Program-made: the position numbers and the translations under genes
Part shown: in pieces, positions 1 through 64,000 of the stretch
Numbering within the stretch: position 1 is the stretch's first letter
Layout: the number at the start of each line of letters is the position of its first letter
Source: Planctomycetota bacterium
GTDB taxonomy: Bacteria > Planctomycetota > UBA8108 > SXIK01
NCBI GenBank assembly: GCA_965223845.1
Contig: CBDCXR010000004.1
Coordinates: 4,320,001 to 4,384,000 of the forward strand
Length of the DNA stretch: 64,000 nt
Reading direction: 5' to 3'
The notes under the pieces: model-generated
What the model was told of the DNA's origin: nothing
Databases searched by the model: none
What the model saw: only the letters and a program-made list of their open reading frames with translations

Positions 1-540
1 TTCGTTCACCATACCCTGCAGTACGGATACCCGTTGGCAGAGACGTACGCGAAGTTCCTCGACCCGCCCGTGGGGCGATTTCGTACCGTCGAGCGTTTCC
101 CGCTCGTCGTCCCCTTTGAAGCGAAGTGCTACAACGAGGACTGCGGCTTCGAGCACCGCGTCTGCGGGCTCCTCAATATCGCGGGGGAAGGACATCGCGT
201 CGAAGGTGACCTCTTCGAGGTGAACGCGGACCAACTCCGCCGGCTCGATCGCGAGGAAGAGTACGACCCGAAGGGGCCGCCCGAGTTTCAGGGGAGCATT
301 CGGCGCACGATTCTCGTCGAGCCCTTAGCTGGTGGTGACGCCATCGAAGCCGAGGCGCACTTCAATGAGAGCGCGACCGAGTCGTATCTCAGTCTCGTCG
401 AGAGCGATCTCGCCGAGATGGTTCCTTGCTACACGCGCGAGATGGCGGCGCAGACGCCGAAGCAGTGCTGCGTCGAGAACCCCGGCCACGACGGACCCCA
501 CACGGTGAGCGAGGCGTACGGCTGCGACGGGGGCGAGTGA
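1..540 (+). CDS. Gamma-glutamylcyclotransferase (GGCT/AIG2-like) family protein, 5'-truncated by the window edge
   Basis: Frame is open from nt 1 (FVHHTLQYGYP, compare the GGCT FVYGTL motif). It also has GHRVEGDLFEV...LRRLDREEEY, typical of the family. Confidence 0.65.
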   Translation, partial: FVHHTLQYGYPLAETYAKFLDPPVGRFRTVERFPLVVPFEAKCYNEDCGFEHRVCGLLNIAGEGHRVEGDLFEVNADQLRRLDREEEYDPKGPPEFQGSIRRTILVEPLAGGDAIEAEAHFNESATESYLSLVESDLAEMVPCYTREMAAQTPKQCCVENPGHDGPHTVSEAYGCDGGE

Positions 541-614
541 CGTTCCGTCCCCGGCCGAGGTGTACCACCTCTTCTGAAGACGGTCGTGAGTTGCTCCGGG
601 GTAGTTGACTCGGG

Positions 615-1913
615 CTAGACCGGAAGCTCCAGTCGCTGCCCCGATCTGACGGCCTTGTACGCAGTGATGACCGTCGCGCTGTTGACGAGCCCGTTCCGCG
701 CGGTCGAGATCGTGTCGACATCGCGGCCTCCGACGCAGTCCAGAAAGGCGATGAGCTCGTCGCGGGTATCGTCCGACTCGGTGTCGATCTCGAACGGCTT
801 ACCGCGGTGTGCCCACGGGTCGTTTGCCATCTTGAGCGTCTTGCCGGACGTGATCACATCGGCGTCGTGACGAACACGACCGTCCTTGCTCCACCCAGGA
901 TCATCGACACCGGTCTCGCGGTAGAAGAGGCCTTTCTTTTGCGTGAGGAAAAGCGTGCCCTTCGTCCCGAGGATGAGCTCCGAAGCCCCTTCGTAGGCGT
1001 TGTTTTGAATCGAGGACCAAGTGACACGCACCCTGTACGGCTCGGACGAGGACGCCGGAGACAAGTTCCTTTCGCCCGCCTCGGGAGGCAGCTCGTACTC
1101 CCACGTACAGAACAAGTTGTCTTCGACTTCGCGGCCATCGCGCCACCAATCGATTCCACCGGTTCCCTGAACTCGCGTGGGGGCCGCTCCCAACAGCCAA
1201 GTAGCGACGTCGAGCTGATGGCTCGCCAACTCGGTGAGGAGTCCGCGGGAGGACGACCGATAGAGCCTCCAGTTGAGGCGCCGCTCGAGGCCCGGCCAGT
1301 CGGAATGGTCCCGCCCGACGGGAACGGGACGTCTCCAGTCGTTGTTTCGGTGCCACTGGCACTTGATCGCTGCGATTCGTCCGAGAAATCCGGACTCGAT
1401 CATCGCCTTCGCCTGACGGTAGATCGCGTTGGCTCTCCTCTGCAGCCCGACTTGGAACACCGAACCGTTCTTCTCGACCGACCGGACGATCTCCTCGGCT
1501 TCTTCCACCGAGTAGCACATCGTCTTCTCGCAGAAGACATCGCACCCCGCGTCGATCGCCGCGAGACACATCTCCGCGTGGCGGTGAAGCGGCGTCGCAA
1601 CGACGACCGCCTGCGGACGCGCCTCGCGGAGCATCTGGTCGAAGCTCGAGTACGCTTTCGCTTTCGCGCCGGCGTACTTGACTCCACGCTCGAGGTGCGG
1701 AGCGTAGTCGTCGCACACCGCTACGATGCGCGCGGAATCGATGGTCGTCAGTTTCCGGATGAGATCGGATCCACGCGCTCCGGCTCCGACGACCGCGATG
1801 CGCACGCGATCCGGAATCGGCGTCGGCGCGCCGTGGAGCGCGGTTCCGGCGACGACTCCCCCGGCCGCTTCGGCGAGAAAGCGTCGGCGTCCAAGCCTTC
1901 GTTGCTCACTCAT
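615..1913 (-). CDS. Gfo/Idh/MocA family oxidoreductase with Tat signal
   Basis: GRRRFL Tat motif; RIAVVGAGARG Rossmann motif; ATPLHRH, CEKTM, QVGLQRR, ELASHQLD. Start placed at ATG 1913 (MSEQRR). Confidence 0.9.
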   Translation of the reverse strand: MSEQRRLGRRRFLAEAAGGVVAGTALHGAPTPIPDRVRIAVVGAGARGSDLIRKLTTIDSARIVAVCDDYAPHLERGVKYAGAKAKAYSSFDQMLREARPQAVVVATPLHRHAEMCLAAIDAGCDVFCEKTMCYSVEEAEEIVRSVEKNGSVFQVGLQRRANAIYRQAKAMIESGFLGRIAAIKCQWHRNNDWRRPVPVGRDHSDWPGLERRLNWRLYRSSSRGLLTELASHQLDVATWLLGAAPTRVQGTGGIDWWRDGREVEDNLFCTWEYELPPEAGERNLSPASSSEPYRVRVTWSSIQNNAYEGASELILGTKGTLFLTQKKGLFYRETGVDDPGWSKDGRVRHDADVITSGKTLKMANDPWAHRGKPFEIDTESDDTRDELIAFLDCVGGRDVDTISTARNGLVNSATVITAYKAVRSGQRLELPV

Positions 1914-2742
1914 CGCGCACGAGCCACTCCGTAGTGACGCCTGCGTCGGTGCGTTCGATCCAGCACACACTCGATGTTGTCATCGCTCGATCGCGCAGGT
2001 GACGCGTCGCCCGCTCCCTCCCCATCGCCACGAACGCGGTCGAGCTGACTTCCGCTTCGAGGGCCGTGGACGCCAAGACCGCGCAGGTCGCACCTCCGCC
2101 CGACGACACCGAGAAACCCCGGTCTTCCAGGGGGAGCTCGAGCAGGTGGTCTCGATTTCCGTCCGCGAACGGATTTCGAATGCGAACCTTCCACGCCCTG
2201 CCGTCGGCCCGGCGGCCGATTCCAAACACGGAGCTCGTCCCGCCGCTCAGAAGTGCATTCTCGATGCCGAAACCGCGGACGATCTCCCGCGCTCGATCGA
2301 CGGCGTATCCCTTTCCGTATCCGCCGAGATCGAGGGCCACACTCGGCCGCCGAAACCGTACCGTGCGTGCCGATGCGTCGAGGTCGACTTCCTCCGCGAA
2401 TCTCGCGCCTCGGTACTCTTCGAGCTCACCCACAGTCCGAAGGACATCGAAGAAACCATCGGTGGAATCGAACCATCGCCGGCAGTCGTCGAGGATCTCG
2501 AACACCTCGACGTCCACGAGCGTCGCTCCTCGCGGGGCCTCTCGATTGATGCGCGAGATCTCCGAGGTGGGCTCGAAGAACGAAAGCGTGTCCTCGAGCC
2601 GAAGAATCTCGGTGGCTGCGGACGTGCCCACCGAACGGAGGTGCTCGGGATCATCGCCGACGAGAACGAGCTCGAATTCCGTCGCCATCGCCGGCTGGCG
2701 ACAGATCACGGTCGCGACGTCGCGCGCGAGGAGCTCATCCAT
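1906..2742 (-). CDS. apbE: FAD:protein FMN transferase (ApbE family), divergent
   Basis: AMATEF, SEISRIN, DGFFD, LDLGGYGKGYAVD, W-x-V-x-IRNP and STA motifs. ATG 2742 overlaps the upstream stop. The HIIDPRTG segment is absent. Confidence 0.8.
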   Translation of the reverse strand: MDELLARDVATVICRQPAMATEFELVLVGDDPEHLRSVGTSAATEILRLEDTLSFFEPTSEISRINREAPRGATLVDVEVFEILDDCRRWFDSTDGFFDVLRTVGELEEYRGARFAEEVDLDASARTVRFRRPSVALDLGGYGKGYAVDRAREIVRGFGIENALLSGGTSSVFGIGRRADGRAWKVRIRNPFADGNRDHLLELPLEDRGFSVSSGGGATCAVLASTALEAEVSSTAFVAMGRERATRHLRDRAMTTSSVCWIERTDAGVTTEWLVRDE

Positions 2743-4729
2743 AGCATCGAACTTCGTAGATGCGAGCCGTGTCGGATCCGTTTGTCGCCGAGGCCGCGAT
2801 CCGAACGGACTTCGCCGCGATGGGAGCGAAATCGTGCCGCCGGAGACGCTGGTGATTCCCGGACACTTTCGCGACCTCGACGGTGTCCCCGTCCGCCCTC
2901 GTGACGACAATCGAGTAGTCGCGAACTGTTTCAGGCTGCGGCGCACGAATCATGTGCTGATTGTGGCCGTCACCAGCCGTGAGCGTGAGCTCGCGGTGAA
3001 AACCCGAGTCGAGAGTCAACTGAACGTGGCGGAGAGTTTTCGGCTCGTCCCACGTCAACTCGACCCACGCGCCGTCGCCTTCCATCGGACCGATCCAGCG
3101 ATGGTTCACTTCGCCGTACATGTTGCGCACCCGACCGTCGAGGACGTTCTCCGGCTTCGCGGTCTTCCACACGCCCGACGCGCTAGCCTTCGCCGAGCGC
3201 GCGATGTCCTTCGGGTCCTCGTTCCGCAGGTTCTTGATCGATTGGTCGTCACGGAGGAGCGTCTGCTGGAGCTCGTTCAGCTTCGGCTTGTCCCGGTAGA
3301 GCGCGCGAGGCGTGAGATTGTACTTGGTGCACAGAGCGGCGGCCGTCCCGACGGCCTGTCCCATGCAGGCGCAGGTAGCCATCACCCGCGTAGAAGTGAA
3401 AGCTACGTGACTGCAGCTGGCGTTTCGGCCCGCCATGAAAAGGTTCGAAACGTCTTTCGAGTAGAGCGCCCTCAGAGGGATGTTGTAGACCTCGGGTAAC
3501 GTGGTCGACACGAAGGGACGCTTGTCGGTGTCGTCGAAGCCTCCGGGAGGATGTTCGTCGAGCCCCCAGCCGCCGATCGATACGGCATCCTCGAAATCTC
3601 CGTTCAGGCCCATGAGATCCTGTTGAGTCAGGATCACGTCGCCCTCGATGCGTCGGCTTTCGCGCTTTCCGGGCATCATCCCGACCCAGTCCATCGCCCA
3701 GTTCTCGGCGCTCGGAAACTTGCCGCTGTTTTTGATGTAGTCCCAAACCCCCGTGACGATCGCGAGGAGCTCGAAACGAATGCGTTCGTTGTCCCGGATC
3801 GTATCTGTGATGCCCCCCCACTCGATCCACCAGAAACCGTACTCCCACGAGTGAATCCCCCTGTAGCGCAAGTGCTTTTTCTCGATCTTGCGCGCCCACT
3901 TCGGGGCGGTGTACGGCATCGGCTTTCCGAAGTCGCGCGCCGTGAAGAGGATGCTCGAGCCGAGCGTTTCCCGACTCGGCTTATCCCATGCGAGAGGCTC
4001 GTTAAACTCAGCGCGCGATTCGTGCCCCCAACGAACGGTCGCTCCCGCTTCGACAGCGAGTCGGCTGTCTCCCGTGCAATCGGCGAAGAACCGGCTCGTG
4101 ACGCGGTAGATGTGTTCCGTCTTGTCGCAGCGAGCGAGCGTGCGAACGATCTTTCCGTCCTTTACCTCGGCGGCGTAGCACGTCGTGTCGAGGAGGAGCG
4201 TACAGTTCGGCTCGCTGATGATCTTGTCGTAGAGGAGAAGGTCCCAGAGCTCCCACGAACGCTGCGGATTGTTCGCCGCATCGTCGAGTCGGAGCTCCTC
4301 GAGGATGCCACCCTCGCGCCATCCGGGCCGGCCGCGGTGCATGTTCGCGCCGACGATGTGCATCTTGACCTCACTCGACGAGTTCCCGCCGAGACGAGAA
4401 CGGTCTTGAGCCAGGATGACCTTCGCACCGTGACGCGCGGCCGCCAGCGCGGCGCAGACACCGGAAGGCCCGCCGCCCGCGATGAAGAGGTCGCACTCGA
4501 GGTCGACGAGCGTCATGTTCGGCTCACCCTCGAATCGGCGTGCCGCCGCCTTCGGATCGGGCGGAGCGATGCTCTCGAAAGAGTCGCGAATCTCGGGGAC
4601 CGTCCGCTCCGCGGCGTCGGCCTGCGTGGAGCCCCCACCCAGGACGAAGAGAGAGTAGGTGGAGAGGCCGGCTGCGCCGGCGAGGAACTCACGCCGCGAG
4701 GATCGATCGGAACGGTTCGAATCGGGCAC
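2735..4729 (-). CDS. Tat-exported FAD-dependent oxidoreductase (FAD_oxidored type) with a C-terminal discoidin/F5/8-like domain
   Basis: SRREFL Tat motif; IAGGGPSG, LGGNSSSE, DCTGDS, RESRRIEGD, NLFMAGRNAS, TRVMATC; C-terminal ARIYEVRCY; AAGGAG RBS. Confidence 0.9.
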   Translation of the reverse strand: MPDSNRSDRSSRREFLAGAAGLSTYSLFVLGGGSTQADAAERTVPEIRDSFESIAPPDPKAAARRFEGEPNMTLVDLECDLFIAGGGPSGVCAALAAARHGAKVILAQDRSRLGGNSSSEVKMHIVGANMHRGRPGWREGGILEELRLDDAANNPQRSWELWDLLLYDKIISEPNCTLLLDTTCYAAEVKDGKIVRTLARCDKTEHIYRVTSRFFADCTGDSRLAVEAGATVRWGHESRAEFNEPLAWDKPSRETLGSSILFTARDFGKPMPYTAPKWARKIEKKHLRYRGIHSWEYGFWWIEWGGITDTIRDNERIRFELLAIVTGVWDYIKNSGKFPSAENWAMDWVGMMPGKRESRRIEGDVILTQQDLMGLNGDFEDAVSIGGWGLDEHPPGGFDDTDKRPFVSTTLPEVYNIPLRALYSKDVSNLFMAGRNASCSHVAFTSTRVMATCACMGQAVGTAAALCTKYNLTPRALYRDKPKLNELQQTLLRDDQSIKNLRNEDPKDIARSAKASASGVWKTAKPENVLDGRVRNMYGEVNHRWIGPMEGDGAWVELTWDEPKTLRHVQLTLDSGFHRELTLTAGDGHNQHMIRAPQPETVRDYSIVVTRADGDTVEVAKVSGNHQRLRRHDFAPIAAKSVRIAASATNGSDTARIYEVRCYG

Positions 4730-4924
4730 TGAGGAGGTCTCCTTAAAGGACGAGGCGTGTCACGATCCTGCCAGTATACTTCCGCCCCCGAAGACAGGCG
4801 AGCTGAGTGGGACGCTTTAGCGAGCGTTCGCTCGTTCGCGCCCGAGTGCCCTCGGAGAGAGCGCCCTCGAGGATGGTCTGGCGATCGAGAGTCTTCCCAG
4901 CGAATCCGGCGCGAGAGCTGCGAT

Positions 4925-7900
4925 CTATCCGCGCGGTGCCAACGCGGCTGCCTCCGCGTCTTTTCTCGCGAGGAGAGCGCGCAGCGATCGTAGCGTCTCC
5001 TCGTGGTCTCTCGATTGCGCGAGATTCCTGTCTTCCCGCTGATCGCGCATCAAGTCGTAGAGCTCCTCGCCGACGGGCCACTTCGTGTAGCGCCAGCGGT
5101 CCGTCCGGATTGCCTTCCCGAGCTCCTGCCCACGCGCGACGACCGTGTACGCGAGTTCTTTTCCTCCGGTGGCCGGATCGTCGAGCATCGGAACGAGACT
5201 TCGGCCCTGGAGATGCTTCGGCGCCTCGAGCTCGCAGAGCTCGGTCAGAGTCGGAAACAAATCGACGAGCTCGACGAGACCGTCCGAGCGCGATCCCGGA
5301 GTCGTTCGATCCGGAACTCGGATGACGAGCGGAACTCGATCGCACTTCTCGAACAGCATGACCTTTCCCCACATGAACTTCTCGCCGAGCATGTAGCCGT
5401 GATCCGATGTGAGAATGACGATCGTGTCATCCCAGTGGCCACTCCGCTCGAGCGCGTCGAAGACGATGCCGATCTGCGCGTCGATAAAGGAGATGCACGC
5501 GTGGTAGGCCTGGATGTACTCGCGTCGCAGCCGGTCGTTCTCGACTCCGAACTCGAATCCGAAGCCCGTGTAGCGCTTGGTTCGAGCTAGCTTCGGGACG
5601 CCGTCCCAGAATTCGATCGAAGCCGGTTCGAACTCGATATCGGCGAGCGGGTACATCTCGAAGTACTTGTCCGGCGCAAGAAACGGGACGTGAGGCTTCT
5701 GGATGCCGCAGGCCATGAAGAACGGCTTGTCCCCGTGAGCTTTGTCCTCGAGCCACTTCGCGATCTGACGGGCGTTCTTTCCGTCTTTGTGCTGCCAGTC
5801 GAAAAGTCCGGACGGTCCGTACCCGGGCTGCTGACCTCGCGTTTGCTTCGCGATCGTCGGATAGAACTCGCGCCATTTGCGGCGGGCCTTACCGCGAGCG
5901 ACGGATCCGTGCTCGGCTTCGAATCGTTCGCGAATGGGCACAACGAACGGCATCTCATCGTTCTCGAATCGCTCCATGCGATGCCAAGCGGTTTCGCCGG
6001 GATCGTTTTTGACGTTGTGAAACACCTTTCCGACCGCACCCGTCCAGTACCCGGCCTCCTTGAATCGCTGAGGCATGGAAACCGAGCCGGGACGGGTGTC
6101 GCGGATGTCGGATCGATTGTCGAGAACTCTCGTCGACTGCGGGTAGAGTCCGTGAAGAAACGACGCCCGAGACGGACCGCACACCGGGTACTGACAGTAC
6201 GCGCGGCGAAACGTCATTCCTTGGGCGGCCAGTCGATCGAAGGACGGCGTCTCGATGTGGGGGTAGCCGGACGTCGAAACGTGAGTGTTCAGGTCATCGC
6301 AAACGATCAGGAGCACGTTCGGCCGCGATTTGGTCGTCGGAGCGGGACTGCGCGACGTCCGTCCGCGGGGAGTCTCGGCATCTCGAAGCGGTGCCTCGGA
6401 GTTCTCTTTCGACGGCGCGCTCTGACCGTTCGGCGCTCCCGAGTTCGCCGGAGTCTCCGATCCTTCTTCGAGCGGCAACTTCGGGCCGGCGCTCCCGGTC
6501 CGGGGACGGCTGCGACCGTCGTCGACGATCTTCTTCAGCTCTGCCGCGAGTCGCGCGACGACATCCGGGCGATCCGAGTAGAGGTTTCTCGTCTCGCCGC
6601 GATCGTCCGCGAGCTTGTAGAGCTGTCCTTCCGGCGTGCCCGGCGTTGCGTCGACGCGCTTCGGCTTCGAGAAGCCGCCGGAGCCGAGCCCCGTGATGAG
6701 TTTCCAATCGCCGGAACGAATCGTCATCATCGACGGCGCGCTTCCTGCTTGCATCACGAATCGCGTGCGAACGGCTGTCGCTTTTGGCGCCTCTCCCGTG
6801 AGCGCGGGAAGAAAGCTGAAGCTGTCGGGCCCCGCATCGTCCGGCAGAGGAACTCCGAAGATCTCGGCGAACGTCGCCAATAGATCCGTGAAGCAGACGA
6901 GCTGAGTGCTCACGGTGCTCGCTTTCACTCGTCCGGGCCAACGCACGACGAAGGGCATACGATGCCCCGCCTCCCATGCGTCGGCCTTCATCCCGCGCAG
7001 GCCGCCGGACGAATCGTGTCCGAATCGCTCGGTGTCGGTTTCGTACCAAACCGGTCCGTTGTCGGAGGAAAAGACGACGAGCGTGTTCTTCTCCATGTCG
7101 GCCGTTCGCAGCGCCGACAGTACGCGGCCGATCTCGGCGTCGACCATCATGAGAAAATCGCCGTACATTCCGGCGCCGCTCTTCCCGCTGAATTCCTCGG
7201 TTGGGAGCCACGGAGTATGAGGGGCGGGGTACGCGAGGTAGAGCAGGAGCGGGCGCGCGTCCGCGCCCCGTTCGGCGTGTCGCTCGATCACTCCGATGGC
7301 TTCGTTGGTGAAGCGCGGCAAGACGTCGGCGAGCTTCAGATCGGGTGCGATGCCGCCCGCTCGCCAGAACGCTCCCTGAATCGGTGACCAACCTTCGCTC
7401 CGATTGGCCTCGATGCGGAGCGATGGCGGCTCGACCGCGCGATCGCCTCGAATGTAGAAGTACGGCGGAATGTCCGTCGAAGCGCGGATCCCGAAGAAAC
7501 TCTCGAATCCGCGGTCGACTGGGCCTCCCGAGAGCGGCTTGTCGTAACCGCGCTCCTCGAAGCCGAGATGCCACTTCCCGACCATCGCGGTACGGTACCC
7601 ATTCGCTTTCGCGAGCGATGCGATCGTCGTCTGGTCGGGTTCGATGACCGGGCGGCGGCGCCAAGAACCCACTCTCGTTCGAAACGGATACCGCCCCGTG
7701 AGGAGACCGTAGCGCGAGACGTGGCACAGCGGGCCGGACGCGTGCGCGTCCGTGAACCGCATTCCTTCGAAGGCGAGCTTGTCGATCTCGGGCGTCGGGA
7801 TCTTCGACTCGGGATTGAAGCACCCGGGATCACCGTAGCCCATGTCGTCGACGAGGATGACGACGATGTGTGGTTTCGCGCTTTGGGCCGCAGCCGCGGG

Positions 7901-7960
7901 CGATTCCGCAGCGATGAGAAGCAGCGTCGGGATCCACACGCAGAATAGATATCGACTCAC
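4925..7960 (-). CDS. Secreted tandem double sulfatase (arylsulfatase-like plus iduronate/choline-sulfatase-like domains)
   Basis: Signal peptide. Domain 1: [30 protein letters not shown]. Low-complexity linker. Domain 2: [25 protein letters not shown]. Confidence 0.9.
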
Positions 7961-9513
7961 AAATCCTTCCTCGCTCGCTTCTCTCTAGCGGGCCTTCTCT
8001 TGAGCTCCCAGTGAAACGCCTCCCCGTCCGTCACCAGCCGGAGCCGGTTCTTCGGAGTCCCGGGCGGCGCGAACGATTTTGGTGCGCTGGCGCGCAGCTT
8101 CTTCTTCACCGCGGCGAACGCATCGTCCGCGGCGAGGTTCGTCCACTCGTGCGGGTCGCGCTGGACGTCGTAGAGTTCTTCCGTCTCGTCCGAGTAGCGA
8201 ATGTAGCGCCAGCGCTGGTTGATGATCGCGTAGCCCCCTGGGTCGAGATAAGGGAGGAACACGTCCCGGTCGACGGTCTTGGTCGGATCCCGCAGCGCGG
8301 TCGCTAGCGATACCCCTTCGAGACCAGAAACCGGCGGTAGACCACACCGCTCGACGAACGTCGGGTACATGTCGATCAGACTCACGGTGCTCTCGACCGT
8401 CGCCCCGGATGAGATTCCCGGACCCGACCAAATGAACGGAACGTTCGAGGTCCGCTCCCAAAGCGTGTGCTTTCCCCAGTCGCCCTTTTCGCCGTGATGA
8501 TAGCCGTGATCGCTCCACAGAACGACGATCGTATTGTCGGCATAACGACTGTCGCGAAGGGCCGCCAGTACCCTGCCGAGCATCGCGTCCGCGTAGGAAA
8601 CGCACGCGAGATATCCGTGAATCGCCTTCTCGACGGCTCCGAGCGCGACGAGGCGAGCATGGTGGCGACGCTTCCGATTCGTCTTGTTGCGCCTTACTTT
8701 CGGTGGAAGATCGTCGAGATCGTCGTCCTTGTAAGCCGGCGCCTCGATCTTCGCTGCATCGTAGAGGTCAAAGTACTTCTGAGGCGCGTAGTTCGGGAAG
8801 TGCGGAGCATAGAGGCCGACGGCGAGAAAGAACGGCTTCTGGTGATCTCGCGCTAGAATCTCGCAGGCCCAATGGACTCGCCTCGAGTCCGCCATTTCGG
8901 GTTCGCGTTCGTTCGGGATCGGGCCCCATTCGAGGAATAGACCTCCCGTGACTTCTCGCCCGCGGTTGTAAACGCTGTTCGGAAAGGGCTTGGGAAACGG
9001 TGCATCCGCACCCCACGAATCGAGCGGCCAACCCTCGCGCTTGGCGGCCGCGTTGCGGAGGTAGAACTCGTCCCAACCACGCCGATCGAGGTATCCGGCC
9101 GGGTGATGAAACAGCTTGCCCGCTCCGAACGTGGCGTATCCTCCTTCGCGGAAACTGGCCTGGAGCGGGCGCAGATCCGGACGTTCGTGAAAGTACACCT
9201 GCGTCGTGTAGCAGCCCGTGCTCGAAGCAAACCGACCCGTGAAGATCGCGCTTCGAGACGGCGCGCAAAACGTCCCCGCCGAGTGGGCGTTGGTGAAGAC
9301 GACTCCTCGACTCGCCAGCGCATCCATGTTCGGGGTGATCGCCTGTTTGTAGCCCATCGCACCGACCCAATCGCACAGGTCGTCGACCGCGAAGAGGATC
9401 ACGTTGGGACGCTCGCCTCCTCGCACGGGGGACGCTAGCCCGAGAAGGGAGATCGCGATCAGCGGAAGGCGCCGGCACCACCGGGCCCGCAAGACAGTGA
9501 GTTTTCCATTCAT
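7957..9513 (-). CDS. Sulfatase (iduronate-2-sulfatase/choline-sulfatase-like)
   Basis: [36 protein letters not shown]; signal peptide after ATG 9513. Confidence 0.9.
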
Positions 9514-9602
9514 GTCGAATCGTTCTGCCGATCGTACCTCGAGGGAGTTGGACGGCAGTCTCGCCCGCAGAGACTTCGGCGGCATTCGGACTAGGATCCC
9601 GT

Positions 9603-11306
9603 TCAGCGGACGCTGGCTACGCCTGCCCGTACGACTTCACGGCGGTCGGCCGAAAGCTCCCAGCGAAGGTCTTTCGTGAAAAAGTCGTAGAGATCCTTCT
9701 TCGCCGCGAGCGAACAAGCTTCGTAGAAATTATCCCGTGCGCCCTGCCGGTCAGCACGCGAAGCCAGCGACTTCCGCTTCGGGATCTCCGCGTAGAGCCG
9801 GCGGATGAACTCGATCCCACCGTGCTCGCGATGGAGGTGGATCAGGAGGCCGGTCATCAGATCGTTGACGCTCGTCCGTTCCTTCCAGGGGACGAGCGGC
9901 ACGTTCCAAGAGTTCTCCCAGTTGTATTTCTCGGGGTGAGCGAGATACGCCTTGAGGTTCGCTTCCATTCCGTCTGCGAAATCCTTGCCGCCGGATCCGA
10001 AGTAGTACATGTCGTCGATCCCTTCGATCTCAGGCGGCAGAAAGATCGACATCGCATTGTTGAATCCGACCGTCCACCACCCGTAGTCGCGCGGCCCCTT
10101 CGAAGTGTGGTAATCGATCGCCGGATTCATATCGGGCATCCAGTAGTTGCGTGCGATCTCGTAGAAGAAGACTTGGTCGACGGTCTTCACCCCCTTCTCG
10201 AACCGATCGTAGAGGCCTTCGAAGAAACCATCGCCGATCCCCACGCCGAGCCTCCCATGGTGAGCGAGTCCGCCGCCGACGGCCTTCGACACCTCGATGC
10301 GCGCCCGACCGTTCAGCGGTGCGGTCAGCTTCGGCGTCCGCCCCGAGACGCGCTCGAAGGCATCGAAGATCGAGTCGAGAGCCCGCAGAATCCGTCCCAT
10401 CGTCTCAGGCTTTCGCGCGCCGGCGGACGAATCCTCGTCGAGGACGAGAGCCGTTCGACGACCGTACCAGATGACGGCCTTCCCGCTTCCGGCGATGTAG
10501 CGCCGGTAGTTTTCGACGACTTCGCACTCCGGTTGGCTCGCTTCGCTCTCCGCCCCGGATCGCTCGGAGCCGTTCTCGCGACGAGAGAGGTCGAGCTCCT
10601 CGATCCAGATGTCGCGGAAACGAACCGGGTTGTTGTGACCCTGCAGCTTCACCGGTCTCGGATCGGGACCTTCCTTTCGGCCCGCTCCCGTCTTTCGTGG
10701 AATCGAGAAGTCATCGTGGATCAACTCGCCGTTGTGATAGACGGTGATGCGTGCGTTCTCCGTCTTCTTGTCGCCGTCGAAACGCGCCGCACGAAAAACG
10801 ATGTCGTAGGTCTGCCACTCGCCAGGCTTCTTGCCGACGATGCGATCCGGTTTCTTGAGCCGGTAGAGGCTTCCGCAGTAGCTCGCCTTGTAGTCATCGG
10901 GAGCGATGCCGTAGGAGTTCAAGATCTGCACCTCGTAGCGCTGCTGGATGTAGACGCCCGAGTTGCCGTTCTTCTCCGGGTCGGTGGTCTCGACCTCGTT
11001 CACGTTGAACTCGACGTGCAGACGAAAATCTCGGTACGCCTTCTTCGTCACGAGACTGTCCCAGGCCTTCGGCGCGGTGAGCACGCCGTCCTCGAAGACC
11101 CAATTGCTCTTCTTTCCCTTCTCGGGAACGAGCTGGTGACCCTTCGGGCCTACAAGCTGAACGGCACCAGCCGGACGCTTGTTCGACTTGATGTCGATGA
11201 TTCCTCTCGTACTGCCGGTGCTAGCTGCGTCGCTCGCCACGGCGAAAACGCAGGGGCAAACCAAGCTCAAGATGAACGATAGTTGTCGAAGCGGAGTGGT
11301 CGCCAT
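9603..11306 (-). CDS. Secreted DUF1080 (3-keto-disaccharide hydrolase-like) protein fused to a C-terminal gluzincin-like domain
   Basis: [53 protein letters not shown]. The second domain has FYEIARNYW. Start placed at MATTPLRQ before the signal peptide. Confidence 0.8.
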
Positions 11307-11352
11307 GGTCAGAATCGCATTCGTTGTGCAGGTGGTTCGTCTCTCGCGGCAA

Positions 11353-11560
11353 TCACCGCGAGCTCGGTACGGGTAGAGCCGTCGTTCGCCACAGATGGAC
11401 CGAGCGATCGAAGCTCGCTGATGCCATCGTGTTTCCGTCGGGAGAAAACTCGAGCGCGTTGACATCGGCGAAATGTTCCCTCGGAGAATTCAGCCGGGTC
11501 GTTCGCGCCGCACTTTCCTCGAAGATTGTAAGCGCTATCTGATCGCCGGGGAAATCGACG
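11353..11560 (-). pseudogene. Probable remnant of a WD40-repeat gene
   Basis: One good WD40 repeat (HFADVNALEFSPDGNTMASASFDRSVHLW) before a stop. There is no room upstream for a full propeller. Confidence 0.5.
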
Positions 11561-11688
11561 ACGGTTGTCTGGAGATTCTGAACCCCAATCGAGGTGCCGC
11601 CGAACCATTCTCCGCCCCGGATCGGATCGTCTCGGCGATAGGATAGTGAGGGGAGGGGGAAACTCTCGGTACGGGAAGAGGAGGCGGA

Positions 11689-12945
11689 ATGCAAACGAGA
11701 ATCAGCCGGACCGTTCTCCTCGCGTGGCTCGGAGTGTCCCTTAGCCCGGCGCCTCCGATTTCAGCCGAGGAGCCGTTCGCTGCTCTTCCGATCGAGGAGT
11801 CCGTCAAGAAGCCAAGGACGCCCCCGAAGGCCCGATCGGCCCGTGCCAAGCTCGGCTGGATTCGAGTGAGCCAAGACGGCGAAGGCTTCGTCGTCGGCGA
11901 GTCGAGTGAGCCGTTTCGAGCGTGGGGAGTCAACTACGACCACGACGGGCCGGGACGATTGCTCGAGGAGTATTGGGGCGAGGAGTGGCCGACGGTCGTT
12001 GAGGATCTCCGCGAGATCCGTGCGCTGGGCGCAAACGTCGTACGGATCCATCTCCAGGTCGCGAGCTTCATGAAGGGGCCGAGCGAAGTCGTGCCGTCGT
12101 CGCTCGATAGGCTAAGCAAGCTCGTTCGCCTCGCCGAGGAGCTCCACCTCTATTTGAATCTCACCGGCCTCGGCTGCTACCACGAACATCCTGCGTGGTA
12201 CCGGGAGCTCGGCGAGTCCGCGCGATGGGATGTGCAGGCGAGGTTTTGGGACGCGATCGCCGACGTCTCGAAGGACAGCCCCGCGATCTTTTGCTACGAC
12301 CTCATGAACGAGCCCATCCTCCCGGGCGCGGGAGAGCAGGAGACCGAGTGGCTCACCGGGGAGTTCGGCGGGAAGCACTTTGTCCAGCGCATCTCTCTCG
12401 ATCTCGGCGAGCGCTCACGAGAAAACGTCGCGAGAGCGTGGGTGAATCGGCTCACCGCCGCGATTCGAAAGCGCGATCGCCGCCACCTGATCACCGTCGG
12501 CGTCATCCCTTGGGTCCACGTGTTTCCAAAGTCGCACCCCATCTTCTACTCACCGCGCGTCTCCGAGGATCTCGATTTCGTCAGCGTTCACTTCTACCCG
12601 GAGAAAGGTAAGGTGGACGACGCGCTCACCGCGCTCCGCGCGTACGAGATCGGCAAACCGCTCGTCATCGAAGAGATGTTTCCGCTGCGATGCAGCTCCG
12701 GCGAGCTTCTACGATTCATCGACGGCTCTCGCTCGTTCACCGACGGCTGGTTCAGCTTCTACTGGGGAACCACGATCGCGGAGTATCGAGCGAAGGAGCA
12801 GCCGACCCTCGGGGACGCCATAACGCGGGAGTGGCTCGAGCACTTTCGCGAGAAGGGTCGATCCATCACCGACCCTGCGCGCGAAGCATCACACGACGAG
12901 CGCCGCGATTGTCGAACAGATCGCGCCCAGCCCGGCGGCCGCTAG
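11689..12945 (+). CDS. Secreted GH5-like (clan GH-A) glycoside hydrolase
   Basis: WGVNY, LGANVVRIHL, YDLMNEP (acid/base), SVHFYP, KPLVIEE (nucleophile); GAGGAGG RBS. Confidence 0.85.
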   Translation: MQTRISRTVLLAWLGVSLSPAPPISAEEPFAALPIEESVKKPRTPPKARSARAKLGWIRVSQDGEGFVVGESSEPFRAWGVNYDHDGPGRLLEEYWGEEWPTVVEDLREIRALGANVVRIHLQVASFMKGPSEVVPSSLDRLSKLVRLAEELHLYLNLTGLGCYHEHPAWYRELGESARWDVQARFWDAIADVSKDSPAIFCYDLMNEPILPGAGEQETEWLTGEFGGKHFVQRISLDLGERSRENVARAWVNRLTAAIRKRDRRHLITVGVIPWVHVFPKSHPIFYSPRVSEDLDFVSVHFYPEKGKVDDALTALRAYEIGKPLVIEEMFPLRCSSGELLRFIDGSRSFTDGWFSFYWGTTIAEYRAKEQPTLGDAITREWLEHFREKGRSITDPAREASHDERRDCRTDRAQPGGR

Positions 12946-14505
12946 TGCGAGCGGAAGCTGTGTCCGAACGTGATCGAGGAGATCACAACCCGTGAACATG
13001 GCGGAGAGGATCGTCGTGTCGGAGATCGGAGAACACTGATCTCCGAACACCGCTCCCCCGAGCACCGCACCGAAGCAAACGCTCACGTACGTGAGGATGC
13101 TCGACCACTCGGCCGGATGCACTTCCGAGAGCGTTTCGACCGGGACGCCGCCGAGATCTCGCGCCCCGATCGCGACCGTGAGCGCGAGCGGGATCGCGAT
13201 CGGAAAGATCACGGCGTAGGTTCCGAACGAAGACCCGATCGAAAACGAGACCAGCATGCAGAGACCCGTGAGCACGGCCGGAAGCGACCACGCCGGGACG
13301 ACGCCGCCCGCGTTCTCGACGAGGAAGTCCGCGGCGCGAAGTTCCTTCGAAACGAATGAGAGCGTGACCGCCAGACCGAGGATCAGCGCTCCGAACGTCA
13401 TCGAGCGGCAGCCGTCGACGAATCCTTCGAGGACTTCACGGAGAGGCATCCCCTTGAAGCGCGCGAGCAGCATCGCGCTCAGGGTGCACGCCATGAACGC
13501 TTCGCTGATCCAGATCTCCTTCGAGAGAACATACGGTCCGATCGCCACCCCGAGAAGGATTCCGAGCGGCACGAAAAAGTCTTCGAGGCCCGTTCGGTAC
13601 GACTCGGAGCGTTTCTGAGCCGACTCCGCGAGGAGAAGCGGCTCGGCCGTGGGTGAATCGAGCGCGCCGGTGGCTCGGCTGCGCTCGCGCGCCGCGCGCA
13701 TCCGTCGCCCCGTCCATGGCAGCGCGCCGAGGCTGAAGAGCAGAGTCGAGCCGACGGCGAAGAGAGCGTAGAAGTTGAAGCGGATCGCGCCCCAGAACCA
13801 TGCGATTCCGTCGCTCTCCGTTTCGATGAGCACGAATCCTCCAACCGAGACGCCGGCGACGAGCCCCCCGATGTAGATCGGCCACGCGTTGAACGGAAGG
13901 ATCGTCGCGACGGGAGATGCCGTCGAGTCGACGATGTACGAGAGCTCCTCGTGGCTCACGCGGTGGCGATCGCTCACCGGCCGGACGGTCGTACCGGCGA
14001 GAACCGTGCTCACGGTTCCGCCTTGGTGAAAGACACAGCCTATGATCCACGCGAAGACCGATGCGCCGCGGGGACCGCGCGCGAGCCGCACGCCCACACG
14101 CTCGGCGAAATAGCGTGCGCCGCCCGTCCGCTCCCAGACACCGAGGATCCCGCCGAGAAACCAGAGATAGACGAGGAGGATCTTTGCGTACGTCTCCGAT
14201 CCGAGCGCCGGCAGCAAGAAGCGCTGGAGGACGTTGAGATCACTCGGTTCGCCGGTGTGAAGGGCGAGAACAACCGCGCCGCTCGCGACGCCGAGCGCGA
14301 GTGCGACGAGAACCTGCCTCGTCCAAAACGCGACGATGAGCGTGAGCGCCGCCGGGAGTAGCGACCACGCGCCGAACTCCGGTCCGCCGAGCGACTCGGC
14401 GGCTCCGCTCTCGCCCTGCGCGTCCGCGATACTCGTCGCGGCCATCGCGAGCAGAGCGACGATGCCGATACCGAGCCCCCACGAACCGAACCGCCGGTGT
14501 CTCAT
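12889..14505 (-). CDS. Na+/H+ antiporter NhaC family membrane protein
   Basis: WSLLPAALT, ELSYIVDSTASP, GSSFGT, GAVFGDQCSPISDTTILS, DHVRTQLP; many hydrophobic segments. Confidence 0.9.
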   Translation of the reverse strand: MRHRRFGSWGLGIGIVALLAMAATSIADAQGESGAAESLGGPEFGAWSLLPAALTLIVAFWTRQVLVALALGVASGAVVLALHTGEPSDLNVLQRFLLPALGSETYAKILLVYLWFLGGILGVWERTGGARYFAERVGVRLARGPRGASVFAWIIGCVFHQGGTVSTVLAGTTVRPVSDRHRVSHEELSYIVDSTASPVATILPFNAWPIYIGGLVAGVSVGGFVLIETESDGIAWFWGAIRFNFYALFAVGSTLLFSLGALPWTGRRMRAARERSRATGALDSPTAEPLLLAESAQKRSESYRTGLEDFFVPLGILLGVAIGPYVLSKEIWISEAFMACTLSAMLLARFKGMPLREVLEGFVDGCRSMTFGALILGLAVTLSFVSKELRAADFLVENAGGVVPAWSLPAVLTGLCMLVSFSIGSSFGTYAVIFPIAIPLALTVAIGARDLGGVPVETLSEVHPAEWSSILTYVSVCFGAVLGGAVFGDQCSPISDTTILSAMFTGCDLLDHVRTQLPLALAAAGLGAICSTIAALVV

Positions 14506-14590
14506 TCACTTCCCTCGTCGTCGTGAACGCACCCCGTCCACGACACAGGCTCAAGTCGGTCGGTGAGCTTCGTCTCGCCGAGACGCCGAC

Positions 14591-17500
14591 TCAACGCACG
14601 CAAGCATCCGGACAACCCTCGATCGGCACGCATTCGCGCCCGAGCGCCGGCGCGTCGCCTCGACGGAAAAGATACTGAACGAGCGCGAGCGCATCTGCGA
14701 CGTTCGCTCCTCCCGAGCCGTCGATGTCGAGGACGATCTGGTTTGCGGGTTCGCTCGCGTCCCCGGACCCACACGGCGCGGAGACGCCGTGGAACAGGAT
14801 CCGTAGGATCGCGATCGCGTCGGAGACGGAAAGAATCCCGTCTTGATCGATGTTCCCTGGACGCTGTAGCCCGCTCTCGACCTCGCCCTCCGCTCGTCCG
14901 GGAGAGCCGTGGCGCTGCGCGCTCTCGACCCAGCTCGCCGGATCGTTCCAGGTGGCGGGATCGAGCGATGGGTCGCGGATGACGAGCGATCGACCACCAC
15001 CGTCCGTCGACGCGATCCAGGTATCCGAATACACGAACTCGATCACCGTCGATGCCCGACCGAAACGAAGGAGAACGCTCTCTCCCCCGTTGCTGAGGCG
15101 CCCCGAGTACTCGCCCGCAATCGGAACGTCCGTGCCGTAACGCTTCTCGAAAACGGTACGGTTCCTTACGACCACCACGTACGCGCCCGCGTCGAGAGTC
15201 GGAATCTCACCGCCCGAGAACTCGAAATCGATTCCGTCGGCGAACTCGACGCCGGCGAGCTCGATGGCCGCACCGCTTATGTTCTGGAGCTCGATGAACT
15301 CGTAGTCTTCGTCGCCCTCGGGGTTGTACATCAGCTCGGTGATCCGGAGCGCCAGTTCGGGCGCCGAGGGCCCGGTCGGTTCGCCCGCGACGAACTCGAT
15401 CGGCGCCGACCAATGGCTGAACCGGCCGGTGGAGTCCTTCATTCGAGCGCGCACGCGATACGTGCGGCCGGGCTCGAGCTCCGTGCTCGGAATAGTGACG
15501 GGATTCAAGAGCGCCGCGCTCTCCGTCTGCCAAACCGCCGGAAACTCGTACGGACGGGGGCGTTCTCGATCGAGCGGCGTGTCCGGCGGCGAAACCTCGC
15601 CGATCCGCCAGTGGATGCCGCCGAACTCGTCCTCTTCGTTCGGATCGGAGAACTCACTCACCGAGAACGAGAGCTGATCGATGGGAAAGCCCTCCGGCGA
15701 CTGGGACGCGACTTCCGGCGTCGCGGGAATGTTGTCGCGGTCGCGTCCCGAGTTGGCGAGGTTCTCTAGATGACGCTCCCGCCCGCCGGCCGGCACCGTG
15801 GGTCCGCTCCCGCCGCTCCAGCCGACGAACGCGAAGCGCTTCATGTCGACGATCTTGCGCTCGATCGGGCCGAAATCTTGCCGTCCCGCCTGGGACGGTC
15901 CCGTCCGCCAGCGGTCTCGGTCGGCCGAGCTGAACTCGATGATGAACTCCGCGAGGTCGTCGATCATCGGCTCGATCACGTCTTTCTTCCAGACGAGATC
16001 GACGAAGTCCCGCAGGGCGTTTCGGTACTCGATGAGGAACGGCAGCTTCCCGCCGCGCGCGGTGATGGCGTTCAGCGTGTAGTCGATGCCGCTGTTCCAA
16101 TTGGGCCCCCAGCTCGCGTCGGAATCCCACGGCAAGGTCCAGAGCCGACCGAACTCGCTTCCCTCGTGCGGCTCGAAGTACCACGCTCGATTCTTCGAAT
16201 GCGAGTCCGCCGGGACGAAGTCGTAGTGGCGGATACCTTCGATCACCGCGTGATAGTAGTACGCGCGGTCGTAGTTGACGTGTTGGTGGAGCCACTCGTC
16301 GTCGCGCTCCGGCCGGAGACTGCGACGGATGTTCTGAAAGTCGGCGTCCGTCGTTACCGCGTTGCGTCCCTGGTTTCGGCGGAGATCGTTGCCATTGAAG
16401 ACGCCGTCCTTCAGCTTGTAGAGATTTCCGTCCTCGAGATCGTGCTCGTCGAGAAACTGCGGCGAGTAGTCTTCGATCCCACTGAAGAAACCCCAGAAAT
16501 CCCCCAGGTACTGACCGCTCCGTTCGGGGACTTCTTCGGCGTCGTCGATGACGCGCATGTGGTAGGTGTAGAACCACGGCGCCGGCACGCCCACCAAATT
16601 CCAGAGGTTCGCATTCATCGCCTCCGTGAGCCCGAAGTTGCCCACGTCCTTGTTGTCGAAGCCCTTCCCGGTGTTGAGGGTCCGCCACTTGGATTCGTAG
16701 CGCTGGCCGTACTGGTCTCGGGGGGCGAAGTAGTGCCCCTTGTTGAACCGAAAGCGCATCGAGCGCTTTCCCGACCCGCCGTACCGATCGTTCGCTTGGC
16801 GAAGTCGGTAACGAACGTGGTCGTAGACGACGCCATCGTAGACGAACGCGCACTCCCAGTTGAACTTGTCCCGTGCGCGCTCGTTACTCTTCGGGATCTG
16901 CGTCGATCCGCTGTACGAAACGCAGTGCGTCATCTCCTCTGCCCGCGTGATCACGTGGTGAACCGGAATCGCCGTCATCACTTCCGCGGGATAAACGTGC
17001 CCCGGGCCGTCCGGATGGACGCTCTGGTGATCGGCGACGTACTCCGGCACGCCGTTGTAGACGAAGCACGCGAAATTGAGCGAGGTGTCGTCCGGAAACG
17101 GAACGCGAACCGAGCTCCCGAGCGCGTCAGTGGCGCGAATCCGGTAGCGAACCAGCGTGCGATGGGACTGCGCCGGAATCTGCGCGCTGTACGTCGAATC
17201 GCCCGCGAGCTCGTCCCCTTCCCCGCCGTCGTCGAGCATCGTCACGGTCGTCCAGTTCTCCGGATCCTCGAACGCGGGGTTCGGTGGGTTCGGCTGGTCG
17301 CCGTTCGCCATCAGCTGCGCGTGCGGGAGCGGAAGAAACGCCGGGATGAACTCGCCGGGGAGCACGATCTGGTAGAGGAGCTCGACGGAACCGACGCCAT
17401 CGGAGTCCGTGACCTTTGCGCTGATCGAGATCGGCTCGTCCTCGGCCGGTTGCTGCGGCGAGTGATCCACCTGCCGAATCTGCGGCGGCGCCGTCTCCGC

Positions 17501-18607
17501 GAACGCCGTGTTCCGCGAACCCGGGGTCGGAAACGGCGGGACGTCGCGCAGATCGTCTCCGTTCGGAAGGAACAGCATGACGTCGATCGAAAAATCGTTG
17601 CTGCGGAGCGACTGGTTGAATGCCTGGACGGCGATCGTGTTTTCGCCGCGCTTCAGGTACGCGCTCGGCGCGGGGAGGAGGATGTCCTGAAACTCGCGCG
17701 CCTCGAAGCTGAACGGTGCGGTGTCGTCGAAAGCGGGGTCGCCTTCGAAGCGAAACCGCGCGACTTCGACCCCGTTGATCCACACGACGCAGCCGTCGTC
17801 GACCCAAAGACCGGCCATCATGAACTCGGGCAACGACTCTCCGTCGAACTGAAACGTTCTGCGGAGGAATACGGAGCTGTAGTTGTTCCGCATGTCCTCG
17901 AGCAGCGTGTTGTCGTCATCGTCGTTGAATCCGATCGGGGTCTGACCCGTCTCCCAAGTGTCGTCCTCGACGAAGTCGGAGTTTCTCCACGCATCGACGG
18001 GATCGGATGCTTCCGAAGTTCCTTTCCGATATCTCCACTGACCGGCCGGTTCGAGGACGACACTGCGCTCGGTCGGCGCCGTGCTGAGGAACCCGGAGGC
18101 GCGCCAACTTCCTGCGAGATCGTTATCGAGCGACGGATGAATGAGCTCCATCGAGCTTCCGCGTCCACCGGAGTCGAGCGGCCACGGGAACTGAAGCTGA
18201 TAGTCGACCGTGTCCTCGATATCGCCGACCGCGTTTCGCAGAACGACGCGCTCGCCGTCGTTCTCGAGACGACCCTCGAACGGACCGGCGACGTTCGGCG
18301 CACCGAACAGCCGAACGATATGCTCCGGATCCTCGGCGACGACGAGATAGTCGCCGGGCGCGAGCGTCGTTCCTTCGTCGAAGACGAACCGAATCCCGCT
18401 CGAGAAGAACCAGCCCGAAAGGTCGACCGGCTCGTCGCCGGTGTTGTAGAGCTCGATGAACTCCTCGGGCGCGGTCTTGTCGATGGGCTCGTAGTGAATC
18501 TCGTTGATGACGATGTCGCCGCGGAGGGAGGCGCCCGCAAGACTGCCGGCGAACGCGACGACGAGCGCGAAACCGCGAACGCGAATCCGGTCTCCGCACG
18601 GGAACAT
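14591..18607 (-). CDS. Secreted lamin-tail-domain / CotH kinase / dockerin-like protein
   Basis: Two LTDs (VINEIHY..EFIELYN; ITELMYNP..EFIELQN). CotH-like core with K(R)SMRFRF, GNLYK, LPWDSDASWG. C-terminal dockerin-like GNIDQDG..SDA / DIDGSG..ADA. Start uncertain (18607-18658). Confidence 0.85.
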   Translation of the reverse strand: MFPCGDRIRVRGFALVVAFAGSLAGASLRGDIVINEIHYEPIDKTAPEEFIELYNTGDEPVDLSGWFFSSGIRFVFDEGTTLAPGDYLVVAEDPEHIVRLFGAPNVAGPFEGRLENDGERVVLRNAVGDIEDTVDYQLQFPWPLDSGGRGSSMELIHPSLDNDLAGSWRASGFLSTAPTERSVVLEPAGQWRYRKGTSEASDPVDAWRNSDFVEDDTWETGQTPIGFNDDDDNTLLEDMRNNYSSVFLRRTFQFDGESLPEFMMAGLWVDDGCVVWINGVEVARFRFEGDPAFDDTAPFSFEAREFQDILLPAPSAYLKRGENTIAVQAFNQSLRSNDFSIDVMLFLPNGDDLRDVPPFPTPGSRNTAFAETAPPQIRQVDHSPQQPAEDEPISISAKVTDSDGVGSVELLYQIVLPGEFIPAFLPLPHAQLMANGDQPNPPNPAFEDPENWTTVTMLDDGGEGDELAGDSTYSAQIPAQSHRTLVRYRIRATDALGSSVRVPFPDDTSLNFACFVYNGVPEYVADHQSVHPDGPGHVYPAEVMTAIPVHHVITRAEEMTHCVSYSGSTQIPKSNERARDKFNWECAFVYDGVVYDHVRYRLRQANDRYGGSGKRSMRFRFNKGHYFAPRDQYGQRYESKWRTLNTGKGFDNKDVGNFGLTEAMNANLWNLVGVPAPWFYTYHMRVIDDAEEVPERSGQYLGDFWGFFSGIEDYSPQFLDEHDLEDGNLYKLKDGVFNGNDLRRNQGRNAVTTDADFQNIRRSLRPERDDEWLHQHVNYDRAYYYHAVIEGIRHYDFVPADSHSKNRAWYFEPHEGSEFGRLWTLPWDSDASWGPNWNSGIDYTLNAITARGGKLPFLIEYRNALRDFVDLVWKKDVIEPMIDDLAEFIIEFSSADRDRWRTGPSQAGRQDFGPIERKIVDMKRFAFVGWSGGSGPTVPAGGRERHLENLANSGRDRDNIPATPEVASQSPEGFPIDQLSFSVSEFSDPNEEDEFGGIHWRIGEVSPPDTPLDRERPRPYEFPAVWQTESAALLNPVTIPSTELEPGRTYRVRARMKDSTGRFSHWSAPIEFVAGEPTGPSAPELALRITELMYNPEGDEDYEFIELQNISGAAIELAGVEFADGIDFEFSGGEIPTLDAGAYVVVVRNRTVFEKRYGTDVPIAGEYSGRLSNGGESVLLRFGRASTVIEFVYSDTWIASTDGGGRSLVIRDPSLDPATWNDPASWVESAQRHGSPGRAEGEVESGLQRPGNIDQDGILSVSDAIAILRILFHGVSAPCGSGDASEPANQIVLDIDGSGGANVADALALVQYLFRRGDAPALGRECVPIEGCPDACVR

Positions 18608-18788
18608 TTCACTCACACCGTGGGAAGCACCACCTTCACCCATAGGTCTCTCGCTCATCTCGTGGCCGATCCTTCCGTCCCTGTCCGTCGATCCTCTACC
18701 GTCCGAAGATGGAATTCTCCGGGCGGCGGAATGGTGGGTCAAGCTCGATAGCGCAGCGGACGGACGTTCGGCGAGTCGAATCGCCGAA

Positions 18789-20582
18789 TCAAGGCCCACC
18801 GACGACGGTAAACTGCGCCGCGGAATCCTCCGCGCGGACGAGCTCGACGCGAAGCTCAGCACTCGGTCGCTTCGACCGGAGCACACGAACGACGAGCGAA
18901 CGCTTCCCTTCGGCGAGCTCCACGCTCCACTCCCCCGATGCGTCGATCGGTTCGCCGTCGAGCCAGAAGGCGAGCCCGTCCGAGGAATCGACGCGAAGCT
19001 CGACCTTGCCCCCGATCACAACGTTCACCTCCGCCCGGAGGAAGAGCGTCGAGTCCGCCTCCGAGATCTCGTCGAGAGGGAGCGCGCCGGCAACGCGCCC
19101 GTACGCACGCTTCCACGCGGACGAGTCGGCACCGAAGACGATCGTCTTCAGCGCTTCGCCATCGGGCGGCGTCGCCGCGAGACGGGGATCGTCCGCCCGC
19201 AGCGCGCTCCAGCGCTGAACCGTCTCCGTCGAGCGCACGGCGTATTCGCCGTCCTTCCCGAGTCGCGAGAGAAACGCGACGAGATCGACGAATTCATCCC
19301 GCGCCAAGAAACGCGTGAGCCCGCTCGGCATCAGCGTTCCCGATTCGTCTTCGTCGATCACGTCGTCGGCCGGAATCGTCTGCCGCTCCCCCGCGCCGTT
19401 CTTCAGGATGATCGCGTCGTCGCTCCGATCGACGACGATTCCGCTGACGACCCCGCCGTCAGCCGTCACGAGGTTCACGACGCGATATTCCTCTTTCACT
19501 GCCTGCTCGGGAGCGAGGATCGATTGAATCAGATACTCGACCGGCGAGCTGCCGCCCACCGCACTCAGGTCGGGGCCGATGTCGCCGCCCGCCTTGCTGA
19601 CGGCGTGGCACGCCATGCAGCCGAGGTCGCTCCGGCGAAAGATCACTTCGCCGCGCGCCGGATTGCCGCGCGCGATGACGTCGGCTTCGATGCGCTTCGC
19701 TTCCTCGGGAGAAATCTCCGCGGCCATCCCTTCGATTCCGGCCGCGGCCGCCAGGGACTCGACGAGCGCGGGATCGCTCCGACCGGAACTGACGACGGCG
19801 CCGAGCGCCCGCCTCGCTACGGCACGCGAGAGATTCTTGCCCGCGAGCGCGGACGCGAGCCGGTCTGATCCGCCCGACGCATGGAGAAATGCGCGAACGA
19901 GCCGCGTCGGATCGGCACCCTCCGGGCTCGATGCGAGCGCGTCGGCGGCGAACGCGGCCGCGCGCTCGAGATCGACGCCGACCATGGCCGCCGCACCGAG
20001 GAATCGGTCTTCCGGTGATCGATCCTTGTCGGCGAGCGCGGCGGCGATCTTCGCGGCCGACTCCCCACCGATCGCGACCAGACTGTCGAGCGCAGCACGG
20101 CGCAGCTCGAGCTTCGCCGTTCGGTCGAGGCTGAGTGCACCGAGCGGCTCCGCGAGAGTTTCGACTCTCCAGAGCCCCGCGAGCTTCGCGACGACGAGTC
20201 GCGTGGCGTCGTCGTTCGTCGAGGCTAAGAGGGCGCTGATTCTCCCGAGATCCCCCTTCGGCCGTACTTTTCGCTCTCGGGCAGCGGTTTCGAGACCGCG
20301 GAGGGCCGCCAGCAAGACCGTTCCGGTGTAGCCTTTCTCCGAAAGTGCCGTGTCGAAGACGTACGTCAGGTCTGACGCGTTGCCGCGCTGGCAGACCATG
20401 CCGACCACGGTGCCAACGCGACCGGGAGGAATTCGACCGCTCTTGAGGAGACGAAGGTAGGACCCGACGGCGCTCTCTTCTTCTTCGGTCACCGGCTCGA
20501 CCGGAGCCGCGAACGCGTTCGAACCGAAGCCGGATGCGAGAATCGCCACCAGAGCGAATGTTGCTCGAAGAGTTCCCCTCAC
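18789..20582 (-). CDS. HEAT-repeat protein with a PVC-type putative heme-binding (CxxCH) cytochrome c domain
   Basis: GNPARGEVIF..CMACH..GPDLSAVG..SILAP..MPSGL..DLVAFL; signal peptide. Confidence 0.85.
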   Translation of the reverse strand: MRGTLRATFALVAILASGFGSNAFAAPVEPVTEEEESAVGSYLRLLKSGRIPPGRVGTVVGMVCQRGNASDLTYVFDTALSEKGYTGTVLLAALRGLETAARERKVRPKGDLGRISALLASTNDDATRLVVAKLAGLWRVETLAEPLGALSLDRTAKLELRRAALDSLVAIGGESAAKIAAALADKDRSPEDRFLGAAAMVGVDLERAAAFAADALASSPEGADPTRLVRAFLHASGGSDRLASALAGKNLSRAVARRALGAVVSSGRSDPALVESLAAAAGIEGMAAEISPEEAKRIEADVIARGNPARGEVIFRRSDLGCMACHAVSKAGGDIGPDLSAVGGSSPVEYLIQSILAPEQAVKEEYRVVNLVTADGGVVSGIVVDRSDDAIILKNGAGERQTIPADDVIDEDESGTLMPSGLTRFLARDEFVDLVAFLSRLGKDGEYAVRSTETVQRWSALRADDPRLAATPPDGEALKTIVFGADSSAWKRAYGRVAGALPLDEISEADSTLFLRAEVNVVIGGKVELRVDSSDGLAFWLDGEPIDASGEWSVELAEGKRSLVVRVLRSKRPSAELRVELVRAEDSAAQFTVVGGP

Positions 20583-20586
20583 CGCT

Positions 20587-23199
20587 TCAATCTCCTTTGG
20601 CGTTCTTCGCGGCTTCGATCCTCCGCTCGAGAGTCTTCGTCGTCTCTTCGAGCGTGTACTTCAGGTAATCGTCCTGCGCATGGATGAGCGACTCGGTGGC
20701 GATATCGAGCGCGCGCGTTTCGTGAAAGAAGCTGAGCGCGCGGATCGCCTCGAGGCGCACGCGGGGATGTTCGTCATTCACCTGTGCCTGAAGGAGCCTC
20801 AGCGGATCGTCGACGCGGTCGCGCCAGTAGCAAAGAACGCGCGTCGCCGCCGCGCGGGCTCGGTAGTCGGGCGACCGTAGGAGCTTGCCGAGAAGATTCG
20901 TGTCGAAGACGTCGTGGTGCTGCTTCACCCAGAGAGCCTCGAGAAGGTGGTGCTGGTGCTCGGCGTCCTTCTCGTCGAGTTCCGCGATCCACTTCTTGAT
21001 CGCCGCCATGACCTTCTGCGTGCCGCGGACGCGGAGCTCGCGCCGGACGCGATAGCGCAGCCGGTCGTTGTAGTCCTTGAGGAGATCGAGGAGCTCGACA
21101 ATCGACTTCTTCGTCAGGTCGACCGGCTTGTCGAGCGGATTCTTCGTGTAGGTGATGCGCCAGATGCGACCGTGCGTGTGGTCGCGATTCGGGTCGCGCA
21201 GCGAGTGCTGCATATGCCCGACGAGCGGGTTGTACCAGTCGACGATGTAGAGCGCGCCGTCCGGACCGAACTGGAGATCGACCGGACGAAAATTGCGATC
21301 GGACGAACGAAGGAGCGGCTCGACCGGCTCGGCGAAGAAACCGGAGCCTTCGTCCTTCATGCGGTACTGAAGGACGCCGTGAAATCCGATGCAGTTATTG
21401 AGGAGATAATTCCCCTGCGCCTCTTCGGGAAAGTGGCGCGTCGCGACGATCTCGCAGCCCGCCGTCGGGCGCCACTGCTTCTTGAGGAACTGCTTGAGCC
21501 CGCGGTGTTTTTGCGGGTAATCGACCTGCCCCGAGAACGCCGTACCGTAGTAGTTCGCGCCACCCGAGGCGTCGGCGACGAAGTTCTGGCCCCAGCGGTC
21601 GAATACGTGTCCCCAGGGATTGGCGAAGCGATACGAAACAAAGACCTCGAACTTCTCGGTGAGCGGCTCGTAGCGGAACACTCCGGCATCGGCGAGTCGC
21701 TGCGGACCGTAGGGAGTCTCGACCTGCGTGCGGTGGAAGGTCCCCTCTTGGAAGTAGAGTGCACCGCCCGGGCCCCAAGTGAACGCACTGATGGAATGAT
21801 GTGAGTCCGCTGAGTCAAAGCCGTGGAGAATCCGCGTTCGCACGTCGGCGATGCCGTCGCCATCCGTGTCCTTGAGGAAGAGGACGTCCGGCTGCTGCGC
21901 GACGTAGACGCCGCCGTCGCCGAGCTCGATCCCGGTCGGGATGTGGAGCCCGTCCGCAAATACCGTCTGCTTGTCGGCGCGGCCGTCGCCGTCGAGATCC
22001 TCGAAGATGAGAACTTTGTCATCGACCGGTCTGCCCGGGAGGTACATCGGGTACGACGCCATTGTGCAGACGAAGAGACGGCCGCGCGCGTCGAACGCGA
22101 ACTGAACCGGATTCTCGAGATCGGGAAACTCGATCTCGGAGGCGAAGAGCTCGATCTTATAGCCCTCAGGAAGCGTGAATTTCTTCAGAGCCTCCTCGGG
22201 CGGTGAGTCCTCCACCTCGAACTTGATGTTTGTCTTGATCTCGACGAAGTCGCCCGTCTTCGAGTCGTCGATCGTCGCGGGGAGATCCTCGCCGCGTGCA
22301 GCCGCCCATACCCTCCGGTCGCGGTTCTCCACCATGCGGCGGAGCTTCTCGAACTCCTTCGGGAAGTTGACGACCCCGAACGGCTTCTTTCGTCCGCCGT
22401 AGATGTAAAAGCCGTTCGTCGCGCGGTAGTCGTACCAGAACTGGAGATTCTTCTCGAGAATCTCCGCTCGGAGCCGCTCGAGGTCGGTCGCCTCGTTCGC
22501 CGGGCGATCGCCGAAAAGCGCTCGGTCGAGAACCGGAGCGAGGGCTCGGTACCCGGCGTCGTTCAGGTGAATGCCGTTGATGCTCAGCGGCTCCGGCGCC
22601 TCGCGCATCACAGTCTTCGTCGGCGTGAAGAGGTCGACGAAGGGCACGTCGTGCTCCCCCGCAACCTTTTTCATCGCCTCGGTGTAGAGCGCGATGTTGG
22701 CGTTGTTCTTCTCCCCGTCGGGAAGCGTTCGCCGGCCGAGGTTCTCGTGTGCGATCGGAGAGAGGAGAACGAGTCTCGCCGCCGATTCGCCGCCAAACTT
22801 CGCCGCCTTCGTTTCGGAGACGTACTTCGCGAGATCCGCGGAGAACTTTGCGAGTCCCGCTTTCCCCGCGAAAGATTCGTTGAATCCGAAGCAGGCGAGA
22901 ATCACGTCGGGCCGGTGATCCTCGAGGTTGTGTCCGTGATCTTGAAAGTCCTTCGAGCGCGGGCGGAGGGTCAGCTCGTCGGCGGACCAGCCCAAGTTCC
23001 GAACGACGAGGTCGTGGTTCGGAAATCGGCTGTGGAGAAGCGTTTCGAAATGGCCGAAGTGCTGCATTCGCTCGGCGAGAGTGTTCCCGACGATGACGAT
23101 GCGATCACCCTTTTCGAGCTTGAGAAGAGCGTCGGCAGCCGCGCTCGGCAGACAGCAAAAGGAGACTAGGGCAAACAGAATCGGGGCGAGGAATCGCAT
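20587..23199 (-). CDS. SGNH/GDSL domain plus PVC-type membrane-dehydrogenase beta-propeller plus HEAT repeats
   Basis: GNTLAE, RNLGWSAD, FGFNES, NGIHLN; LPEGYKIELFASE, FEDLDGDGRAD, WGPGGALY, GPDGALYIVDWYN, HGRIWRI. Start at MRFLAP. Confidence 0.85.
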   Translation of the reverse strand: MRFLAPILFALVSFCCLPSAAADALLKLEKGDRIVIVGNTLAERMQHFGHFETLLHSRFPNHDLVVRNLGWSADELTLRPRSKDFQDHGHNLEDHRPDVILACFGFNESFAGKAGLAKFSADLAKYVSETKAAKFGGESAARLVLLSPIAHENLGRRTLPDGEKNNANIALYTEAMKKVAGEHDVPFVDLFTPTKTVMREAPEPLSINGIHLNDAGYRALAPVLDRALFGDRPANEATDLERLRAEILEKNLQFWYDYRATNGFYIYGGRKKPFGVVNFPKEFEKLRRMVENRDRRVWAAARGEDLPATIDDSKTGDFVEIKTNIKFEVEDSPPEEALKKFTLPEGYKIELFASEIEFPDLENPVQFAFDARGRLFVCTMASYPMYLPGRPVDDKVLIFEDLDGDGRADKQTVFADGLHIPTGIELGDGGVYVAQQPDVLFLKDTDGDGIADVRTRILHGFDSADSHHSISAFTWGPGGALYFQEGTFHRTQVETPYGPQRLADAGVFRYEPLTEKFEVFVSYRFANPWGHVFDRWGQNFVADASGGANYYGTAFSGQVDYPQKHRGLKQFLKKQWRPTAGCEIVATRHFPEEAQGNYLLNNCIGFHGVLQYRMKDEGSGFFAEPVEPLLRSSDRNFRPVDLQFGPDGALYIVDWYNPLVGHMQHSLRDPNRDHTHGRIWRITYTKNPLDKPVDLTKKSIVELLDLLKDYNDRLRYRVRRELRVRGTQKVMAAIKKWIAELDEKDAEHQHHLLEALWVKQHHDVFDTNLLGKLLRSPDYRARAAATRVLCYWRDRVDDPLRLLQAQVNDEHPRVRLEAIRALSFFHETRALDIATESLIHAQDDYLKYTLEETTKTLERRIEAAKNAKGD

Positions 23200-23404
23200 G
23201 CGATCTTCTCTCTGAGGGCGGGAGGAATCCGAGTGGACGACCCCGGACGGAAGTGGAGACAGGCCCCGATTATTCCCTGCTCGCGCCCCGAGGACAAGGA
23301 ACGGCGAGCGGTTGATCGGGGGATGTTTCCGCGCTTCGGCGCGCGCGCCGTCCCGCACGTTGGACGAGGGAACGAGATCGGTTCTTCAGTCGGGCCCGGG
23401 GCCT

Positions 23405-24856
23405 CTATCCCGGAGCTGCACTCTCTAGCAGCAGTCCGCAAAGCCACGCGGCATAGGTGCCGAGGGCGTAGCCGACGACGGCCAGAAGGACACCTACGGG
23501 AGCGAGTGAAGGGTGAAACGCGCTCGCAACGACCGGAGCGGATGCCGCTCCGCCGATGTTCGCCTGGCTGCCGACGGCCATGAGAAAGACCGGTGCACGG
23601 ATCAGCCGAGCGACGACGATCATCAGCGCGGCGTGGAGGCACATCCATGCGCCGCCGACCGCAAAGAGCCATCGATATCGCGGGTCAGCGATGGCGAGGA
23701 TGTCCATGTTCATTCCGATCGTCCCGACCAGCACGTAGATGAAGACGGATCCGAGTCGCGAAGCGCCGGTCCCCTCGAGCCTTCGCGCGCGGGTGAACGA
23801 AAGCCCGAGGCCGATCGTCGTCGCGGTGACGACGATCCAAAAGAAGGAGCTCGTGAGACTGAGCCTCGCCAGCCCGGGCGCGTTCGTTTCGATCCAAGGA
23901 ACGATGAAGTCCGCCGCGAGATGCGCGATTCCCGTCGCTCCGAATCCGACCGCGAGGAGAATCATTGAATCGGCGAGCCGCGGAATCTTCATAACGCTCT
24001 TCTGGAACTCCACAACTTGATCGCGGAGGCGAACGATTGCCGACGCGTCCGCCCCGTTGAAACGATCGATCGCCTCCGACCGAGCTGCCATGATGAGGAG
24101 ACAGCCCATCCAGACGTTCGCGATGAGGACGTCCACGGCGATCAAGACGGAAAACACGTCGTCTCCGACGTTGAAGATCTCCTTCATCGCCGCCTGATTC
24201 GCCCCCCCGCCGATCCAGCTCCCGGCGACCGTGGTCATGCCTCGCCAGACGCCCTCGTCGACGGCTTCGGGGTGGATCATGCCGAAGGCGAAAAGTACGA
24301 GCGGTCCACCGGCCACGACGCCGAGCGTCCCAGTGAGAAACATGACGATCGCCTTCGGTCCGAGCGACAGAACGCCGGCAAAGTCCGTGCTCAGCGTCAA
24401 GAAGACGAGGCTCGTCGGCAGCAGATACCGGGACGCGACGAAATAGAGGTTCGACTCCTCGGGATCGACGATGTGGAAGACGCGGAGGAGCGACGGGAGA
24501 AAGTAGCAGAGGAGTAGGCCCGGAATGAATGAGTAGAACTTCCGCCAGAACCGATGTTCGCTCGCCATCGTCCAGAAGACGACGCCGAGAATGGCGAGGA
24601 GAAACCCGAGGGCGACAGAGTCGTTTTGGGTGAGGAAGACGGCCGTTTCCTCCGAGGCTTCGGTCGATTCGACTCCCTCAGCGGCGCGAACGAGCGTTGG
24701 GACGAGAGTGGCGACGAGGAGTGCGATTCCTCGCGTGAGTCGAATGGCCGATGAGACGAGCCGAGAGCTCGAGTGAGTTCGAGACGAACTCGACGTTTTC
24801 GGCGCGGGTCTCGTTCCCGTTTCCGTTCGGTCGTACGGGAGGAACTCTGGCCGCAC
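23405..24856 (-). CDS. DUF819 family membrane protein
   Basis: GSWIGGGANQAAM, GSQANIGGAASAPVVA, VGYALGTY; multiple TM segments. Start uncertain (GTG 24856 or TTG 24991). Confidence 0.85.
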   Translation of the reverse strand: MRPEFLPYDRTETGTRPAPKTSSSSRTHSSSRLVSSAIRLTRGIALLVATLVPTLVRAAEGVESTEASEETAVFLTQNDSVALGFLLAILGVVFWTMASEHRFWRKFYSFIPGLLLCYFLPSLLRVFHIVDPEESNLYFVASRYLLPTSLVFLTLSTDFAGVLSLGPKAIVMFLTGTLGVVAGGPLVLFAFGMIHPEAVDEGVWRGMTTVAGSWIGGGANQAAMKEIFNVGDDVFSVLIAVDVLIANVWMGCLLIMAARSEAIDRFNGADASAIVRLRDQVVEFQKSVMKIPRLADSMILLAVGFGATGIAHLAADFIVPWIETNAPGLARLSLTSSFFWIVVTATTIGLGLSFTRARRLEGTGASRLGSVFIYVLVGTIGMNMDILAIADPRYRWLFAVGGAWMCLHAALMIVVARLIRAPVFLMAVGSQANIGGAASAPVVASAFHPSLAPVGVLLAVVGYALGTYAAWLCGLLLESAAPG

Positions 24857-24885
24857 GTCCGCCGAAGGACTGCGCCGGACGGGAC

Positions 24886-24930
24886 GGAGAAGCTGGAGAA
24901 GATGGAGAAGATGGAGAAGAAAGAGAAGCT
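24886..24930 (+). repeat. Five-copy imperfect 9-bp tandem repeat (consensus GGAGAAGAT)
   Basis: ggagaagct ggagaagat ggagaagat ggagaagaa agagaagct read directly from the sequence. Confidence 0.8.
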
Positions 24931-24987
24931 TGTCGGGAAGGGGAGCGGGAACGGGGGACGAGTCGTGGCGGACTAGGTGTTTCAAGA

Positions 24988-26451
24988 TCAACCTAGAATG
25001 TCATGCACGACATTCCCGTACACGTCCGTCAGACGGAAATCCCGGCCGGCGTAACGGTAGGTGAGCCGCTCGTGATCCACACCGAGGATGTGGAGGATCG
25101 TCGCGTGGAGGTCGTGCATGTGCACTTTATTCTCGATCGCCTGGAAGCCCCACTCGTCCGTCGCGCCGTAGGTGTAGCCCGCCTTGACTCCCCCACCCGC
25201 GAGCCAGAGCGTGAATCCCTTCGGGTTGTGATCGCGACCCGTACCGCGCTTCTCCGCAAACGGCGTCCGCCCGAACTCCGCGCCCCACCAGACGAGCGTG
25301 TCTTCGAGGAGACCGCGCGATTTGAGATCGGCGAGGAGGCCCGCGACCGGCTTGTCCGTCGCGCGCGCGTGGATCGCGTGGCGCTCGAGGTTCGAGTGCT
25401 GGTCCCACCGCGGGTTGTTCGAGTTGTCGGAGTAGTTGACCTGAATATAACGAACTCCCGCCTCGGCGAAGCGCCGCGCTTGAAGGCACATGCGGCCGTA
25501 CTCTTCCGTCTTCGGATCGTCGACGCCGTAGAGCGAAAGCGTCGCCTTGCTCTCGCCGGATAGATCCATGAGCTCAGGCGCCTCGGTCTGCATGCGGAAG
25601 GCGAGCTCGAACGAGTTGAGCACGCCGCCGAGCGCGGCATCGCGTTCTGAAGCCTCGAACTGGTCGCGATTGAGACCGCGGAGCAGCTCGAACCGCCGCC
25701 GGCGTTCGTCCGCGGAAATCCGATCAGTCGTGAGGTGCGGGATTCCCGCCTCGCGCGACGGTACGCCGACGCGCCCGATCTTCGTTCCTTGGTAGGACGC
25801 CGGGAGGAACGCGCTCGCGTAGTTCCGCGGACCACCCATGCGCGCCGACGGACTGATCGAGATGAAACCGGGGAGGCTGTCGTTCTCCGTCCCGAGTCCG
25901 TAGGTGATCCACGAACCGATCGACGGTCGGATGAGACTCGTCGCGCCGGTGTGGAGAAAGAGCGTCGCCGGGCCGTGGGCGACGCCTTCGGTGTGCATGC
26001 TTCGAATGATGCAGAGATCGTCGACGTGCTCGGCGATGCGCGGGAAGAGCTCGGAGACCGGCTGACCGCGTTCGCCGTAGCGCTCGAACGACCACGGCGA
26101 ACGAAGGAGCTTCTGCTGGCTCACCTCGCGATGACGCGGAACGTAGAACGGAACGTCCTCGCCGCCGCGCTTCTGAAGGAGCGGCTTCGGGTCGAACGTG
26201 TCGACCTGGCTCGGCCCGCCTTGCATGAAGAGGAAGATCACGCGCTTAGCGCGCGGTGCGAGATGCGTCGTACTAGCGGCGAGCGGTCCCGCCGAACGCG
26301 CCGTTCTCTCGCCAGCGCACGCCGACTCGGCCGCGAGCGCCGAGAACGCGAGCGAGCCGAAGCCGCAAGAAATCTGTGTGAGCGCACGTCGGCGATCGAT
26401 CGCGCGATCGGGGGAACGCATCGTCTCGTCGTTCGAGCTCGTCGTCTGCAT
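24988..26451 (-). CDS. DUF1501 domain protein (Tat-type leader)
   Basis: DRRRAL, AKRVIFLFMQGGPSQVDTFDPKP, RPSIGSWITYGLG, WDQH, EFGRTP, GRDHNP, RLTDVYG. Confidence 0.92.
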   Translation of the reverse strand: MQTTSSNDETMRSPDRAIDRRRALTQISCGFGSLAFSALAAESACAGERTARSAGPLAASTTHLAPRAKRVIFLFMQGGPSQVDTFDPKPLLQKRGGEDVPFYVPRHREVSQQKLLRSPWSFERYGERGQPVSELFPRIAEHVDDLCIIRSMHTEGVAHGPATLFLHTGATSLIRPSIGSWITYGLGTENDSLPGFISISPSARMGGPRNYASAFLPASYQGTKIGRVGVPSREAGIPHLTTDRISADERRRRFELLRGLNRDQFEASERDAALGGVLNSFELAFRMQTEAPELMDLSGESKATLSLYGVDDPKTEEYGRMCLQARRFAEAGVRYIQVNYSDNSNNPRWDQHSNLERHAIHARATDKPVAGLLADLKSRGLLEDTLVWWGAEFGRTPFAEKRGTGRDHNPKGFTLWLAGGGVKAGYTYGATDEWGFQAIENKVHMHDLHATILHILGVDHERLTYRYAGRDFRLTDVYGNVVHDILG

Positions 26452-26459
26452 GGGCGGGC

Positions 26460-29363
26460 TCAGTTCAGGTACCGAAAGTCGACGCACGCAAGCAGCGCGT
26501 GACAGAGACCGGCCCACGCCTCCACCGCACGATCGTGGGACGTTCCGGTGCTCGCTTCAGCATCTCCGCCCCCCTCCCCTGCGTCAACGTCCACCTCGGA
26601 ACGGACGAAGCGAAGAGCGTCGGCCAGCTCGGCCGGGCGCGGAGTTCGCCCGAGAATCCGTCGATAGAGATCGTTCACGCGCTCGCGATCGCTCGCGCTC
26701 CCACTCGCGAGGACGCGCTCCGCCGCCGCGCGCGCGCCTTCGAGGACGAAATCACTGTTCATCAGCCAAAGGGCCTGCGCGGGAATCGAGCTCTCGACTC
26801 TAGCTCCGATCACGAGATTCGGATCGGCGAAATCGAACGCCTCGAGACCGGGATGAAGCGCGTTTCGAAAGACGGGGAGGTACACGCTCCGACGCGTCGA
26901 CTCGAAGCGGTACCCGAACTCGGAGCTGGTTCCCGGACGAATCGTGCCGCCGCGCTGACGCTCATCGAGCCGGCCGCTCACGTAGAGGATCGCGTCACGC
27001 ATCGCCTCGGCGTCGAGGCGCCGCCGGGGCGCACGCCAAAGGAGCCGATTCTCGGGGTCCGCTTCGAGGCCGCGCGCTCGAGCTTCGGTCGAGAGCCCCC
27101 ACGCCCGCGAAAGGAGGAGCTCGCGGATCATACGCTTCACCGACCAGCCGTCCTCGAGGAACCGGCACGCGAGGTAGTCGAGAAGCTCCGGGTGCGAAGG
27201 GGCTTCGCCCATCCGGCCGAAGTTGTCCGCCGTCCGAATGAGCCCATTCCCGAACACGATGTGCCAGACGCGATTTGCCATCACGCGAGCGGTGAGCGGG
27301 TGACGCCGATCGGTGAGCCACTCGGCGAGCTCGCGCCGTCCGCTCTCCTTCACCTCGAACGCGACCGGCGAGCGCGTCGCACTCGCGATGAATCCTCGCG
27401 GAACGACGTCTCCGAGAGTGTCGACGTTTCCTCGGATGCAGATCCGTGCGTCGGCGATTTCGTCCTCGTCGCGGACGGCCATCGCCTTCGGAATCGGCGG
27501 CGGGGCGCGTTTCGCGTGCTCGGCCTTTCGCTTCTCGAGCTGCTCGAGGCGCGTGCGCGCGGCGCGCTCGGCCACCGCGAGACGCTCCCGCGCGACCGCA
27601 GCTTCAGCTTGCTGCGGCGACGGCGTTTCCCGCTTCACTTCCTCCGGCGGAACGAACAATACCGCGTCAGCGATGACGTGGGCTCTCGTCCCCGAATTGC
27701 TCAGCGTGACCGTCGCCGTCGAACCCGCGGCGAACTCGAACATGCCGATGGAGACGAACTTTCCGAGCGGCGGCGGACGCGTCTCGTCGATGTGAACTCG
27801 GCGCTTCAGATTCCCCTGCTCGACGAGGACCGGAACTCGCTTCGCACGATTGGACCCTGGCGTGTACGCGACGCGGATCTCGTAGTTCCCCGGCGCGCGG
27901 ACATCGAACGGAAAGGAGATCGACTTTCGCCCTTTCTCCGAGTTGTCGTCGTGGAGATACCCTTCGCCGACGAATGCGGGGTGGTGAGTCGACTTCACCC
28001 ACTTGCCGACGAGACGAGCAGCGCGATCGTCGACGAGCACGCCGCGTGCCCCACCGGAGCTCGCTCGGTCGGCCTTCGTCTTCGCGAGCGCAGATCGGGC
28101 CTTCTTGATCGCGCCGTCGATCTTCGCGGCCTCTGCGCGGTGCGCTCTCCACAATTCGTCGAGCTGCGCGCCGTCCGAATTCGGGAGCGCGGTCTCCACA
28201 AATCCGGACACGTTGCCGGGAAGAAGCGTCTTCGTGCTGCGAAAGATCCCGGCGAGAGCGTAGTAGTCGCGAGTTGTCACCGGATCGAACTTGTGATCGT
28301 GACAGCGCGCACACCCGAGCGTGAGTCCCATGAACGCGCGACCGATCGTGTCGATCTGCTCGTCGACGACTTCCATGCGGAGAAGCTCTTTGTGCTGCTG
28401 GTCGAGATTCTTCGGTCCGACCGCGAGGAAACCGGTCGCGATGAGCGCCTCGGCTGCTTCCGCACCGTCCCGGTGAATGAGATCGCCGGCGAGCTGCTCG
28501 CGAACGAACTCGTCGAACGGCTTGTCGAACGAGAACGCGTCGATGACGTAGTCGCGATATCGCCAAGCGTTGTGAAAGAGGACGCTCCGGCCGCCCCCAC
28601 TCGACTCGGCGAAGCGAGCGACGTCGAGCCAGTGACGTCCCCAGCGCTCTCCGAAGCGTGGCGACGCGAGCAATCGATCGACGACTTTCTCCCACGCGAC
28701 CGGCGAAGGATCCGAGACGAACGCGTCGAGGTCCTCGGGAAGCGGCGGGAGCCCAGTGAGAACGACGGTCGCGCGCCGGATGAGGTCAGCGGGGTCGGCG
28801 TCGCCTACCGGCTCGATCGACTCGGCTTCCAATCGAGCGAGAATAAAACGATCGACATCGGTACGCGCCCAGTCACGCCGCGTCGGAGTCGGCACCGCCG
28901 GCGACACCGGAGGCGAGAACGCCCAGCGCAAACGCGCAGCGTCCGCAGGGTCGATCGTCTTCTCGGGTGGAGCGCGGTCCCCGGCCGGGTCCACCTTCCG
29001 CGGATCGTGCGCCCCGCGGGCCACCCAGCGCTCGAAGTCCGCGATCACCTCCGGCGGGAGCTTTCCTTTAGGCGGCATCTGCAGATCTTGATCGTCGTAG
29101 CGGATCGCTCGAACGAGGAGACTCGCGTCCGCGTCTCCGCGCAGGATCGCAGGACCGCGATCGCCGCCGCGCTCCCAGCCGCCGGCGAAGTCGAGGCGGA
29201 GTCCGCCCTTGGGCGCGCGACCGTTTTCGGGCGGCGAGTGACAGGACACGCAGTGCTCGACGAGCACGGGACGGATGCGGCGCTCGAAGAAGGCCTCGTC
29301 TGAAGCATTGCCGGCTTCTCCGACGACGCTCGCTAGCAGCAGACTAACAACACCCGGATTCAC
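26460..29363 (-). CDS. Planctomycete cytochrome c (PSCyt1) plus DUF1549/DUF1553 protein with a golvesin/xanthan-lyase-like insert
   Basis: FFERRIRPVLVEHCVSCH, ERWGRHWLDVARFAES, CARCHDHKFDP, HPLTARVMANRVW, HPELLDYLA; insert with VDDRAA..GEGYLHD..YEIRVAYTPGSNR..IADAVLF. Confidence 0.92.
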   Translation of the reverse strand: MNPGVVSLLLASVVGEAGNASDEAFFERRIRPVLVEHCVSCHSPPENGRAPKGGLRLDFAGGWERGGDRGPAILRGDADASLLVRAIRYDDQDLQMPPKGKLPPEVIADFERWVARGAHDPRKVDPAGDRAPPEKTIDPADAARLRWAFSPPVSPAVPTPTRRDWARTDVDRFILARLEAESIEPVGDADPADLIRRATVVLTGLPPLPEDLDAFVSDPSPVAWEKVVDRLLASPRFGERWGRHWLDVARFAESSGGGRSVLFHNAWRYRDYVIDAFSFDKPFDEFVREQLAGDLIHRDGAEAAEALIATGFLAVGPKNLDQQHKELLRMEVVDEQIDTIGRAFMGLTLGCARCHDHKFDPVTTRDYYALAGIFRSTKTLLPGNVSGFVETALPNSDGAQLDELWRAHRAEAAKIDGAIKKARSALAKTKADRASSGGARGVLVDDRAARLVGKWVKSTHHPAFVGEGYLHDDNSEKGRKSISFPFDVRAPGNYEIRVAYTPGSNRAKRVPVLVEQGNLKRRVHIDETRPPPLGKFVSIGMFEFAAGSTATVTLSNSGTRAHVIADAVLFVPPEEVKRETPSPQQAEAAVARERLAVAERAARTRLEQLEKRKAEHAKRAPPPIPKAMAVRDEDEIADARICIRGNVDTLGDVVPRGFIASATRSPVAFEVKESGRRELAEWLTDRRHPLTARVMANRVWHIVFGNGLIRTADNFGRMGEAPSHPELLDYLACRFLEDGWSVKRMIRELLLSRAWGLSTEARARGLEADPENRLLWRAPRRRLDAEAMRDAILYVSGRLDERQRGGTIRPGTSSEFGYRFESTRRSVYLPVFRNALHPGLEAFDFADPNLVIGARVESSIPAQALWLMNSDFVLEGARAAAERVLASGSASDRERVNDLYRRILGRTPRPAELADALRFVRSEVDVDAGEGGGDAEASTGTSHDRAVEAWAGLCHALLACVDFRYLN

Positions 29364-29581
29364 GCGGACTCCTGCGAGTTAGTTCGGGTTCCTCGCCACT
29401 TCATCTCCCGCCCCGGAGTTCTTGCGGCCCATGCGATAACCGCTTTCCGACGACACCGTGGATTCCACCGAGCGATTCTCTCAGGCGGCACCGGAGAATT
29501 CCACTCACGCCGGCCAATGAGCGCGACGCGACGCGCTTCGTACGGTCGACGATTGCCGGCAAAGAATCTGCGGATCTTTTT

Positions 29582-29610
29582 TTGACACGCGCGGGATGTG
29601 TCAATAGAGT
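29582..29610 (+). promoter_or_regulatory. Sigma70-type promoter of the BlaI-M56 operon
   Basis: TTGACA (29582-29587), 17 nt, TAGAGT (29605-29610), 43 nt before ATG 29653, with a GAGGAG RBS. Confidence 0.75.
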
Positions 29611-29621
29611 AACACCTGTTA
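29610..29621. promoter_or_regulatory. Putative BlaI/CopY-type operator palindrome TAACA-CC-TGTTA
   Basis: Perfect dyad adjoining the -10 element; resembles the TACA-NN-TGTA boxes of BlaI/MecI/CopY. Confidence 0.55.
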
Positions 29622-29652
29622 ACACATTGGCACTTCGAGAGGAGCCGCGGGA

Positions 29653-30042
29653 ATGGCGAAGAAGATCAAGCGCAAGCTGGCACCCCGGGAGCAGCAGATC
29701 ATGGACGTGCTCCACCAGCTCGGGAAGGCGTCCGTGGCCGAAGTGCGCGAGCGCCTCACCGATCCGCCGAGCTACTCCGCCGTGCGGACGATGCTCGGGC
29801 AGCTCGAACGAAAAGACCGAGTGCGGCGGGACCGCGACGGCGTGAAGCACCTTTACTCGGCGGTGGAGTCCAAGCGGTCCGCCAGCCGCTCCGCACTGCG
29901 GAGCGTGATCGAGACGTTCTTTCCCAAATCGGCCGGCGACGCACTCGCCGCGCTCATCGATGATTCGGCGAAAAAGCTCACGGACGAGGACCTCGACCGA
30001 CTCGAAGAAGCGATCGAGCGAGCTCGCAGAAAGGAACGGTAG
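29653..30042 (+). CDS. BlaI/MecI/CopY family transcriptional repressor
   Basis: LAPREQQIMDVL..ASVAEV..SYSAVRTML..LERK..Y; FF..S..AALI..LDRLEEAI. Confidence 0.92.
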   Translation: MAKKIKRKLAPREQQIMDVLHQLGKASVAEVRERLTDPPSYSAVRTMLGQLERKDRVRRDRDGVKHLYSAVESKRSASRSALRSVIETFFPKSAGDALAALIDDSAKKLTDEDLDRLEEAIERARRKER

Positions 30043-30044
30043 GC

Positions 30045-33000
30045 ATGAACCTCCACGACATCTTATTCGGCAACGGCTCGATGGAGCGGGGATTCTCCGC
30101 AACCGCGTTTGTACTGGATACGGCCGCGAAGGTTGCGGTTCTGCTCGTCCTGGCCGGCTTGATGACGCTGATCCTCCGCAAGCGCACGGCGGCCACCGTG
30201 CATCGCGTCTGGGTGCTCGCGTTCTTCGGTTGCCTAGCCACCCCGCTCGTCACGCTGATCGCTCCGGCTTGGTCGCTGCCGATCCTTCCCGAGTCGACGC
30301 CCGAGGATGTGGCGCCGAGATCTGGCGTCATAGCGACTGCGATTCCGGCCCCGATCCCGCTCTCGCCGCCCGCGGCCGCCGGAGGTCTCGAGGCGGCGCT
30401 TCCGTCACCTTCGACGCCGGCGCCCTCATATGAACCTCCCGGCCTCACGAAACGAGCGACGACACCAGCGCCGGAGATCCGTCCTCCGCGCGAAGAACCA
30501 GCGTCCGGCGCAAACGACGATTGGTGGTCCTTTGCAGCGATCGCGGTGTGGCTCGGCGGCGTCCTCGCGTGTCTCGGGATCGCGATCCGCCAGCGCGTCC
30601 TGCTTCGCCGCCTGCTGAGACGGAGCGAGCCCATCGCCGAAGAGTCCTGGACGAGGACGGCAGCCGACGTGTCGCGAAGTCTCGAGTTCGACCGCCCCCT
30701 GCGGCTGAGACGAGTTTCGGATCTGCGGTCGCCGATGCTGGCCGGAATCCTTCAGCCCACCATTCTCCTCCCGGGCGACGCTGCGGAGTGGTCGCTAGAC
30801 CGACGGCGACTCGTACTGCTCCACGAAGCGGCTCACGCCAAGCGGCGTGACGTGTTCACGCAGACCATAGCGAGTCTCGTTTGCGCGCTTCACTGGTTCA
30901 ATCCGCTCGCTTGGTACGGACTCGCGCGCATGCGGCAACTGCGTGAGCTCGCCTGCGACGATCTCGTCGTCGCTCGAAGTCGTCAACCGGCGGACTACGC
31001 CGAGGTGCTCCTCGACGTCGCGAAGTCCTACCGGCATCGCAGTCTTCATATGGCGGTAGGAATGGCGCGGTGTTCGAACGTGGAGCGCCGGATCAGGGCC
31101 GTTCTCGACAGAGCGCGCAGTCGTGCCGCGCTCTCTCGAGGGATGGCTGGCGTACTGCTCGTCTGCGCCGCAGTCGTCGTCACGACGGTGGCGCCGATTC
31201 AGTTCGAGTCGGTCGCGAGCTCTCCCAAGATCGCCGCGAGCGACGCGGTGGAAGCCGAAGAAGACGCAGCTCCGCCGGCCGAGACGGAAGCGCCTTCGTC
31301 CTCCGACGAGTTGACGCAGGCAGAACCGGAACCGCTCACCATCGAGGTTCGAGTTCTCGACGAAGAAGGTCAGCCGCTCCCCGGTAGCAAGGTCCGAGTG
31401 TCGATCTGGGAGCTCGAGCGAACCGGCAAGTTTCCGACCACCGAGTACCCCACCGACGCCGACGGGATCGCGCGGGTGAAGCGCCCGCGCGGTCTGCGCA
31501 TCCTGCGGCTGTGGGCCAAGCGGCCCGGTCACGTCTCGGAATTCGTCAACTTCGCTCAGGGCTCTCACGAAGAGGGGCGCCTCATTCCCGATCAGTACGA
31601 ATTCAGGCTCGCGCGCGGCACGCGCCTCAGCGGCGTCGTTGTCGACGAGACCGGACGGCCGATCGCGGGCGCGAACGTGAAGGTTCGCGTCGACGTTCGC
31701 CAGCCGCGCTGGGGTGTGAATCCCGAACCGACGATTGATACGTGGATCTCGTCCGGCGGTGTACTCACCGATAAGGCCGGCCGGTGGCACGTAGACAACG
31801 CACCGGCCCCGCGGTCGCCGAACGACTTTCCGTTCCGGCTCAGGGTGACCCATTCGGACCACGTGGGCGATTCGGAGTGGGGTCAACTTCAGAAACAGCA
31901 GGGAGTAGGCTCCGATGCTCTGCGTGACGGCACAGCCAAGATCGTCGTTCCGTCGGGGGTCTCCGTTCGCGGGACGATCGTCGATTCGAAGGGGAACCCC
32001 GTTACGAAAGGATCGGTCATCTGGGGCACGGAGCCCCACGGCGATGCGAGCCGCTTCGAAGCGAAACTCGACGACGCCGGTCGATTCCAGACGAAACCGC
32101 TGCTTCTCGGGGAACACCCCTTCACCATCATCGCCCCCGGGTTTCGACCGGAGCGACGTACGTTAAGTGTCTCGCGCACGATGGAAGACGTCCGGATGCA
32201 ACTCGTGCCCGGGAAGCGTCTCGCGATCAAAGTCGTCGATACCGAAGGACAACCGGTGCCGGGGGCTCGGGTGTTCGTGGGGAGCTGGCGAGGGGTCGAG
32301 CCGCCGTTCCGCGGCGGAGGGTCGAGCATCCTCCAATCTCGAGTGCCCGGATCGGGCGGCGACGACGGCGTTTACCGGTGGGACTGGGCTCCGCCGGACG
32401 CCGTGACGTACGTGATTTCGGCCAGAGGTTACGCCTCGGTCACGGCCACGTTGATCCCGACGAAGGAAGGGCATGTCGTCACGCTGCCACCAGAGCTCGT
32501 CGCCTCCGGGCGGGTAACCGATGCGAAAACCGGCGAACCGATCGAGCACTTCCGGGTGATTCCGGTGACCGAGTACCGGCCTAAGTTTCTCAACACACGG
32601 TTCCCGGACACCCTCATGGGCAGTGAGGGAAGCTACCGGATTCGGCTCGTTCAGCCCGGGCAACGAAACTATCGCTACCGAGTTCGCATCGAAGCCGATG
32701 GATATCGATCCTTCGTGAGTCCAACCTCTTACGGCGAACAAGACGGTCACGTGGCCTGCGACGTGGCCCTCGAGCCGGCGCCGGCCCGTGAAGGACGAGT
32801 CGTCGATCAAGAGGGCAAGGCGGTAGCCGACGCGACGGTAGTGTTGGCATCGCCCACGATGTTGCCGGCGATGAACAACCTGCAGGTCGACCGGGGTGGA
32901 CCGCTCGTTCGCTCCTCGCCAGGCGGGAAGTTCTCCTTCGCGGCGACCGCTGAACCCGTTCGAATCCGCGTCATCCACGAGAAGGGGTTCGCGGACGTCC

Positions 33001-34172
33001 GGCGAGAGCCGGGTGACCCCGCCGGGACCATCGCGCTTCAGAGCTGGGCCAGGGTCTCGGGACGTCTCGTCCAGGACGGGCATCCCGTCCGAGATCAGAT
33101 GGTCTACTTTCACGTGCTGCCGCGGGGAGAGCTCGGGGAACCCCGATTCCAAGAGACCTACACCGCAACGACGAACGCGGAGGGACGATTCGACTTCGCG
33201 CGGTTGCCGCCGATCAGCGGAAACGTCCGCGCCTACCTCGGACCGTGGCAGGATTCACCACTCACCTCCAGTCGGTCCCTCCCTCTCTCACTCCGACCCG
33301 GTGAGCATCGAGAGCTGGTACTCGGCGGCGAGGGCGTTTCCATCACCGGCCAGGTCGTCGCGACCGGACGTGAGGCCCACCTCAATCGCAACTGGTCGCT
33401 CAATTACTTGATCAGCCGAGATCGCGAGATCCCCGCGCCGAAGGGGATGCCGCGCACGAGCTTCGACCCATCACAGCCGGTCCAGACCTCGTGGTTTCTC
33501 GACCCGAACCACCACGAATGGCTCCGGACGCGCGAGAACTACTTCGTGAAGCTCACTCCCGATGGTGAGTTCACGATCAGCGGTGTACGCCCGGGGCGGT
33601 ACGACCTCATCTTTCAGCTTTACGAACAACCCGCGGGATGTCTCGTGGAGTCGGTCGGAGCCCGCGTGATCGCGGTCGAGGTGACCGAACGAGATGAAGC
33701 CGCCGGTGTGAAGCCACTCGGGACCATCGAAGTGGCGTGCCGCGCCGGCCCGAGACCGGGTGAAGACATGCGGGTGTACCGATTCGACGACTCCACGGGT
33801 CGCGAGCGGACGATCGGCGACATGACCGGACGTTTCGTGGTTCTCCACGCCTGGGCGAGTTGGTGCGCGCCGTGCCTAACGAGTCTGCCGGACATCAAGG
33901 CGACTCACGACCGACTGTCCGGCCGGCCGGTCACGTTCGTCGGACTCAACCTCGACAAGAATGCTGCCGACGGGAAGGCACTCGCCCGACAAGGCGGTTG
34001 GAACTGGTCTCAGAACTATCTCGGCGACGAATCCGACATGGCTCGCCAGCTCGCGATCAGCTCACTGCCAACCTACTTCTTGATCGGAACGGACGGAACG
34101 TTGATCACCGCGGCGAACGATTGGAAGGAGATCGAGGCCCGGCTCGAGTCCGAGCTCGACATCAGCAAATGA
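30045..34172 (+). CDS. M56 (BlaR1-like) peptidase with carboxypeptidase-regulatory-like beta-sandwich repeats and a C-terminal redoxin domain
   Basis: LLHEAAHAKRRD, HWFNPLAW, RELACDD, ERRIRAVL; repeated GxVVD-G-P(I/V)xGAxV; WASWCAPC. Confidence 0.9.
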   Translation: MNLHDILFGNGSMERGFSATAFVLDTAAKVAVLLVLAGLMTLILRKRTAATVHRVWVLAFFGCLATPLVTLIAPAWSLPILPESTPEDVAPRSGVIATAIPAPIPLSPPAAAGGLEAALPSPSTPAPSYEPPGLTKRATTPAPEIRPPREEPASGANDDWWSFAAIAVWLGGVLACLGIAIRQRVLLRRLLRRSEPIAEESWTRTAADVSRSLEFDRPLRLRRVSDLRSPMLAGILQPTILLPGDAAEWSLDRRRLVLLHEAAHAKRRDVFTQTIASLVCALHWFNPLAWYGLARMRQLRELACDDLVVARSRQPADYAEVLLDVAKSYRHRSLHMAVGMARCSNVERRIRAVLDRARSRAALSRGMAGVLLVCAAVVVTTVAPIQFESVASSPKIAASDAVEAEEDAAPPAETEAPSSSDELTQAEPEPLTIEVRVLDEEGQPLPGSKVRVSIWELERTGKFPTTEYPTDADGIARVKRPRGLRILRLWAKRPGHVSEFVNFAQGSHEEGRLIPDQYEFRLARGTRLSGVVVDETGRPIAGANVKVRVDVRQPRWGVNPEPTIDTWISSGGVLTDKAGRWHVDNAPAPRSPNDFPFRLRVTHSDHVGDSEWGQLQKQQGVGSDALRDGTAKIVVPSGVSVRGTIVDSKGNPVTKGSVIWGTEPHGDASRFEAKLDDAGRFQTKPLLLGEHPFTIIAPGFRPERRTLSVSRTMEDVRMQLVPGKRLAIKVVDTEGQPVPGARVFVGSWRGVEPPFRGGGSSILQSRVPGSGGDDGVYRWDWAPPDAVTYVISARGYASVTATLIPTKEGHVVTLPPELVASGRVTDAKTGEPIEHFRVIPVTEYRPKFLNTRFPDTLMGSEGSYRIRLVQPGQRNYRYRVRIEADGYRSFVSPTSYGEQDGHVACDVALEPAPAREGRVVDQEGKAVADATVVLASPTMLPAMNNLQVDRGGPLVRSSPGGKFSFAATAEPVRIRVIHEKGFADVRREPGDPAGTIALQSWARVSGRLVQDGHPVRDQMVYFHVLPRGELGEPRFQETYTATTNAEGRFDFARLPPISGNVRAYLGPWQDSPLTSSRSLPLSLRPGEHRELVLGGEGVSITGQVVATGREAHLNRNWSLNYLISRDREIPAPKGMPRTSFDPSQPVQTSWFLDPNHHEWLRTRENYFVKLTPDGEFTISGVRPGRYDLIFQLYEQPAGCLVESVGARVIAVEVTERDEAAGVKPLGTIEVACRAGPRPGEDMRVYRFDDSTGRERTIGDMTGRFVVLHAWASWCAPCLTSLPDIKATHDRLSGRPVTFVGLNLDKNAADGKALARQGGWNWSQNYLGDESDMARQLAISSLPTYFLIGTDGTLITAANDWKEIEARLESELDISK

Positions 34173-34217
34173 CGATTCTTCGCCACCCCGCTCGACGAGA
34201 CGGATCGAACGCCGTGC

Positions 34218-34451
34218 TCAAACCGCCCCGATTTCGACGTCGGCTTCGATTGGGTAGAGCTCGTCGAGCACGTTCTGAATCTGCTCTGCAGTGATGTACC
34301 CCTTCTCGAGCAGCATCTGACCGAGGAGCTTCACCTCCCCGCCGGCTTCTCGTTCGGCCGCCTGCTCGATGAGAGCTTCGGCGAGTTGCGACGCGCTGAC
34401 GAATTCCCTCTTCAGGGCGACTTCCCCGAAGAATCGATACCGGTCTCCCAT
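34218..34451 (-). CDS. Small stand-alone MshEN-like protein
   Basis: Two tandem motifs, RFFGEVALKREFVSASQLAEALIEQ and KLLGQMLLEKGYITAEQIQNVL; AAGGA RBS. Confidence 0.75.
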   Translation of the reverse strand: MGDRYRFFGEVALKREFVSASQLAEALIEQAAEREAGGEVKLLGQMLLEKGYITAEQIQNVLDELYPIEADVEIGAV

Positions 34452-34838
34452 GATTCCTTTCTCCTTCGTTCATTCCCGGGCGAGAAGCGATCGAACGATC
34501 CGCACCGGTGCGGCGGACTCGATCGACTCCCGCTCGAATTCCACAAACTGCTCGGCTCGCGATGCTCCTCCGAGCTCCCAAGCGAAACAAGCGAGTGTCC
34601 AAGGCGTTGACGATTCGTCGCTGGACGGGCCGTCTCGTTGCGCTCGAGCTTTCCCCTTCACCCACGATCAGCTCGGGCCCTTCGATTCTCGTTGCCGTGG
34701 AATCGAAGCGCGCTCGCCGCGGAGCGCGGCTGTCTCTTCGTTCCCCGGCGGAGCTCGATCGGCCCTCGCCGAAGGGTCTGCCGCAAGCGGTGTGCCGAAG
34801 CGATCGGAGGCACCGTAGAGTTCGGCCGCCGCCCGTAC

Positions 34839-37508
34839 TTATCGGACGGACGGAGTACTTCCCGACTGCCTCCCCGTCGCGGTCGGTACGACTTCCCGCG
34901 ACCGCGCGGAGATACCGGCGACATCGTTAAGGTGGCAGCGCAGGCCGATCGCGCTCAGTACGCGACCGTGCGGAAGGCGGACCTTTCGCTCGAGCCCGCC
35001 GCGCGGCTCGACTCCGGCGCGAAACTCCTTCTCCTCGCCGAGCGTTCCGTCCGCGCTGAGCGGTCGTCCCCAAACGGCGAGGGTCTTCACGTCCCATTCG
35101 GGAGCGATCCGCGCGCCGAAGCCGGTCGCGACGAAGCCGTCCGGGAGATCGATCGCCGCTTCGAGCCCGGCATCCGTCTCCCAGCCGCCGACGAGGAACT
35201 CGCTCTCGCCGAGAGTCCCGTCGGACGACACCGGCGCGACGCGGAGCCGGAGCGTCGTCACGTTGTCCCTCGCGGCGCGCGCGCCGATTCCGGTGATCAC
35301 GAATCCGGGTGGAGCCGAAAGAGATGCCTCGACGCGATCGCTCGCATCGGCGCGTTCGTGCGCCAGCGCGAGAGCGCGTCCCGTTCGCTGGCCGACGAGC
35401 GTCGTTCCGGCCGACGGCGAACGTTCCGACGCGCCAAGATCGAAGACGCGAACGTTGTCGACGAACGCGCTGGCGCGGTCGAGATCGCGCCAACGAAAGA
35501 AATCGACGCCGATCGTCGCCTCGTCTCCCGCCGCGCGGAACGTGTGCTCGAAGCGAAGCCACCGGCCATCCGTCCAGTACCACTGCGTCCCGTTCGCGTC
35601 GCCGTTCTCCTCGCCCGCGCGGGGATCGGCCCAGAGTCGCACGCGCGTGTCTCCTCGCGGACCGTTCCGAACCGAAGTGTGCGCGCGTACGGACACGAGA
35701 TACACGTGACCGGACTCGGTCGGGATCCGCCGGAAGAGCGAGCTCTCCGCGAAGACTTGCTCGCGCTTCTTTCCGGCCGCGATCGACCAGCCGGCCATCT
35801 TCTTTCCCTCCCACTGCGATATGCGTTCAGCGCCTTCGCCCTGCTCGACCAGGCTCGCGATGGCGTCCGGGCCGGAAGTCATCCAACCTTCAAGCCCGTC
35901 CTCGAAGCCCGCGTTCTCGATCGGCACGGTGCGCGCGAAACGAATCACATTTCGGTGGCTCGGCTGCGCCGGCACCGGCGGCGCGAGTGGGAGAAGAATC
36001 GCCGGGTGATCGGGATAGAGAGGCGGCGGGGGCGGTGGATGCGGACCTCCAGGAGGACGGAGGCGGTAGACCGGCGTCCTCCACTCGGCACCGCCCGCTG
36101 AACGGGCGACGAGCCGAAGATCATGATCGTGACCGCGCCAGAGGTCATCGAAGACGATCTCGCTTTCGCCGATCGGTAGCTCGGCGGTGCGCACTTCGCG
36201 CGGACTGAGCCGTGTGAGCTCGACGGCGACGGTCGCGGGGGCCGTGGTTCCCCAACGAAGCCGGAGATCGCTCTTCTTTTCGTAGCTCGCGCGCAAGTTG
36301 TAGATCGCGGGTCCGGCCGCGTCTGGAATCTCACCGTAGATCCATGCGCGGACGTCGTGCCGCTGAACCTCCGTTTCGCTCGGTGCGGGGATCGAGCCCT
36401 TGTGCGGGATCGTGAACACCTCGAGGCGATACTCGCCGCCGGTCTCGACATCGAGCTCGCCCGAACCGAACAGGAACTGCGCCCGGCGTGTCGTCCCCGG
36501 AGTCGTGCACGCAACGTTCCACTTCGGTCCGGCGAGAAGCCTCGGGACGGGATCGGTCGACCAAACCCGAGCGACGACGTCTCGGCACTTCTCGGGAGCC
36601 GGCGACAGCTTCGCGTCGATGAGACGAACGCTCGGAGCGCGCGAGACAAAGGAAACCCCCGCCGCCCCGTGCACCCAGCCTTCCTCGTCGGCGTCGAGGA
36701 CGAGCGCGCGTGTCACCTCGGGCGGCTCTTCGACGATCCACGCGCCGAGATCGCTGCCGGCGACGCGTCGGCCATCGACGAAGAGTTCACCGCGGGCGTA
36801 GGCGTCGCCCGTCGCGTGCAGGTAGGGACGCCACGGTTCGCCATCTTCGCGGCGAAGAGCTATCGCGTACGTGGCTCCGGGAACGAGAGGCACATCTCCC
36901 GCACGCCAGCGACACCACCCCCACTCGGTCGAGTACCCGCCGCGAAACCGGCGCACGCTGCCGACGCGCTTCCCCGAAGGTCCGCCCGCGCGCACTTCCG
37001 CGAAAAAGCGCCCCGGGCGCGTCGCCACGAGCAAAGTGAAGCTGACGAGCTCGCGACCAGTCGCGCTGAACGTCTGCACGAACTCCCGTCCGGTGGCCCC
37101 CCAGACGCACGCATCGGGAGCGTAGACGTGGTCGATGAGAACGTCTCCGGCGTTGATCACTCCCGACTCGACGGCGGCTCCGAGAACGAACCGCGGAAAG
37201 AACGCGTAGGTCTCCGCAAACGTGTACGAAATCCGTCCCTGGCGAAAGGGATACTCGGTGTAGCCGCTCGTCGCCATCCCGGTCGACGACGTCTTCGGCG
37301 TTCCGTCGATGATGCACACGGTCCGCGTCCGCGGATAGAGAGGCGCGTTTCGCTCCGCATCGAGCATGCGGTAGAAGAGAACTTCCCCCGAGCGCTTCTC
37401 CTCGGCGGCGAGCGGCAACGCGTAAACGAGCGTCGATGCGAGGATCGCGATCCATGCTCGCGCGCGCGAGTGGTGGAGAGGAGAGAGGACCGAAGTCGCG
37501 AGAGACAT
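34839..37508 (-). CDS. Secreted multidomain hypothetical protein with CBM-like domains and a C-terminal threefold repeat
   Basis: Signal peptide, poly-Pro linker, IENAGFEDGLEGW, three PxG(F/R)VxxxxGxR repeats; GAGG RBS. Confidence 0.7.
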   Translation of the reverse strand: MSLATSVLSPLHHSRARAWIAILASTLVYALPLAAEEKRSGEVLFYRMLDAERNAPLYPRTRTVCIIDGTPKTSSTGMATSGYTEYPFRQGRISYTFAETYAFFPRFVLGAAVESGVINAGDVLIDHVYAPDACVWGATGREFVQTFSATGRELVSFTLLVATRPGRFFAEVRAGGPSGKRVGSVRRFRGGYSTEWGWCRWRAGDVPLVPGATYAIALRREDGEPWRPYLHATGDAYARGELFVDGRRVAGSDLGAWIVEEPPEVTRALVLDADEEGWVHGAAGVSFVSRAPSVRLIDAKLSPAPEKCRDVVARVWSTDPVPRLLAGPKWNVACTTPGTTRRAQFLFGSGELDVETGGEYRLEVFTIPHKGSIPAPSETEVQRHDVRAWIYGEIPDAAGPAIYNLRASYEKKSDLRLRWGTTAPATVAVELTRLSPREVRTAELPIGESEIVFDDLWRGHDHDLRLVARSAGGAEWRTPVYRLRPPGGPHPPPPPPLYPDHPAILLPLAPPVPAQPSHRNVIRFARTVPIENAGFEDGLEGWMTSGPDAIASLVEQGEGAERISQWEGKKMAGWSIAAGKKREQVFAESSLFRRIPTESGHVYLVSVRAHTSVRNGPRGDTRVRLWADPRAGEENGDANGTQWYWTDGRWLRFEHTFRAAGDEATIGVDFFRWRDLDRASAFVDNVRVFDLGASERSPSAGTTLVGQRTGRALALAHERADASDRVEASLSAPPGFVITGIGARAARDNVTTLRLRVAPVSSDGTLGESEFLVGGWETDAGLEAAIDLPDGFVATGFGARIAPEWDVKTLAVWGRPLSADGTLGEEKEFRAGVEPRGGLERKVRLPHGRVLSAIGLRCHLNDVAGISARSREVVPTATGRQSGSTPSVR

Positions 37509-37724
37509 GATCTACCTCGGGGTCGAGCGGGGAAGGGGAGCCAGCGCAGCGTGCGAGCCGAGGCGCCGCCCGACGCTGATTCTCCGGTCGAGCGCGCGAC
37601 GGTCAAGCAGTTCCGCTGCCCGAGCGCACCGAGCACGGATTGCGTTTTGGGCCGCGGCCCCGTATCTCTCGAGACATCGTCTCGCGTCTCACACGGTCGC
37701 CGTCCGCCGCACTCAGTCAGGCAC

Positions 37725-39254
37725 ATGTCGCAATTGGAGAGAACGGCTCGAGCGAGCGCTTGGCGGTCGCCCGCCACGTGGGCGAGCGTGATCATCGCGA
37801 TCGGCGTCGTGCTGCGTGTACGGCAGTACCTCGCGAACCGCTCACTCTGGCTCGACGAGCTATGGCTCGCCAACAGCATTCTCTCGAGCGGATTCGCGGA
37901 GCTCGCCGAGCCGCTACCGAACGCCCAGACCGCGCCCGTCGGGTTTCTCTGGATCGTGAAGGGACTCACCGTCGCCTTCGGTTCGAGCGAGACCGTGCTC
38001 CGGCTCGTGCCGCTCGTCGCGGGGTCGGTCCTCCTCCCTCTCGTCTACATCGGCGCAAGCCCCCTCGCAGGTCGCGGTGTCGCTGCGATGGCAGTCGCGC
38101 TCCTCGCGTTCGAGAAGAGACATCTCAACTGGTCGCTCGAGCTGAAGCCGTACGCACTCGACGCGGTCGTCGCGTTCGCGCTCGTCCTTCTCTTCGTCCG
38201 TGCCGTGAAGCTGAGGTTCAGTGCGACCGCGACCGGCGCGCTCGTCGCCGGCGGGATCTTCGCGCTCTTCGTCTCGCATCCGGCAGTGATCATCCTCGCC
38301 GCCGGAATCGCGGGCGCCGCCGTCGCTACGCGCGACCGGCCGAGCACGACGTGGCCGAAGCTCGCGCTCGCGAGCGCGGTGTGGGCGGCGTGCTTCTCGC
38401 TTCAGTACTGGCTACTTCTACGCGACCAGATCGGGAACGGCGGCAATCAGGAATTCTGGCGCGATCACTTCCCACCCGCTCCGTTCGAATGGCCGAGCGA
38501 TCTCGCGTGGTTTCCGCTCGCCGTTCGCGACATCTTTCGTTCGACGATCAAGACGGGGCTACCCGAGATTTCTCTCGCGCTCTTCGTCGTCGGCGTCGGC
38601 GCACTCGCGCGCACGCAGCGCCTCGGGTCTATCTTCCTCGTCGCTCCCGTTCTCTTCGGTCTCGCCGCGGCGTCCCTTCGGCAGTATCCGTTCGGCGGTC
38701 GCCTCCTCACCTACTTCGCCCCCCTCGCGGGACTCGGCATCGCCGTGGGAGTCGGGTGGATCGGCTCGAGGACTCCTCGCTGGCCGCGCTTGCTCGCCGC
38801 GATCCTATTCGTCGCGGCGATGGCAGAAAACACCGCCGGTGCCGCGGCGCGATGCGTTCGGCCAGAGGAGAAGGAAGAGGCCCGCCCGGTGCTCGAAGCC
38901 GTCGCCACTCGATCCGAGCCGGGAGATCTCTACTACCTCGCGGTGAGCAGCGAACCGGCGTTTCGCTACTACGCAAGTCGCGCGGGGCTCGTCGACGTTC
39001 GCTCGAGCCGAGGAAGCCCGAGCCCGAACTCGTTCGAACACGAGCTCACAGAGCTCGCCGGCGAGCGCCGCGTGTGGATCTTCTTCGCGCACGGGATGCG
39101 GCTCCGCGGAGGCATCGACAACGAGAGGTCGGTGCTCGACATCGCCGATCGTCTCGGCGTCCGTCTCGACTCGGTGCGCGCGACGGGGTCGGCCGCCCAT
39201 CTCTACGATTTTCGGGCTCACTCCGCGTCAGAGGCTGCGGAGAAACGCGAGTAG
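37725..39254 (+). CDS. GT-C fold membrane glycosyltransferase (GT39/ArnT-like)
   Basis: NRSLWLDE, Q-x-APVGF, SETVLRL, ELKPY, QYPFGGRLL; many TM helices. The real start is ATG 37725 within the longer ORF. Confidence 0.85.
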   Translation: MSQLERTARASAWRSPATWASVIIAIGVVLRVRQYLANRSLWLDELWLANSILSSGFAELAEPLPNAQTAPVGFLWIVKGLTVAFGSSETVLRLVPLVAGSVLLPLVYIGASPLAGRGVAAMAVALLAFEKRHLNWSLELKPYALDAVVAFALVLLFVRAVKLRFSATATGALVAGGIFALFVSHPAVIILAAGIAGAAVATRDRPSTTWPKLALASAVWAACFSLQYWLLLRDQIGNGGNQEFWRDHFPPAPFEWPSDLAWFPLAVRDIFRSTIKTGLPEISLALFVVGVGALARTQRLGSIFLVAPVLFGLAAASLRQYPFGGRLLTYFAPLAGLGIAVGVGWIGSRTPRWPRLLAAILFVAAMAENTAGAAARCVRPEEKEEARPVLEAVATRSEPGDLYYLAVSSEPAFRYYASRAGLVDVRSSRGSPSPNSFEHELTELAGERRVWIFFAHGMRLRGGIDNERSVLDIADRLGVRLDSVRATGSAAHLYDFRAHSASEAAEKRE

Positions 39255-40964
39255 GTCTTCGCGCTCGGGCGCATCGAGTCGCCCCCCGATTCGATGGCGG
39301 TACTCGCCGAAGACGTCGCGGAGCGAACGCGCACGACCATCGTGCAAGAACCGCGACCGCTGTCCCGCGCCGCGGAGTGACGGGGGATTGAACTTCTTTC
39401 GGCCGGTCTCGTCTTCGAAACCGACGTCGTAGGTCGCGTGCGTCGTGTACGTCCGCGGCGCGTGGCACTCGGCGCAGCCGAGCTCGTCGAAGAGGCGTGC
39501 GCCGCGGCGAACCGCATCCGAAGCGGGCTCGATCGGGGGCGGTGGGCGAAGCGAGTGAAGATACGTCACGATGTCGCTCGCGCGCCGATCCCGAATCGCG
39601 GGTCCGCGCATAGTCGTCGCGACGCTTTGGTGCACCTGGTCCTGCAGTTCCTTCACGCCTCCGTTCCAGCCCCAAGGATCGGTGAGTCCGACTCCGAGAA
39701 GCGTCGGAATACTCTTCGGCGAGCCGTAGCCGCCATCGCCGAGCGTGTCGGCGAGGAGTCCGGCGGTGTGACCGTCCGAGTGGCAGCTGTGGCAGCTCAT
39801 ACGTTGGCCGAGAGAGAGCTCCGCGCTGAAGAAATCTCGCTCGCCGCGGTCTCGCGGGTGGTCTTCGGCTCTCGGCCCGAGCGAGATCTCGCGAGCGGCG
39901 CCCGTCTCCGACTCGACGACGTAGATGGATTCCGAATGCGTCGCAACGACGGCCACTCGACCACCGCCGACATCGACGATCCGCGTCGGCCGGTCCCCAG
40001 CGGCAACTCGCCTCGGCGCACGCTCGCCGTCGAGGAGAAGCACCTCGTCCACTCCACCGAGCGCGATCCAAGTTCGTCGATGGACGTCGACAGTGATTCC
40101 CGCGGGGTCCCCTGCGCCGCGATCGGGTTCGTCGAGAGTCCGCATCGCGGGCTCGAGCCGCGCCTTCGAATCGAGAAGACTCGCGAGGGCGATCGAGCTC
40201 AGCCCGTTCCGAATCAGCTTCCCCGAGTCGATCGCCTCCGGTGTGGTCGGTGACTCCGCGGAAAGAACCTGGTGCGTGAAGAGAAGCTCGCGGCCGTCCG
40301 GCGACAAGCCGAGCCCGCCGATATTGTGTCCGTCGATCGATCGTTCGCTCTCAACGCGCTGCGCACTCGATTCGAGGACCGCAAGCTCACCACCGAACGC
40401 TCCCGCGACGACCGCGTGACCCGACTCCGGAAGAACGAGTAGAGCGCCCGGAGCAAACGAGAGTTCGAGCTCGAAGAGCGGAGATCCCGAGCTCGAAGAA
40501 CCGAGTAGAGACTCGCGCGAATATACGGCGACCCGTCTCCCCCACCGCGACGCGACGAACACGCGATCGCGCCTCGAATCGACCGCGGCACGCCGGGAAT
40601 CCATCGCGACGGCGATTCGGCGGCGTACCGAGACGTCCGCCGAGTGTGCTTCGCCACCCGGAGCGTCGATCACGACGACTTCCGCGGTTTCGTCGTCGAG
40701 AGCGAGAAGTGACTCTGCGTCGAGCGCGACGAGGTCCGCGAGTCGCGCGGCGACCGGGACCGTCCGCACCGTCGCCATCGACTCGAGGTCGATGACAGAC
40801 AGATTCCCCGTGCGCCCTTCGGCCACGAACAGCGTCTTGCCGCGCGCGACCGCCGCGGCGGGTCGGCGTGCGACCTGCGCGGCGGTGCCGTCGGCGGAGA
40901 TCTCGAGTCCCATCCCCGAGGTGAATCCGGCGATCAAGACGAATCGAGCGAGACCGGTTCGCAT
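39228..40964 (-). CDS. YncE/YVTN-like beta-propeller plus di-heme cytochrome c (cytochrome c peroxidase-like)
   Basis: CHSCH and CAECH; PTLLGV..PWGWNG; PSLRG..FLHDGRA. Start is 40964 or GTG 41048. Confidence 0.85.
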   Translation of the reverse strand: MRTGLARFVLIAGFTSGMGLEISADGTAAQVARRPAAAVARGKTLFVAEGRTGNLSVIDLESMATVRTVPVAARLADLVALDAESLLALDDETAEVVVIDAPGGEAHSADVSVRRRIAVAMDSRRAAVDSRRDRVFVASRWGRRVAVYSRESLLGSSSSGSPLFELELSFAPGALLVLPESGHAVVAGAFGGELAVLESSAQRVESERSIDGHNIGGLGLSPDGRELLFTHQVLSAESPTTPEAIDSGKLIRNGLSSIALASLLDSKARLEPAMRTLDEPDRGAGDPAGITVDVHRRTWIALGGVDEVLLLDGERAPRRVAAGDRPTRIVDVGGGRVAVVATHSESIYVVESETGAAREISLGPRAEDHPRDRGERDFFSAELSLGQRMSCHSCHSDGHTAGLLADTLGDGGYGSPKSIPTLLGVGLTDPWGWNGGVKELQDQVHQSVATTMRGPAIRDRRASDIVTYLHSLRPPPPIEPASDAVRRGARLFDELGCAECHAPRTYTTHATYDVGFEDETGRKKFNPPSLRGAGQRSRFLHDGRARSLRDVFGEYRHRIGGRLDAPEREDLLAFLRSL

Positions 40965-41044
40965 CACCGCGCCCACGTCCGCTCGAGTCGTATGAGTGGG
41001 AACTCCGGTGTCGGCAACGGGGCGCGACGAACTTCTTCCGCTCT

Positions 41045-42829
41045 TCACCGCCCACTCCGAATGATTCTGATCGCGCGCTCGAGCACGGGGTCATTCCGTC
41101 CCAGGAAGTACTCCGGGCTCGGCTCGACGCGAACATCGGGAGCGACTCCATTCCCATCGAAGAGCTTCCCGTCGACCTGAAACGAGGCCATGGTTCCGAG
41201 TCGCACGTCGAGTGGACTACCGCTCAGCGGAATGCGCGTGGTAAACGCGCTCCCACCGCCGCTCGGAGTTCCGACGAGCGTCACGCCGCGCCAGCCCTTG
41301 AGCCCCGCGAGGAAGATATCCGTCGCGCTAAAGCACTTTTCGTTCGTGAGGACGACGACTGGCCGCCGGTAGTGGTAGACGCCCGGCCGATCGAGACGGC
41401 CGAGCACGAGGTAATGAAACTCGCTGAACTCGCCCGTCGGTAGCTCCCAGTCGGGCTTGAAGCGGCTGGCGAACGTTTTGATCGCCGCTCGTTCAGCCGC
41501 GTTCCAGCGTTCGTCGTTCACCCGATAGAGGAAACGGTGCTTCAGGTGATCTTCGGGGAGCGACGGGTCGAGACGGTACGCAGCGCAGTTCGCAACGCGC
41601 GGCTTGTCGCGGGGAGAGACGAGATACGAGAAGAAGAGCCGAAGTGCCTCCCGCGAACCGCCGCCGTTGTCGCGGACGTCGACGACGAGCCCACGCGTAT
41701 TTCGAAAGCGCGGCATCCATTCCTCGATTTCGGCGATCGCGGTCTCATCCATCGCTCGAATCCGGAGGTAGCCGATCTTTCCTGGGAGCTCGCGCGACTC
41801 CGTTCGCGGCCAAGTCCCGTAGGCGGGAAACCGTCTCGCGATCGGAAGCTCGATCCGGCGTCGTTTCCCGCGGGCCGATCGCAGCTCGACGCGAACGGTG
41901 CTCGATGAGGAATCGCCCAGCCGCGCGCGCCAGTGCGCGAGCCGACGCAGCTCCCGGAGGGCGTGGCGGCGCACGTACTGCGGAGAACCTTTCGGAACGA
42001 CGCTCGCCGCCCCGGAACACCATTCTTCGACCGTTCGGCCGTCGATCCGCGAAACATACGGATACTGGCTGTCGACAAAGGCCGACCGATCGGGCAAGAA
42101 CGCGACGAACTTCTCTCCGACCGGTTCGACGAGAAACGGCAAGAAGCCGTCGTCTCGGGTACGCGCGCTCTCGACACTCGCGTGGCCGTCGATGCCGAGG
42201 GCGAGAATCTCGGTGAGCCCGCGACTGAATTCCTCGAGACCGATCCCCTCGTCGACGCGCTTTCGGAGCGCCGCGATGGCTCCGTCGAAGTCCGCGCCGT
42301 TCGCCCGGTAGTACGACCAGCTTCTCCGGAGCGCGCGGGAGAATTCATCGAGCGCACGCGGGAAGTCATTGTCGTCCTCGCGCCTTTCGCCTCGTTGTCC
42401 CGCCCGAGCTCGCCGCACTCGCTCGCGATTGTCGTTCGTCATCTCGGCGCGCTCAACAACCGAGGCGTCGCGCGTCTTTCGATCGACGAGCTCGAGGCGA
42501 ACGGTCGTTCCCGGCGGTTTCCCTATCTCGCTCATCACTTCTACGAGATCTTCCGCGAAGCGCTTCTCCCAGTTGTCGGCGTAGGTCTTCCGGCAGAACT
42601 CGAGAATCTTGCGTGTCGAGAGGCCATCGATCGAGCGAAGCTCGTAGGCGCGCCCGTCGTACTCGACGCGAGCGCGAAGCCCGCGGCACTCCACTCGGGT
42701 AAACGGCGATAGCTTGGAGTAGCTTTGCGCGGAAGAGGGAATCGCCGTCGCGCAGCAAGCGACGACAGCCAAACATCGGACGAGAGGAGGCGGGAGCAAT
42801 CGAGCGAGCATTGCGGCGACGAACTCCAC
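41045..42829 (-). CDS. Secreted S41 family peptidase
   Basis: DGHA, IGYLRI, LVVDVRDNGGG, VVLTNEKCFSATDIF, LVGTPSGGG, GNGVAPDV. Confidence 0.88.
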   Translation of the reverse strand: MEFVAAMLARLLPPPLVRCLAVVACCATAIPSSAQSYSKLSPFTRVECRGLRARVEYDGRAYELRSIDGLSTRKILEFCRKTYADNWEKRFAEDLVEVMSEIGKPPGTTVRLELVDRKTRDASVVERAEMTNDNRERVRRARAGQRGERREDDNDFPRALDEFSRALRRSWSYYRANGADFDGAIAALRKRVDEGIGLEEFSRGLTEILALGIDGHASVESARTRDDGFLPFLVEPVGEKFVAFLPDRSAFVDSQYPYVSRIDGRTVEEWCSGAASVVPKGSPQYVRRHALRELRRLAHWRARLGDSSSSTVRVELRSARGKRRRIELPIARRFPAYGTWPRTESRELPGKIGYLRIRAMDETAIAEIEEWMPRFRNTRGLVVDVRDNGGGSREALRLFFSYLVSPRDKPRVANCAAYRLDPSLPEDHLKHRFLYRVNDERWNAAERAAIKTFASRFKPDWELPTGEFSEFHYLVLGRLDRPGVYHYRRPVVVLTNEKCFSATDIFLAGLKGWRGVTLVGTPSGGGSAFTTRIPLSGSPLDVRLGTMASFQVDGKLFDGNGVAPDVRVEPSPEYFLGRNDPVLERAIRIIRSGR

Positions 42830-42976
42830 TTCGGGACAAGCGGCAGGCGCGATCGACCGGAAAGCGTGGCCTGCGATTCGAGTCGCACCGCGCGGCGCAC
42901 GATGGGTCTGTCGAAAGAGAGAGTCTAACGCGGCGGGCGACCGGATTCTCGCTCGATCGATGCGCGTCGACCCGTT

Positions 42977-44572
42977 CTATTCGTCGAGGATGGTGAGCTC
43001 GAAATAGAGCGCGTGCTCGGTGACCGACTGCTTGAACTCGTCGATCGTCGCCTGAAAATCGTCGCGAATGCGATCACGCAGCTCCTGGAATTCCGCCTCG
43101 GTGTACGAGGTCCAGGTCTTCGTCGAGTGCTCGACCGTCGTCATGTCCGGCTTCGCGTCGGCGAATCCGGAACCGCCCTGGATCACGCGTCCGCGCGTCC
43201 GCTCCAGAAGGCGAACGTAGAGCGGATGGAAGGGCATCGTCCAGCCCTTCTTTTCCCAGCTCCACTTCTCGTCGGTGGGGATCATCGCGACGAGGTCGGG
43301 ATCCGTCATCATTTCGAGACCGAGATCGCGAAGCGTCGCGTTGTGGCTTCCGTGATGGCCGACCTTGTAGAAAACGACGCGCCGGAGGAGATCCTCGGCC
43401 GTCCGCGGGAGGTAGTCCCCGTTGCTGTCGAGTCCGCCGAATTCGAGTTGATGCCAAGACAGCCAGTTTCCGACCTGCGCGTCGCCGGGAAAGAGAAGGA
43501 CCTTGCCGCTTCTCCGGAGCTCGAAGGCGAGAACGAGACTCGTATTGTTCGTGTCGTCGTCGAGCTGCAGCGCGAGATCCGCGGCTCGATCGAGCCAATC
43601 GTAGTCGATGCGGCGCCACGACTCGTCCGCGTCGTCCCCGTAGTGAGTGCGAAAGAACGGGTTCGTCTTCGCCTGCTCGAGTGGCACGCCGTGCACGCCG
43701 GCGAAGGGACGCTGCTCTTTCTCGAGCTCCCGGTCTTCGCCATCGAGATCGTCGAGGCGCGCACTGAGCGCGGCGGCGACGAAGCCACGATTCGAGTCGC
43801 GACGCTGGCGCGCGCCGTAGGCGGCGAGGTGGCCGTAGACCTCCGAGTGCGCACCGGAGCTCGGCGCCGACTTCTCGAGCAGCGCGCCTCGCGGCGGCCC
43901 GAGGACGTGGATGTCGACCTCCGGCACATCCTCGATTTCGAGCCAGTCCCCGGGCTCGAAGTAGTGGTGCGTCTCGGAGACTCCGCGCGCGACCTTGATC
44001 GCGCCTTCGGTTTTCGGACTGAACCGGAAGCCGAAGAGCGAGGCCTCCGCTGCGCCGCGATCCGGTTCACCGTCGTCGTCGAGTCCCGCGCCGACGCCCG
44101 AGAATCCGAGCACGCTCGAGATCTCCGCTCCCGCGTCGAGACCCGCCGCACCGAGCGCATCACTCGCCGCAGCGAGCGCGCGCAGTCGGTCGAACCTCTC
44201 TTCGCCGAGCTCTTGCGCTTCGGCGTCGTCCTCATTCTCCGTCCACGCGAACCAGATCTCGCCGAACTGGATCTTCGTTCGATCCTCGAGAATCTTCCGC
44301 GGTTTCGAGTAGCTGAACCCGCCGAGGTGATCGAAGTGCTCGTGAGTGATGACGAGGATGTCGATGAAGCCGCCCGTCGAAGTGCGGATGTCCTCGACGA
44401 TCTTCTTCAGATGATCGCTCCCCCCAGACGTGCCGTAGAAGATTCCGCAATCGATCAGGATGTACTTCGCGTTTCCGTCGTCTTGGCGAAGTGCAAGGAG
44501 GAGGCAATCACCGAGGCCGACACGGTACATGCGGACCGTCACACCGGATTCGGGCGCGTTGAGGCGCGGCAT
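42977..44572 (-). CDS. MBL-fold metallo-hydrolase (ComEC/Rec2-like), cytoplasmic
   Basis: VGLGDCLLL, ILIDCG, ITHEHFDHLGGF, NNTSLVL, LFPGDAQ, YKVGHHGSHNAT; no signal peptide. Confidence 0.88.
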   Translation of the reverse strand: MPRLNAPESGVTVRMYRVGLGDCLLLALRQDDGNAKYILIDCGIFYGTSGGSDHLKKIVEDIRTSTGGFIDILVITHEHFDHLGGFSYSKPRKILEDRTKIQFGEIWFAWTENEDDAEAQELGEERFDRLRALAAASDALGAAGLDAGAEISSVLGFSGVGAGLDDDGEPDRGAAEASLFGFRFSPKTEGAIKVARGVSETHHYFEPGDWLEIEDVPEVDIHVLGPPRGALLEKSAPSSGAHSEVYGHLAAYGARQRRDSNRGFVAAALSARLDDLDGEDRELEKEQRPFAGVHGVPLEQAKTNPFFRTHYGDDADESWRRIDYDWLDRAADLALQLDDDTNNTSLVLAFELRRSGKVLLFPGDAQVGNWLSWHQLEFGGLDSNGDYLPRTAEDLLRRVVFYKVGHHGSHNATLRDLGLEMMTDPDLVAMIPTDEKWSWEKKGWTMPFHPLYVRLLERTRGRVIQGGSGFADAKPDMTTVEHSTKTWTSYTEAEFQELRDRIRDDFQATIDEFKQSVTEHALYFELTILDE

Positions 44573-44626
44573 CGTCGATACTCCGATTCGGAATGGACTC
44601 CGGGCTGAATCTACCGCGCGACGGAT

Positions 44627-46621
44627 CTATCCGCCGCAGGACCGATGGAGGGCGGCGAATGGCTCGCCCCGCCGCGAGCTCGAAGCACCGTAGTAAAGAG
44701 AGGCGAGCGAACCCTCGTCGCCGTGAATGAATCGCCGCTGGCGCTCGAGCCGGTCGCCGTCCGCTATGTCGCCGTGGGTGACGATCGCGTACCGGACGCG
44801 CCGGGCCTTGGGATCGAGGATCACCGTACACCCCGCGCGGTACGTAAAGTCTTCCGGCCCTACCTTACGCCCGGCGTCAGCCCGCTTTTGCTTCTCAGGA
44901 TCGAGATACCCGCGTCGCGACTGCGTAATGCTGAGGACGAGCTCGGTGGTCAGCTGTCCGCGAAATCCGGAGCGCCGCGCGGTTCGGACGCCGTGAACCT
45001 CGACCTCGGGAAGTCCGTCCTCTCCGGTGACGATCGTGCGGAGCTTCGTCCTTCCCAGCACGAGCCCGAGCGCACGCGCGGTCGCGGGACCGGCGAGCTC
45101 CCGAAGGCGATGGCGCACGATCTTCGCGCCTTCTCGCATCCCCCGCCACGCTTCCTCGCGGTCGGTCGAGAGATCCCAGGCGAGAGACCACTCGGCGTCT
45201 CCTTCGGCTCGGGGGTCGAACAGCCGATCGAGCTCCCGCCGGAGCTCGGTCTCGTCCACGCCTTCGAGCCGGAAGAACGGCCGCCAGCGGAGGCTGTCGA
45301 CGGAGAGACTGCGTACGCCGCGAGGATAGATTCCGTGGCGCCGAAAGGCCTCGACGAGCGCGATGCGGTAATGATGCGGATCATCTTCGAAGAGATCGCT
45401 GTCCGCGGTGATCAGCGCTCGCAAGTAGTCACCGAACGTGATGTCGACCGGCTGGCAATAGTCGATCGCGCGGATGCACATCCTGAGGACATGGTGCGCG
45501 GACTTTACCGCTTCGTCCGCCATCCGGTCGACGAGCTCGGGCGCGAGGCGACGTTCGGAGCCGCCATCGCCCGCGATCCGAACGAGATCGCTCACGCGGT
45601 TCGTGTAGATCGCGACGAACGCCTCGAACACCGCGGCAACGAGAATCGAGCCACGCGCGTGGGGCTCGCTCGTGCGTCCGAGGCGAGTCGGATCGGGTTC
45701 GCGCGGCCGCCATTCGCCACTCGTCGCATCGATCTCCCCGAGCGCGTCGCGAAGCGCCCCCCCGTGCCCGAGTCCGCGCCCGAACTCCTGCGCGAGCTCG
45801 CCGAGCAGATTCTGACGCGCGAGGTCGCCGCCGGTTTTCGCGATCTGATCTCGCAGCACCTCGCGGTGCGAAAAGTGCTGGAAGATCGCGACGAGATCGG
45901 AGAACGCTTCGTGAAACGCGAAGACATCCGGGTTCGAGACTTCCGCAAAGAGCGGGTGAACTCCGTCGAGGAGTGCGTGGGAAACCTCGTGGGCGATGAT
46001 GTCATGAGAGAGGCACGTGAAGACGATGTTCCCGGGCGCGTGAATCGTCGAGTGGCTCGACGCCGTGAAGTAACCGAAGAGGAGCGCCTTCTTGTCGGGA
46101 CTGTAGTAGGCGTTCGCCTCACGAAGAGCGTGCGGATAAACTCGCAGACGACGAACGAACTTGAGTTCGAATCCGCCGTCGTCGGTGAACTCTTCCCGCC
46201 CCGACCAGATGGCCACGCGACCGAGGGCCTCCTCGAAGAAGCCGATGGTGTTCATCGCGACGGCGTAGACCATCTGCTGATGGAACTGAGGGTGGTCTTC
46301 CGACGGAGCGAGTCCGTCCTGGGCGAGAAGGTGGGGATCGTTGAGATCGACGGGCGGATAGAAGCGGTCGCTCGCCGGGTCGATGTCGACCACCTCGAGA
46401 TACTCACCCACGGGACCGGGCTCGAGCGAAGACCGGCCCGTGCGAGGATCGTGCTCCCACGGCACGCAGAGAACGACCGAATTGATCATCGCGGTGTCGA
46501 GCCGACGCGCGAGACTCGGATCGAAGGCGTAGACGCGCAGACGCCGATGCGGCGGGCGCTGGACTCCGGACGGTGACGCGCCTTCCGAGCCCGGCGCGCC
46601 GCCCTGGTTCTCGTCGGTCAC
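44627..46621 (-). CDS. Thermolysin-like (M4-type gluzincin) metallopeptidase, cytoplasmic
   Basis: NAYY, DIIAHEVSHALLDG, FHEAFSD, EPHARGS; no signal peptide; GAGAGGAAGAGG RBS. Confidence 0.88.
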   Translation of the reverse strand: MTDENQGGAPGSEGASPSGVQRPPHRRLRVYAFDPSLARRLDTAMINSVVLCVPWEHDPRTGRSSLEPGPVGEYLEVVDIDPASDRFYPPVDLNDPHLLAQDGLAPSEDHPQFHQQMVYAVAMNTIGFFEEALGRVAIWSGREEFTDDGGFELKFVRRLRVYPHALREANAYYSPDKKALLFGYFTASSHSTIHAPGNIVFTCLSHDIIAHEVSHALLDGVHPLFAEVSNPDVFAFHEAFSDLVAIFQHFSHREVLRDQIAKTGGDLARQNLLGELAQEFGRGLGHGGALRDALGEIDATSGEWRPREPDPTRLGRTSEPHARGSILVAAVFEAFVAIYTNRVSDLVRIAGDGGSERRLAPELVDRMADEAVKSAHHVLRMCIRAIDYCQPVDITFGDYLRALITADSDLFEDDPHHYRIALVEAFRRHGIYPRGVRSLSVDSLRWRPFFRLEGVDETELRRELDRLFDPRAEGDAEWSLAWDLSTDREEAWRGMREGAKIVRHRLRELAGPATARALGLVLGRTKLRTIVTGEDGLPEVEVHGVRTARRSGFRGQLTTELVLSITQSRRGYLDPEKQKRADAGRKVGPEDFTYRAGCTVILDPKARRVRYAIVTHGDIADGDRLERQRRFIHGDEGSLASLYYGASSSRRGEPFAALHRSCGG

Positions 46622-46914
46622 TAGACTGCCTCTTCCTCTCTCGCCCGACTGCGTGCGGACGGAGACGGGTCGCGCGGCCTAAACCCGTACCCCATATGCC
46701 CATGCGCGCGATCGCCGAGCTCGCACGTTGAAGGCGCCGCAATCAACGAACGCGGCATCGAGTAGGCAGAATTGTGATCGAACAGGCGACGAATGTCCAG
46801 TTCGCCTCGACGCTCGACACTCCCGCTATTCGTTGCGCGGCGGATGAGGTAGAAGAGAACGGAACTGAAGAAAGCGTCACTCGAATTGTTCGCAACAGAG
46901 ATCTAGCTCGTGTC

Positions 46915-47481
46915 ATGAAACGCCCGATTCGCTGTGAATGGTGCGGGGACGATCCCCTCTACGTCTCGTACCACGACGAGGAATGGGGAGTCCCGGTTCA
47001 CGACGATCGAAAGCTCTTCGAGTTTCTCACGCTCGAAAGCGCGCAGGCTGGGCTGAGCTGGATCACCGTCCTTCGAAAGCGCGAAAACTATCGAAGGCTC
47101 TTCGCGGAGTTCGATCCGGAGCGCGTCGCGAGATTCAACCGCCGCAGCGTCGAGCGGCTGCTGCGTGACCCCGGAATCATTCGCAACCGCCAGAAGGTCG
47201 AAGCGGCGGTCAACAACGCGAAACGTTTCCTCGACGTAGTCGAAGAGTTCGGCAGCTTCGACTCGTACTCGTGGCGATTCGTCGGCGGCAAGACGATGAA
47301 GAATCGCTGGCGGACTCTTTCCGAAATCCCCGCGACCTCGAAGGAGTCCGACGCGTTCAGCCGTGATCTCAAGGCGCGCGGATTCAAATTTGTCGGCTCG
47401 ACGATCGTCTATGCGCACATGCAGGCCTGCGGCATGGTGAATGACCACGTCCGGTCCTGCTTTCGGCACGGCGAGGTGTAA
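46915..47481 (+). CDS. tag: DNA-3-methyladenine glycosylase I
   Basis: RCEW, YHDEEWG, LESAQAGLSWITVLRKRENY, IIRNRQK, GFKFVGSTIVYAHMQACGMVNDH..C. Confidence 0.96.
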   Translation: MKRPIRCEWCGDDPLYVSYHDEEWGVPVHDDRKLFEFLTLESAQAGLSWITVLRKRENYRRLFAEFDPERVARFNRRSVERLLRDPGIIRNRQKVEAAVNNAKRFLDVVEEFGSFDSYSWRFVGGKTMKNRWRTLSEIPATSKESDAFSRDLKARGFKFVGSTIVYAHMQACGMVNDHVRSCFRHGEV

Positions 47482-47837
47482 GGGGAGTCGTCTCAACACC
47501 TTCCGACGTGGCAGCGCCGGAGCGTGGGGCAGGTCTCCGAGTGCGAAGTAGTTGATTCCGCGCAATTCGTCACGCGGAGGGCCGCTCGATCGCCCGCGAA
47601 CGGCGCGTGGTCCCGTCAGTTTCTCTTGCACTCCGTGCGCGGGGCCTCGACGATGGCGCGCGTGGGAACGATGGACAGGGGTCCTCACGGGCCGCAGGTT
47701 GTGGAAGAGGAGGCAGTCACTGGGTGATTCGACGCTGATTGTTGTGGTCCCCCATCCTCGATGTCGGCGGCCCCGATCGCTCGTCCGCGGGGATGCGGTC
47801 TCGCAGTTTGTGGTAGGCAGTTTTGGAGGGAGATCTC

Positions 47838-49865
47838 ATGTTGTGTCGGCTCGTGTTCGCGCTCGCTGCTCTGTTGGCGCTCGTCCCGTCGGACGACGCC
47901 CGCGGACAGCAGTTCAGCATCGATCATTTCAAGATCTACGACGTCGCGGATATTCCGACTCCCGCGTCCGTTCAGCTACGCGGCCAGTTCGACGAGGATT
48001 TCGTCCCGGCGCAGGTGCGTGCGCTCAGTTACTTCGCGACCCCGGTCGACAAGAACGGCGAAGGACTGATCAACCCGAACGCTCACTTGAGCTGGTACAG
48101 CATCGTCGAGCGCACGCGCACGGAACCGCGCTCGGTCATCGTGCGAAACCAGTTCGGGGAGGATCTGCTGACGGTCGGGCGACCGCTCTTCCTCCTCGCG
48201 CCCGCAGAGAAGAGGGAAGCAGGAAGTACGCGTCCGTCCAGGCTCAGCCACTTCAAGGTGTACGCGGTCAGCGAGACCGAGCCGATCAACGCGGTCGTTT
48301 CGCTCAAGGATCAGTTCGGCTCGAGCGAGAAGGTTCGCGTTCTCAATCCGATCCTGTTCGCCGTTCCGGTGGAGAAGATTCACGGGGACACCCGGGAAGA
48401 CATCGCCAACGAAGACGACCACCTCACGATCTATCGAGTCGCTCCGGCCGATCGCGAAGTGACCGATCAGTTCAAGACGGACCGTCCGATCGAGTTCCAT
48501 CCCTGCCGGTGGCTCGCGGTTCCGTCGAAGAAGCAGATCTGTGAAATCCCGCACTTCAAGGCCTACCCACTCGAAGCACAGCCCATCCAAGACAAGGTGG
48601 CGCTCAAGGGTCAATTCGACGAAGACTTCGTCGGGACGAAGCTCACTCGCCTGAGTCTCTTTGCGAATCCGGTGAGCAAGAACGGCGAGGGAATACCCGA
48701 TCGGAACGCCCATCTCAACTGGTACGAGATCGAGGGACCGACCGAGCCGGAGCGCACGCTCGAGATTCGTAACCAGTTCGGCGTCGAGCACATTCGCATC
48801 GGACAGCCGAAGTTTCTCGCGTCCCCGGCGGAGAAGCACGAGGAAGGAAGCGAGTTTCCGAAGCGCCTCGACCACTTCAAATGCTACGAAGTTCTCGAAG
48901 GACGGGCTCCCGACCGGGTCGTTTCGCTCGAGGATCAGTTCGGCCGCGACAACGAGATGCGGGTCCTCAAGCCTCGATTCTTTTGCGTTCCGGTGGAGAA
49001 GCTGCACGGGAGCGGCAAACCCACGCGCATTCACTGCCCCTCGCAGCATCTCACCGTCTACGACGTCGCGCCGAGGCCGCGAGTGGTAGTCGATCAGTTC
49101 GGAGTGCGTCAGATCGAGTTCGCGCCCTGTGAGCTTCTCTGCGTACCGACGCTGAAGAGGGTCACGGTGATTCCTCCGAAGCTCGATCACTTTGAAATCT
49201 ACGACGTCGAGCCCGTCTCGCCGAATCTCGGCCCCGACAATCGAGTCGATCTCACGGGCGCGGGCGGCGTGAGTCATGGGCACGTGTTTGTCGGCGACCA
49301 GACTCGCTTCGCCGTCGCCACGGACAAGAACGGCGAAGGTCTCGCAAACCGGCACGCGCATCTCACGGTATTCGATCTCGACCCGGACGGGTCGACGCCC
49401 GAGAGAACCGTCGAGTTCGAGAACCAATTCGGACCGCAATCGGCGCGGCTCGGAAGAAAGAGCCTCCTCCTCGTTCCCGCCCAAAAATTCGAAACTGGGA
49501 GCCAATTCCCGGCGGGACTCGACCATTACGTCGCCTTCGAGGTACTCGACGCGGCCGACACGGAGTTTGGCCCGGTGACGCTCGTAGACCAGCTGCCGTC
49601 GATCGGAGTCGAGAACGACCTCGAAGACCCTCGACCCGTACGCAAGCTGCGCTTCTTCGCCGTTCCGGTGCGGAAGAAGCACGGCGAAAGCACCTCGCCG
49701 GAAATTCAGAATCCGACGAAACACTTGGCGATCTACGACGTCGACCAGCGAAAGACGAATCAGCAGCGAGGCTGCCAGGATCAATTCGGACGACGCGGTT
49801 TCGTCATCCTGCAGAGCTCCATGCTCGCCGTACCGTCCGATTCGTCGACGTTCGCCGAGAACTGA
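47838..49865 (+). CDS. Secreted repeat protein built from H(F/L)xxY...DQFG...VPxxK units
   Basis: Signal peptide, GGAGG RBS, twelve His-containing subrepeats arranged in three super-repeats of about 210 aa. Confidence 0.85.
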   Translation: MLCRLVFALAALLALVPSDDARGQQFSIDHFKIYDVADIPTPASVQLRGQFDEDFVPAQVRALSYFATPVDKNGEGLINPNAHLSWYSIVERTRTEPRSVIVRNQFGEDLLTVGRPLFLLAPAEKREAGSTRPSRLSHFKVYAVSETEPINAVVSLKDQFGSSEKVRVLNPILFAVPVEKIHGDTREDIANEDDHLTIYRVAPADREVTDQFKTDRPIEFHPCRWLAVPSKKQICEIPHFKAYPLEAQPIQDKVALKGQFDEDFVGTKLTRLSLFANPVSKNGEGIPDRNAHLNWYEIEGPTEPERTLEIRNQFGVEHIRIGQPKFLASPAEKHEEGSEFPKRLDHFKCYEVLEGRAPDRVVSLEDQFGRDNEMRVLKPRFFCVPVEKLHGSGKPTRIHCPSQHLTVYDVAPRPRVVVDQFGVRQIEFAPCELLCVPTLKRVTVIPPKLDHFEIYDVEPVSPNLGPDNRVDLTGAGGVSHGHVFVGDQTRFAVATDKNGEGLANRHAHLTVFDLDPDGSTPERTVEFENQFGPQSARLGRKSLLLVPAQKFETGSQFPAGLDHYVAFEVLDAADTEFGPVTLVDQLPSIGVENDLEDPRPVRKLRFFAVPVRKKHGESTSPEIQNPTKHLAIYDVDQRKTNQQRGCQDQFGRRGFVILQSSMLAVPSDSSTFAEN

Positions 49866-49886
49866 CGTTCCATCGAGGCTGAACGA

Positions 49887-49931
49887 AGCACCGCCACCGC
49901 GACTCGTCGAGCAGTCCGCGGTGGCGGTGCT
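49887..49931. terminator. 15-bp perfect hairpin between convergent genes (probable bidirectional terminator)
   Basis: AGCACCGCCACCGCG (49887-49901) pairs with CGCGGTGGCGGTGCT (49917-49931); no U-tract. Confidence 0.65.
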
Positions 49932-49954
49932 CGGTTCGGAATCGATCGCGTCGA

Positions 49955-51418
49955 TTAAGCGAAGATGTCGTCGACCACCCGGCCGTGAACGTCCGTGAGT
50001 CGAAAATTCCGCCCCGCGTAGCGATAGGTCAACTTCTCGTGATCGAGGCCGAGAAGGTGAAGGATTGTCGCGTGGAGATCGTGGAAGTGGATCTTGTTCT
50101 CGACGGCGTAGTAGCCGTAGTCATCCGTCTTCCCGTAGCGGAGCCCACCCTTTACGCCGCCTCCGGCGAGGAACATCGAGTTCGCGTGCGGGTTGTGGTC
50201 GCGTCCGTCTTTGTTCCCTTGCTCGGTCGGAGTGCGACCGAACTCGCCCCCCCACCAGACGAGCGTATCCTCGAGAAGTCCGCGTGACTTCAGGTCGCGA
50301 ATGAGTCCGGCGATCGGCTTGTCGACTTCGGCGGCATTCGACGCGTGGTCTTTCCGAAGTCCGCCGTGCTGATCCCACTTGTAGCTGTGCGTGACCTGAA
50401 CGAAGCGGACTCCCGACTCGATGTACCGCCGCGCCATGAGGCACTGGAGACCGAAGTTGCGCGTCTTCGGCTGGTCGATCCCGTAGAGCTTCTTCGTCGC
50501 GTCGCTCTCGCGTCCGAGGTCCTGGAGAACGGGCACTTCGCGCTGCATGCGGAACGCCAGCTCGAACGACGCGATGCGCGACTCGAGCGCGTCGTCGGGA
50601 CCACTCCGCGCGAGGTGATTTCGGTTCAGCTCCGCGAGATAGTCCAGCTCCATCCGCTGCGCGTGCGGCGCGATGTCGGAGTTCGCAATGAACGGAATCT
50701 TCGCCTTCTCGGCCGGAATGCGCGAGCTACCGACGGGTGTTCCCTGATAGTGCGCAGGAAGGAAAGACGACGACCACGCGTTCACGCCTCCGTGCCCGAG
50801 CGTCGGACAAATCGTGACGAACCCGGGAAGATCCTGACTCTCCGATCCGAGACCGTACGTGATCCACGAGCCGATCGACGGGCGCACGAACGTGTCGGAG
50901 CCGGTGTGGAGCTCGAGTAGAGCTCCGCCGTGACGCGAATTCGAGCCGTGGACGGAGTTGAGGAGGCAGAGGTCGTCGGCGACTCCACCGACGTACGGGA
51001 AGAGATCGGAGATCGGGAGTCCGCTCTCGCCGTAGCGACGAAACTCCCACGGCGACGCGAGAAGGTTGCCGGTCTTTCCCGACTGGATGCGCGGCTTCGT
51101 TCCCGGGAACGGTTTGCCGCCGTCGCGCTGGAGAAGCGGCTTGTAGTCGAAGGTATCGACCTGCGACGGACCGCCGTGCATGAACATGAAGATGACATTC
51201 TTCGCACGCGGACGAACGAAGCCTTCACGAGGCTCGAGAGGTCCATGCGTGCGCTCGCGCAGCTTCGCTCCGCCCGGCAATCCCGCGACCGCAGCGTCCG
51301 CCCCGAGGAGTCCGGCGAGGGCGATTCCACCGAAGCCGACACCCGACCGAGCGAGCATTTCGCGCCGCGAGCAGGGCTGCGGCTCGAAATCGAAGCAGGC
51401 GGAACGGCGAGTCGTCAT
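49955..51418 (-). CDS. DUF1501 domain protein (Tat-type leader)
   Basis: SRREML, FMHGGPSQVDTFDYKP, WDQH, EFGRTP, GRDHNP, RLTDVHG. Confidence 0.92.
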   Translation of the reverse strand: MTTRRSACFDFEPQPCSRREMLARSGVGFGGIALAGLLGADAAVAGLPGGAKLRERTHGPLEPREGFVRPRAKNVIFMFMHGGPSQVDTFDYKPLLQRDGGKPFPGTKPRIQSGKTGNLLASPWEFRRYGESGLPISDLFPYVGGVADDLCLLNSVHGSNSRHGGALLELHTGSDTFVRPSIGSWITYGLGSESQDLPGFVTICPTLGHGGVNAWSSSFLPAHYQGTPVGSSRIPAEKAKIPFIANSDIAPHAQRMELDYLAELNRNHLARSGPDDALESRIASFELAFRMQREVPVLQDLGRESDATKKLYGIDQPKTRNFGLQCLMARRYIESGVRFVQVTHSYKWDQHGGLRKDHASNAAEVDKPIAGLIRDLKSRGLLEDTLVWWGGEFGRTPTEQGNKDGRDHNPHANSMFLAGGGVKGGLRYGKTDDYGYYAVENKIHFHDLHATILHLLGLDHEKLTYRYAGRNFRLTDVHGRVVDDIFA

Positions 51419-51504
51419 GACGGGCGTTTCCTCCGTTTCGTCAGCGCACGGCGCGGCGAGAGTCGATCGATCCGGCGACGTCCGGATCTCCGCCGCAGAA
51501 CGGA

Positions 51505-54500
51505 TCAATCAAGGTACACGAACTCGCTCGCGGCGACCAGCACGCGGCAGAGCCCCTGCCACGCGCGACGACGGATCCCATCCGCGTCGCGGGCGTCGCC
51601 GGTGCCCTTTAGCGCGCTCGCGTAGTCGCGAACGAAGGCGAGACCGCGATCGACTTCGTCTGCGCGCGCCGGCCGCCCGTAGAGCGTCCAGTAGAGCGCG
51701 CGAACGCGCGCGCCGTCGTCGAGTTCTCGACGGGCGAGAAGCGACTTCGCCGCGGAGAGCGTCTGCTCAAGGACGATCTTCCCGTTCATCATGAAGAGCG
51801 CTTGCGGCGCCACCGTCGTCGAAGCACGCTCCCCGGCGGGAACGCTCGGGTCGGCGAAATCGAAGGTCTGAAATACCTGATAGACCGCACTGCGAAGAAT
51901 CGGAAGGTAGACGGATCGCCGCGAGAAGTCGTACGTCCCTTCCTTCGAACCGGTGCCGGTGACGTAGGCGCGGTTCTTGTCGGGCATGAGCTGACCGCCG
52001 ATCGCGACGTCGAGCTCACCCCCGAACGCGAGGAGCGAGTCGCGGATTTCCTCAGCGGACAGACGGCGCCGATCGAAACGCCAGCGGAGCCGATTCTCCG
52101 GATCGATCTCGTTCGCGCGCGGGTCGAACTGCGTTCCCATCCGGTAGGTCGACGACGTGAGAATCTCGCGGTGGAGATCCTTGATCGACCACCCGAGCTC
52201 GACGAATCGATTCGCGAGCCAATCGAGAAGCGCCGGGTGCGTCGGACGCTCGCCGAGCCGGCCGAAGTTGTCCGGACTGCGGACGATTCCCTCGCCGAAG
52301 TGCCAGAGCCAAACGCGGTTCACCATCACGCGAGCGGTGAGTGGATGCTCCGGCGACGCGAGCCACTCGGCGAGCTCGAGCCGGCCGCTTCGGTCGCTCG
52401 CGATCGCCGCGGGCAAGCCCGTCGAGAAAACTTCGGGAAACCCGCGCGGCGCGTCCTCCCCAAGCGTGAGGTAGTTGCCTCGGATGTGCACTCGAAGATC
52501 TTCGACCTTGCCGTCGCGAACACCCATCGCGCGGGGGAAGACCGGCTTCGCCTTCTCGAGCTCGTTCTTGTCTTCATCGAATCGAGTCAGCGCCTCACGT
52601 TCCGAAGCGGGGAACAACGCGCGCGGATCCTTTCCGAGCCGAAACGGTCCAGCCTTCACGTCGCTCGCTGCCTTTCGAAGCGCCTCGACGACCGGAGCCA
52701 GCGACGGCGAGCCGCCGCCGCGGAGCGCTTCGGCGAGCTCGGTCAGCTTCGCGTCCCGGTCGGACGGCGAAAGTCCGGCCCACGACCGCCACGGTTCGAC
52801 TTCGCGGAGTGCGCGGACGTGAGCGATCCAGGCGGTCACGAACGCGGGTACGAGAGGCGCGGCCTCGGTTTCACCATCGTCCTTCGCGCGCGGCGACTCG
52901 GCAACGCGGACCAGCAGCACCTTGTCGATGTGCGGAACGGGACCGGCGGTGCGTTCGAGACGAAGAATCGTTCGCTCACGCGCAAGCTCGAAGACGCCTT
53001 CGAGATGCCATCGCTGGTGCTTCGGGTACCACCCGCCCGTGACGCCCTTCGCGCCGTCTTCGAGAACGGTCTTGCCGTCGATCGATATCGCGACCGGACG
53101 GGAGTCGGCGGCAGCGTACCGAAGCTCGAGCTGGTAGCGGCCCGGAGGGAGATCGAGGTCGTACTCGACGAAGCCCACATGGAGAAGAACGCCGACCTTC
53201 GATCCCCAGTTCGTGCGATCGACGGAGAGACTTCCACGCTGAAATGCTTCGGCTTCGAAGAGCGCGCCGCGCCCGCGGAGTGGGCCCGAGGCGAAATCGG
53301 CGGGAGAGATCGTACTGCCGATCGATGCCGAGCCGTCCGCCGGTGCGGGGCCCGTCCGGAGCGCAGTCTGCGCCGCCGCGAACACGTACTCCGCGAGCCG
53401 CGAGCGCGCACCATGGAGAAGCTTCGCCTTCGCGGCGCTCTCTCGCGCCTCGACGTTCCTTCTGATCTCCGAGACGCGCTTTTCGATCGCGGCGAGCTTC
53501 TCGCGGTCGGCGCGGGTCGCGAGCTCGTGCTCGTGCCATTCCGCTACGACCTTGAAGTTCTCCATCGTCTTCGTCGATTTGAAGATTCCCGCAAGGGCGT
53601 AGTAGTCGCGCGAAGAGATCGGATCGAATTTGTGATCGTGGCAGCGCGCACAACCCATCGTGATCCCCATGAACGCACGCGAGAGCGTGTCGACTTGCTC
53701 GTCGACGATATCGAGCTCCATCTTCCGGCCGTCGTCGCACGCGAGCATCTTCGGGCCGATCGAAAGAAACCCCGTGGCGACGCGACGTCGAAACGCGACC
53801 CGCTCGACCTCGTCGTCCGCCGCCTCGATCGGAGGGATCAAATCTCCGGCAATCTGCTCGCGCACGAACTCGTCGTACGGAAGATCCTCGTTGAACGCGG
53901 CGATCACGTAGTCGCGGTAACGAAACGCATTCGCGTAGGCGAGGTTCTCATCGACTCCGTTCGAGTCCGCGTAGCGAGCGACGTCGAGCCAGTGTCTCCC
54001 CCACCGCTCGCCGTAACGAGGCGACGCGAGAAGACGATCGATCGCACGCTCGTACGCTCCCGGATCGTCGTCCGCGAGATAGGCGTCGATCTCCGCGCGC
54101 GTCGGCGGAAGACCGGTGAGATCGAATGTAACGCGACGAAGGAGCGTGAGTGGATCGGCTTCGGGTGCGGGTGCGAGACCGGCCTCCTCGAGGCGCGCGA
54201 TCACGAAGCGATCGATGGGAGAGCGGCACCAAGTCTCCGCGCGGACCGCAGGCGGATCGCTCGCGCGGTGGGCCCGGAACGCCCAGAACTGGCGCGCACT
54301 CTCGAGGTCGAGCGCTTCGGCGGTATCGCGCGGAGCGGCTCCCGCCGGACCGGAACGCGGATCGGGGACGCCGAGCTCGATCCACCGCACAAAATCCGCG
54401 ACGACCGCCGAGGGAAGCTTCCCCGCTGGCGGCATCTGAAACTCCGCGTCGTCGTAGCGGAGTGCGGTGATCAACCGGCTCGCCGCGGGGTCACCGGGTA

Positions 54501-54795
54501 CGACGACCGGACCGCCGTCGCCGCCGGCGAGCAGACCGGCCTTCGAGTCGAGATAGAGTCCGCCGTGCAGTCGTTTTGCGTTCGCGGAGTGGCAGCCGTA
54601 GCACTTCTCGACGAGGACGGGCCGAATCTTCGTCTCAAAGAACTCCCGCGCGCTCGCGGACAGACGATGCTCCGGCTTGCTGGCCGTGAGCTCGAGCGGA
54701 GACGCCGCAGAGATCGTCCAAACGCCAGCCACGAAGAGACACGCGATCGGTGCGTGTCTTCGGACCTTCGACGGAGAAGGAGACGAGAAAACCAA
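51505..54795 (-). CDS. PSCyt1 plus DUF1549/DUF1553 protein with a CBM6/35-like insert
   Basis: FFETKIRPVLVEKCYGCH, ERWGRHWLDVARYADS, CARCHDHKFDP; insert FEAEAF..YQLELRYAAADSRP..PHIDKV. Confidence 0.92.
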   Translation of the reverse strand: MVFSSPSPSKVRRHAPIACLFVAGVWTISAASPLELTASKPEHRLSASAREFFETKIRPVLVEKCYGCHSANAKRLHGGLYLDSKAGLLAGGDGGPVVVPGDPAASRLITALRYDDAEFQMPPAGKLPSAVVADFVRWIELGVPDPRSGPAGAAPRDTAEALDLESARQFWAFRAHRASDPPAVRAETWCRSPIDRFVIARLEEAGLAPAPEADPLTLLRRVTFDLTGLPPTRAEIDAYLADDDPGAYERAIDRLLASPRYGERWGRHWLDVARYADSNGVDENLAYANAFRYRDYVIAAFNEDLPYDEFVREQIAGDLIPPIEAADDEVERVAFRRRVATGFLSIGPKMLACDDGRKMELDIVDEQVDTLSRAFMGITMGCARCHDHKFDPISSRDYYALAGIFKSTKTMENFKVVAEWHEHELATRADREKLAAIEKRVSEIRRNVEARESAAKAKLLHGARSRLAEYVFAAAQTALRTGPAPADGSASIGSTISPADFASGPLRGRGALFEAEAFQRGSLSVDRTNWGSKVGVLLHVGFVEYDLDLPPGRYQLELRYAAADSRPVAISIDGKTVLEDGAKGVTGGWYPKHQRWHLEGVFELARERTILRLERTAGPVPHIDKVLLVRVAESPRAKDDGETEAAPLVPAFVTAWIAHVRALREVEPWRSWAGLSPSDRDAKLTELAEALRGGGSPSLAPVVEALRKAASDVKAGPFRLGKDPRALFPASEREALTRFDEDKNELEKAKPVFPRAMGVRDGKVEDLRVHIRGNYLTLGEDAPRGFPEVFSTGLPAAIASDRSGRLELAEWLASPEHPLTARVMVNRVWLWHFGEGIVRSPDNFGRLGERPTHPALLDWLANRFVELGWSIKDLHREILTSSTYRMGTQFDPRANEIDPENRLRWRFDRRRLSAEEIRDSLLAFGGELDVAIGGQLMPDKNRAYVTGTGSKEGTYDFSRRSVYLPILRSAVYQVFQTFDFADPSVPAGERASTTVAPQALFMMNGKIVLEQTLSAAKSLLARRELDDGARVRALYWTLYGRPARADEVDRGLAFVRDYASALKGTGDARDADGIRRRAWQGLCRVLVAASEFVYLD

Positions 54796-55005
54796 GACCG
54801 GACCTCTTTGCGCGCCGTTCGCCGTATCTCGCTGCCTCCAGCATTAGACTGCGGTGCGTGCATCGCAACAACCGGGAATCCAGCGACCAGCGGGACGGGC
54901 GATCAACCTCGCCGACGCGCGCCGCGGCGGAGGAGTTCGTCTTTTGACCGCGCCGACGACGCACGACCTCGACCGGTTAGAGTGTCGACGCTCGAGTCAG
55001 CTCGA

Positions 55006-56103
55006 TCACGATCCTGGCGGCGGCAGGTCGTACGGAGCGATACCGTCTGAAAGCCGAAACGCCACCGCGAACGGAAACTCGCCCTTGGGCGCATTGCGCG
55101 TATAGCGTCCCTCGCCCCAGTAGTCACCCTTGACGACGACGTCGAAGCGAGCGAGGCGACCGTTCTCGACGAGGACGAATCCGAGAATCTCTGCCTTGTA
55201 GCCTCGATCGCCGGCAGCGCTCTCGAAGTGGACCTTGCCGGTGAGGCGTCCCTCGTCCAGCGTGATCTCGAACGACTTCACCTCGCTCTTTCGCCAGCGG
55301 CCCGGTTCGCCACGAGTGTTGTCGTTCAGCAGCGGAGAGATCCGCTGCTTCAACTCGTCGGGCATCCGCCCGCCCGCGAGTGCCGCGATCTCTTCCTTCG
55401 CGATCCAGAGATGATCGCGCGCGAGCGACTGCTGATGGATCCGTCGAAATCGATCGTCCGGCGGTTCGTATCCGCCCAGCACACGCGACGTCACGAGAAC
55501 GGCCTGGCTGCCTTTCGGTAGGGACCACAGCGGCCCGGCGCTCTCGTGGCCCTCCAAGATCTTCGGCAGACCATCCTTCGGTTCGTGCGCGTCGAGCGCG
55601 CGTTTGAGCAGCTTCCATGCCGCGTCCCCCCTCACGGTATTCGAGTAGGAGAGCAGTTCGGCGGATGGAGTAAAGAAGTAGAGTCCCTGGTTGTAACCGC
55701 TCACCTTTTCGCCGGTCTGGCGGACGAGCTTTTCGAAGAGGACGTACTCCACGTCCTTGCGTCGCCGATGGTGATGCTGGTTCACCGCGACGCTGACGAA
55801 CTTGCTCTTGATCTCTCGCACGAACTCGGCGTCGCCAAAGACCGTCACGCGGTCTGTGATGCCGTTGTTTCACACGCACCCGAGCGGGTGACCGGAGCGC
55901 ACGACCATGAAGACGGGCTTCTTCTCCCGCGAAGCTTGAACGCAAGCCTCCGCGAGCGAGGTCTTCCACGCGATGCTGGACCAGCCCTCTTCCTTGGGGG
56001 GACGCAGCTTCTCGTGGATTCTCGCGAATTCCTCATCGTCGAGCTTGGTCGACGGTTCGAGCGCGGTCTGTCCGAGCAGAATCAGAACGGCGAGCGTGGT
56101 CAT
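55006..56103 (-). CDS. Putative secreted selenoprotein: thioredoxin-like N-terminal domain with a CxU motif, read through TGA 55870-55872
   Basis: ORFs 55870-56103 and 55006-55848 are in the same frame and join as GHPLGCV-TGA-NNGITDRVTVF. A SECIS-like hairpin follows directly. Confidence 0.75.
55823..55869 (-). promoter_or_regulatory. Putative bacterial SECIS element
   Basis: After the UGA: upper stem AGACCG/CGGUCU, loop CGUGA starting 21 nt downstream, lower stem CGGC/GCCG and AAC/GUU. Confidence 0.6.
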
Positions 56104-56340
56104 GGCGGTTTCTCTCCCGTGTCGAGTTCGACGGCTCAGATTCGTCGTTTTCGAGGTCCATTCGTCCCGCAACGTACCCCGTTTCCGCTGGGTGGGTTAT
56201 TCTCGTTCAGTCACAGAAGAAAGTCACGAGGTGCGATCGACCGCCGCCCGTTGCGCCGGACACTCTAGCCGTCAGCGCCCGCCCATCGGGGAGAACGATC
56301 GTCACCCGCTGAGAACACGCCCCCGCCGGAATCCTCAACC

Positions 56341-57690
56341 ATGCGATCGCTTCGTCTCTTTGTCGCTGCAATCCTATCGTTAGTCGATCCCATCTCGACC
56401 ACGGTCATCGGGGCGCCGCAGGAGCCAGTTGTTCTGAATGACAACGGAGGCTGGTGCTGGTTTCAGGATGAACGCGTCATCGTCGTCGGCGATCTTCTCG
56501 TTACCGGATCCGTCGCCACGAAACGCGGAACCGGTGGCGACCGGCGCGCGGGGAACATCGAGGTGGCCGCCTACGACCTGAAGACGAACGCGCCGCACGG
56601 TGTCGCAGTTCTGAACGAACGACTCGAAAGCGACGACCACAACGTCCCGGCGTTTCTCGTTCGGCCGGACGGACGACTCCTCGCCGTCTACGCGCGGCAC
56701 GGAACGGATCACCTGGTCCGATTCCGCATCTCGACCCGACCGGGAGATCCGCTCGAGTGGGAGCCGGAGCGTCAGCTCGATCGAAAGACGAGCGTCACGT
56801 ACTCGAACCTCTTTCGACTCGCCGCGGAAAACCATGGGAAGGGTCGGATCTACAACTTCTACCGGGGCGAAGGATGGAACCCGAACTTCGTCATTTCCGA
56901 CGATGACGGGAAGACGTGGACCTACGGCGGGCGACTGGTGAAGTTCAGCGGACGCCCGTACCTGAAGTACGCGTCCAATGGTCGCGACGAGGTCCACTTC
57001 GTCACGACCGAGCACCATCCCCGAAACTACGACAACAGCATCTACCACGGCTTCGTGCGGCGAGGCGTCGTGCACGCCTCGGACGGAACGCCGATCAAGA
57101 ATCTCTCGGAGGGTCCGATCGTTCCCTCGGACGCGACCCGTGTCTTCGCTGGGGACAGAGACCGGGTCGCCTGGCCCATCGATCTCCATCTCGACGCCGA
57201 GGGCCGGCCGCGCATCGGGTATTCCGTGCAGATGAACGAGGATCCACGTGATCTTCGCTACCGCTTCGCGCGATGGGATGGTTCTCGCTGGAACGATCAC
57301 GCCATGGGCCGCGCCGGATCGGCGCTCTACCTTAGGGAGTCCGACTACAGCGGCCTGATCGCGCTCCATCCGGACGACCCGGCGACCGTGTTCATCGCCG
57401 CCGACGTGCACCCCGTCACGGGCGATCCGCTCGTGAGCAAGGCCGACGGTCGACGGCACTACGAGATCTTTCGCGGCCGAAGTCCGGACCGTGGCGCTTC
57501 TTGGAGATGGTCTCCGATCACCAAGGATTCGACCGCGGACAACATTCGCCCGATCGTGCCGCGCTGGAAGCCGGAGCGAACGATCCTCCTCTGGCTCCGC
57601 GGAGAGTATTTGACGTACACGGACTACGATCTCGACGTCGTCGTTCTCGTCGATCCCAAACCACTCGCGATCGAGGGCGGCGAACGCTGA
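56341..57690 (+). CDS. Secreted BNR-4 repeat (beta-propeller) protein
   Basis: NGGWCWFQDER, DDHNVP, TYSNL, SDDDGKTW (Asp-box), RPYLKY, NIRPIVP. Confidence 0.85.
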   Translation: MRSLRLFVAAILSLVDPISTTVIGAPQEPVVLNDNGGWCWFQDERVIVVGDLLVTGSVATKRGTGGDRRAGNIEVAAYDLKTNAPHGVAVLNERLESDDHNVPAFLVRPDGRLLAVYARHGTDHLVRFRISTRPGDPLEWEPERQLDRKTSVTYSNLFRLAAENHGKGRIYNFYRGEGWNPNFVISDDDGKTWTYGGRLVKFSGRPYLKYASNGRDEVHFVTTEHHPRNYDNSIYHGFVRRGVVHASDGTPIKNLSEGPIVPSDATRVFAGDRDRVAWPIDLHLDAEGRPRIGYSVQMNEDPRDLRYRFARWDGSRWNDHAMGRAGSALYLRESDYSGLIALHPDDPATVFIAADVHPVTGDPLVSKADGRRHYEIFRGRSPDRGASWRWSPITKDSTADNIRPIVPRWKPERTILLWLRGEYLTYTDYDLDVVVLVDPKPLAIEGGER

Positions 57691-57697
57691 GGTTCAA

Positions 57698-58060
57698 TTA
57701 CACTTCACGCTCTTCGGCGAGGAACGCGGTCGAGCGCGAGTGATCGATGAACTTCGACTCGTCCTCGTGGAGGATCGCGCCGAGCTTCTGCCCTTCCGGA
57801 GAGCTCATGGCATCGATGAACGCCTGCTCCGACTCGAACCAGACTTCCGCGACCCCGTCGAACTCCTGCACCATTCCCCGTGATTCGCGGAGCATCTCGT
57901 TCGCAGGAGAATCGATCGTGTGGTCTTGCACGTATCGCTTGGCCCGATGAGTTTCCGCAAACGAGTGGAAAAGCGGCGCGTGCCGATTCAGCCAGTAATC
58001 CTGAAACTCTTCTCGAGACAGGTCCGGGTGGCGGTGGAGGCACATGACGAACTTGATCAC
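57698..58060 (-). CDS. EthD domain protein
   Basis: LSREEFQDYWLNRHAPL, RYVQDH, FDGVAEVWFES, DESKFID; AAGGAG RBS. Confidence 0.9.
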   Translation of the reverse strand: MIKFVMCLHRHPDLSREEFQDYWLNRHAPLFHSFAETHRAKRYVQDHTIDSPANEMLRESRGMVQEFDGVAEVWFESEQAFIDAMSSPEGQKLGAILHEDESKFIDHSRSTAFLAEEREV

Positions 58061-58286
58061 GATCGCGAGCTCCTTGATTCTGCATCGGTTGTTCCTCCCG
58101 CTCGACCGCCGGACCCAGGTCGGTGACGACTTCGGTTCGTGGGCTGCCGAGCGAGAACGGATGCTCGTCGAGACGGCTCGCCGATCCTACCCGCTCGAGA
58201 GAGCGCGATCGAGTCGCGCTCGTCCCGTAGAGCTCGTACCAGGAACCTCCCGCGCGTGGTTCGCCGGTTTCGAAACGAGCGTCACT

Positions 58287-58664
58287 TCAAGCCGCCGAGC
58301 GTGAGGCGAGGAACCAAAGAACGAAAAAGACCGTGAGCGTTCCGACGTGAAACCAGACCATCCCGCGGATCTGCGATCTCTCAGCGTCGGTAACCGCGAA
58401 GGCGCCGGGGAAGCCGAGATAGATCAGCAGTTGTGATCCGAGCATCACGAGAAGGCAGATCCGCCCCCAAGACGAGTTGCGCCAGAGGCCCACGATGGTG
58501 ACAACGTTCATGACGAGATAGAAAATGTCGGCGATCAGGAAATGGCGCGGCATTTCCGCGAGCGTATACCTGCCGAACCCAAGCAAGTTGCCCAGGTGTA
58601 CGGATGCGCCGAACGCGTAGACCAAGCAAAGCGCCCGTTGAAACCACACGAACACTACGTCCAT
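58287..58664 (-). CDS. Small four-TM hypothetical membrane protein
   Basis: Four hydrophobic segments; ATG start with a purine-rich upstream region. Confidence 0.7.
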   Translation of the reverse strand: MDVVFVWFQRALCLVYAFGASVHLGNLLGFGRYTLAEMPRHFLIADIFYLVMNVVTIVGLWRNSSWGRICLLVMLGSQLLIYLGFPGAFAVTDAERSQIRGMVWFHVGTLTVFFVLWFLASRSAA

Positions 58665-58728
58665 GAGCCCTTCTCTCGAGTCTTTCTCGATTCGTCGCTA
58701 CCTGTGAGCGGCGGTAGCCGCGACGAGC

Positions 58729-60051
58729 GTGCGGAGGAATCCCGTGAACGAGCGACTCGCATTGTTGTTTTCAGTCCCTTGGCTGATCGTCAGCATGACT
58801 GCCTCAGCCGACGAGCGTCCCTTCCTTACGACCAAGACTCCCGTCACTCTACTCAGTGCGAACGACGGAGAAATCGCACTGACGAGAAGTGCGGGAGGTG
58901 AAATCACTAAGCGGCAGCGCGTCAAGGACTCCGTAACGATCGTACACCTTGGCCCCGACCACCCTCCCGAAGTCTTGACCGTGTACGGAATCGCGCCCAG
59001 TACCGTTTGGGGCGCCCCCTACACGGCGATCATCGGAAACGGCCGGTACGGCTTCGTCACCAACCACGGAGATCGCGACGGCGCGGTTCAGGCACGGCTT
59101 GAAAGTCCCGAGGGTCAACCGGTTTCAAACGACGACTTGAAACAAGAGGACCTCGACCGTCAATTTCTGTCCGCCCGCCTGAGCAACCTAGTCACCGTGC
59201 TTGACTTGGCGTCCCCGGAGCTAAAGGTGGTGAAGCGATTCGCTCTCGATGAGGAGGTGTGGCACGCCGTTTCGCATCCCGACGGGAAGAGAGCCTTGGT
59301 TGGCTGCACCAAGTCCATTCGGGAATTCGGAATCGAGAACGGCCAAGCGAAACTGCTGCGCTCACACCCGACCCCGGTCAACATAGACTCGTTCGCACTG
59401 AGCCCAAAAGGAGATTGGTTGATCACGCACGGCTTTCATCGGAGCCCCGCGGGAAAGATCGTGACGAACGGTATTCACGCTTTCAAATACTCCGGAGACG
59501 AGATTCGTTACGTCGGTGAGATCAGAGTCCAACCGGGTGCGCGAGCGAAAATCGACCAGCCGTTCGCGCCGCGAATCAGCCCCGATGGGAAGCGAGCCTT
59601 GACCCTCAACGGCTGGGGAATACCCGGCAAGGGAACCTTGGATGCGGTGCTGAGCATCGACCTCACACTCGACAAGCCGATGGTTACGGAGGTCGTGCCT
59701 CAGGTAGGAGATGGTCTGGAGAGTCTGACGTTTCACCCAACCGGGGAAATGGCCGTCGTCGCCTGCTTGGACTACGATTCAGTGCTCGGCGTCGGGGGAA
59801 CGGCAAGTTTGGGCGTCCTTGATCTGACGATCAGCCCGGCCCGCCTGCTCTACCATACTCCCGTCGAGAGTCCGCCCCAGGGGATCGAGTTTACACCTGA
59901 AGGCGACAAGCTTTTCGTGGGATTGAGTTCGTCCAACCGCATCATCGCTTTCGATGTTGACGGGTTCGTCCTCAAACGCCTTCCGTTCTTCATCAAGACC
60001 GGGCACGGCCACGCTTCCATGGCCATCGCGCCTCGGTACCCGCGGAAGTAG
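58729..60051 (+). CDS. Secreted YncE-like beta-propeller protein
   Basis: Repeated SHPDGK, LSPKGD, ISPDGK, FHPTGE and FTPEGD blade motifs; signal peptide. Confidence 0.8.
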   Translation: MRRNPVNERLALLFSVPWLIVSMTASADERPFLTTKTPVTLLSANDGEIALTRSAGGEITKRQRVKDSVTIVHLGPDHPPEVLTVYGIAPSTVWGAPYTAIIGNGRYGFVTNHGDRDGAVQARLESPEGQPVSNDDLKQEDLDRQFLSARLSNLVTVLDLASPELKVVKRFALDEEVWHAVSHPDGKRALVGCTKSIREFGIENGQAKLLRSHPTPVNIDSFALSPKGDWLITHGFHRSPAGKIVTNGIHAFKYSGDEIRYVGEIRVQPGARAKIDQPFAPRISPDGKRALTLNGWGIPGKGTLDAVLSIDLTLDKPMVTEVVPQVGDGLESLTFHPTGEMAVVACLDYDSVLGVGGTASLGVLDLTISPARLLYHTPVESPPQGIEFTPEGDKLFVGLSSSNRIIAFDVDGFVLKRLPFFIKTGHGHASMAIAPRYPRK

Positions 60052-60149
60052 CTCTCCCGCGGCACAAGAACTCGCGGACTCAGTGCGCGGTCGCGACGTG
60101 GTTCATCTCACGAGGTTAGCCAAACCGAGGGCGCCGCTGACGAGAAGAT

Positions 60150-60614
60150 TCATTCGCTCAAGTACTCGACCCCGTATCGTTCGCCGAGTGCGTTCAGGGA
60201 CGGGATCAGGGCCGAGACATCTCCCGCCGGGAGCTCCCCGTCGGCAAACTCATCGAAGAGCCCTTCGATGCCGGCCGGCGTAAAGAAGAAGAGCATTCTC
60301 GCCGTTCGATCGCCGTTGTTTCGAAACCGATGCTTGGCGCCCTTGGGAATGTTGAGGTACGTGCCCGGGCCGGCGGTCAGTTCGCCGTCTTCTCCGTAGA
60401 ACGACACCTCGCCATCGAGGATGTAGAAGGCCTCCTCTTCCCGCGTTTGAACGTGGAACGGAGGGCCACCTCCCGGCGGCACGACGGCTTCGACAAGGAA
60501 GTACCCGCGGTCGGTTTCGTCGCCCGTCGCAAGGTATCGATACTCGTCGCCCGCTCCGCGAATGGTCTTCACCTTGTCATCCGGACGAACGACTCTGATC
60601 TTTCGCGTGGTCAT
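60150..60614 (-). CDS. Cupin domain protein
   Basis: PPGGGPPFHVQTREEEAFYILDGE and IPKGAKHRFRN cupin motifs. Confidence 0.9.
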   Translation of the reverse strand: MTTRKIRVVRPDDKVKTIRGAGDEYRYLATGDETDRGYFLVEAVVPPGGGPPFHVQTREEEAFYILDGEVSFYGEDGELTAGPGTYLNIPKGAKHRFRNNGDRTARMLFFFTPAGIEGLFDEFADGELPAGDVSALIPSLNALGERYGVEYLSE

Positions 60615-60840
60615 AGGAGGACTCCTTCGCCGAGTCTCGTGTCGCATTCGTTTCGTGTTTCCCAGTGCCCCAGCTGCCTCCGCCGCTCGAACCTCACGTG
60701 ACTCGAGAGCGAACGGGCTCGAGCGTAGGTCGCCGGTGGACTCTCGCCGAAACCATCGTCGAGATCGACGGGTGTCCGCGTGCGGCCGCGACGAGGAAGA
60801 GCGCGGCGCGGCGCACTCGATGGGAACTCGGCGGGCAAGA

Positions 60841-62289
60841 CTACGCGATGATCTCGCTCACGACGTTCCCGTAGACGTCCGTCAGGCGAAAATCCCGGCC
60901 GGAGTGGCGGTAAGTCAGCCTCTCGTGGTCAATCCCCATGAGATGAAGGATCGTCGCGTGAAGATCGTGCACGTGAACGGGATTCTCGACCGCGCGGAAG
61001 CCGAACTCGTCCGTCGCGCCGTACACCGTGCCGCCCTTCACGCCGCCGCCGGCGAGCCACATCGTGAATCCGTAGTGGTTGTGATCGCGGCCGAGCTTGC
61101 TTTTTCGCGCTCGCGTCTCGACCGTCGGCGTCCGTCCGAACTCGCCGCCCCACAGGACGAGTGTCTCGTCGAGAAGGCCGCGCTGTTTAAGGTCAGTGAG
61201 GAGAGCTCCGATCGCCTGCGAACACTCGCCAGCGAGCTGCCGATGGTTCTTTTCGATGTGGTCGTGGTTGTCCCACGGCTGCCATTTGCCATGCCAGAGC
61301 TGGACGAACCGTACTCCGCGCTCGATGAGTCGCCGCGCGATGAGCGTCTGACGCGCCTGAGTCGTCGAGCCGTACATCTCTCGGATGTGCTCCGGTTCCT
61401 TGTCGACATCGAACGCGTCCGAGGCGGCGATCTGAACGCCGTAGCCCTGCTCGAACGACTGAATCCGCGCCTCGAGCGCGGGATCGTGGCCTCGCTTCGC
61501 CAAGTGCCGACGATTGAGCCGCGCGAGAAAGTCGACCTGTGCGCGCTGCTCATCGAGATTCAATCGCGGATTGCGAATGTTCTCGATGAGCTGCTCGATC
61601 TTCTTGTGCTGCGTGTCGACGTAAGCGCCTTCGTAGATCCCGGGAAGAAAGGCCGAGCGCCAATTGTCCGGCCCCTTGACCGGATGGCCGCCGGGGCACA
61701 TGGCGACGAACCCCGGTAGATTGTGGTTGTCGCTCCCCAGCCCGTAGGTGAGCCACGAACCCAGGCTCGGGCGCGGCAGCGTGTTGTCGCCGCAGTTCAT
61801 GAGCATGAGCGACGGCTCGTGATTCGGCACGTCAGCGACCATCGATCGAATCACGCAGAGGTCGTCCGCGTGCTCGCCGACGTGCGAGAAGAGCTCGCTG
61901 ATCTCGATCCCGCTTTCGCCGTAGCGCCTGAACTCGAACGGTGAACCGAACGCAGCGCCCGTCTCGCGCTCCGTGACGAGATTCGGAGTCGGGAGCGGCT
62001 TCCCGTCGTAGCGGGTGAGCTCCGGCTTCGGATCGAAGGTATCGACGTGCGAGACGCCGCCGTTGAGGAAGATGTGAATGATCCGCTTCGCGCGCGGGGC
62101 GAAGTGCGGCGCGCGGGACGCGAGAGGACCGGTCGATCCCGCGCCCGACGTTCCACGCGGACGTCCGTCCTCCGCGAGGAGCCCGCCGAGTCCGAGCACC
62201 GCGAACCCCATCCCCGACCGACTGAGAAAGTCCCTCCGCGACGACGGAATCGCGGCGAGGTTCGGATTCGGTAGCTCAGGTCGCGTCAT
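60841..62289 (-). CDS. DUF1501 domain protein (Tat-type leader)
   Basis: SRRDFL, FLNGGVSHVDTFDPKP, WDNH, EFGRTP, GRDHNH, RLTDVYG. Confidence 0.92.
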   Translation of the reverse strand: MTRPELPNPNLAAIPSSRRDFLSRSGMGFAVLGLGGLLAEDGRPRGTSGAGSTGPLASRAPHFAPRAKRIIHIFLNGGVSHVDTFDPKPELTRYDGKPLPTPNLVTERETGAAFGSPFEFRRYGESGIEISELFSHVGEHADDLCVIRSMVADVPNHEPSLMLMNCGDNTLPRPSLGSWLTYGLGSDNHNLPGFVAMCPGGHPVKGPDNWRSAFLPGIYEGAYVDTQHKKIEQLIENIRNPRLNLDEQRAQVDFLARLNRRHLAKRGHDPALEARIQSFEQGYGVQIAASDAFDVDKEPEHIREMYGSTTQARQTLIARRLIERGVRFVQLWHGKWQPWDNHDHIEKNHRQLAGECSQAIGALLTDLKQRGLLDETLVLWGGEFGRTPTVETRARKSKLGRDHNHYGFTMWLAGGGVKGGTVYGATDEFGFRAVENPVHVHDLHATILHLMGIDHERLTYRHSGRDFRLTDVYGNVVSEIIA

Positions 62290-62296
62290 CTCTCGC

Positions 62297-64000
62297 TCAA
62301 TCCACGAAGAGAAACTCGTTCGACTGGAGAAGCGACTGGGCGAGCGTCGCCCAGGGAGACATCGCCATCGATGCCGCCATGCCGTCGAAGTCGCGGGCCG
62401 CGTCCCAGACGAGCTCCGCCGCGCCGCCGTCGGCCACGGAGGTTGCCGGGCGGTCGACGTACCGAATCACCGGCGCCCACTCGAACTCATCGCAGAGATG
62501 ATTCTCCCGACAGTCGGCGACAAAGTCGACGGTCTCTCCGGCGACGACCGCAACTTCCTTCGCCGACGTCTCGACCTCACTCTTGTACGCGATCCACTCG
62601 CCGAGGGATCCGCCCCGCGCCGTCACGATCCGCGCGCGAACGCCGTCGCCGCAGTCTTCTCGGCCGTGACGCAGCGTGCCCAAGACCGCAACGACGCCGG
62701 TCCGCGGCGCGATCCACCGCCGTACCGCTGCGTGCTCGCGGTCGACTCCGACGTGTCCGCCCGTCGCGTCCAGCCGAAGGTAGTGAAGGCTTCCGTCGGG
62801 ATAGTCCTCCGCTCCCTGCCACGCCGAGCCGGTGAAGTGTGGAAGTGGAGTGAACGATTTCAGTCGACCGCGCACGGGATCGAACGCGCCGAAGCCGTAG
62901 CGCCAGTCCGCGCTTCGCCGTCGCGTCGCGATTTCGGCCGCGTTCCCGCGCGATCGCGTTTCGTGCCGCCGCACGAACCGTTCGGTGAGCGCAAGCTCGT
63001 CGCCATCGGGATCTCGCCCGTAGACGGCTCGGTAGAGTAGGCGGATCCTCCGCTCCGCTCCCGCATCGGCCGAAACGCTCTCGATTCTCCGCGCGAGGTC
63101 TTCCGCGCGCGCGATGACGAAGGGACTATTGAGAAGAAAGAGCGCCTGCTGGGGAACCGTTGTGCTCGGACGCTCCGCGGCGGAAAGATTCGGGCTCGGA
63201 AAGTCGAAGACGCGGAAAAGACCGGGCAGCTTTTCGCGATCGACGAAGAGGTAGATCGTCCTCACGCTCGACTCCGGATCGTCCGGTCGCCGCGTAACCG
63301 CACGACCACCGACGCGTGCGTCGAGCCGCCCGGCGACGGCGAGCATCGCGTCGCGCATCGATTCGAAGTCGAGCCGGCGACGATTCATCCGCCAATAGAG
63401 CTCGTTCTCTGCATCGACGGTGCGGCACTCGGCGCGATCGACGCTCGACTGGCGGTACGTTCGCGAGTTCAGGATCAATCGGTGCAGCTTCTTCATCGAC
63501 CAACTCTGATCGACGAACCAAGACGCGAGAAAGTCGAGCAGTTCGGAGTGCACCGGGGGTGCGCTTCGCGTCCCGAAATCGCTCGGTGTCTCGACTAGGC
63601 CGCGTCCGAAGTGCCACGCCCATACGCGATTCACGATCACTCGCGCCGTGAGTGGGTTTTCGGGATGAACGATCGCGCGGGCGAGCTCGAGTCTCCCGCT
63701 CGCATCAGACGGGAACGCGCCGGGACTGAATGCAGCGAGGAGATCTGGGACGCGGCGCTCGACCGGCTCGCCCGGGTCTTCTGCGTTCCCGCGGCGGAAC
63801 ACCCTCGGCTCAACGGGACGCTCGCGGTCGACGAGCACCATGGCGCGCTCGAACGCGTCTGTGTGCTTCAGAAAGACTCGTTCGATATTGGCGAACTTCG
63901 TGCGGACGTTCGAGTGCTCATCGAGATGGTAGTAATCCTCCGACTCGTCGACCGAGACGGACGCCGGCGAATCCGCCCCGTAGAGAACGAGCCGAAGCTC
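62297..64000 (-). CDS. DUF1553 (PSD1) domain protein, 5' part beyond the window edge
   Basis: Frame is open to nt 64000; NPLTARVIVNRVW, HSELLDFLA, RRLDFESMRD, SNEFLFVD. Confidence 0.9.
   Translation of the reverse strand, partial: ELRLVLYGADSPASVSVDESEDYYHLDEHSNVRTKFANIERVFLKHTDAFERAMVLVDRERPVEPRVFRRGNAEDPGEPVERRVPDLLAAFSPGAFPSDASGRLELARAIVHPENPLTARVIVNRVWAWHFGRGLVETPSDFGTRSAPPVHSELLDFLASWFVDQSWSMKKLHRLILNSRTYRQSSVDRAECRTVDAENELYWRMNRRRLDFESMRDAMLAVAGRLDARVGGRAVTRRPDDPESSVRTIYLFVDREKLPGLFRVFDFPSPNLSAAERPSTTVPQQALFLLNSPFVIARAEDLARRIESVSADAGAERRIRLLYRAVYGRDPDGDELALTERFVRRHETRSRGNAAEIATRRRSADWRYGFGAFDPVRGRLKSFTPLPHFTGSAWQGAEDYPDGSLHYLRLDATGGHVGVDREHAAVRRWIAPRTGVVAVLGTLRHGREDCGDGVRARIVTARGGSLGEWIAYKSEVETSAKEVAVVAGETVDFVADCRENHLCDEFEWAPVIRYVDRPATSVADGGAAELVWDAARDFDGMAASMAMSPWATLAQSLLQSNEFLFVD

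Follow-up and report, generated by a model that had tools for sequence, protein, structure and literature searches.

A thermolysin-like protease and a ComEC-type MBL protein encoded as a pair: most likely an uncharacterised variant of the anti-phage protease-activated nuclease systems

The gene pair and its neighbourhood

Within the window, that is, the whole stretch of 64,000 nucleotides analysed here, ORF calls and translations define two co-oriented genes on the minus strand, spaced just as the original prediction had read them. The upstream gene (exact coordinates 44627–46621, GTG start) encodes a thermolysin-like protease of 664 aa, P0002, and the downstream gene (42977–44572, ATG start) an MBL protein of 531 aa, P0001. 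The intergenic spacer (44573–44626, minus strand) is 54 nt long, carries a GGAG 9 nt ahead of the MBL ATG as read from the sequence, and contains no terminator-like site on the minus strand. Upstream of the protease gene we found one sigma-70-like site (0.3 expected from shuffles), a weak promoter match by consensus only (9/12 positions; 46771–46799, minus strand). Both genes have a coding-type GC3 (0.79 for the protease gene, 0.81 for the MBL gene); plus-strand ORFs of equal length are without family matches and were read as shadow frames.

The neighbours of the pair in the window are ordinary planctomycete genes, housekeeping or exported, with defence genes absent among them: a co-oriented S41 peptidase gene follows 147 nt downstream, a Tag glycosylase gene is divergent, and no cap2_3 gene occurs among the window ORFs scanned. 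Flanking repeats, a tRNA and an integrase were looked for around the pair and not found and, given these ordinary neighbours, the window copy bears no island signature. Such a setting would suit a housekeeping or metabolic pair, for instance a cytoplasmic peptidase and a phosphodiesterase serving nucleic-acid or lipid turnover, that shares an operon for ordinary reasons, a reading that the relatives described below make quite unlikely. A crude hydropathy scan of the first 70 aa gave, for the highest-scoring 12-residue window, values of 1.56 and 1.71 in the pair and at least 2.0 in eight of 11 neighbouring proteins, in agreement with the earlier view of two proteins lacking signal peptides among exported neighbours.

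Conserved features and predicted docking of the two proteins

The AlphaFold2 model of P0002 (pLDDT 87.1, pTM 0.92) matches mature M36 and M4 proteases in the PDB by Foldseek, with M36 fungalysins (7qp3, E 1.6e-4, TMt 0.57) accompanied by M4 LasB, vibriolysin, aureolysin and thermolysin, all at probability 1.00 and TMt 0.50–0.60. The sequence itself has no match in Pfam, NCBIfam, PADLOC or PDB sequences, such that none of the defence models recognises it, a point in favour of the housekeeping reading; while a few relatives match PF01447 weakly, P0002 matches no Pfam M4/M36 family. The protease motifs NAYY, HEVSH, EAFSD and a further His, described previously as intact, hold up across 87 aligned relatives. 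In the zinc-binding and catalytic motif HEVSH (residues 211–215; 45977–45991, minus strand) H211, E212 and H215 are invariant, as are H237 and H321, and in EAFSD (residues 238–242; 45896–45910, minus strand) E238 and D242 are each 98.9% conserved. By analogy with the thermolysin-type motif, the Glu of EAFSD is the candidate third zinc ligand, as in gluzincins.

Ahead of these motifs lies an N-terminal beta-rich subdomain (residues 68–200; 46022–46420, minus strand) that includes NAYY (170–173), has G69, D81, Y88, P90, P111, H164, N170 and Y184 invariant in aligned relatives, and is the predicted MBL-docking surface. No prodomain was recognised in searches for FTP, PepSY and M4 propeptide families, as the first reading of the sequence had suggested. 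The C-terminal extension, put earlier at about 200 aa, comprises 177 aa beyond the M4/M36-like part (about residues 488–664; 44630–45160, minus strand), with helices, a beta-sheet at 540–614 and a conserved tail ending LHR in the model. It is a candidate sensor or regulatory domain and has many conserved residues (Q567, G597 and H659 invariant; R546, R550, R595, R610 and R629 nearly so); an atlas search with it gave no lead (best score 0.75).

P0001 exceeds the Pfam cut-off for Lactamase_B (25.7 bits vs 22.7), and its AlphaFold2 model (pLDDT 84.0, pTM 0.88) has as its best PDB fold match the beta-lactamase-like domain of ComEC (9ic4, E 4.9e-9, TMt 0.73). Because this 266-residue domain is spread over 465 aligned columns, P0001 must contain about 200 extra residues, consistent with the large insertions noticed before. 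The full ComEC-type ligand set reported for the protein is likewise present in the family: D41, H77, H79, D81, H82, D364, H406 and H407 occur in 64/64 diverse rows, and D364 also in 120/120. These residues fall, on the minus strand, in motif 2 (HEHFDH, residues 77–82, or THEHFDH, 76–82; 44327–44344), motif 4 (GDA, 363–365; 43478–43486) and motif 5 (HHGSH, 406–410; 43343–43357, where H410 is kept in 57/64), while the family alignment has no invariant histidine of the canonical motif 3.

The inserted segments are themselves conserved in part. Insertion 1 (about residues 112–200; 43973–44239, minus strand), the boundaries of which are a reading of secondary structure against the ComEC match, has a low-confidence loop at about 158–186 (pLDDT 50–64 over 161–190, below 50 at 175–184) and a family motif, GFFG..LGADG, with F157 in 119/120 rows. 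Insertion 2 (about residues 229–345; 43538–43888, minus strand) begins with a disordered loop and continues into the helices of the predicted protease-docking surface (257–332), where the 64 diverse rows have P289, F290 and W326 in 64, R320 in 63, W319 in 61, I322 in 60 and Y311 in 59. The loop, residues 233–253 (43814–43876, minus strand), is of low pLDDT (below 50 at 237–242 and 248–252) and still carries a conserved SDPS...SEVYE motif: P238 is found in 115, E244 in 117 and Y246 in all of 120 rows, and in the diverse set E244 in 52/64 and Y/F246 in 61/64. We regard it as a candidate cleavage or gating loop.

Complex prediction, proposed originally as a check, gave an ipSAE of 0.71 (runs 0.72, 0.71 and 0.70), vs 0.00 for the best of three controls, and the modelling thus supports direct binding of the two proteins. 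Of 157 solved complexes 116 attain this ipSAE mark, as do two of 215 mismatched pairs, counts that apply only roughly because custom alignments were used for the complex prediction. At least 60% of contacts are shared between the runs, and partner pLDDT is at least 78. The predicted interface involves protease residues 68–90, 109–111, 142 and 160–200, docked on MBL insertion 2, where P289, F290 and W326 are as invariant as the catalytic residues; the prediction left out the protease C-terminal domain (488–664), which may distort the docking.

As listed, this interface includes neither the active-site residues of the protease nor the MBL loop 233–253, and the complex looks stable rather than like a transient contact of enzyme and substrate. 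Both points would fit a reversal of roles, in which the MBL protein is a sensor or regulator that, for instance, binds or hydrolyses a nucleic acid or nucleotide signal, and the bound metalloprotease is the effector, which upon release or activation would destroy proteins of the host or phage. We consider this unlikely: the metal-binding residues of the MBL are all invariant, its fold is nearest a nuclease, and a conserved motif within a disordered loop has the look expected of a cleavage site. The MBLs of Hachiman, AVAST and canu, moreover, are by experiment DNase effectors cut by their proteases, according to the text of Tuck et al. (Science 2025; PMC12799240).

Linkage, inheritance and context among relatives

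The survey covered the loci of the 80 best relatives, drawn from 11 phyla, out of at least 505; in 77 of these loci the MBL gene lies directly 3' of the protease gene and on the same strand. The remaining three loci end at a contig edge with less than 220 nt of downstream DNA, so the arrangement holds in 77/77 loci with enough sequence, as it does in all six plasmid loci examined and in one unverified phage contig. Such recurrence in 77/80 loci puts the linkage, which the original prediction had named as a point to survey, beyond chance. Any further gene family is shared by 13 of the 80 loci at most, which leaves a two-gene core. No fusion of protease and nuclease was found by BLAST in 120 'longer' proteins, and one relative of ~1150 aa, also checked, had no similarity to the nuclease.

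The two genes have also been inherited together. Over 2016 pairs, patristic distances on the protease and MBL trees correlate with r = 0.84, and none of 500 label shuffles exceeded 0.14. The protease tree requires 31 phylum changes vs a minimum of 10, its six Planctomycetota rows alone needing six, which bears out the patchy distribution looked for; protease identity across phyla is about 55%. Plasmid records with the pair number 64, of which 35 are conjugative.

This mobility, together with the tight operon and the predicted complex, recalls a toxin–antitoxin-like pair that works without proteolytic activation, the protease-like protein binding and masking a toxic nuclease, or the other way round, until loss or degradation of either sets its partner free. 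Such an arrangement strikes us as very improbable. Proteins of 664 and 531 aa are too large for typical antitoxins, and the HExxH plus Glu set, superfluous for a mere binding protein, does not vary in the C-terminal (or only) protease module. Tandem forms of the protease are frequent; the catalytic Glu is commonly missing from their N-terminal copy but was retained in the C-terminal copy of all those scored, from which it can be argued that catalysis is under selection.

A number of the relatives occur in a conflict setting. Some protease relatives carry N-terminal TPR-S and TIR fusions, and others are fused to Peptidase_S8 or a STAND-type NTPase; a patatin gene is present in 13/80 loci and a 6A-MBL adjoins the pair in 5/80. 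Neighbours of the plasmid relatives include CBASS, a DUF1837 and DEAD helicase pair (Hachiman-like), SIR2, an integrase and IS elements. Of the two partners the protease is better conserved and further elaborated, with tandem copies and many N-terminal fusions, and the patatin, TIR and S8 additions hint that several effectors can be attached to it; both points would again suit the reversal of roles considered above. The 63 upstream neighbours scanned are mostly unrelated or housekeeping genes or without a family, only about four looking conflict-related, as the housekeeping reading would have it. Against that reading stand the patchy distribution and a protease tree incongruent with phyla, a variable genomic context in which only the pair is conserved, the TIR, TPR-S, STAND and S8 fusions, the plasmid copies adjoining CBASS, Hachiman-like, SIR2 and 6A-MBL genes, and the resemblance of the MBL to defence models.

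This resemblance can be given in numbers. P0001 matches the PADLOC models LmuA (2.4e-15), RTasMBL (4.1e-8) and Avs1a (1.9e-4); its matches to defence MBL models span only the first ~100 residues and fall far short of the curated cut-offs (Avs1a, 30.8 bits vs 420; 6A-MBL, 35.1 vs 220). NCBIfam ComEC_Rec2 gives 14.1 bits vs 190. A PADLOC scan of 97 MBL family members, a check likewise proposed at the outset, returned LmuA for all 97, RTasMBL for 65 and Avs1a for 40. The original suggestion of a conflict or defence module is therefore borne out in part: the island context and fusions of relatives, S8 included, speak for it, while the ordinary planctomycete neighbours in the window do not.

A putative protease-activated nuclease and its known counterparts

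We suggest that the pair is a self-contained, horizontally mobile conflict module, most likely anti-phage, of the protease-activated gated pro-nuclease kind, and put the probability of this at roughly 0.58. The ComEC-type MBL nuclease would be kept inactive by its two inserted segments, with the cytoplasmic zinc protease docking on the helical part of insertion 2. A trigger, perhaps sensed by the conserved Arg-rich C-terminal domain of the protease or via dimerisation, would lead the protease to cut one or both flexible insertion loops, the best candidate site being loop 233–253, which immediately precedes the docking helices. Once cut, the nuclease would be released to degrade DNA and to halt the infected cell.

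The protease resembles the M4 (thermolysin, LasB, vibriolysin) and M36 (fungalysin) families of clan MA gluzincins in its HExxH, the downstream Glu in an ExxxD-type motif, the NAYY-like edge-strand motif and the overall fold. Unlike them it is apparently cytoplasmic, with neither a signal peptide in the crude hydropathy scan nor an FTP/PepSY propeptide, has the extra 177-aa C-terminal domain and an obligatory MBL gene partner, and frequently occurs as a tandem duplication whose first copy is inactive. P0001 shares HxHxDH, GDA and HHG metal motifs with its best structural match, the C-terminal MBL nuclease domain of ComEC/Rec2, but is soluble, lacks a competence channel or OB domain and has the ~200 inserted residues. 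The 6A-MBL anti-phage system (NF058523, NF058524) likewise has a defence-associated MBL-fold enzyme, although of another MBL family and with an E2-E1-JAB (cap2_3) protein as its partner.

The closest parallels are the gated MBL pro-nucleases that trypsin-like proteases or caspases cut (Tuck et al., Science 2025). The text of that paper (PMC12799240) describes HamM with protease-HamA (Hachiman), Avs1a with Avs1b (AVAST type 1), Lamassu and DRT variants, and canu, which pairs the CanC nuclease with the CanA caspase; protease activation was shown experimentally for the LmuA, RTasMBL and Avs1a nuclease types. It also mentions nuclease homologues beside proteases of "other diverse" families, unnamed in the text and possibly shown in the figures; aside from those figures, literature searches found no characterised system that pairs a thermolysin-type protease with an MBL, as originally supposed.

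Compared with these systems as the paper's text presents them, P0002 is a zinc enzyme of thermolysin (M4/M36) fold rather than trypsin-like or a caspase, and the window copy and most relatives consist of just two genes, without a fused defence core (HamA, STAND, LmuA). P0001, at 531 aa and with partly structured insertions, is larger than the published MBLs of roughly 42–46 kDa and scores far under the cut-off of the curated Avs1a model; the pair is predicted to form a stable complex, while HamM was purified separately from HamAB. The shared features are these: a ComEC-like MBL with two insertions bearing flexible loops; a conserved motif in a low-pLDDT loop that parallels the conserved cut-site residues on the two gating insertions of HamM, Avs1a and CanC; a nuclease that is always its own gene adjoining the protease gene, and lies 3' of it as in canu; congruent nuclease and protease trees; and relatives in defence-island contexts, with an MBL family matching the PADLOC models of LmuA, RTasMBL and Avs1a (PMC12799240).

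The protease–MBL pair and its two products

The two genes of the pair lie on the minus strand of the window: the protease gene (P0002; 44627-46621, GTG start, 664 aa) is followed after 54 nt by the MBL gene (P0001; 42977-44572, ATG start, 531 aa), confirming in the window sequence the original observation of two co-oriented genes with their motifs and insertions. By sequence reading on the minus strand, a Shine-Dalgarno-like element, GAGAGGAAGAGG, stands ahead of the protease GTG and a second, GGAG, 9 nt ahead of the MBL ATG, and no terminator-like site was found on that strand between the genes. GC3 is 0.79 for P0002 and 0.81 for P0001, with the codon-position GC pattern of true genes, in a genome of ~64% GC. 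Long plus-strand ORFs opposite the pair had no family matches and were read as shadow frames.

The neighbours of the pair are typical planctomycete genes, among them PSCyt1/PSCyt2/PSD1 and DUF1501 proteins and a cytochrome-c-peroxidase-like protein. A Tag 3-methyladenine glycosylase gene (46774-47481) is divergent from the pair. An S41 peptidase gene (41045-42829, minus strand) shares 4 nt (41045-41048) with the beginning of the di-haem cytochrome c peroxidase-like gene that lies downstream of it (unit 39228-42829, minus strand); this suggests that the two make up an operon of their own immediately downstream of the MBL gene, an arrangement not seen in related loci. An N-terminal hydrophobic stretch was found by a crude hydropathy scan in eight of the 11 neighbouring proteins and in neither protein of the pair, in agreement with the earlier picture of a non-exported pair among exported neighbours. 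The window copy carries no island signature, as no tRNA was found near it, no flanking repeats around it were convincing, and there is no GC anomaly.

Elsewhere in the window, a gene for a BlaI-type repressor (Penicillinase_R) is followed by one for a 1375-aa BlaR1-type M56 protein (29653-34172, plus strand), an unusually elaborate sensor-protease with four CarboxypepD_reg repeats and a C-terminal thioredoxin/AhpC-like domain. The plus-strand gene at 47823-49865 encodes a protein with three DUF7450 repeats, visible in the DNA as an 84-nt segment, 73% identical, at 624-nt spacing. Two well-coded minus-strand ORFs, of 889 aa (34839-37508, with an N-terminal hydrophobic stretch) and 280 aa (55006-55848), match no Pfam family.

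P0002 matched nothing in Pfam (E up to 1), NCBIfam or PADLOC, and a search of PDB sequences up to E 10 was equally empty. Its AlphaFold2 model, built on an 87-sequence alignment (pLDDT 87.1, pTM 0.92), was matched by Foldseek in the PDB solely to mature M36 fungalysins and M4 enzymes (probability 1.00, TMt 0.50-0.60; structures 7qp3, 4k90, 8cr7, 3nqx, 1bqb and 4tln), with 7qp3 (E 1.6e-4, TMt 0.57) among the fungalysins and LasB, vibriolysin, aureolysin, ProA and thermolysin among the M4 enzymes. Among aligned relatives H211, E212, H215, N170 and H321 are invariant, and E238 and D242 are each 98.9% conserved. P0002 thus has in common with M4/M36 the HExxH motif with a downstream Glu (gluzincin) and the thermolysin-type two-lobed fold, but it falls below the gathering scores of the curated profiles (Pfam Peptidase_M4, M4_C and M36; no match at E up to 1), and whereas M4/M36 enzymes are secreted pre-pro-enzymes, it has neither an N-terminal hydrophobic segment (crude scan) nor a propeptide family match. 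PF01447 is reached by only some relatives, and weakly (23.6 and 26.3 bits, cut-off 22.4). As modelled, P0002 is a zinc protease with a thermolysin fold whose family is uncurated, and it is not a member of M4/M36 as currently defined.

Its homologues share a conserved start, the motif RRLRVYAFDPS, and, beyond the M4/M36-like part, a conserved C-terminal domain (about 488-664) with many nearly invariant arginines, closed in P0002 by the tail LHR, the His of which is invariant. An atlas search with this domain gave no lead (best score 0.75, an unnamed cluster). All 8000 of the 8000 candidates scored in a first protease search lay at E<=0.001, and a profile run against 1.84 billion representatives clustered at 50% identity gave 5472 proteins at E<=1e-3, of which 3982 reached E<=1e-10 and 1781 reached E<=1e-30; on the MBL side 5933 matches were found.

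P0001 itself rises narrowly above the Pfam Lactamase_B cut-off, at its N terminus only. The best fold match of its AlphaFold2 model (pLDDT 84.0, pTM 0.88) is the ComEC beta-lactamase-like domain of Moorella glycerini (9ic4, E 4.9e-9, TMt 0.73), and since this 266-residue domain aligns over 465 columns, P0001 has some 200 extra residues. The secondary structure of the model places its insertions at about 112-200 and 229-345, with core strands (202-225) between; as modelled, P0001 is a ComEC-type MBL interrupted twice. All 64 rows of a phylum-diverse set keep the metal-binding residues D41, H77, H79, D81, H82, D364, H406 and H407, and E112 is near-invariant (63 of these 64), while no canonical motif-3 histidine is invariant in the family. 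Insertion 1 has a low-confidence loop at 161-190, and F157 of loop 1 is kept in 119/120 rows. Loop 233-253 of insertion 2 is predicted to be disordered (pLDDT below 50 at 237-242 and 248-252), yet it holds a conserved motif: P238 in 115, E244 in 117 and Y246 in all of 120 rows, with E244 in 52 and Y or F at 246 in 61 of the 64 diverse rows.

Linkage, co-inheritance and neighbourhoods

The protease alignment was scanned against one genome per species (185,579 species), which gave at least 505 relatives, and the best 80 loci were kept. These span the Bacteroidota, Pseudomonadota, Acidobacteriota, Gemmatimonadota, Planctomycetota, Chloroflexota, Myxococcota, Verrucomicrobiota, Actinomycetota, Armatimonadota and Eiseniibacteriota. 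By tblastn with P0001, an MBL gene lies directly downstream of the protease gene, on the same strand, in 77 of the best 80 (of at least 505), and in the other three the downstream DNA runs for just 22, 74 and 216 nt. The linkage counts rest on tblastn because the ORF caller was crude in high-GC loci, each gene of the pair being missed or merged in about 12 loci. The same order recurs in one unverified phage contig and in all six plasmid loci examined, which were taken from 64 plasmid records with a match; of 50,697 phage records two matched, both partially. The linkage across genomes expected under the original prediction is found in every evaluable locus (77 of 77) and in each of the six plasmid loci, and among these relatives the two genes are an obligate pair. 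Clustering of the 1003 crude ORFs of the 80 loci revealed no other conserved gene, the most frequent being a patatin-like phospholipase gene in 13 loci (upstream on the same strand in 11, downstream in two), an identity confirmed by Pfam in the three scanned.

Across 2016 pairs the patristic distances of protease and MBL are correlated with r = 0.84, whereas 500 label shuffles gave 0.14 at most. The distribution is patchy: the protease tree requires 31 changes of phylum label where 10 would be the minimum, and the six planctomycete rows show no clustering whatever. Such a phylum-scattered tree is compatible with horizontal spread, of which change counts are no proof.

Relatives of 1100-1260 aa were at first suspected to be protease–MBL fusions (664 + 531 = 1195). 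This was ruled out: BLASTP of P0001 against one such relative (P0007) found nothing, and there was no MBL match inside any of 120 longer protease relatives, so that the MBL is always separate there. Instead, tandem duplication of the protease is very common, with two protease modules in 119 of these 120. Tandem proteins, of ~1100-1260 aa, were seen in the relatives P0006-P0033 and P0244-P0363 and at loci L019, L037 and L077. In the 98 tandem proteins in which both motifs were found, the C-terminal copy always keeps the catalytic Glu of HExxH, whereas the N-terminal copy has it in 69 and carries Gln, Ser, Asp or Val in 29; one motif alone was found in the other 22 longer relatives. These sequence patterns suggest that the protease works as a dimer or pseudo-dimer.

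Other relatives carry further domains, including an N-terminal TPR-S, or TIR plus TPR-S, in some proteases and a fused STAND-type NTPase (AAA_16/NPHP3_N) in one or more. On plasmid pCMU01 of Methylorubrum extorquens CM4, a Peptidase_S8 subtilase and the thermolysin-like module are united in one 1032-aa protein (L081:5717-8815), named in RefSeq just 'S8 family serine peptidase', followed by the MBL gene and with two SIR2 genes and an IS5 element flanking. In another locus (L054:644-1528) the metalloprotease gene is preceded at 37 nt, on the same strand, by a gene with a caspase domain (Peptidase_C14), so that caspase, metalloprotease and MBL occur together there. Co-occurrence with S8 or caspase genes, which the original prediction had raised, is thus seen as a fusion in the first case and as a gene beside the pair in the second.

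On plasmids the pair was found with a CBASS cyclase and SAVED, ImmA/HTH, and AAA and HNH (Rhizobium rhizogenes); with a CBASS cyclase and with DUF1837 and a DEAD/DEAH helicase (R. leguminosarum); with an AAA ATPase, an MPN/JAB protein and a WYL protein (Hymenobacter); with an integrase, patatin and ThiF (Deinococcus); and with an IS630 element only (Mesorhizobium). A genuine 6A-MBL system stands beside the pair, in varying arrangement, in five of the 80 loci (L017, L018, L022, L030 and L071). In L018 (2937-6408), where cap2_3 scores 551 bits (cut-off 320) and the 6A-MBL enzyme 371.5 (cut-off 220), parts of that system lie on both sides of the patatin–protease–MBL trio. This adjacency may reflect co-location in islands or a functional link.

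With the 13 patatin genes and the 72 downstream neighbours left aside, 63 upstream neighbours were scanned; 33 had no Pfam family and the remaining 30 were mostly ordinary, only a DNA methylase, a caspase, a CHAT protein and a GT4 enzyme being conflict-like. Family-less same-strand ORFs lie directly upstream of the pair in L032 (6725-7930), L004, L025, L034, L057, L059, L065 and L078, that of L032 with a weak SLATT-domain match (26.3 bits, cut-off 40); such ORFs could be alternative third components. On a Rhizobium sp. CCGE 510 plasmid contig another MBL of this family is encoded ~6 kb away from the pair and on the other strand (L078:16067-17443).

A predicted complex and its possible working

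The pair was modelled as a complex, as the original prediction had proposed, using protease residues 20-487 (the C-terminal domain absent) and full-length MBL. The predicted complex has an ipSAE of 0.71 (runs 0.72, 0.71 and 0.70), against at most 0.00 in three controls; a score this high is attained by 116 of 157 solved complexes and by two of 215 mismatched pairs, counts that hold only roughly given our custom alignments. The runs agree in at least 60% of contacts, with partner pLDDT of at least 78. The N-terminal beta subdomain of the protease (68-90, 109-111 and 160-200, beside the NAYY strand) is placed against MBL helices 257-332, which belong to insertion 2. At the centre of this interface P289, F290 and W326 of the MBL are present in 64 of 64 rows, R320 in 63, W319 in 61 and I322 in 60, making these residues as invariant as the catalytic ones. 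Mean interface conservation is little above background (0.79 vs 0.73 for the protease, 0.63 vs 0.62 for insertion 2). The modelling thus supports direct binding of protease and MBL. In the MBL model the disordered loop 233-253 stops right at the start of the docking helices, a position compatible with its presentation to the protease cleft.

The original prediction of a two-component switch, in which the metalloprotease senses a trigger and cleaves the MBL to activate it, is partly supported, in that it agrees with the linkage, the relatedness of the MBL, the genomic context and the binding model; cleavage, activation, DNase activity, sensing and phage defence are what we infer of the pair. 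Our tentative reading, to which we give roughly three chances in ten, is that of a large, unnamed, stand-alone immune module, with a thermolysin-fold protease as sensor and switch, pre-bound to a ComEC-like pro-nuclease whose gating loop it cuts. The protease would be held on the pro-nuclease via the invariant aromatics of insertion 2, and infection would be sensed by its arginine-rich C-terminal domain or by dimerisation. Tandem proteases with a catalytically dead first copy might then be built-in pseudo-dimers (cf. caspase activation). Once triggered, the protease would cut the neighbouring gating loop of the nuclease.

Comparison with known systems

Protease-activated MBL pro-nucleases, with serine or cysteine proteases, are described in the passages of Tuck et al. 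(Science 2025; PMC12799240) devoted to them as a recurrent effector in Hachiman, AVAST, Lamassu, DRT and canu. According to these passages, a ComEC-like MBL nuclease is kept as a proenzyme by two active-site-blocking insertions, each with a flexible loop, and conserved cut-site residues lie on the gating loops; the partner protease is trypsin-like (fused to the defence core) or a caspase; the gated nuclease becomes a working DNase once cleaved, and the whole system confers protection from phage. The gated nuclease is there always its own gene, and nuclease and protease trees are congruent (Tuck et al., 2025).

No description of a metalloprotease–MBL defence pair came up in text searches of the literature outside the figure supplement of Tuck et al., in line with the earlier claim that no system with this pairing has been characterized. 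The spreadsheet supplement of that study has no metalloprotease, peptidase, zincin, thermolysin or patatin entry, and term searches within Kaur et al. (2020, 2021) and a modularity-network preprint did not bring up such a pair.

After the 2025 work such a pair will be no great surprise to a specialist. Even so, the version seen here is large and uncurated, consists of two genes without a separate sensor, brings in a third protease class and is predicted to form its complex in advance. If our reading is true, metalloproteases would join the serine and cysteine enzymes as a third class, distinct in mechanism, that follows the same pro-nuclease logic, as the sole class there to act without a separate sensor protein, and a zinc-metalloprotease partner would widen the principle to a third catalytic class. 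The module comprises two genes only, in at least 11 phyla, and belongs to a sizeable, entirely uncurated family; annotation pipelines would gain a name for two large groups of entries that now stand as 'hypothetical protein' and 'MBL fold metallo-hydrolase'. Because no separate sensor gene is conserved, it would be a simple system for studying protease triggering, and the predicted pre-formed complex and conserved loop motif are directly and cheaply testable features.

Scanned with PADLOC, 97 members of the P0001 family matched the defence-MBL models LmuA (97/97), RTasMBL (65) and Avs1a (40), in each case over roughly the first 100 residues only and far below NCBIfam cut-offs. P0001 reaches 30.8 bits against the Avs1a cut-off of 420, and where AVAST type 1 has a STAND NTPase with a trypsin-like protease, no STAND NTPase occurs among the scanned window ORFs. 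For 6A-MBL the score is 35.1 bits against 220; that system has cap2_3 (E2-E1-JAB), whereas the scanned window ORFs hold no E1, E2 or JAB domain. ComEC/Rec2 (14.1 bits against the TIGR00361 cut-off of 190.05) combines a membrane competence domain with a C-terminal MBL, while P0001 is soluble, 531 aa long, and shares the MBL domain alone. The pair is not a member of Avs1, canu, 6A-MBL or ComEC/Rec2 as currently defined.

The closest comparison is with the pairs of Tuck et al., which have in common with ours a ComEC-type MBL with intact metal motifs and a separate, adjacent nuclease gene with co-evolving trees (here r = 0.84). Their two active-site-blocking insertions with flexible loops may have counterparts in the two modelled insertions of P0001 with low-pLDDT loops, and their conserved cut-site residues in the candidate Y246/E244/P238 of disordered loop 2. 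Their partners are trypsin-like proteases or caspases, whereas P0002 has an M4/M36 fold with HExxH and no trypsin or caspase domain. The pair appears to resemble the gated pro-nuclease systems in the features checked and to differ in one defining feature, the class of the partner protease.

Follow-up and report, generated by a model that had tools for sequence, protein, structure and literature searches.

A predicted C-x-U selenoprotein from a Planctomycetota bacterium and its candidate thioredoxin-fold family

Introduction

Prokaryotic selenoproteins are currently inventoried in 119 families, for which model identifiers and motifs are given (PMC13188914, Table 1, May 2026). The consensus of the bacterial SECIS element is laid down in section 5 of the same May 2026 review: an apical loop of 3-9 nt closed by a 4-16 bp upper stem, G among the first two loop positions and frequently G or U next to it, a distance from UGA to loop of 16-37 nt, and a minimum free energy <= -7.5 kcal/mol (PMC13188914). 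Split selenoprotein candidates of planctomycetes were listed without sequences in a genome paper of 2016 (PMC4807772); its Table S9 names them ‘hypothetical’ and ‘thiol-disulfide isomerase-like thioredoxin’.

Four described systems resemble the protein treated here in part. The DsbH / Thioredox_DsbH (DUF255) / DsbD-gamma / UAS / AGR-ERp18 group has the fold in common with it. The Trx7/PDZ (seleno)protein NF041199 is likewise a bacterial selenoprotein with a Thioredoxin_7-like N-terminal domain, and Sec.1 (PF13192) shares a thioredoxin-like fold and the same C-x-U spacing. Animal selenoprotein N (SELENON) is described as a selenoprotein that resides in an oxidising, non-cytosolic compartment and has Sec beside Cys in a thioredoxin-like domain, an N-terminal membrane anchor and an EF-hand (PMC12839072, PMC8148124); its motif is SCUG, an adjacent Cys-Sec pair, and the Sec is placed at residue 458, near the C-terminal end (PMC12839072).

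The gene in question lies on the minus strand of the window, i.e. the whole stretch of 64,000 nucleotides of planctomycete DNA that was analysed. It is read here as one gene for a 365-residue exported selenoprotein, in which UGA78 would encode selenocysteine, guided by a hairpin within the coding sequence, and in which a thioredoxin-fold redox protein would be joined to a beta domain. A probability of roughly 0.85 is assigned to this reading.

The gene and its recoded frame

With TGA read as U, the minus strand from 56103 to 55006 forms a single 365-codon frame with one in-frame TGA at codon 78 (55870-55872). The recoded frame, 56103..55009, gives 365 residues, and a second TGA at 55006-55008 serves as terminal stop. 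An earlier sequence-only reading of this DNA had reported the letters CAC CCG CTC GGG TGC GTG TGA AAC AAC GGC around the internal TGA and had joined a short upstream ORF to a 280-aa ORF; the letters match the window exactly, and the two ORFs do make up one frame. The resulting motif is GHPLGCV-U-NNG, with C-x-U at its centre and an invariant His at residue 72. Translation table 11 splits the frame into a 100-aa ORF ending in GHPLGCV and the 280-aa ORF at 55006..55848, and the protein database record for the window's genome is the 280-aa piece only (P0002; 100% identity, 77% of the query). The features are as follows.

55006..56103, minus strand: whole predicted selenoprotein gene, from the TGA=U translation; orthologues and Cys homologues align along its full length
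56062..56103, minus strand: putative signal peptide, residues 1-14, MTTLAVLILLGQTA; close relatives begin here with comparable short hydrophobic stretches, cleavage site by eye
55573..55995, minus strand: predicted thioredoxin-fold domain, residues 37-177
55876..55878, minus strand: Cys76 codon TGC, putative partner of Sec in the C-x-U centre; column nearly invariant in alignments A1 and A3
55870..55872, minus strand: predicted Sec codon UGA, residue 78; TGA kept in relatives, Cys in full-length homologues
55836..55858, minus strand: SECIS-like hairpin; 55850-55855 pair with 55839-55844 as core stem, CGUGA at 55845-55849 forms the apical loop, two additional pairs lie beneath a bulge
55009..55536, minus strand: beta-rich C-terminal domain, residues ~190-365, family unassigned
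55006..55848, minus strand: 280-aa table-11 ORF with start GTG 55848, reported by gene callers instead of the whole gene (P0002)

Downstream of the gene, on the same strand, lie a PSCyt1/PSCyt2/PSD1 gene and then a DUF1501 gene.

Conservation of the UGA codon

The internal TGA is a constant feature of the gene in its relatives. Six-frame searches found a match in 29 of 41 related genomes, with exactly one TGA in 44 of the 45 matches listed and none in the remaining one. In the 20 loci fetched from this set, the TGA always stands at the identical column, within GHPLGC[TV]-U-[NG]NG; one of the 20 is cut by a contig end just before it. A phylum sample of 301 genomes, likewise searched in six frames, contained 20 with a match at E<=1e-40, and each of the 21 matches has one TGA. 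Metagenomic relatives at 66-78% identity behave in the same manner: ten loci were fetched, eight cover the site, and all eight have TGA there.

A database search with the joined protein returned 316 homologues, and the best 120 of these 316 fall into two classes. Members of the first comprise ~281-295 aa and span only the part after the TGA; those of the second comprise ~355-387 aa and span 89-97% of the joined protein. In all 16 long homologues that were aligned, Cys occupies the U column, within RSGHPLG[C/S][TV]CNNG. Across 18 Sec-form orthologues, the 37 residues preceding U are 45.8% identical to the window's own protein; the value is 33.8% for what remains of the thioredoxin domain and 44.1% for the C-terminal domain. 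Within the protein, conservation is highest immediately before the TGA. Near the gene TGA is an ordinary stop, ending three of five neighbouring genes and occurring internally in none of the five.

The machinery for selenocysteine insertion is encoded in the window's genome (7.93 Mb, four contigs). Profile searches place selA (536.2 bits), selD (307.8 bits) and selB (320.2 bits, or 352.7 with its C-terminal piece) above their curated cut-offs; tRNA-Sec, i.e. selC, also exceeds its cut-off with 68.1 bits, and ARAGORN likewise calls a tRNA-SeC with anticodon tca. The proposal that the codon stands for Sec is borne out by TGA at one column in distant orthologues, Cys in full-length homologues, and conservation of both flanks in one frame. 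The in-frame TGA almost certainly encodes selenocysteine, and as judged from sequence the gene appears to be a genuine selenoprotein gene with an ordinary bacterial recoding mechanism.

The hairpin downstream of the UGA

The hairpin AGACCG-CGUGA-CGGUCU at 55839-55855 is extended by two pairs beyond a one-base bulge in its lower part and folds with -9.5 kcal/mol. It consists of a 6-bp stem and the 5-nt loop CGUGA, with G at loop position 2 followed by U, and the loop starts 20 nt past the UGA. It agrees in all four respects with the published bSECIS consensus given above. The hairpin is present as it had been described, with its extendable lower stem and the G then U in its loop, and it lies where a bacterial SECIS is expected. 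A search of Rfam with 55600-56100 at E<=10 returned nothing relevant, its three rows being miRNA/snoRNA noise.

In DNA of 64% G+C the stability of this hairpin is not beyond chance (z = -1.16; 24 of 200 shuffles fold as well), and a wider stretch of 76 nt gives a folding z of +0.61. It is the conservation of TGA and hairpin across relatives, not the stability of the hairpin alone, that exceeds chance. Every Sec-form orthologue examined has a hairpin at the corresponding place, with stems as different as UUGAC/GUCAA, CUCGAC/GUCGAG, GCUGGAC/GUCCAGC, GGCGGGG/CCUCGCC and GGCGGGCC/GGUCCGUC. In the window's own clade the stem is shifted by 2 nt out of register relative to the other orthologues and still comprises 6 bp and a CGUG[A/U] loop; this form recurs in all eight close metagenomic relatives.

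Covariation was analysed in a gapless alignment of 30 orthologue sequences, 29 of them distinct, over a 7-pair helix. In the 29 distinct sequences, 84.7% of the cells of this helix are paired, against 70.3% in shuffles and only 28.6-40.4% in slid registers. Double-sided changes affect six of the seven pairs, and the covariation score of 0.449 (0.193 in shuffles) is reached by none of 500 shuffles. Pair 18-30 connects two third codon positions, one in a Leu/Val codon and the other in a Ser codon, and is realised as G-C 15 times, U-A 7 times and C-G 6 times; its covariation is not demanded by the protein sequence.

The conserved amino acids alone account for much of the hairpin, since synonymous recodings keep 3.1-5.4 of the seven pairs on average. 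The share of recodings that pair at least as well as the natural sequence has a median of 0.105 and is <=0.05 in only 9 of 34 Sec sequences; total folding energy barely differs between Sec sequences and their synonymous recodings (mean z -0.5). These recoding tests lend modest support to selection on the hairpin. It is not exclusive to Sec forms, because three Cys-form genes from Gemmatimonadota retain it wholly or partly (-12.4, -8.0 and -4.8 kcal/mol). In two of the three genomes with these genes, selB lies above its cut-off. The third gene, locus L042, lies in genome G328, which is flagged as unpublished, and without it the control consists of two genes, both with a hairpin; a search for more Cys-form DNA in 201 genomes of the phylum of G326 yielded only G326 itself. 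The hairpin is real and conserved and fits a SECIS element; judged against as few as three Cys-form genes, it may be retained because of Sec.

Protein architecture and fold

An AlphaFold model built from 35 sequences reaches a pLDDT of 86.1 and a pTM of 0.84. It assigns residues 37-178 to a thioredoxin fold of the DsbH/UAS/AGR type, in which the GHPLGCVU loop comes after strand 64-69 and helix 79-87 begins immediately past the Sec. The redox centre is thereby placed between strand 1 and helix 1, at the N-terminus of the latter. Structural matches are a DsbD-like domain (3f9u, 13.0; rmsd 2.9, 125 aligned), AGR3 (3ph9, 12.8), the UAS domain of UBXD7 (2dlx, 10.8) and DsbH (2ju5, 10.7), and the top match of Foldseek is the Thioredox_DsbH protein 7tkv with an E of 3.5e-4. 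Model and structural matches agree with the earlier assignment of a thioredoxin fold with the Sec after strand 1.

By sequence, these relationships stay below recognition thresholds. At E<=1 Pfam gives only PF03190 and PF16447, both far below cut-off, and neither an EF-hand nor a PDZ domain; Thioredox_DsbH (PF03190) scores 13.3 bits at E 0.081 and stays below the gathering score of 27. NCBIfam at E<=1 gives only NF041199, over residues 45-108, with 10.5 bits against a cut-off of 300. A sequence-profile search of the PDB returned nothing meaningful, the best match being a 39-residue stretch of acyl-CoA carboxylase at E 0.037. The beta-rich C-terminal domain of ~180 residues, already noted as unrecognised in the sequence-only reading, has no family match and no clear relative among solved folds. 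The N-termini of the protein and of its close relatives resemble signal peptides by eye.

In the proposed mechanism, SelB and tRNA-Sec would read UGA78 as selenocysteine, guided by the hairpin in the coding sequence with its loop CGUGA 20 nt past the UGA. The mature protein would combine a thioredoxin fold of the DsbH/UAS/AGR type, carrying the centre Cys76-x-Sec78, with the beta-rich domain of ~180 residues. It may act in the periplasm as a thiol/selenol oxidoreductase, the C-terminal domain holding a substrate or partner. The same pair of domains, when attached to Ser/Thr kinases and anti-sigma factors, would form an extracytoplasmic sensing domain. Fold and motif are the sole basis for the inferred biochemical function, be it redox chemistry in the periplasm or sensing.

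Family size, truncated records and fusions

A profile search with alignment A3 matched 2844 representative clusters (50% identity) at E<=1e-3, 1237 at 1e-10 and 317 at 1e-30. Among 287 fetched family proteins, which are drawn from hit lists and do not form a random sample, 186 begin within 22 residues past the Sec column, and 57 cover it, with C in 40, G in 5, S in 3, A in 3, D in 2 and E, N, H and Y in one each. The early prediction that gene callers would split the gene is evident in the 186 truncated proteins. With the Sec codon mistaken for a stop, public sets contain the family almost only as N-terminally truncated “hypothetical proteins”, the name that all homologues bear in their sources. 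Since the residue at the Sec column is G, S, A, D, E, N, H or Y in 17 of the 57 covering members, which are the more distant full-length ones, part of the family is taken not to be redox-active at this site.

The whole two-domain module also occurs C-terminal to other domains, namely to Ser/Thr kinase (Pkinase) domains in P0146, P0148, P0175 and P0245, and to zf-HC2/FecR anti-sigma parts in P0226, P0235, P0239 and P0262. Some of these fusions retain the redox centre, and others have lost it. The domain combinations suggest a hitherto undescribed module for sensing outside the cytoplasm.

The window's genome contains two paralogues, each with one TGA. The first carries NGHPLGCTUNNG; the second has an adjacent Cys-Sec pair in GDPLDDCU. 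The family of this Cys-Sec paralogue is homologous to the C-x-U family over both domains (hhalign probability 98.9%, E 1.9e-17, 286 columns), U being aligned to U and the partner Cys displaced by one position.

The arrangement of the gene with the PSCyt1/PSCyt2/PSD1 and DUF1501 genes is not kept, a DUF1501 gene being adjacent in only 2 of 35 other loci checked. The neighbours of 16 Sec-form loci are mutually unrelated and include no conserved partner gene. The gene neighbourhood gives no help as to function, because the neighbours differ among orthologues.

Taken together, sequence comparison and modelling show the signature of recoding and the fold, and also how large the family is and what it consists of. 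The family is large, of thioredoxin fold and absent from current catalogues as far as their Pfam- and NCBIfam-defined rows are concerned. Many annotations in Planctomycetota and neighbouring phyla would be put right if it were named, and the prokaryotic selenoproteome would gain a family whose C-x-U centre is unusual and whose partner domain is unrecognised.

Alternative explanations

The protein might be a genuine selenoprotein that represents the SELENON family in bacteria, instead of belonging to a separate thioredoxin-fold family. The sequence-only reading had compared the site to the SCUG motif of SELENON. As written this does not stand: SELENON has adjacent Cys and Sec, and the site here is C-x-U (G-C-V-U-N). 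A kinship is nevertheless hinted at by a feature search of the ESM Atlas with the natural Cys homologue P0048, in which a eukaryotic ‘Selenoprotein N’ cluster ranks first with 0.91 and 199 of 256 shared features, a score that ties with the family's own planctomycete clusters and belongs to a range (>=0.9) expected by chance 4 to 10 times in 100. The paralogue in the same genome points in the same direction, as its adjacent Cys-Sec (DDCU) resembles SCUG and it is homologous over both domains. Against this stand the spacing (C-x-U versus CU), the position of the Sec (78 of 365 here, residue 458 in SELENON according to PMC12839072), the missing EF-hand, and the C-terminal domain, which on its own finds bacterial Atlas clusters only. 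No protein named SELENON came up in the sequence searches, which could easily miss it, or in the PDB profile search. The same holds for the 59 matches of the thioredoxin-domain profile among longer proteins and for the 41 matches of the Cys-Sec paralogue. The long profile matches proved to be the kinase and anti-sigma fusions. Literature searches for relatives of SELENON/SelN in bacteria, planctomycetes, gemmatimonads and verrucomicrobia included, led to myopathy papers, to others that are not on bacteria, and to one that mentions SelN only through the title of a cited work. Homology to animal SELENON is regarded as a lead, and membership of its family as a tentative reading with the odds leaning against it.

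The module could also be chiefly a sensor or binding domain and not an enzyme, with the stand-alone form reporting or buffering a periplasmic redox or ligand signal. The occurrence of the complete module C-terminal to Ser/Thr kinases and zf-HC2/FecR anti-sigma factors speaks for this, as does the lack of Cys or Sec at the centre of several of these fusions (A in P0146, G in P0262, D in P0226 and P0235), because of which the module is taken to work there without redox chemistry at its centre. Stand-alone forms, however, nearly always have Sec or Cys (40 of 57 with Cys; 186 of 287 post-Sec fragments), the costly Sec argues for catalysis, and no partner gene is conserved alongside. For the stand-alone protein a sensor is held to be unlikely, and an exported oxidoreductase is preferred.

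That the UGA is read through without selenocysteine, by a near-cognate tRNA or after local reassignment to Cys or Trp, is very improbable. The Cys forms show that sulfur can serve at the site, and the Sec reading is built on sequence, not on selenium chemistry. However, the genome has the full Sec machinery, TGA terminates three of five neighbouring genes and the gene itself, a hairpin with SECIS features lies at the right distance, and TGA in one lineage with Cys in others is the standard signature of Sec.

A real stop, leaving either a pseudogene or two genes (a small exported peptide and a 280-aa protein from GTG 55848), agrees with the two ORFs of table 11 and the 280-aa database piece but is scarcely credible, as a nonsense mutation would not persist at one column in dozens of genomes at 30-47% protein identity, full-length homologues run continuously with Cys at this column, conservation peaks immediately before the TGA, and the fold needs both pieces because strand 1 precedes the TGA and helix 1 follows it.

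Comparison with known systems

The selenoprotein favoured here was compared with the catalogued families by model and motif. Of the rows of Table 1 of PMC13188914, those defined by Pfam or NCBIfam models were compared, and none fits the protein; in particular, none of the four C-x-U rows (NF041203, NF041198, NF041072 and PF13192) matches it. Despite the common spacing, Sec.1 differs in that PF13192 gives no match even at E<=1, in a comparison by model and description only. The Trx7/PDZ (seleno)protein NF041199 is the sole NCBIfam model touching the protein, but its catalogue motif is CxxU (PMC13188914, Table 1) and not C-x-U, no PDZ domain is found here at E<=1, and the score amounts to 10.5 bits against 300. 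From the DsbH group the protein is set apart by a C-x-U centre with one spacer instead of CxxC, by the extra beta domain of 180 residues, and by a sequence score below threshold.

In comparison with SELENON as described in the sources cited above, the Sec lies near the N-terminus here, the motif is GC[TV]U instead of SCUG, and membrane anchor and EF-hand are absent. The C-x-U family and the Cys-Sec paralogues may nevertheless be united in a single large bacterial superfamily, the counterpart among prokaryotes of animal SELENON, a reading that is considered doubtful. Should the SELENON lead prove right, the family would matter for a human disease protein with a chemistry that is still unclear. 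If the superfamily is real, a growable and assayable bacterial model could reveal this chemistry, and the natural kinase and anti-sigma fusions would point to a sensing role.

Paralogues and tandem copies

The genome that carries the selenoprotein gene of the window (55006..56103, minus strand) harbors further paralogues on contig 4, each with one in-frame TGA as its putative selenocysteine (Sec) codon:

contig 4, 73000-77500 (L056), minus strand: second paralogue, with one in-frame TGA within NGHPLGCTUNNG
contig 4, 334000-338000 (L057:1216-2367), minus strand: third paralogue of 384 aa, with adjacent Cys and Sec (GDPLDDCU)

Homology between the third paralogue and the protein of the window spans both the thioredoxin fold and the C-terminal beta-rich domain, and its relatives in the database are also truncated past the TGA (41 hits). 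The second paralogue begins with what resembles a signal peptide, is longer in its C-terminal part, and is similar to a subfamily found at loci L036-L039. In genome G144, two family copies (L048 and L055) lie in tandem on the same strand of contig 42, each harboring its own TGA and its own hairpin.

Fusion proteins and Cys-containing homologues

The whole thioredoxin-plus-beta-domain module is also found joined C-terminally to other proteins, namely to Ser/Thr kinases (P0146, P0148, P0175, P0245) and to zf-HC2/FecR anti-sigma factors (P0226, P0235, P0239, P0262); several of these fusions lack Cys at the Sec column. One family fragment starting after the TGA, P0285 (593 aa), carries an additional C-terminal region of ~290 residues.

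In Gemmatimonadota, the gene for a homologue with Cys at this column occurs in only 1/201 sampled genomes. At the three loci L040, L041, and L042, the latter from a genome flagged as unpublished, the gene has in every case an asparagine-synthase-like gene on one side and a radical SAM gene on the other, all on one strand. This neighborhood suggests that the homologues, which lack a signal peptide, belong to a cytoplasmic biosynthetic cluster.

Genomic surroundings and selD

Immediately downstream of the selenoprotein gene follows a gene pair usual in planctomycetes, whose members share 4 bases (51505-51508):

window 49955-54795, minus strand: PSCyt1/PSCyt2/PSD1 gene (1096 aa) and DUF1501 gene (517 aa)

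The genome also harbors a selD match:

contig 4, 5317241-5318161 (L001): selD match inside an open frame of 809 aa

As this frame is much longer than a plain SelD, a fusion protein is suggested.
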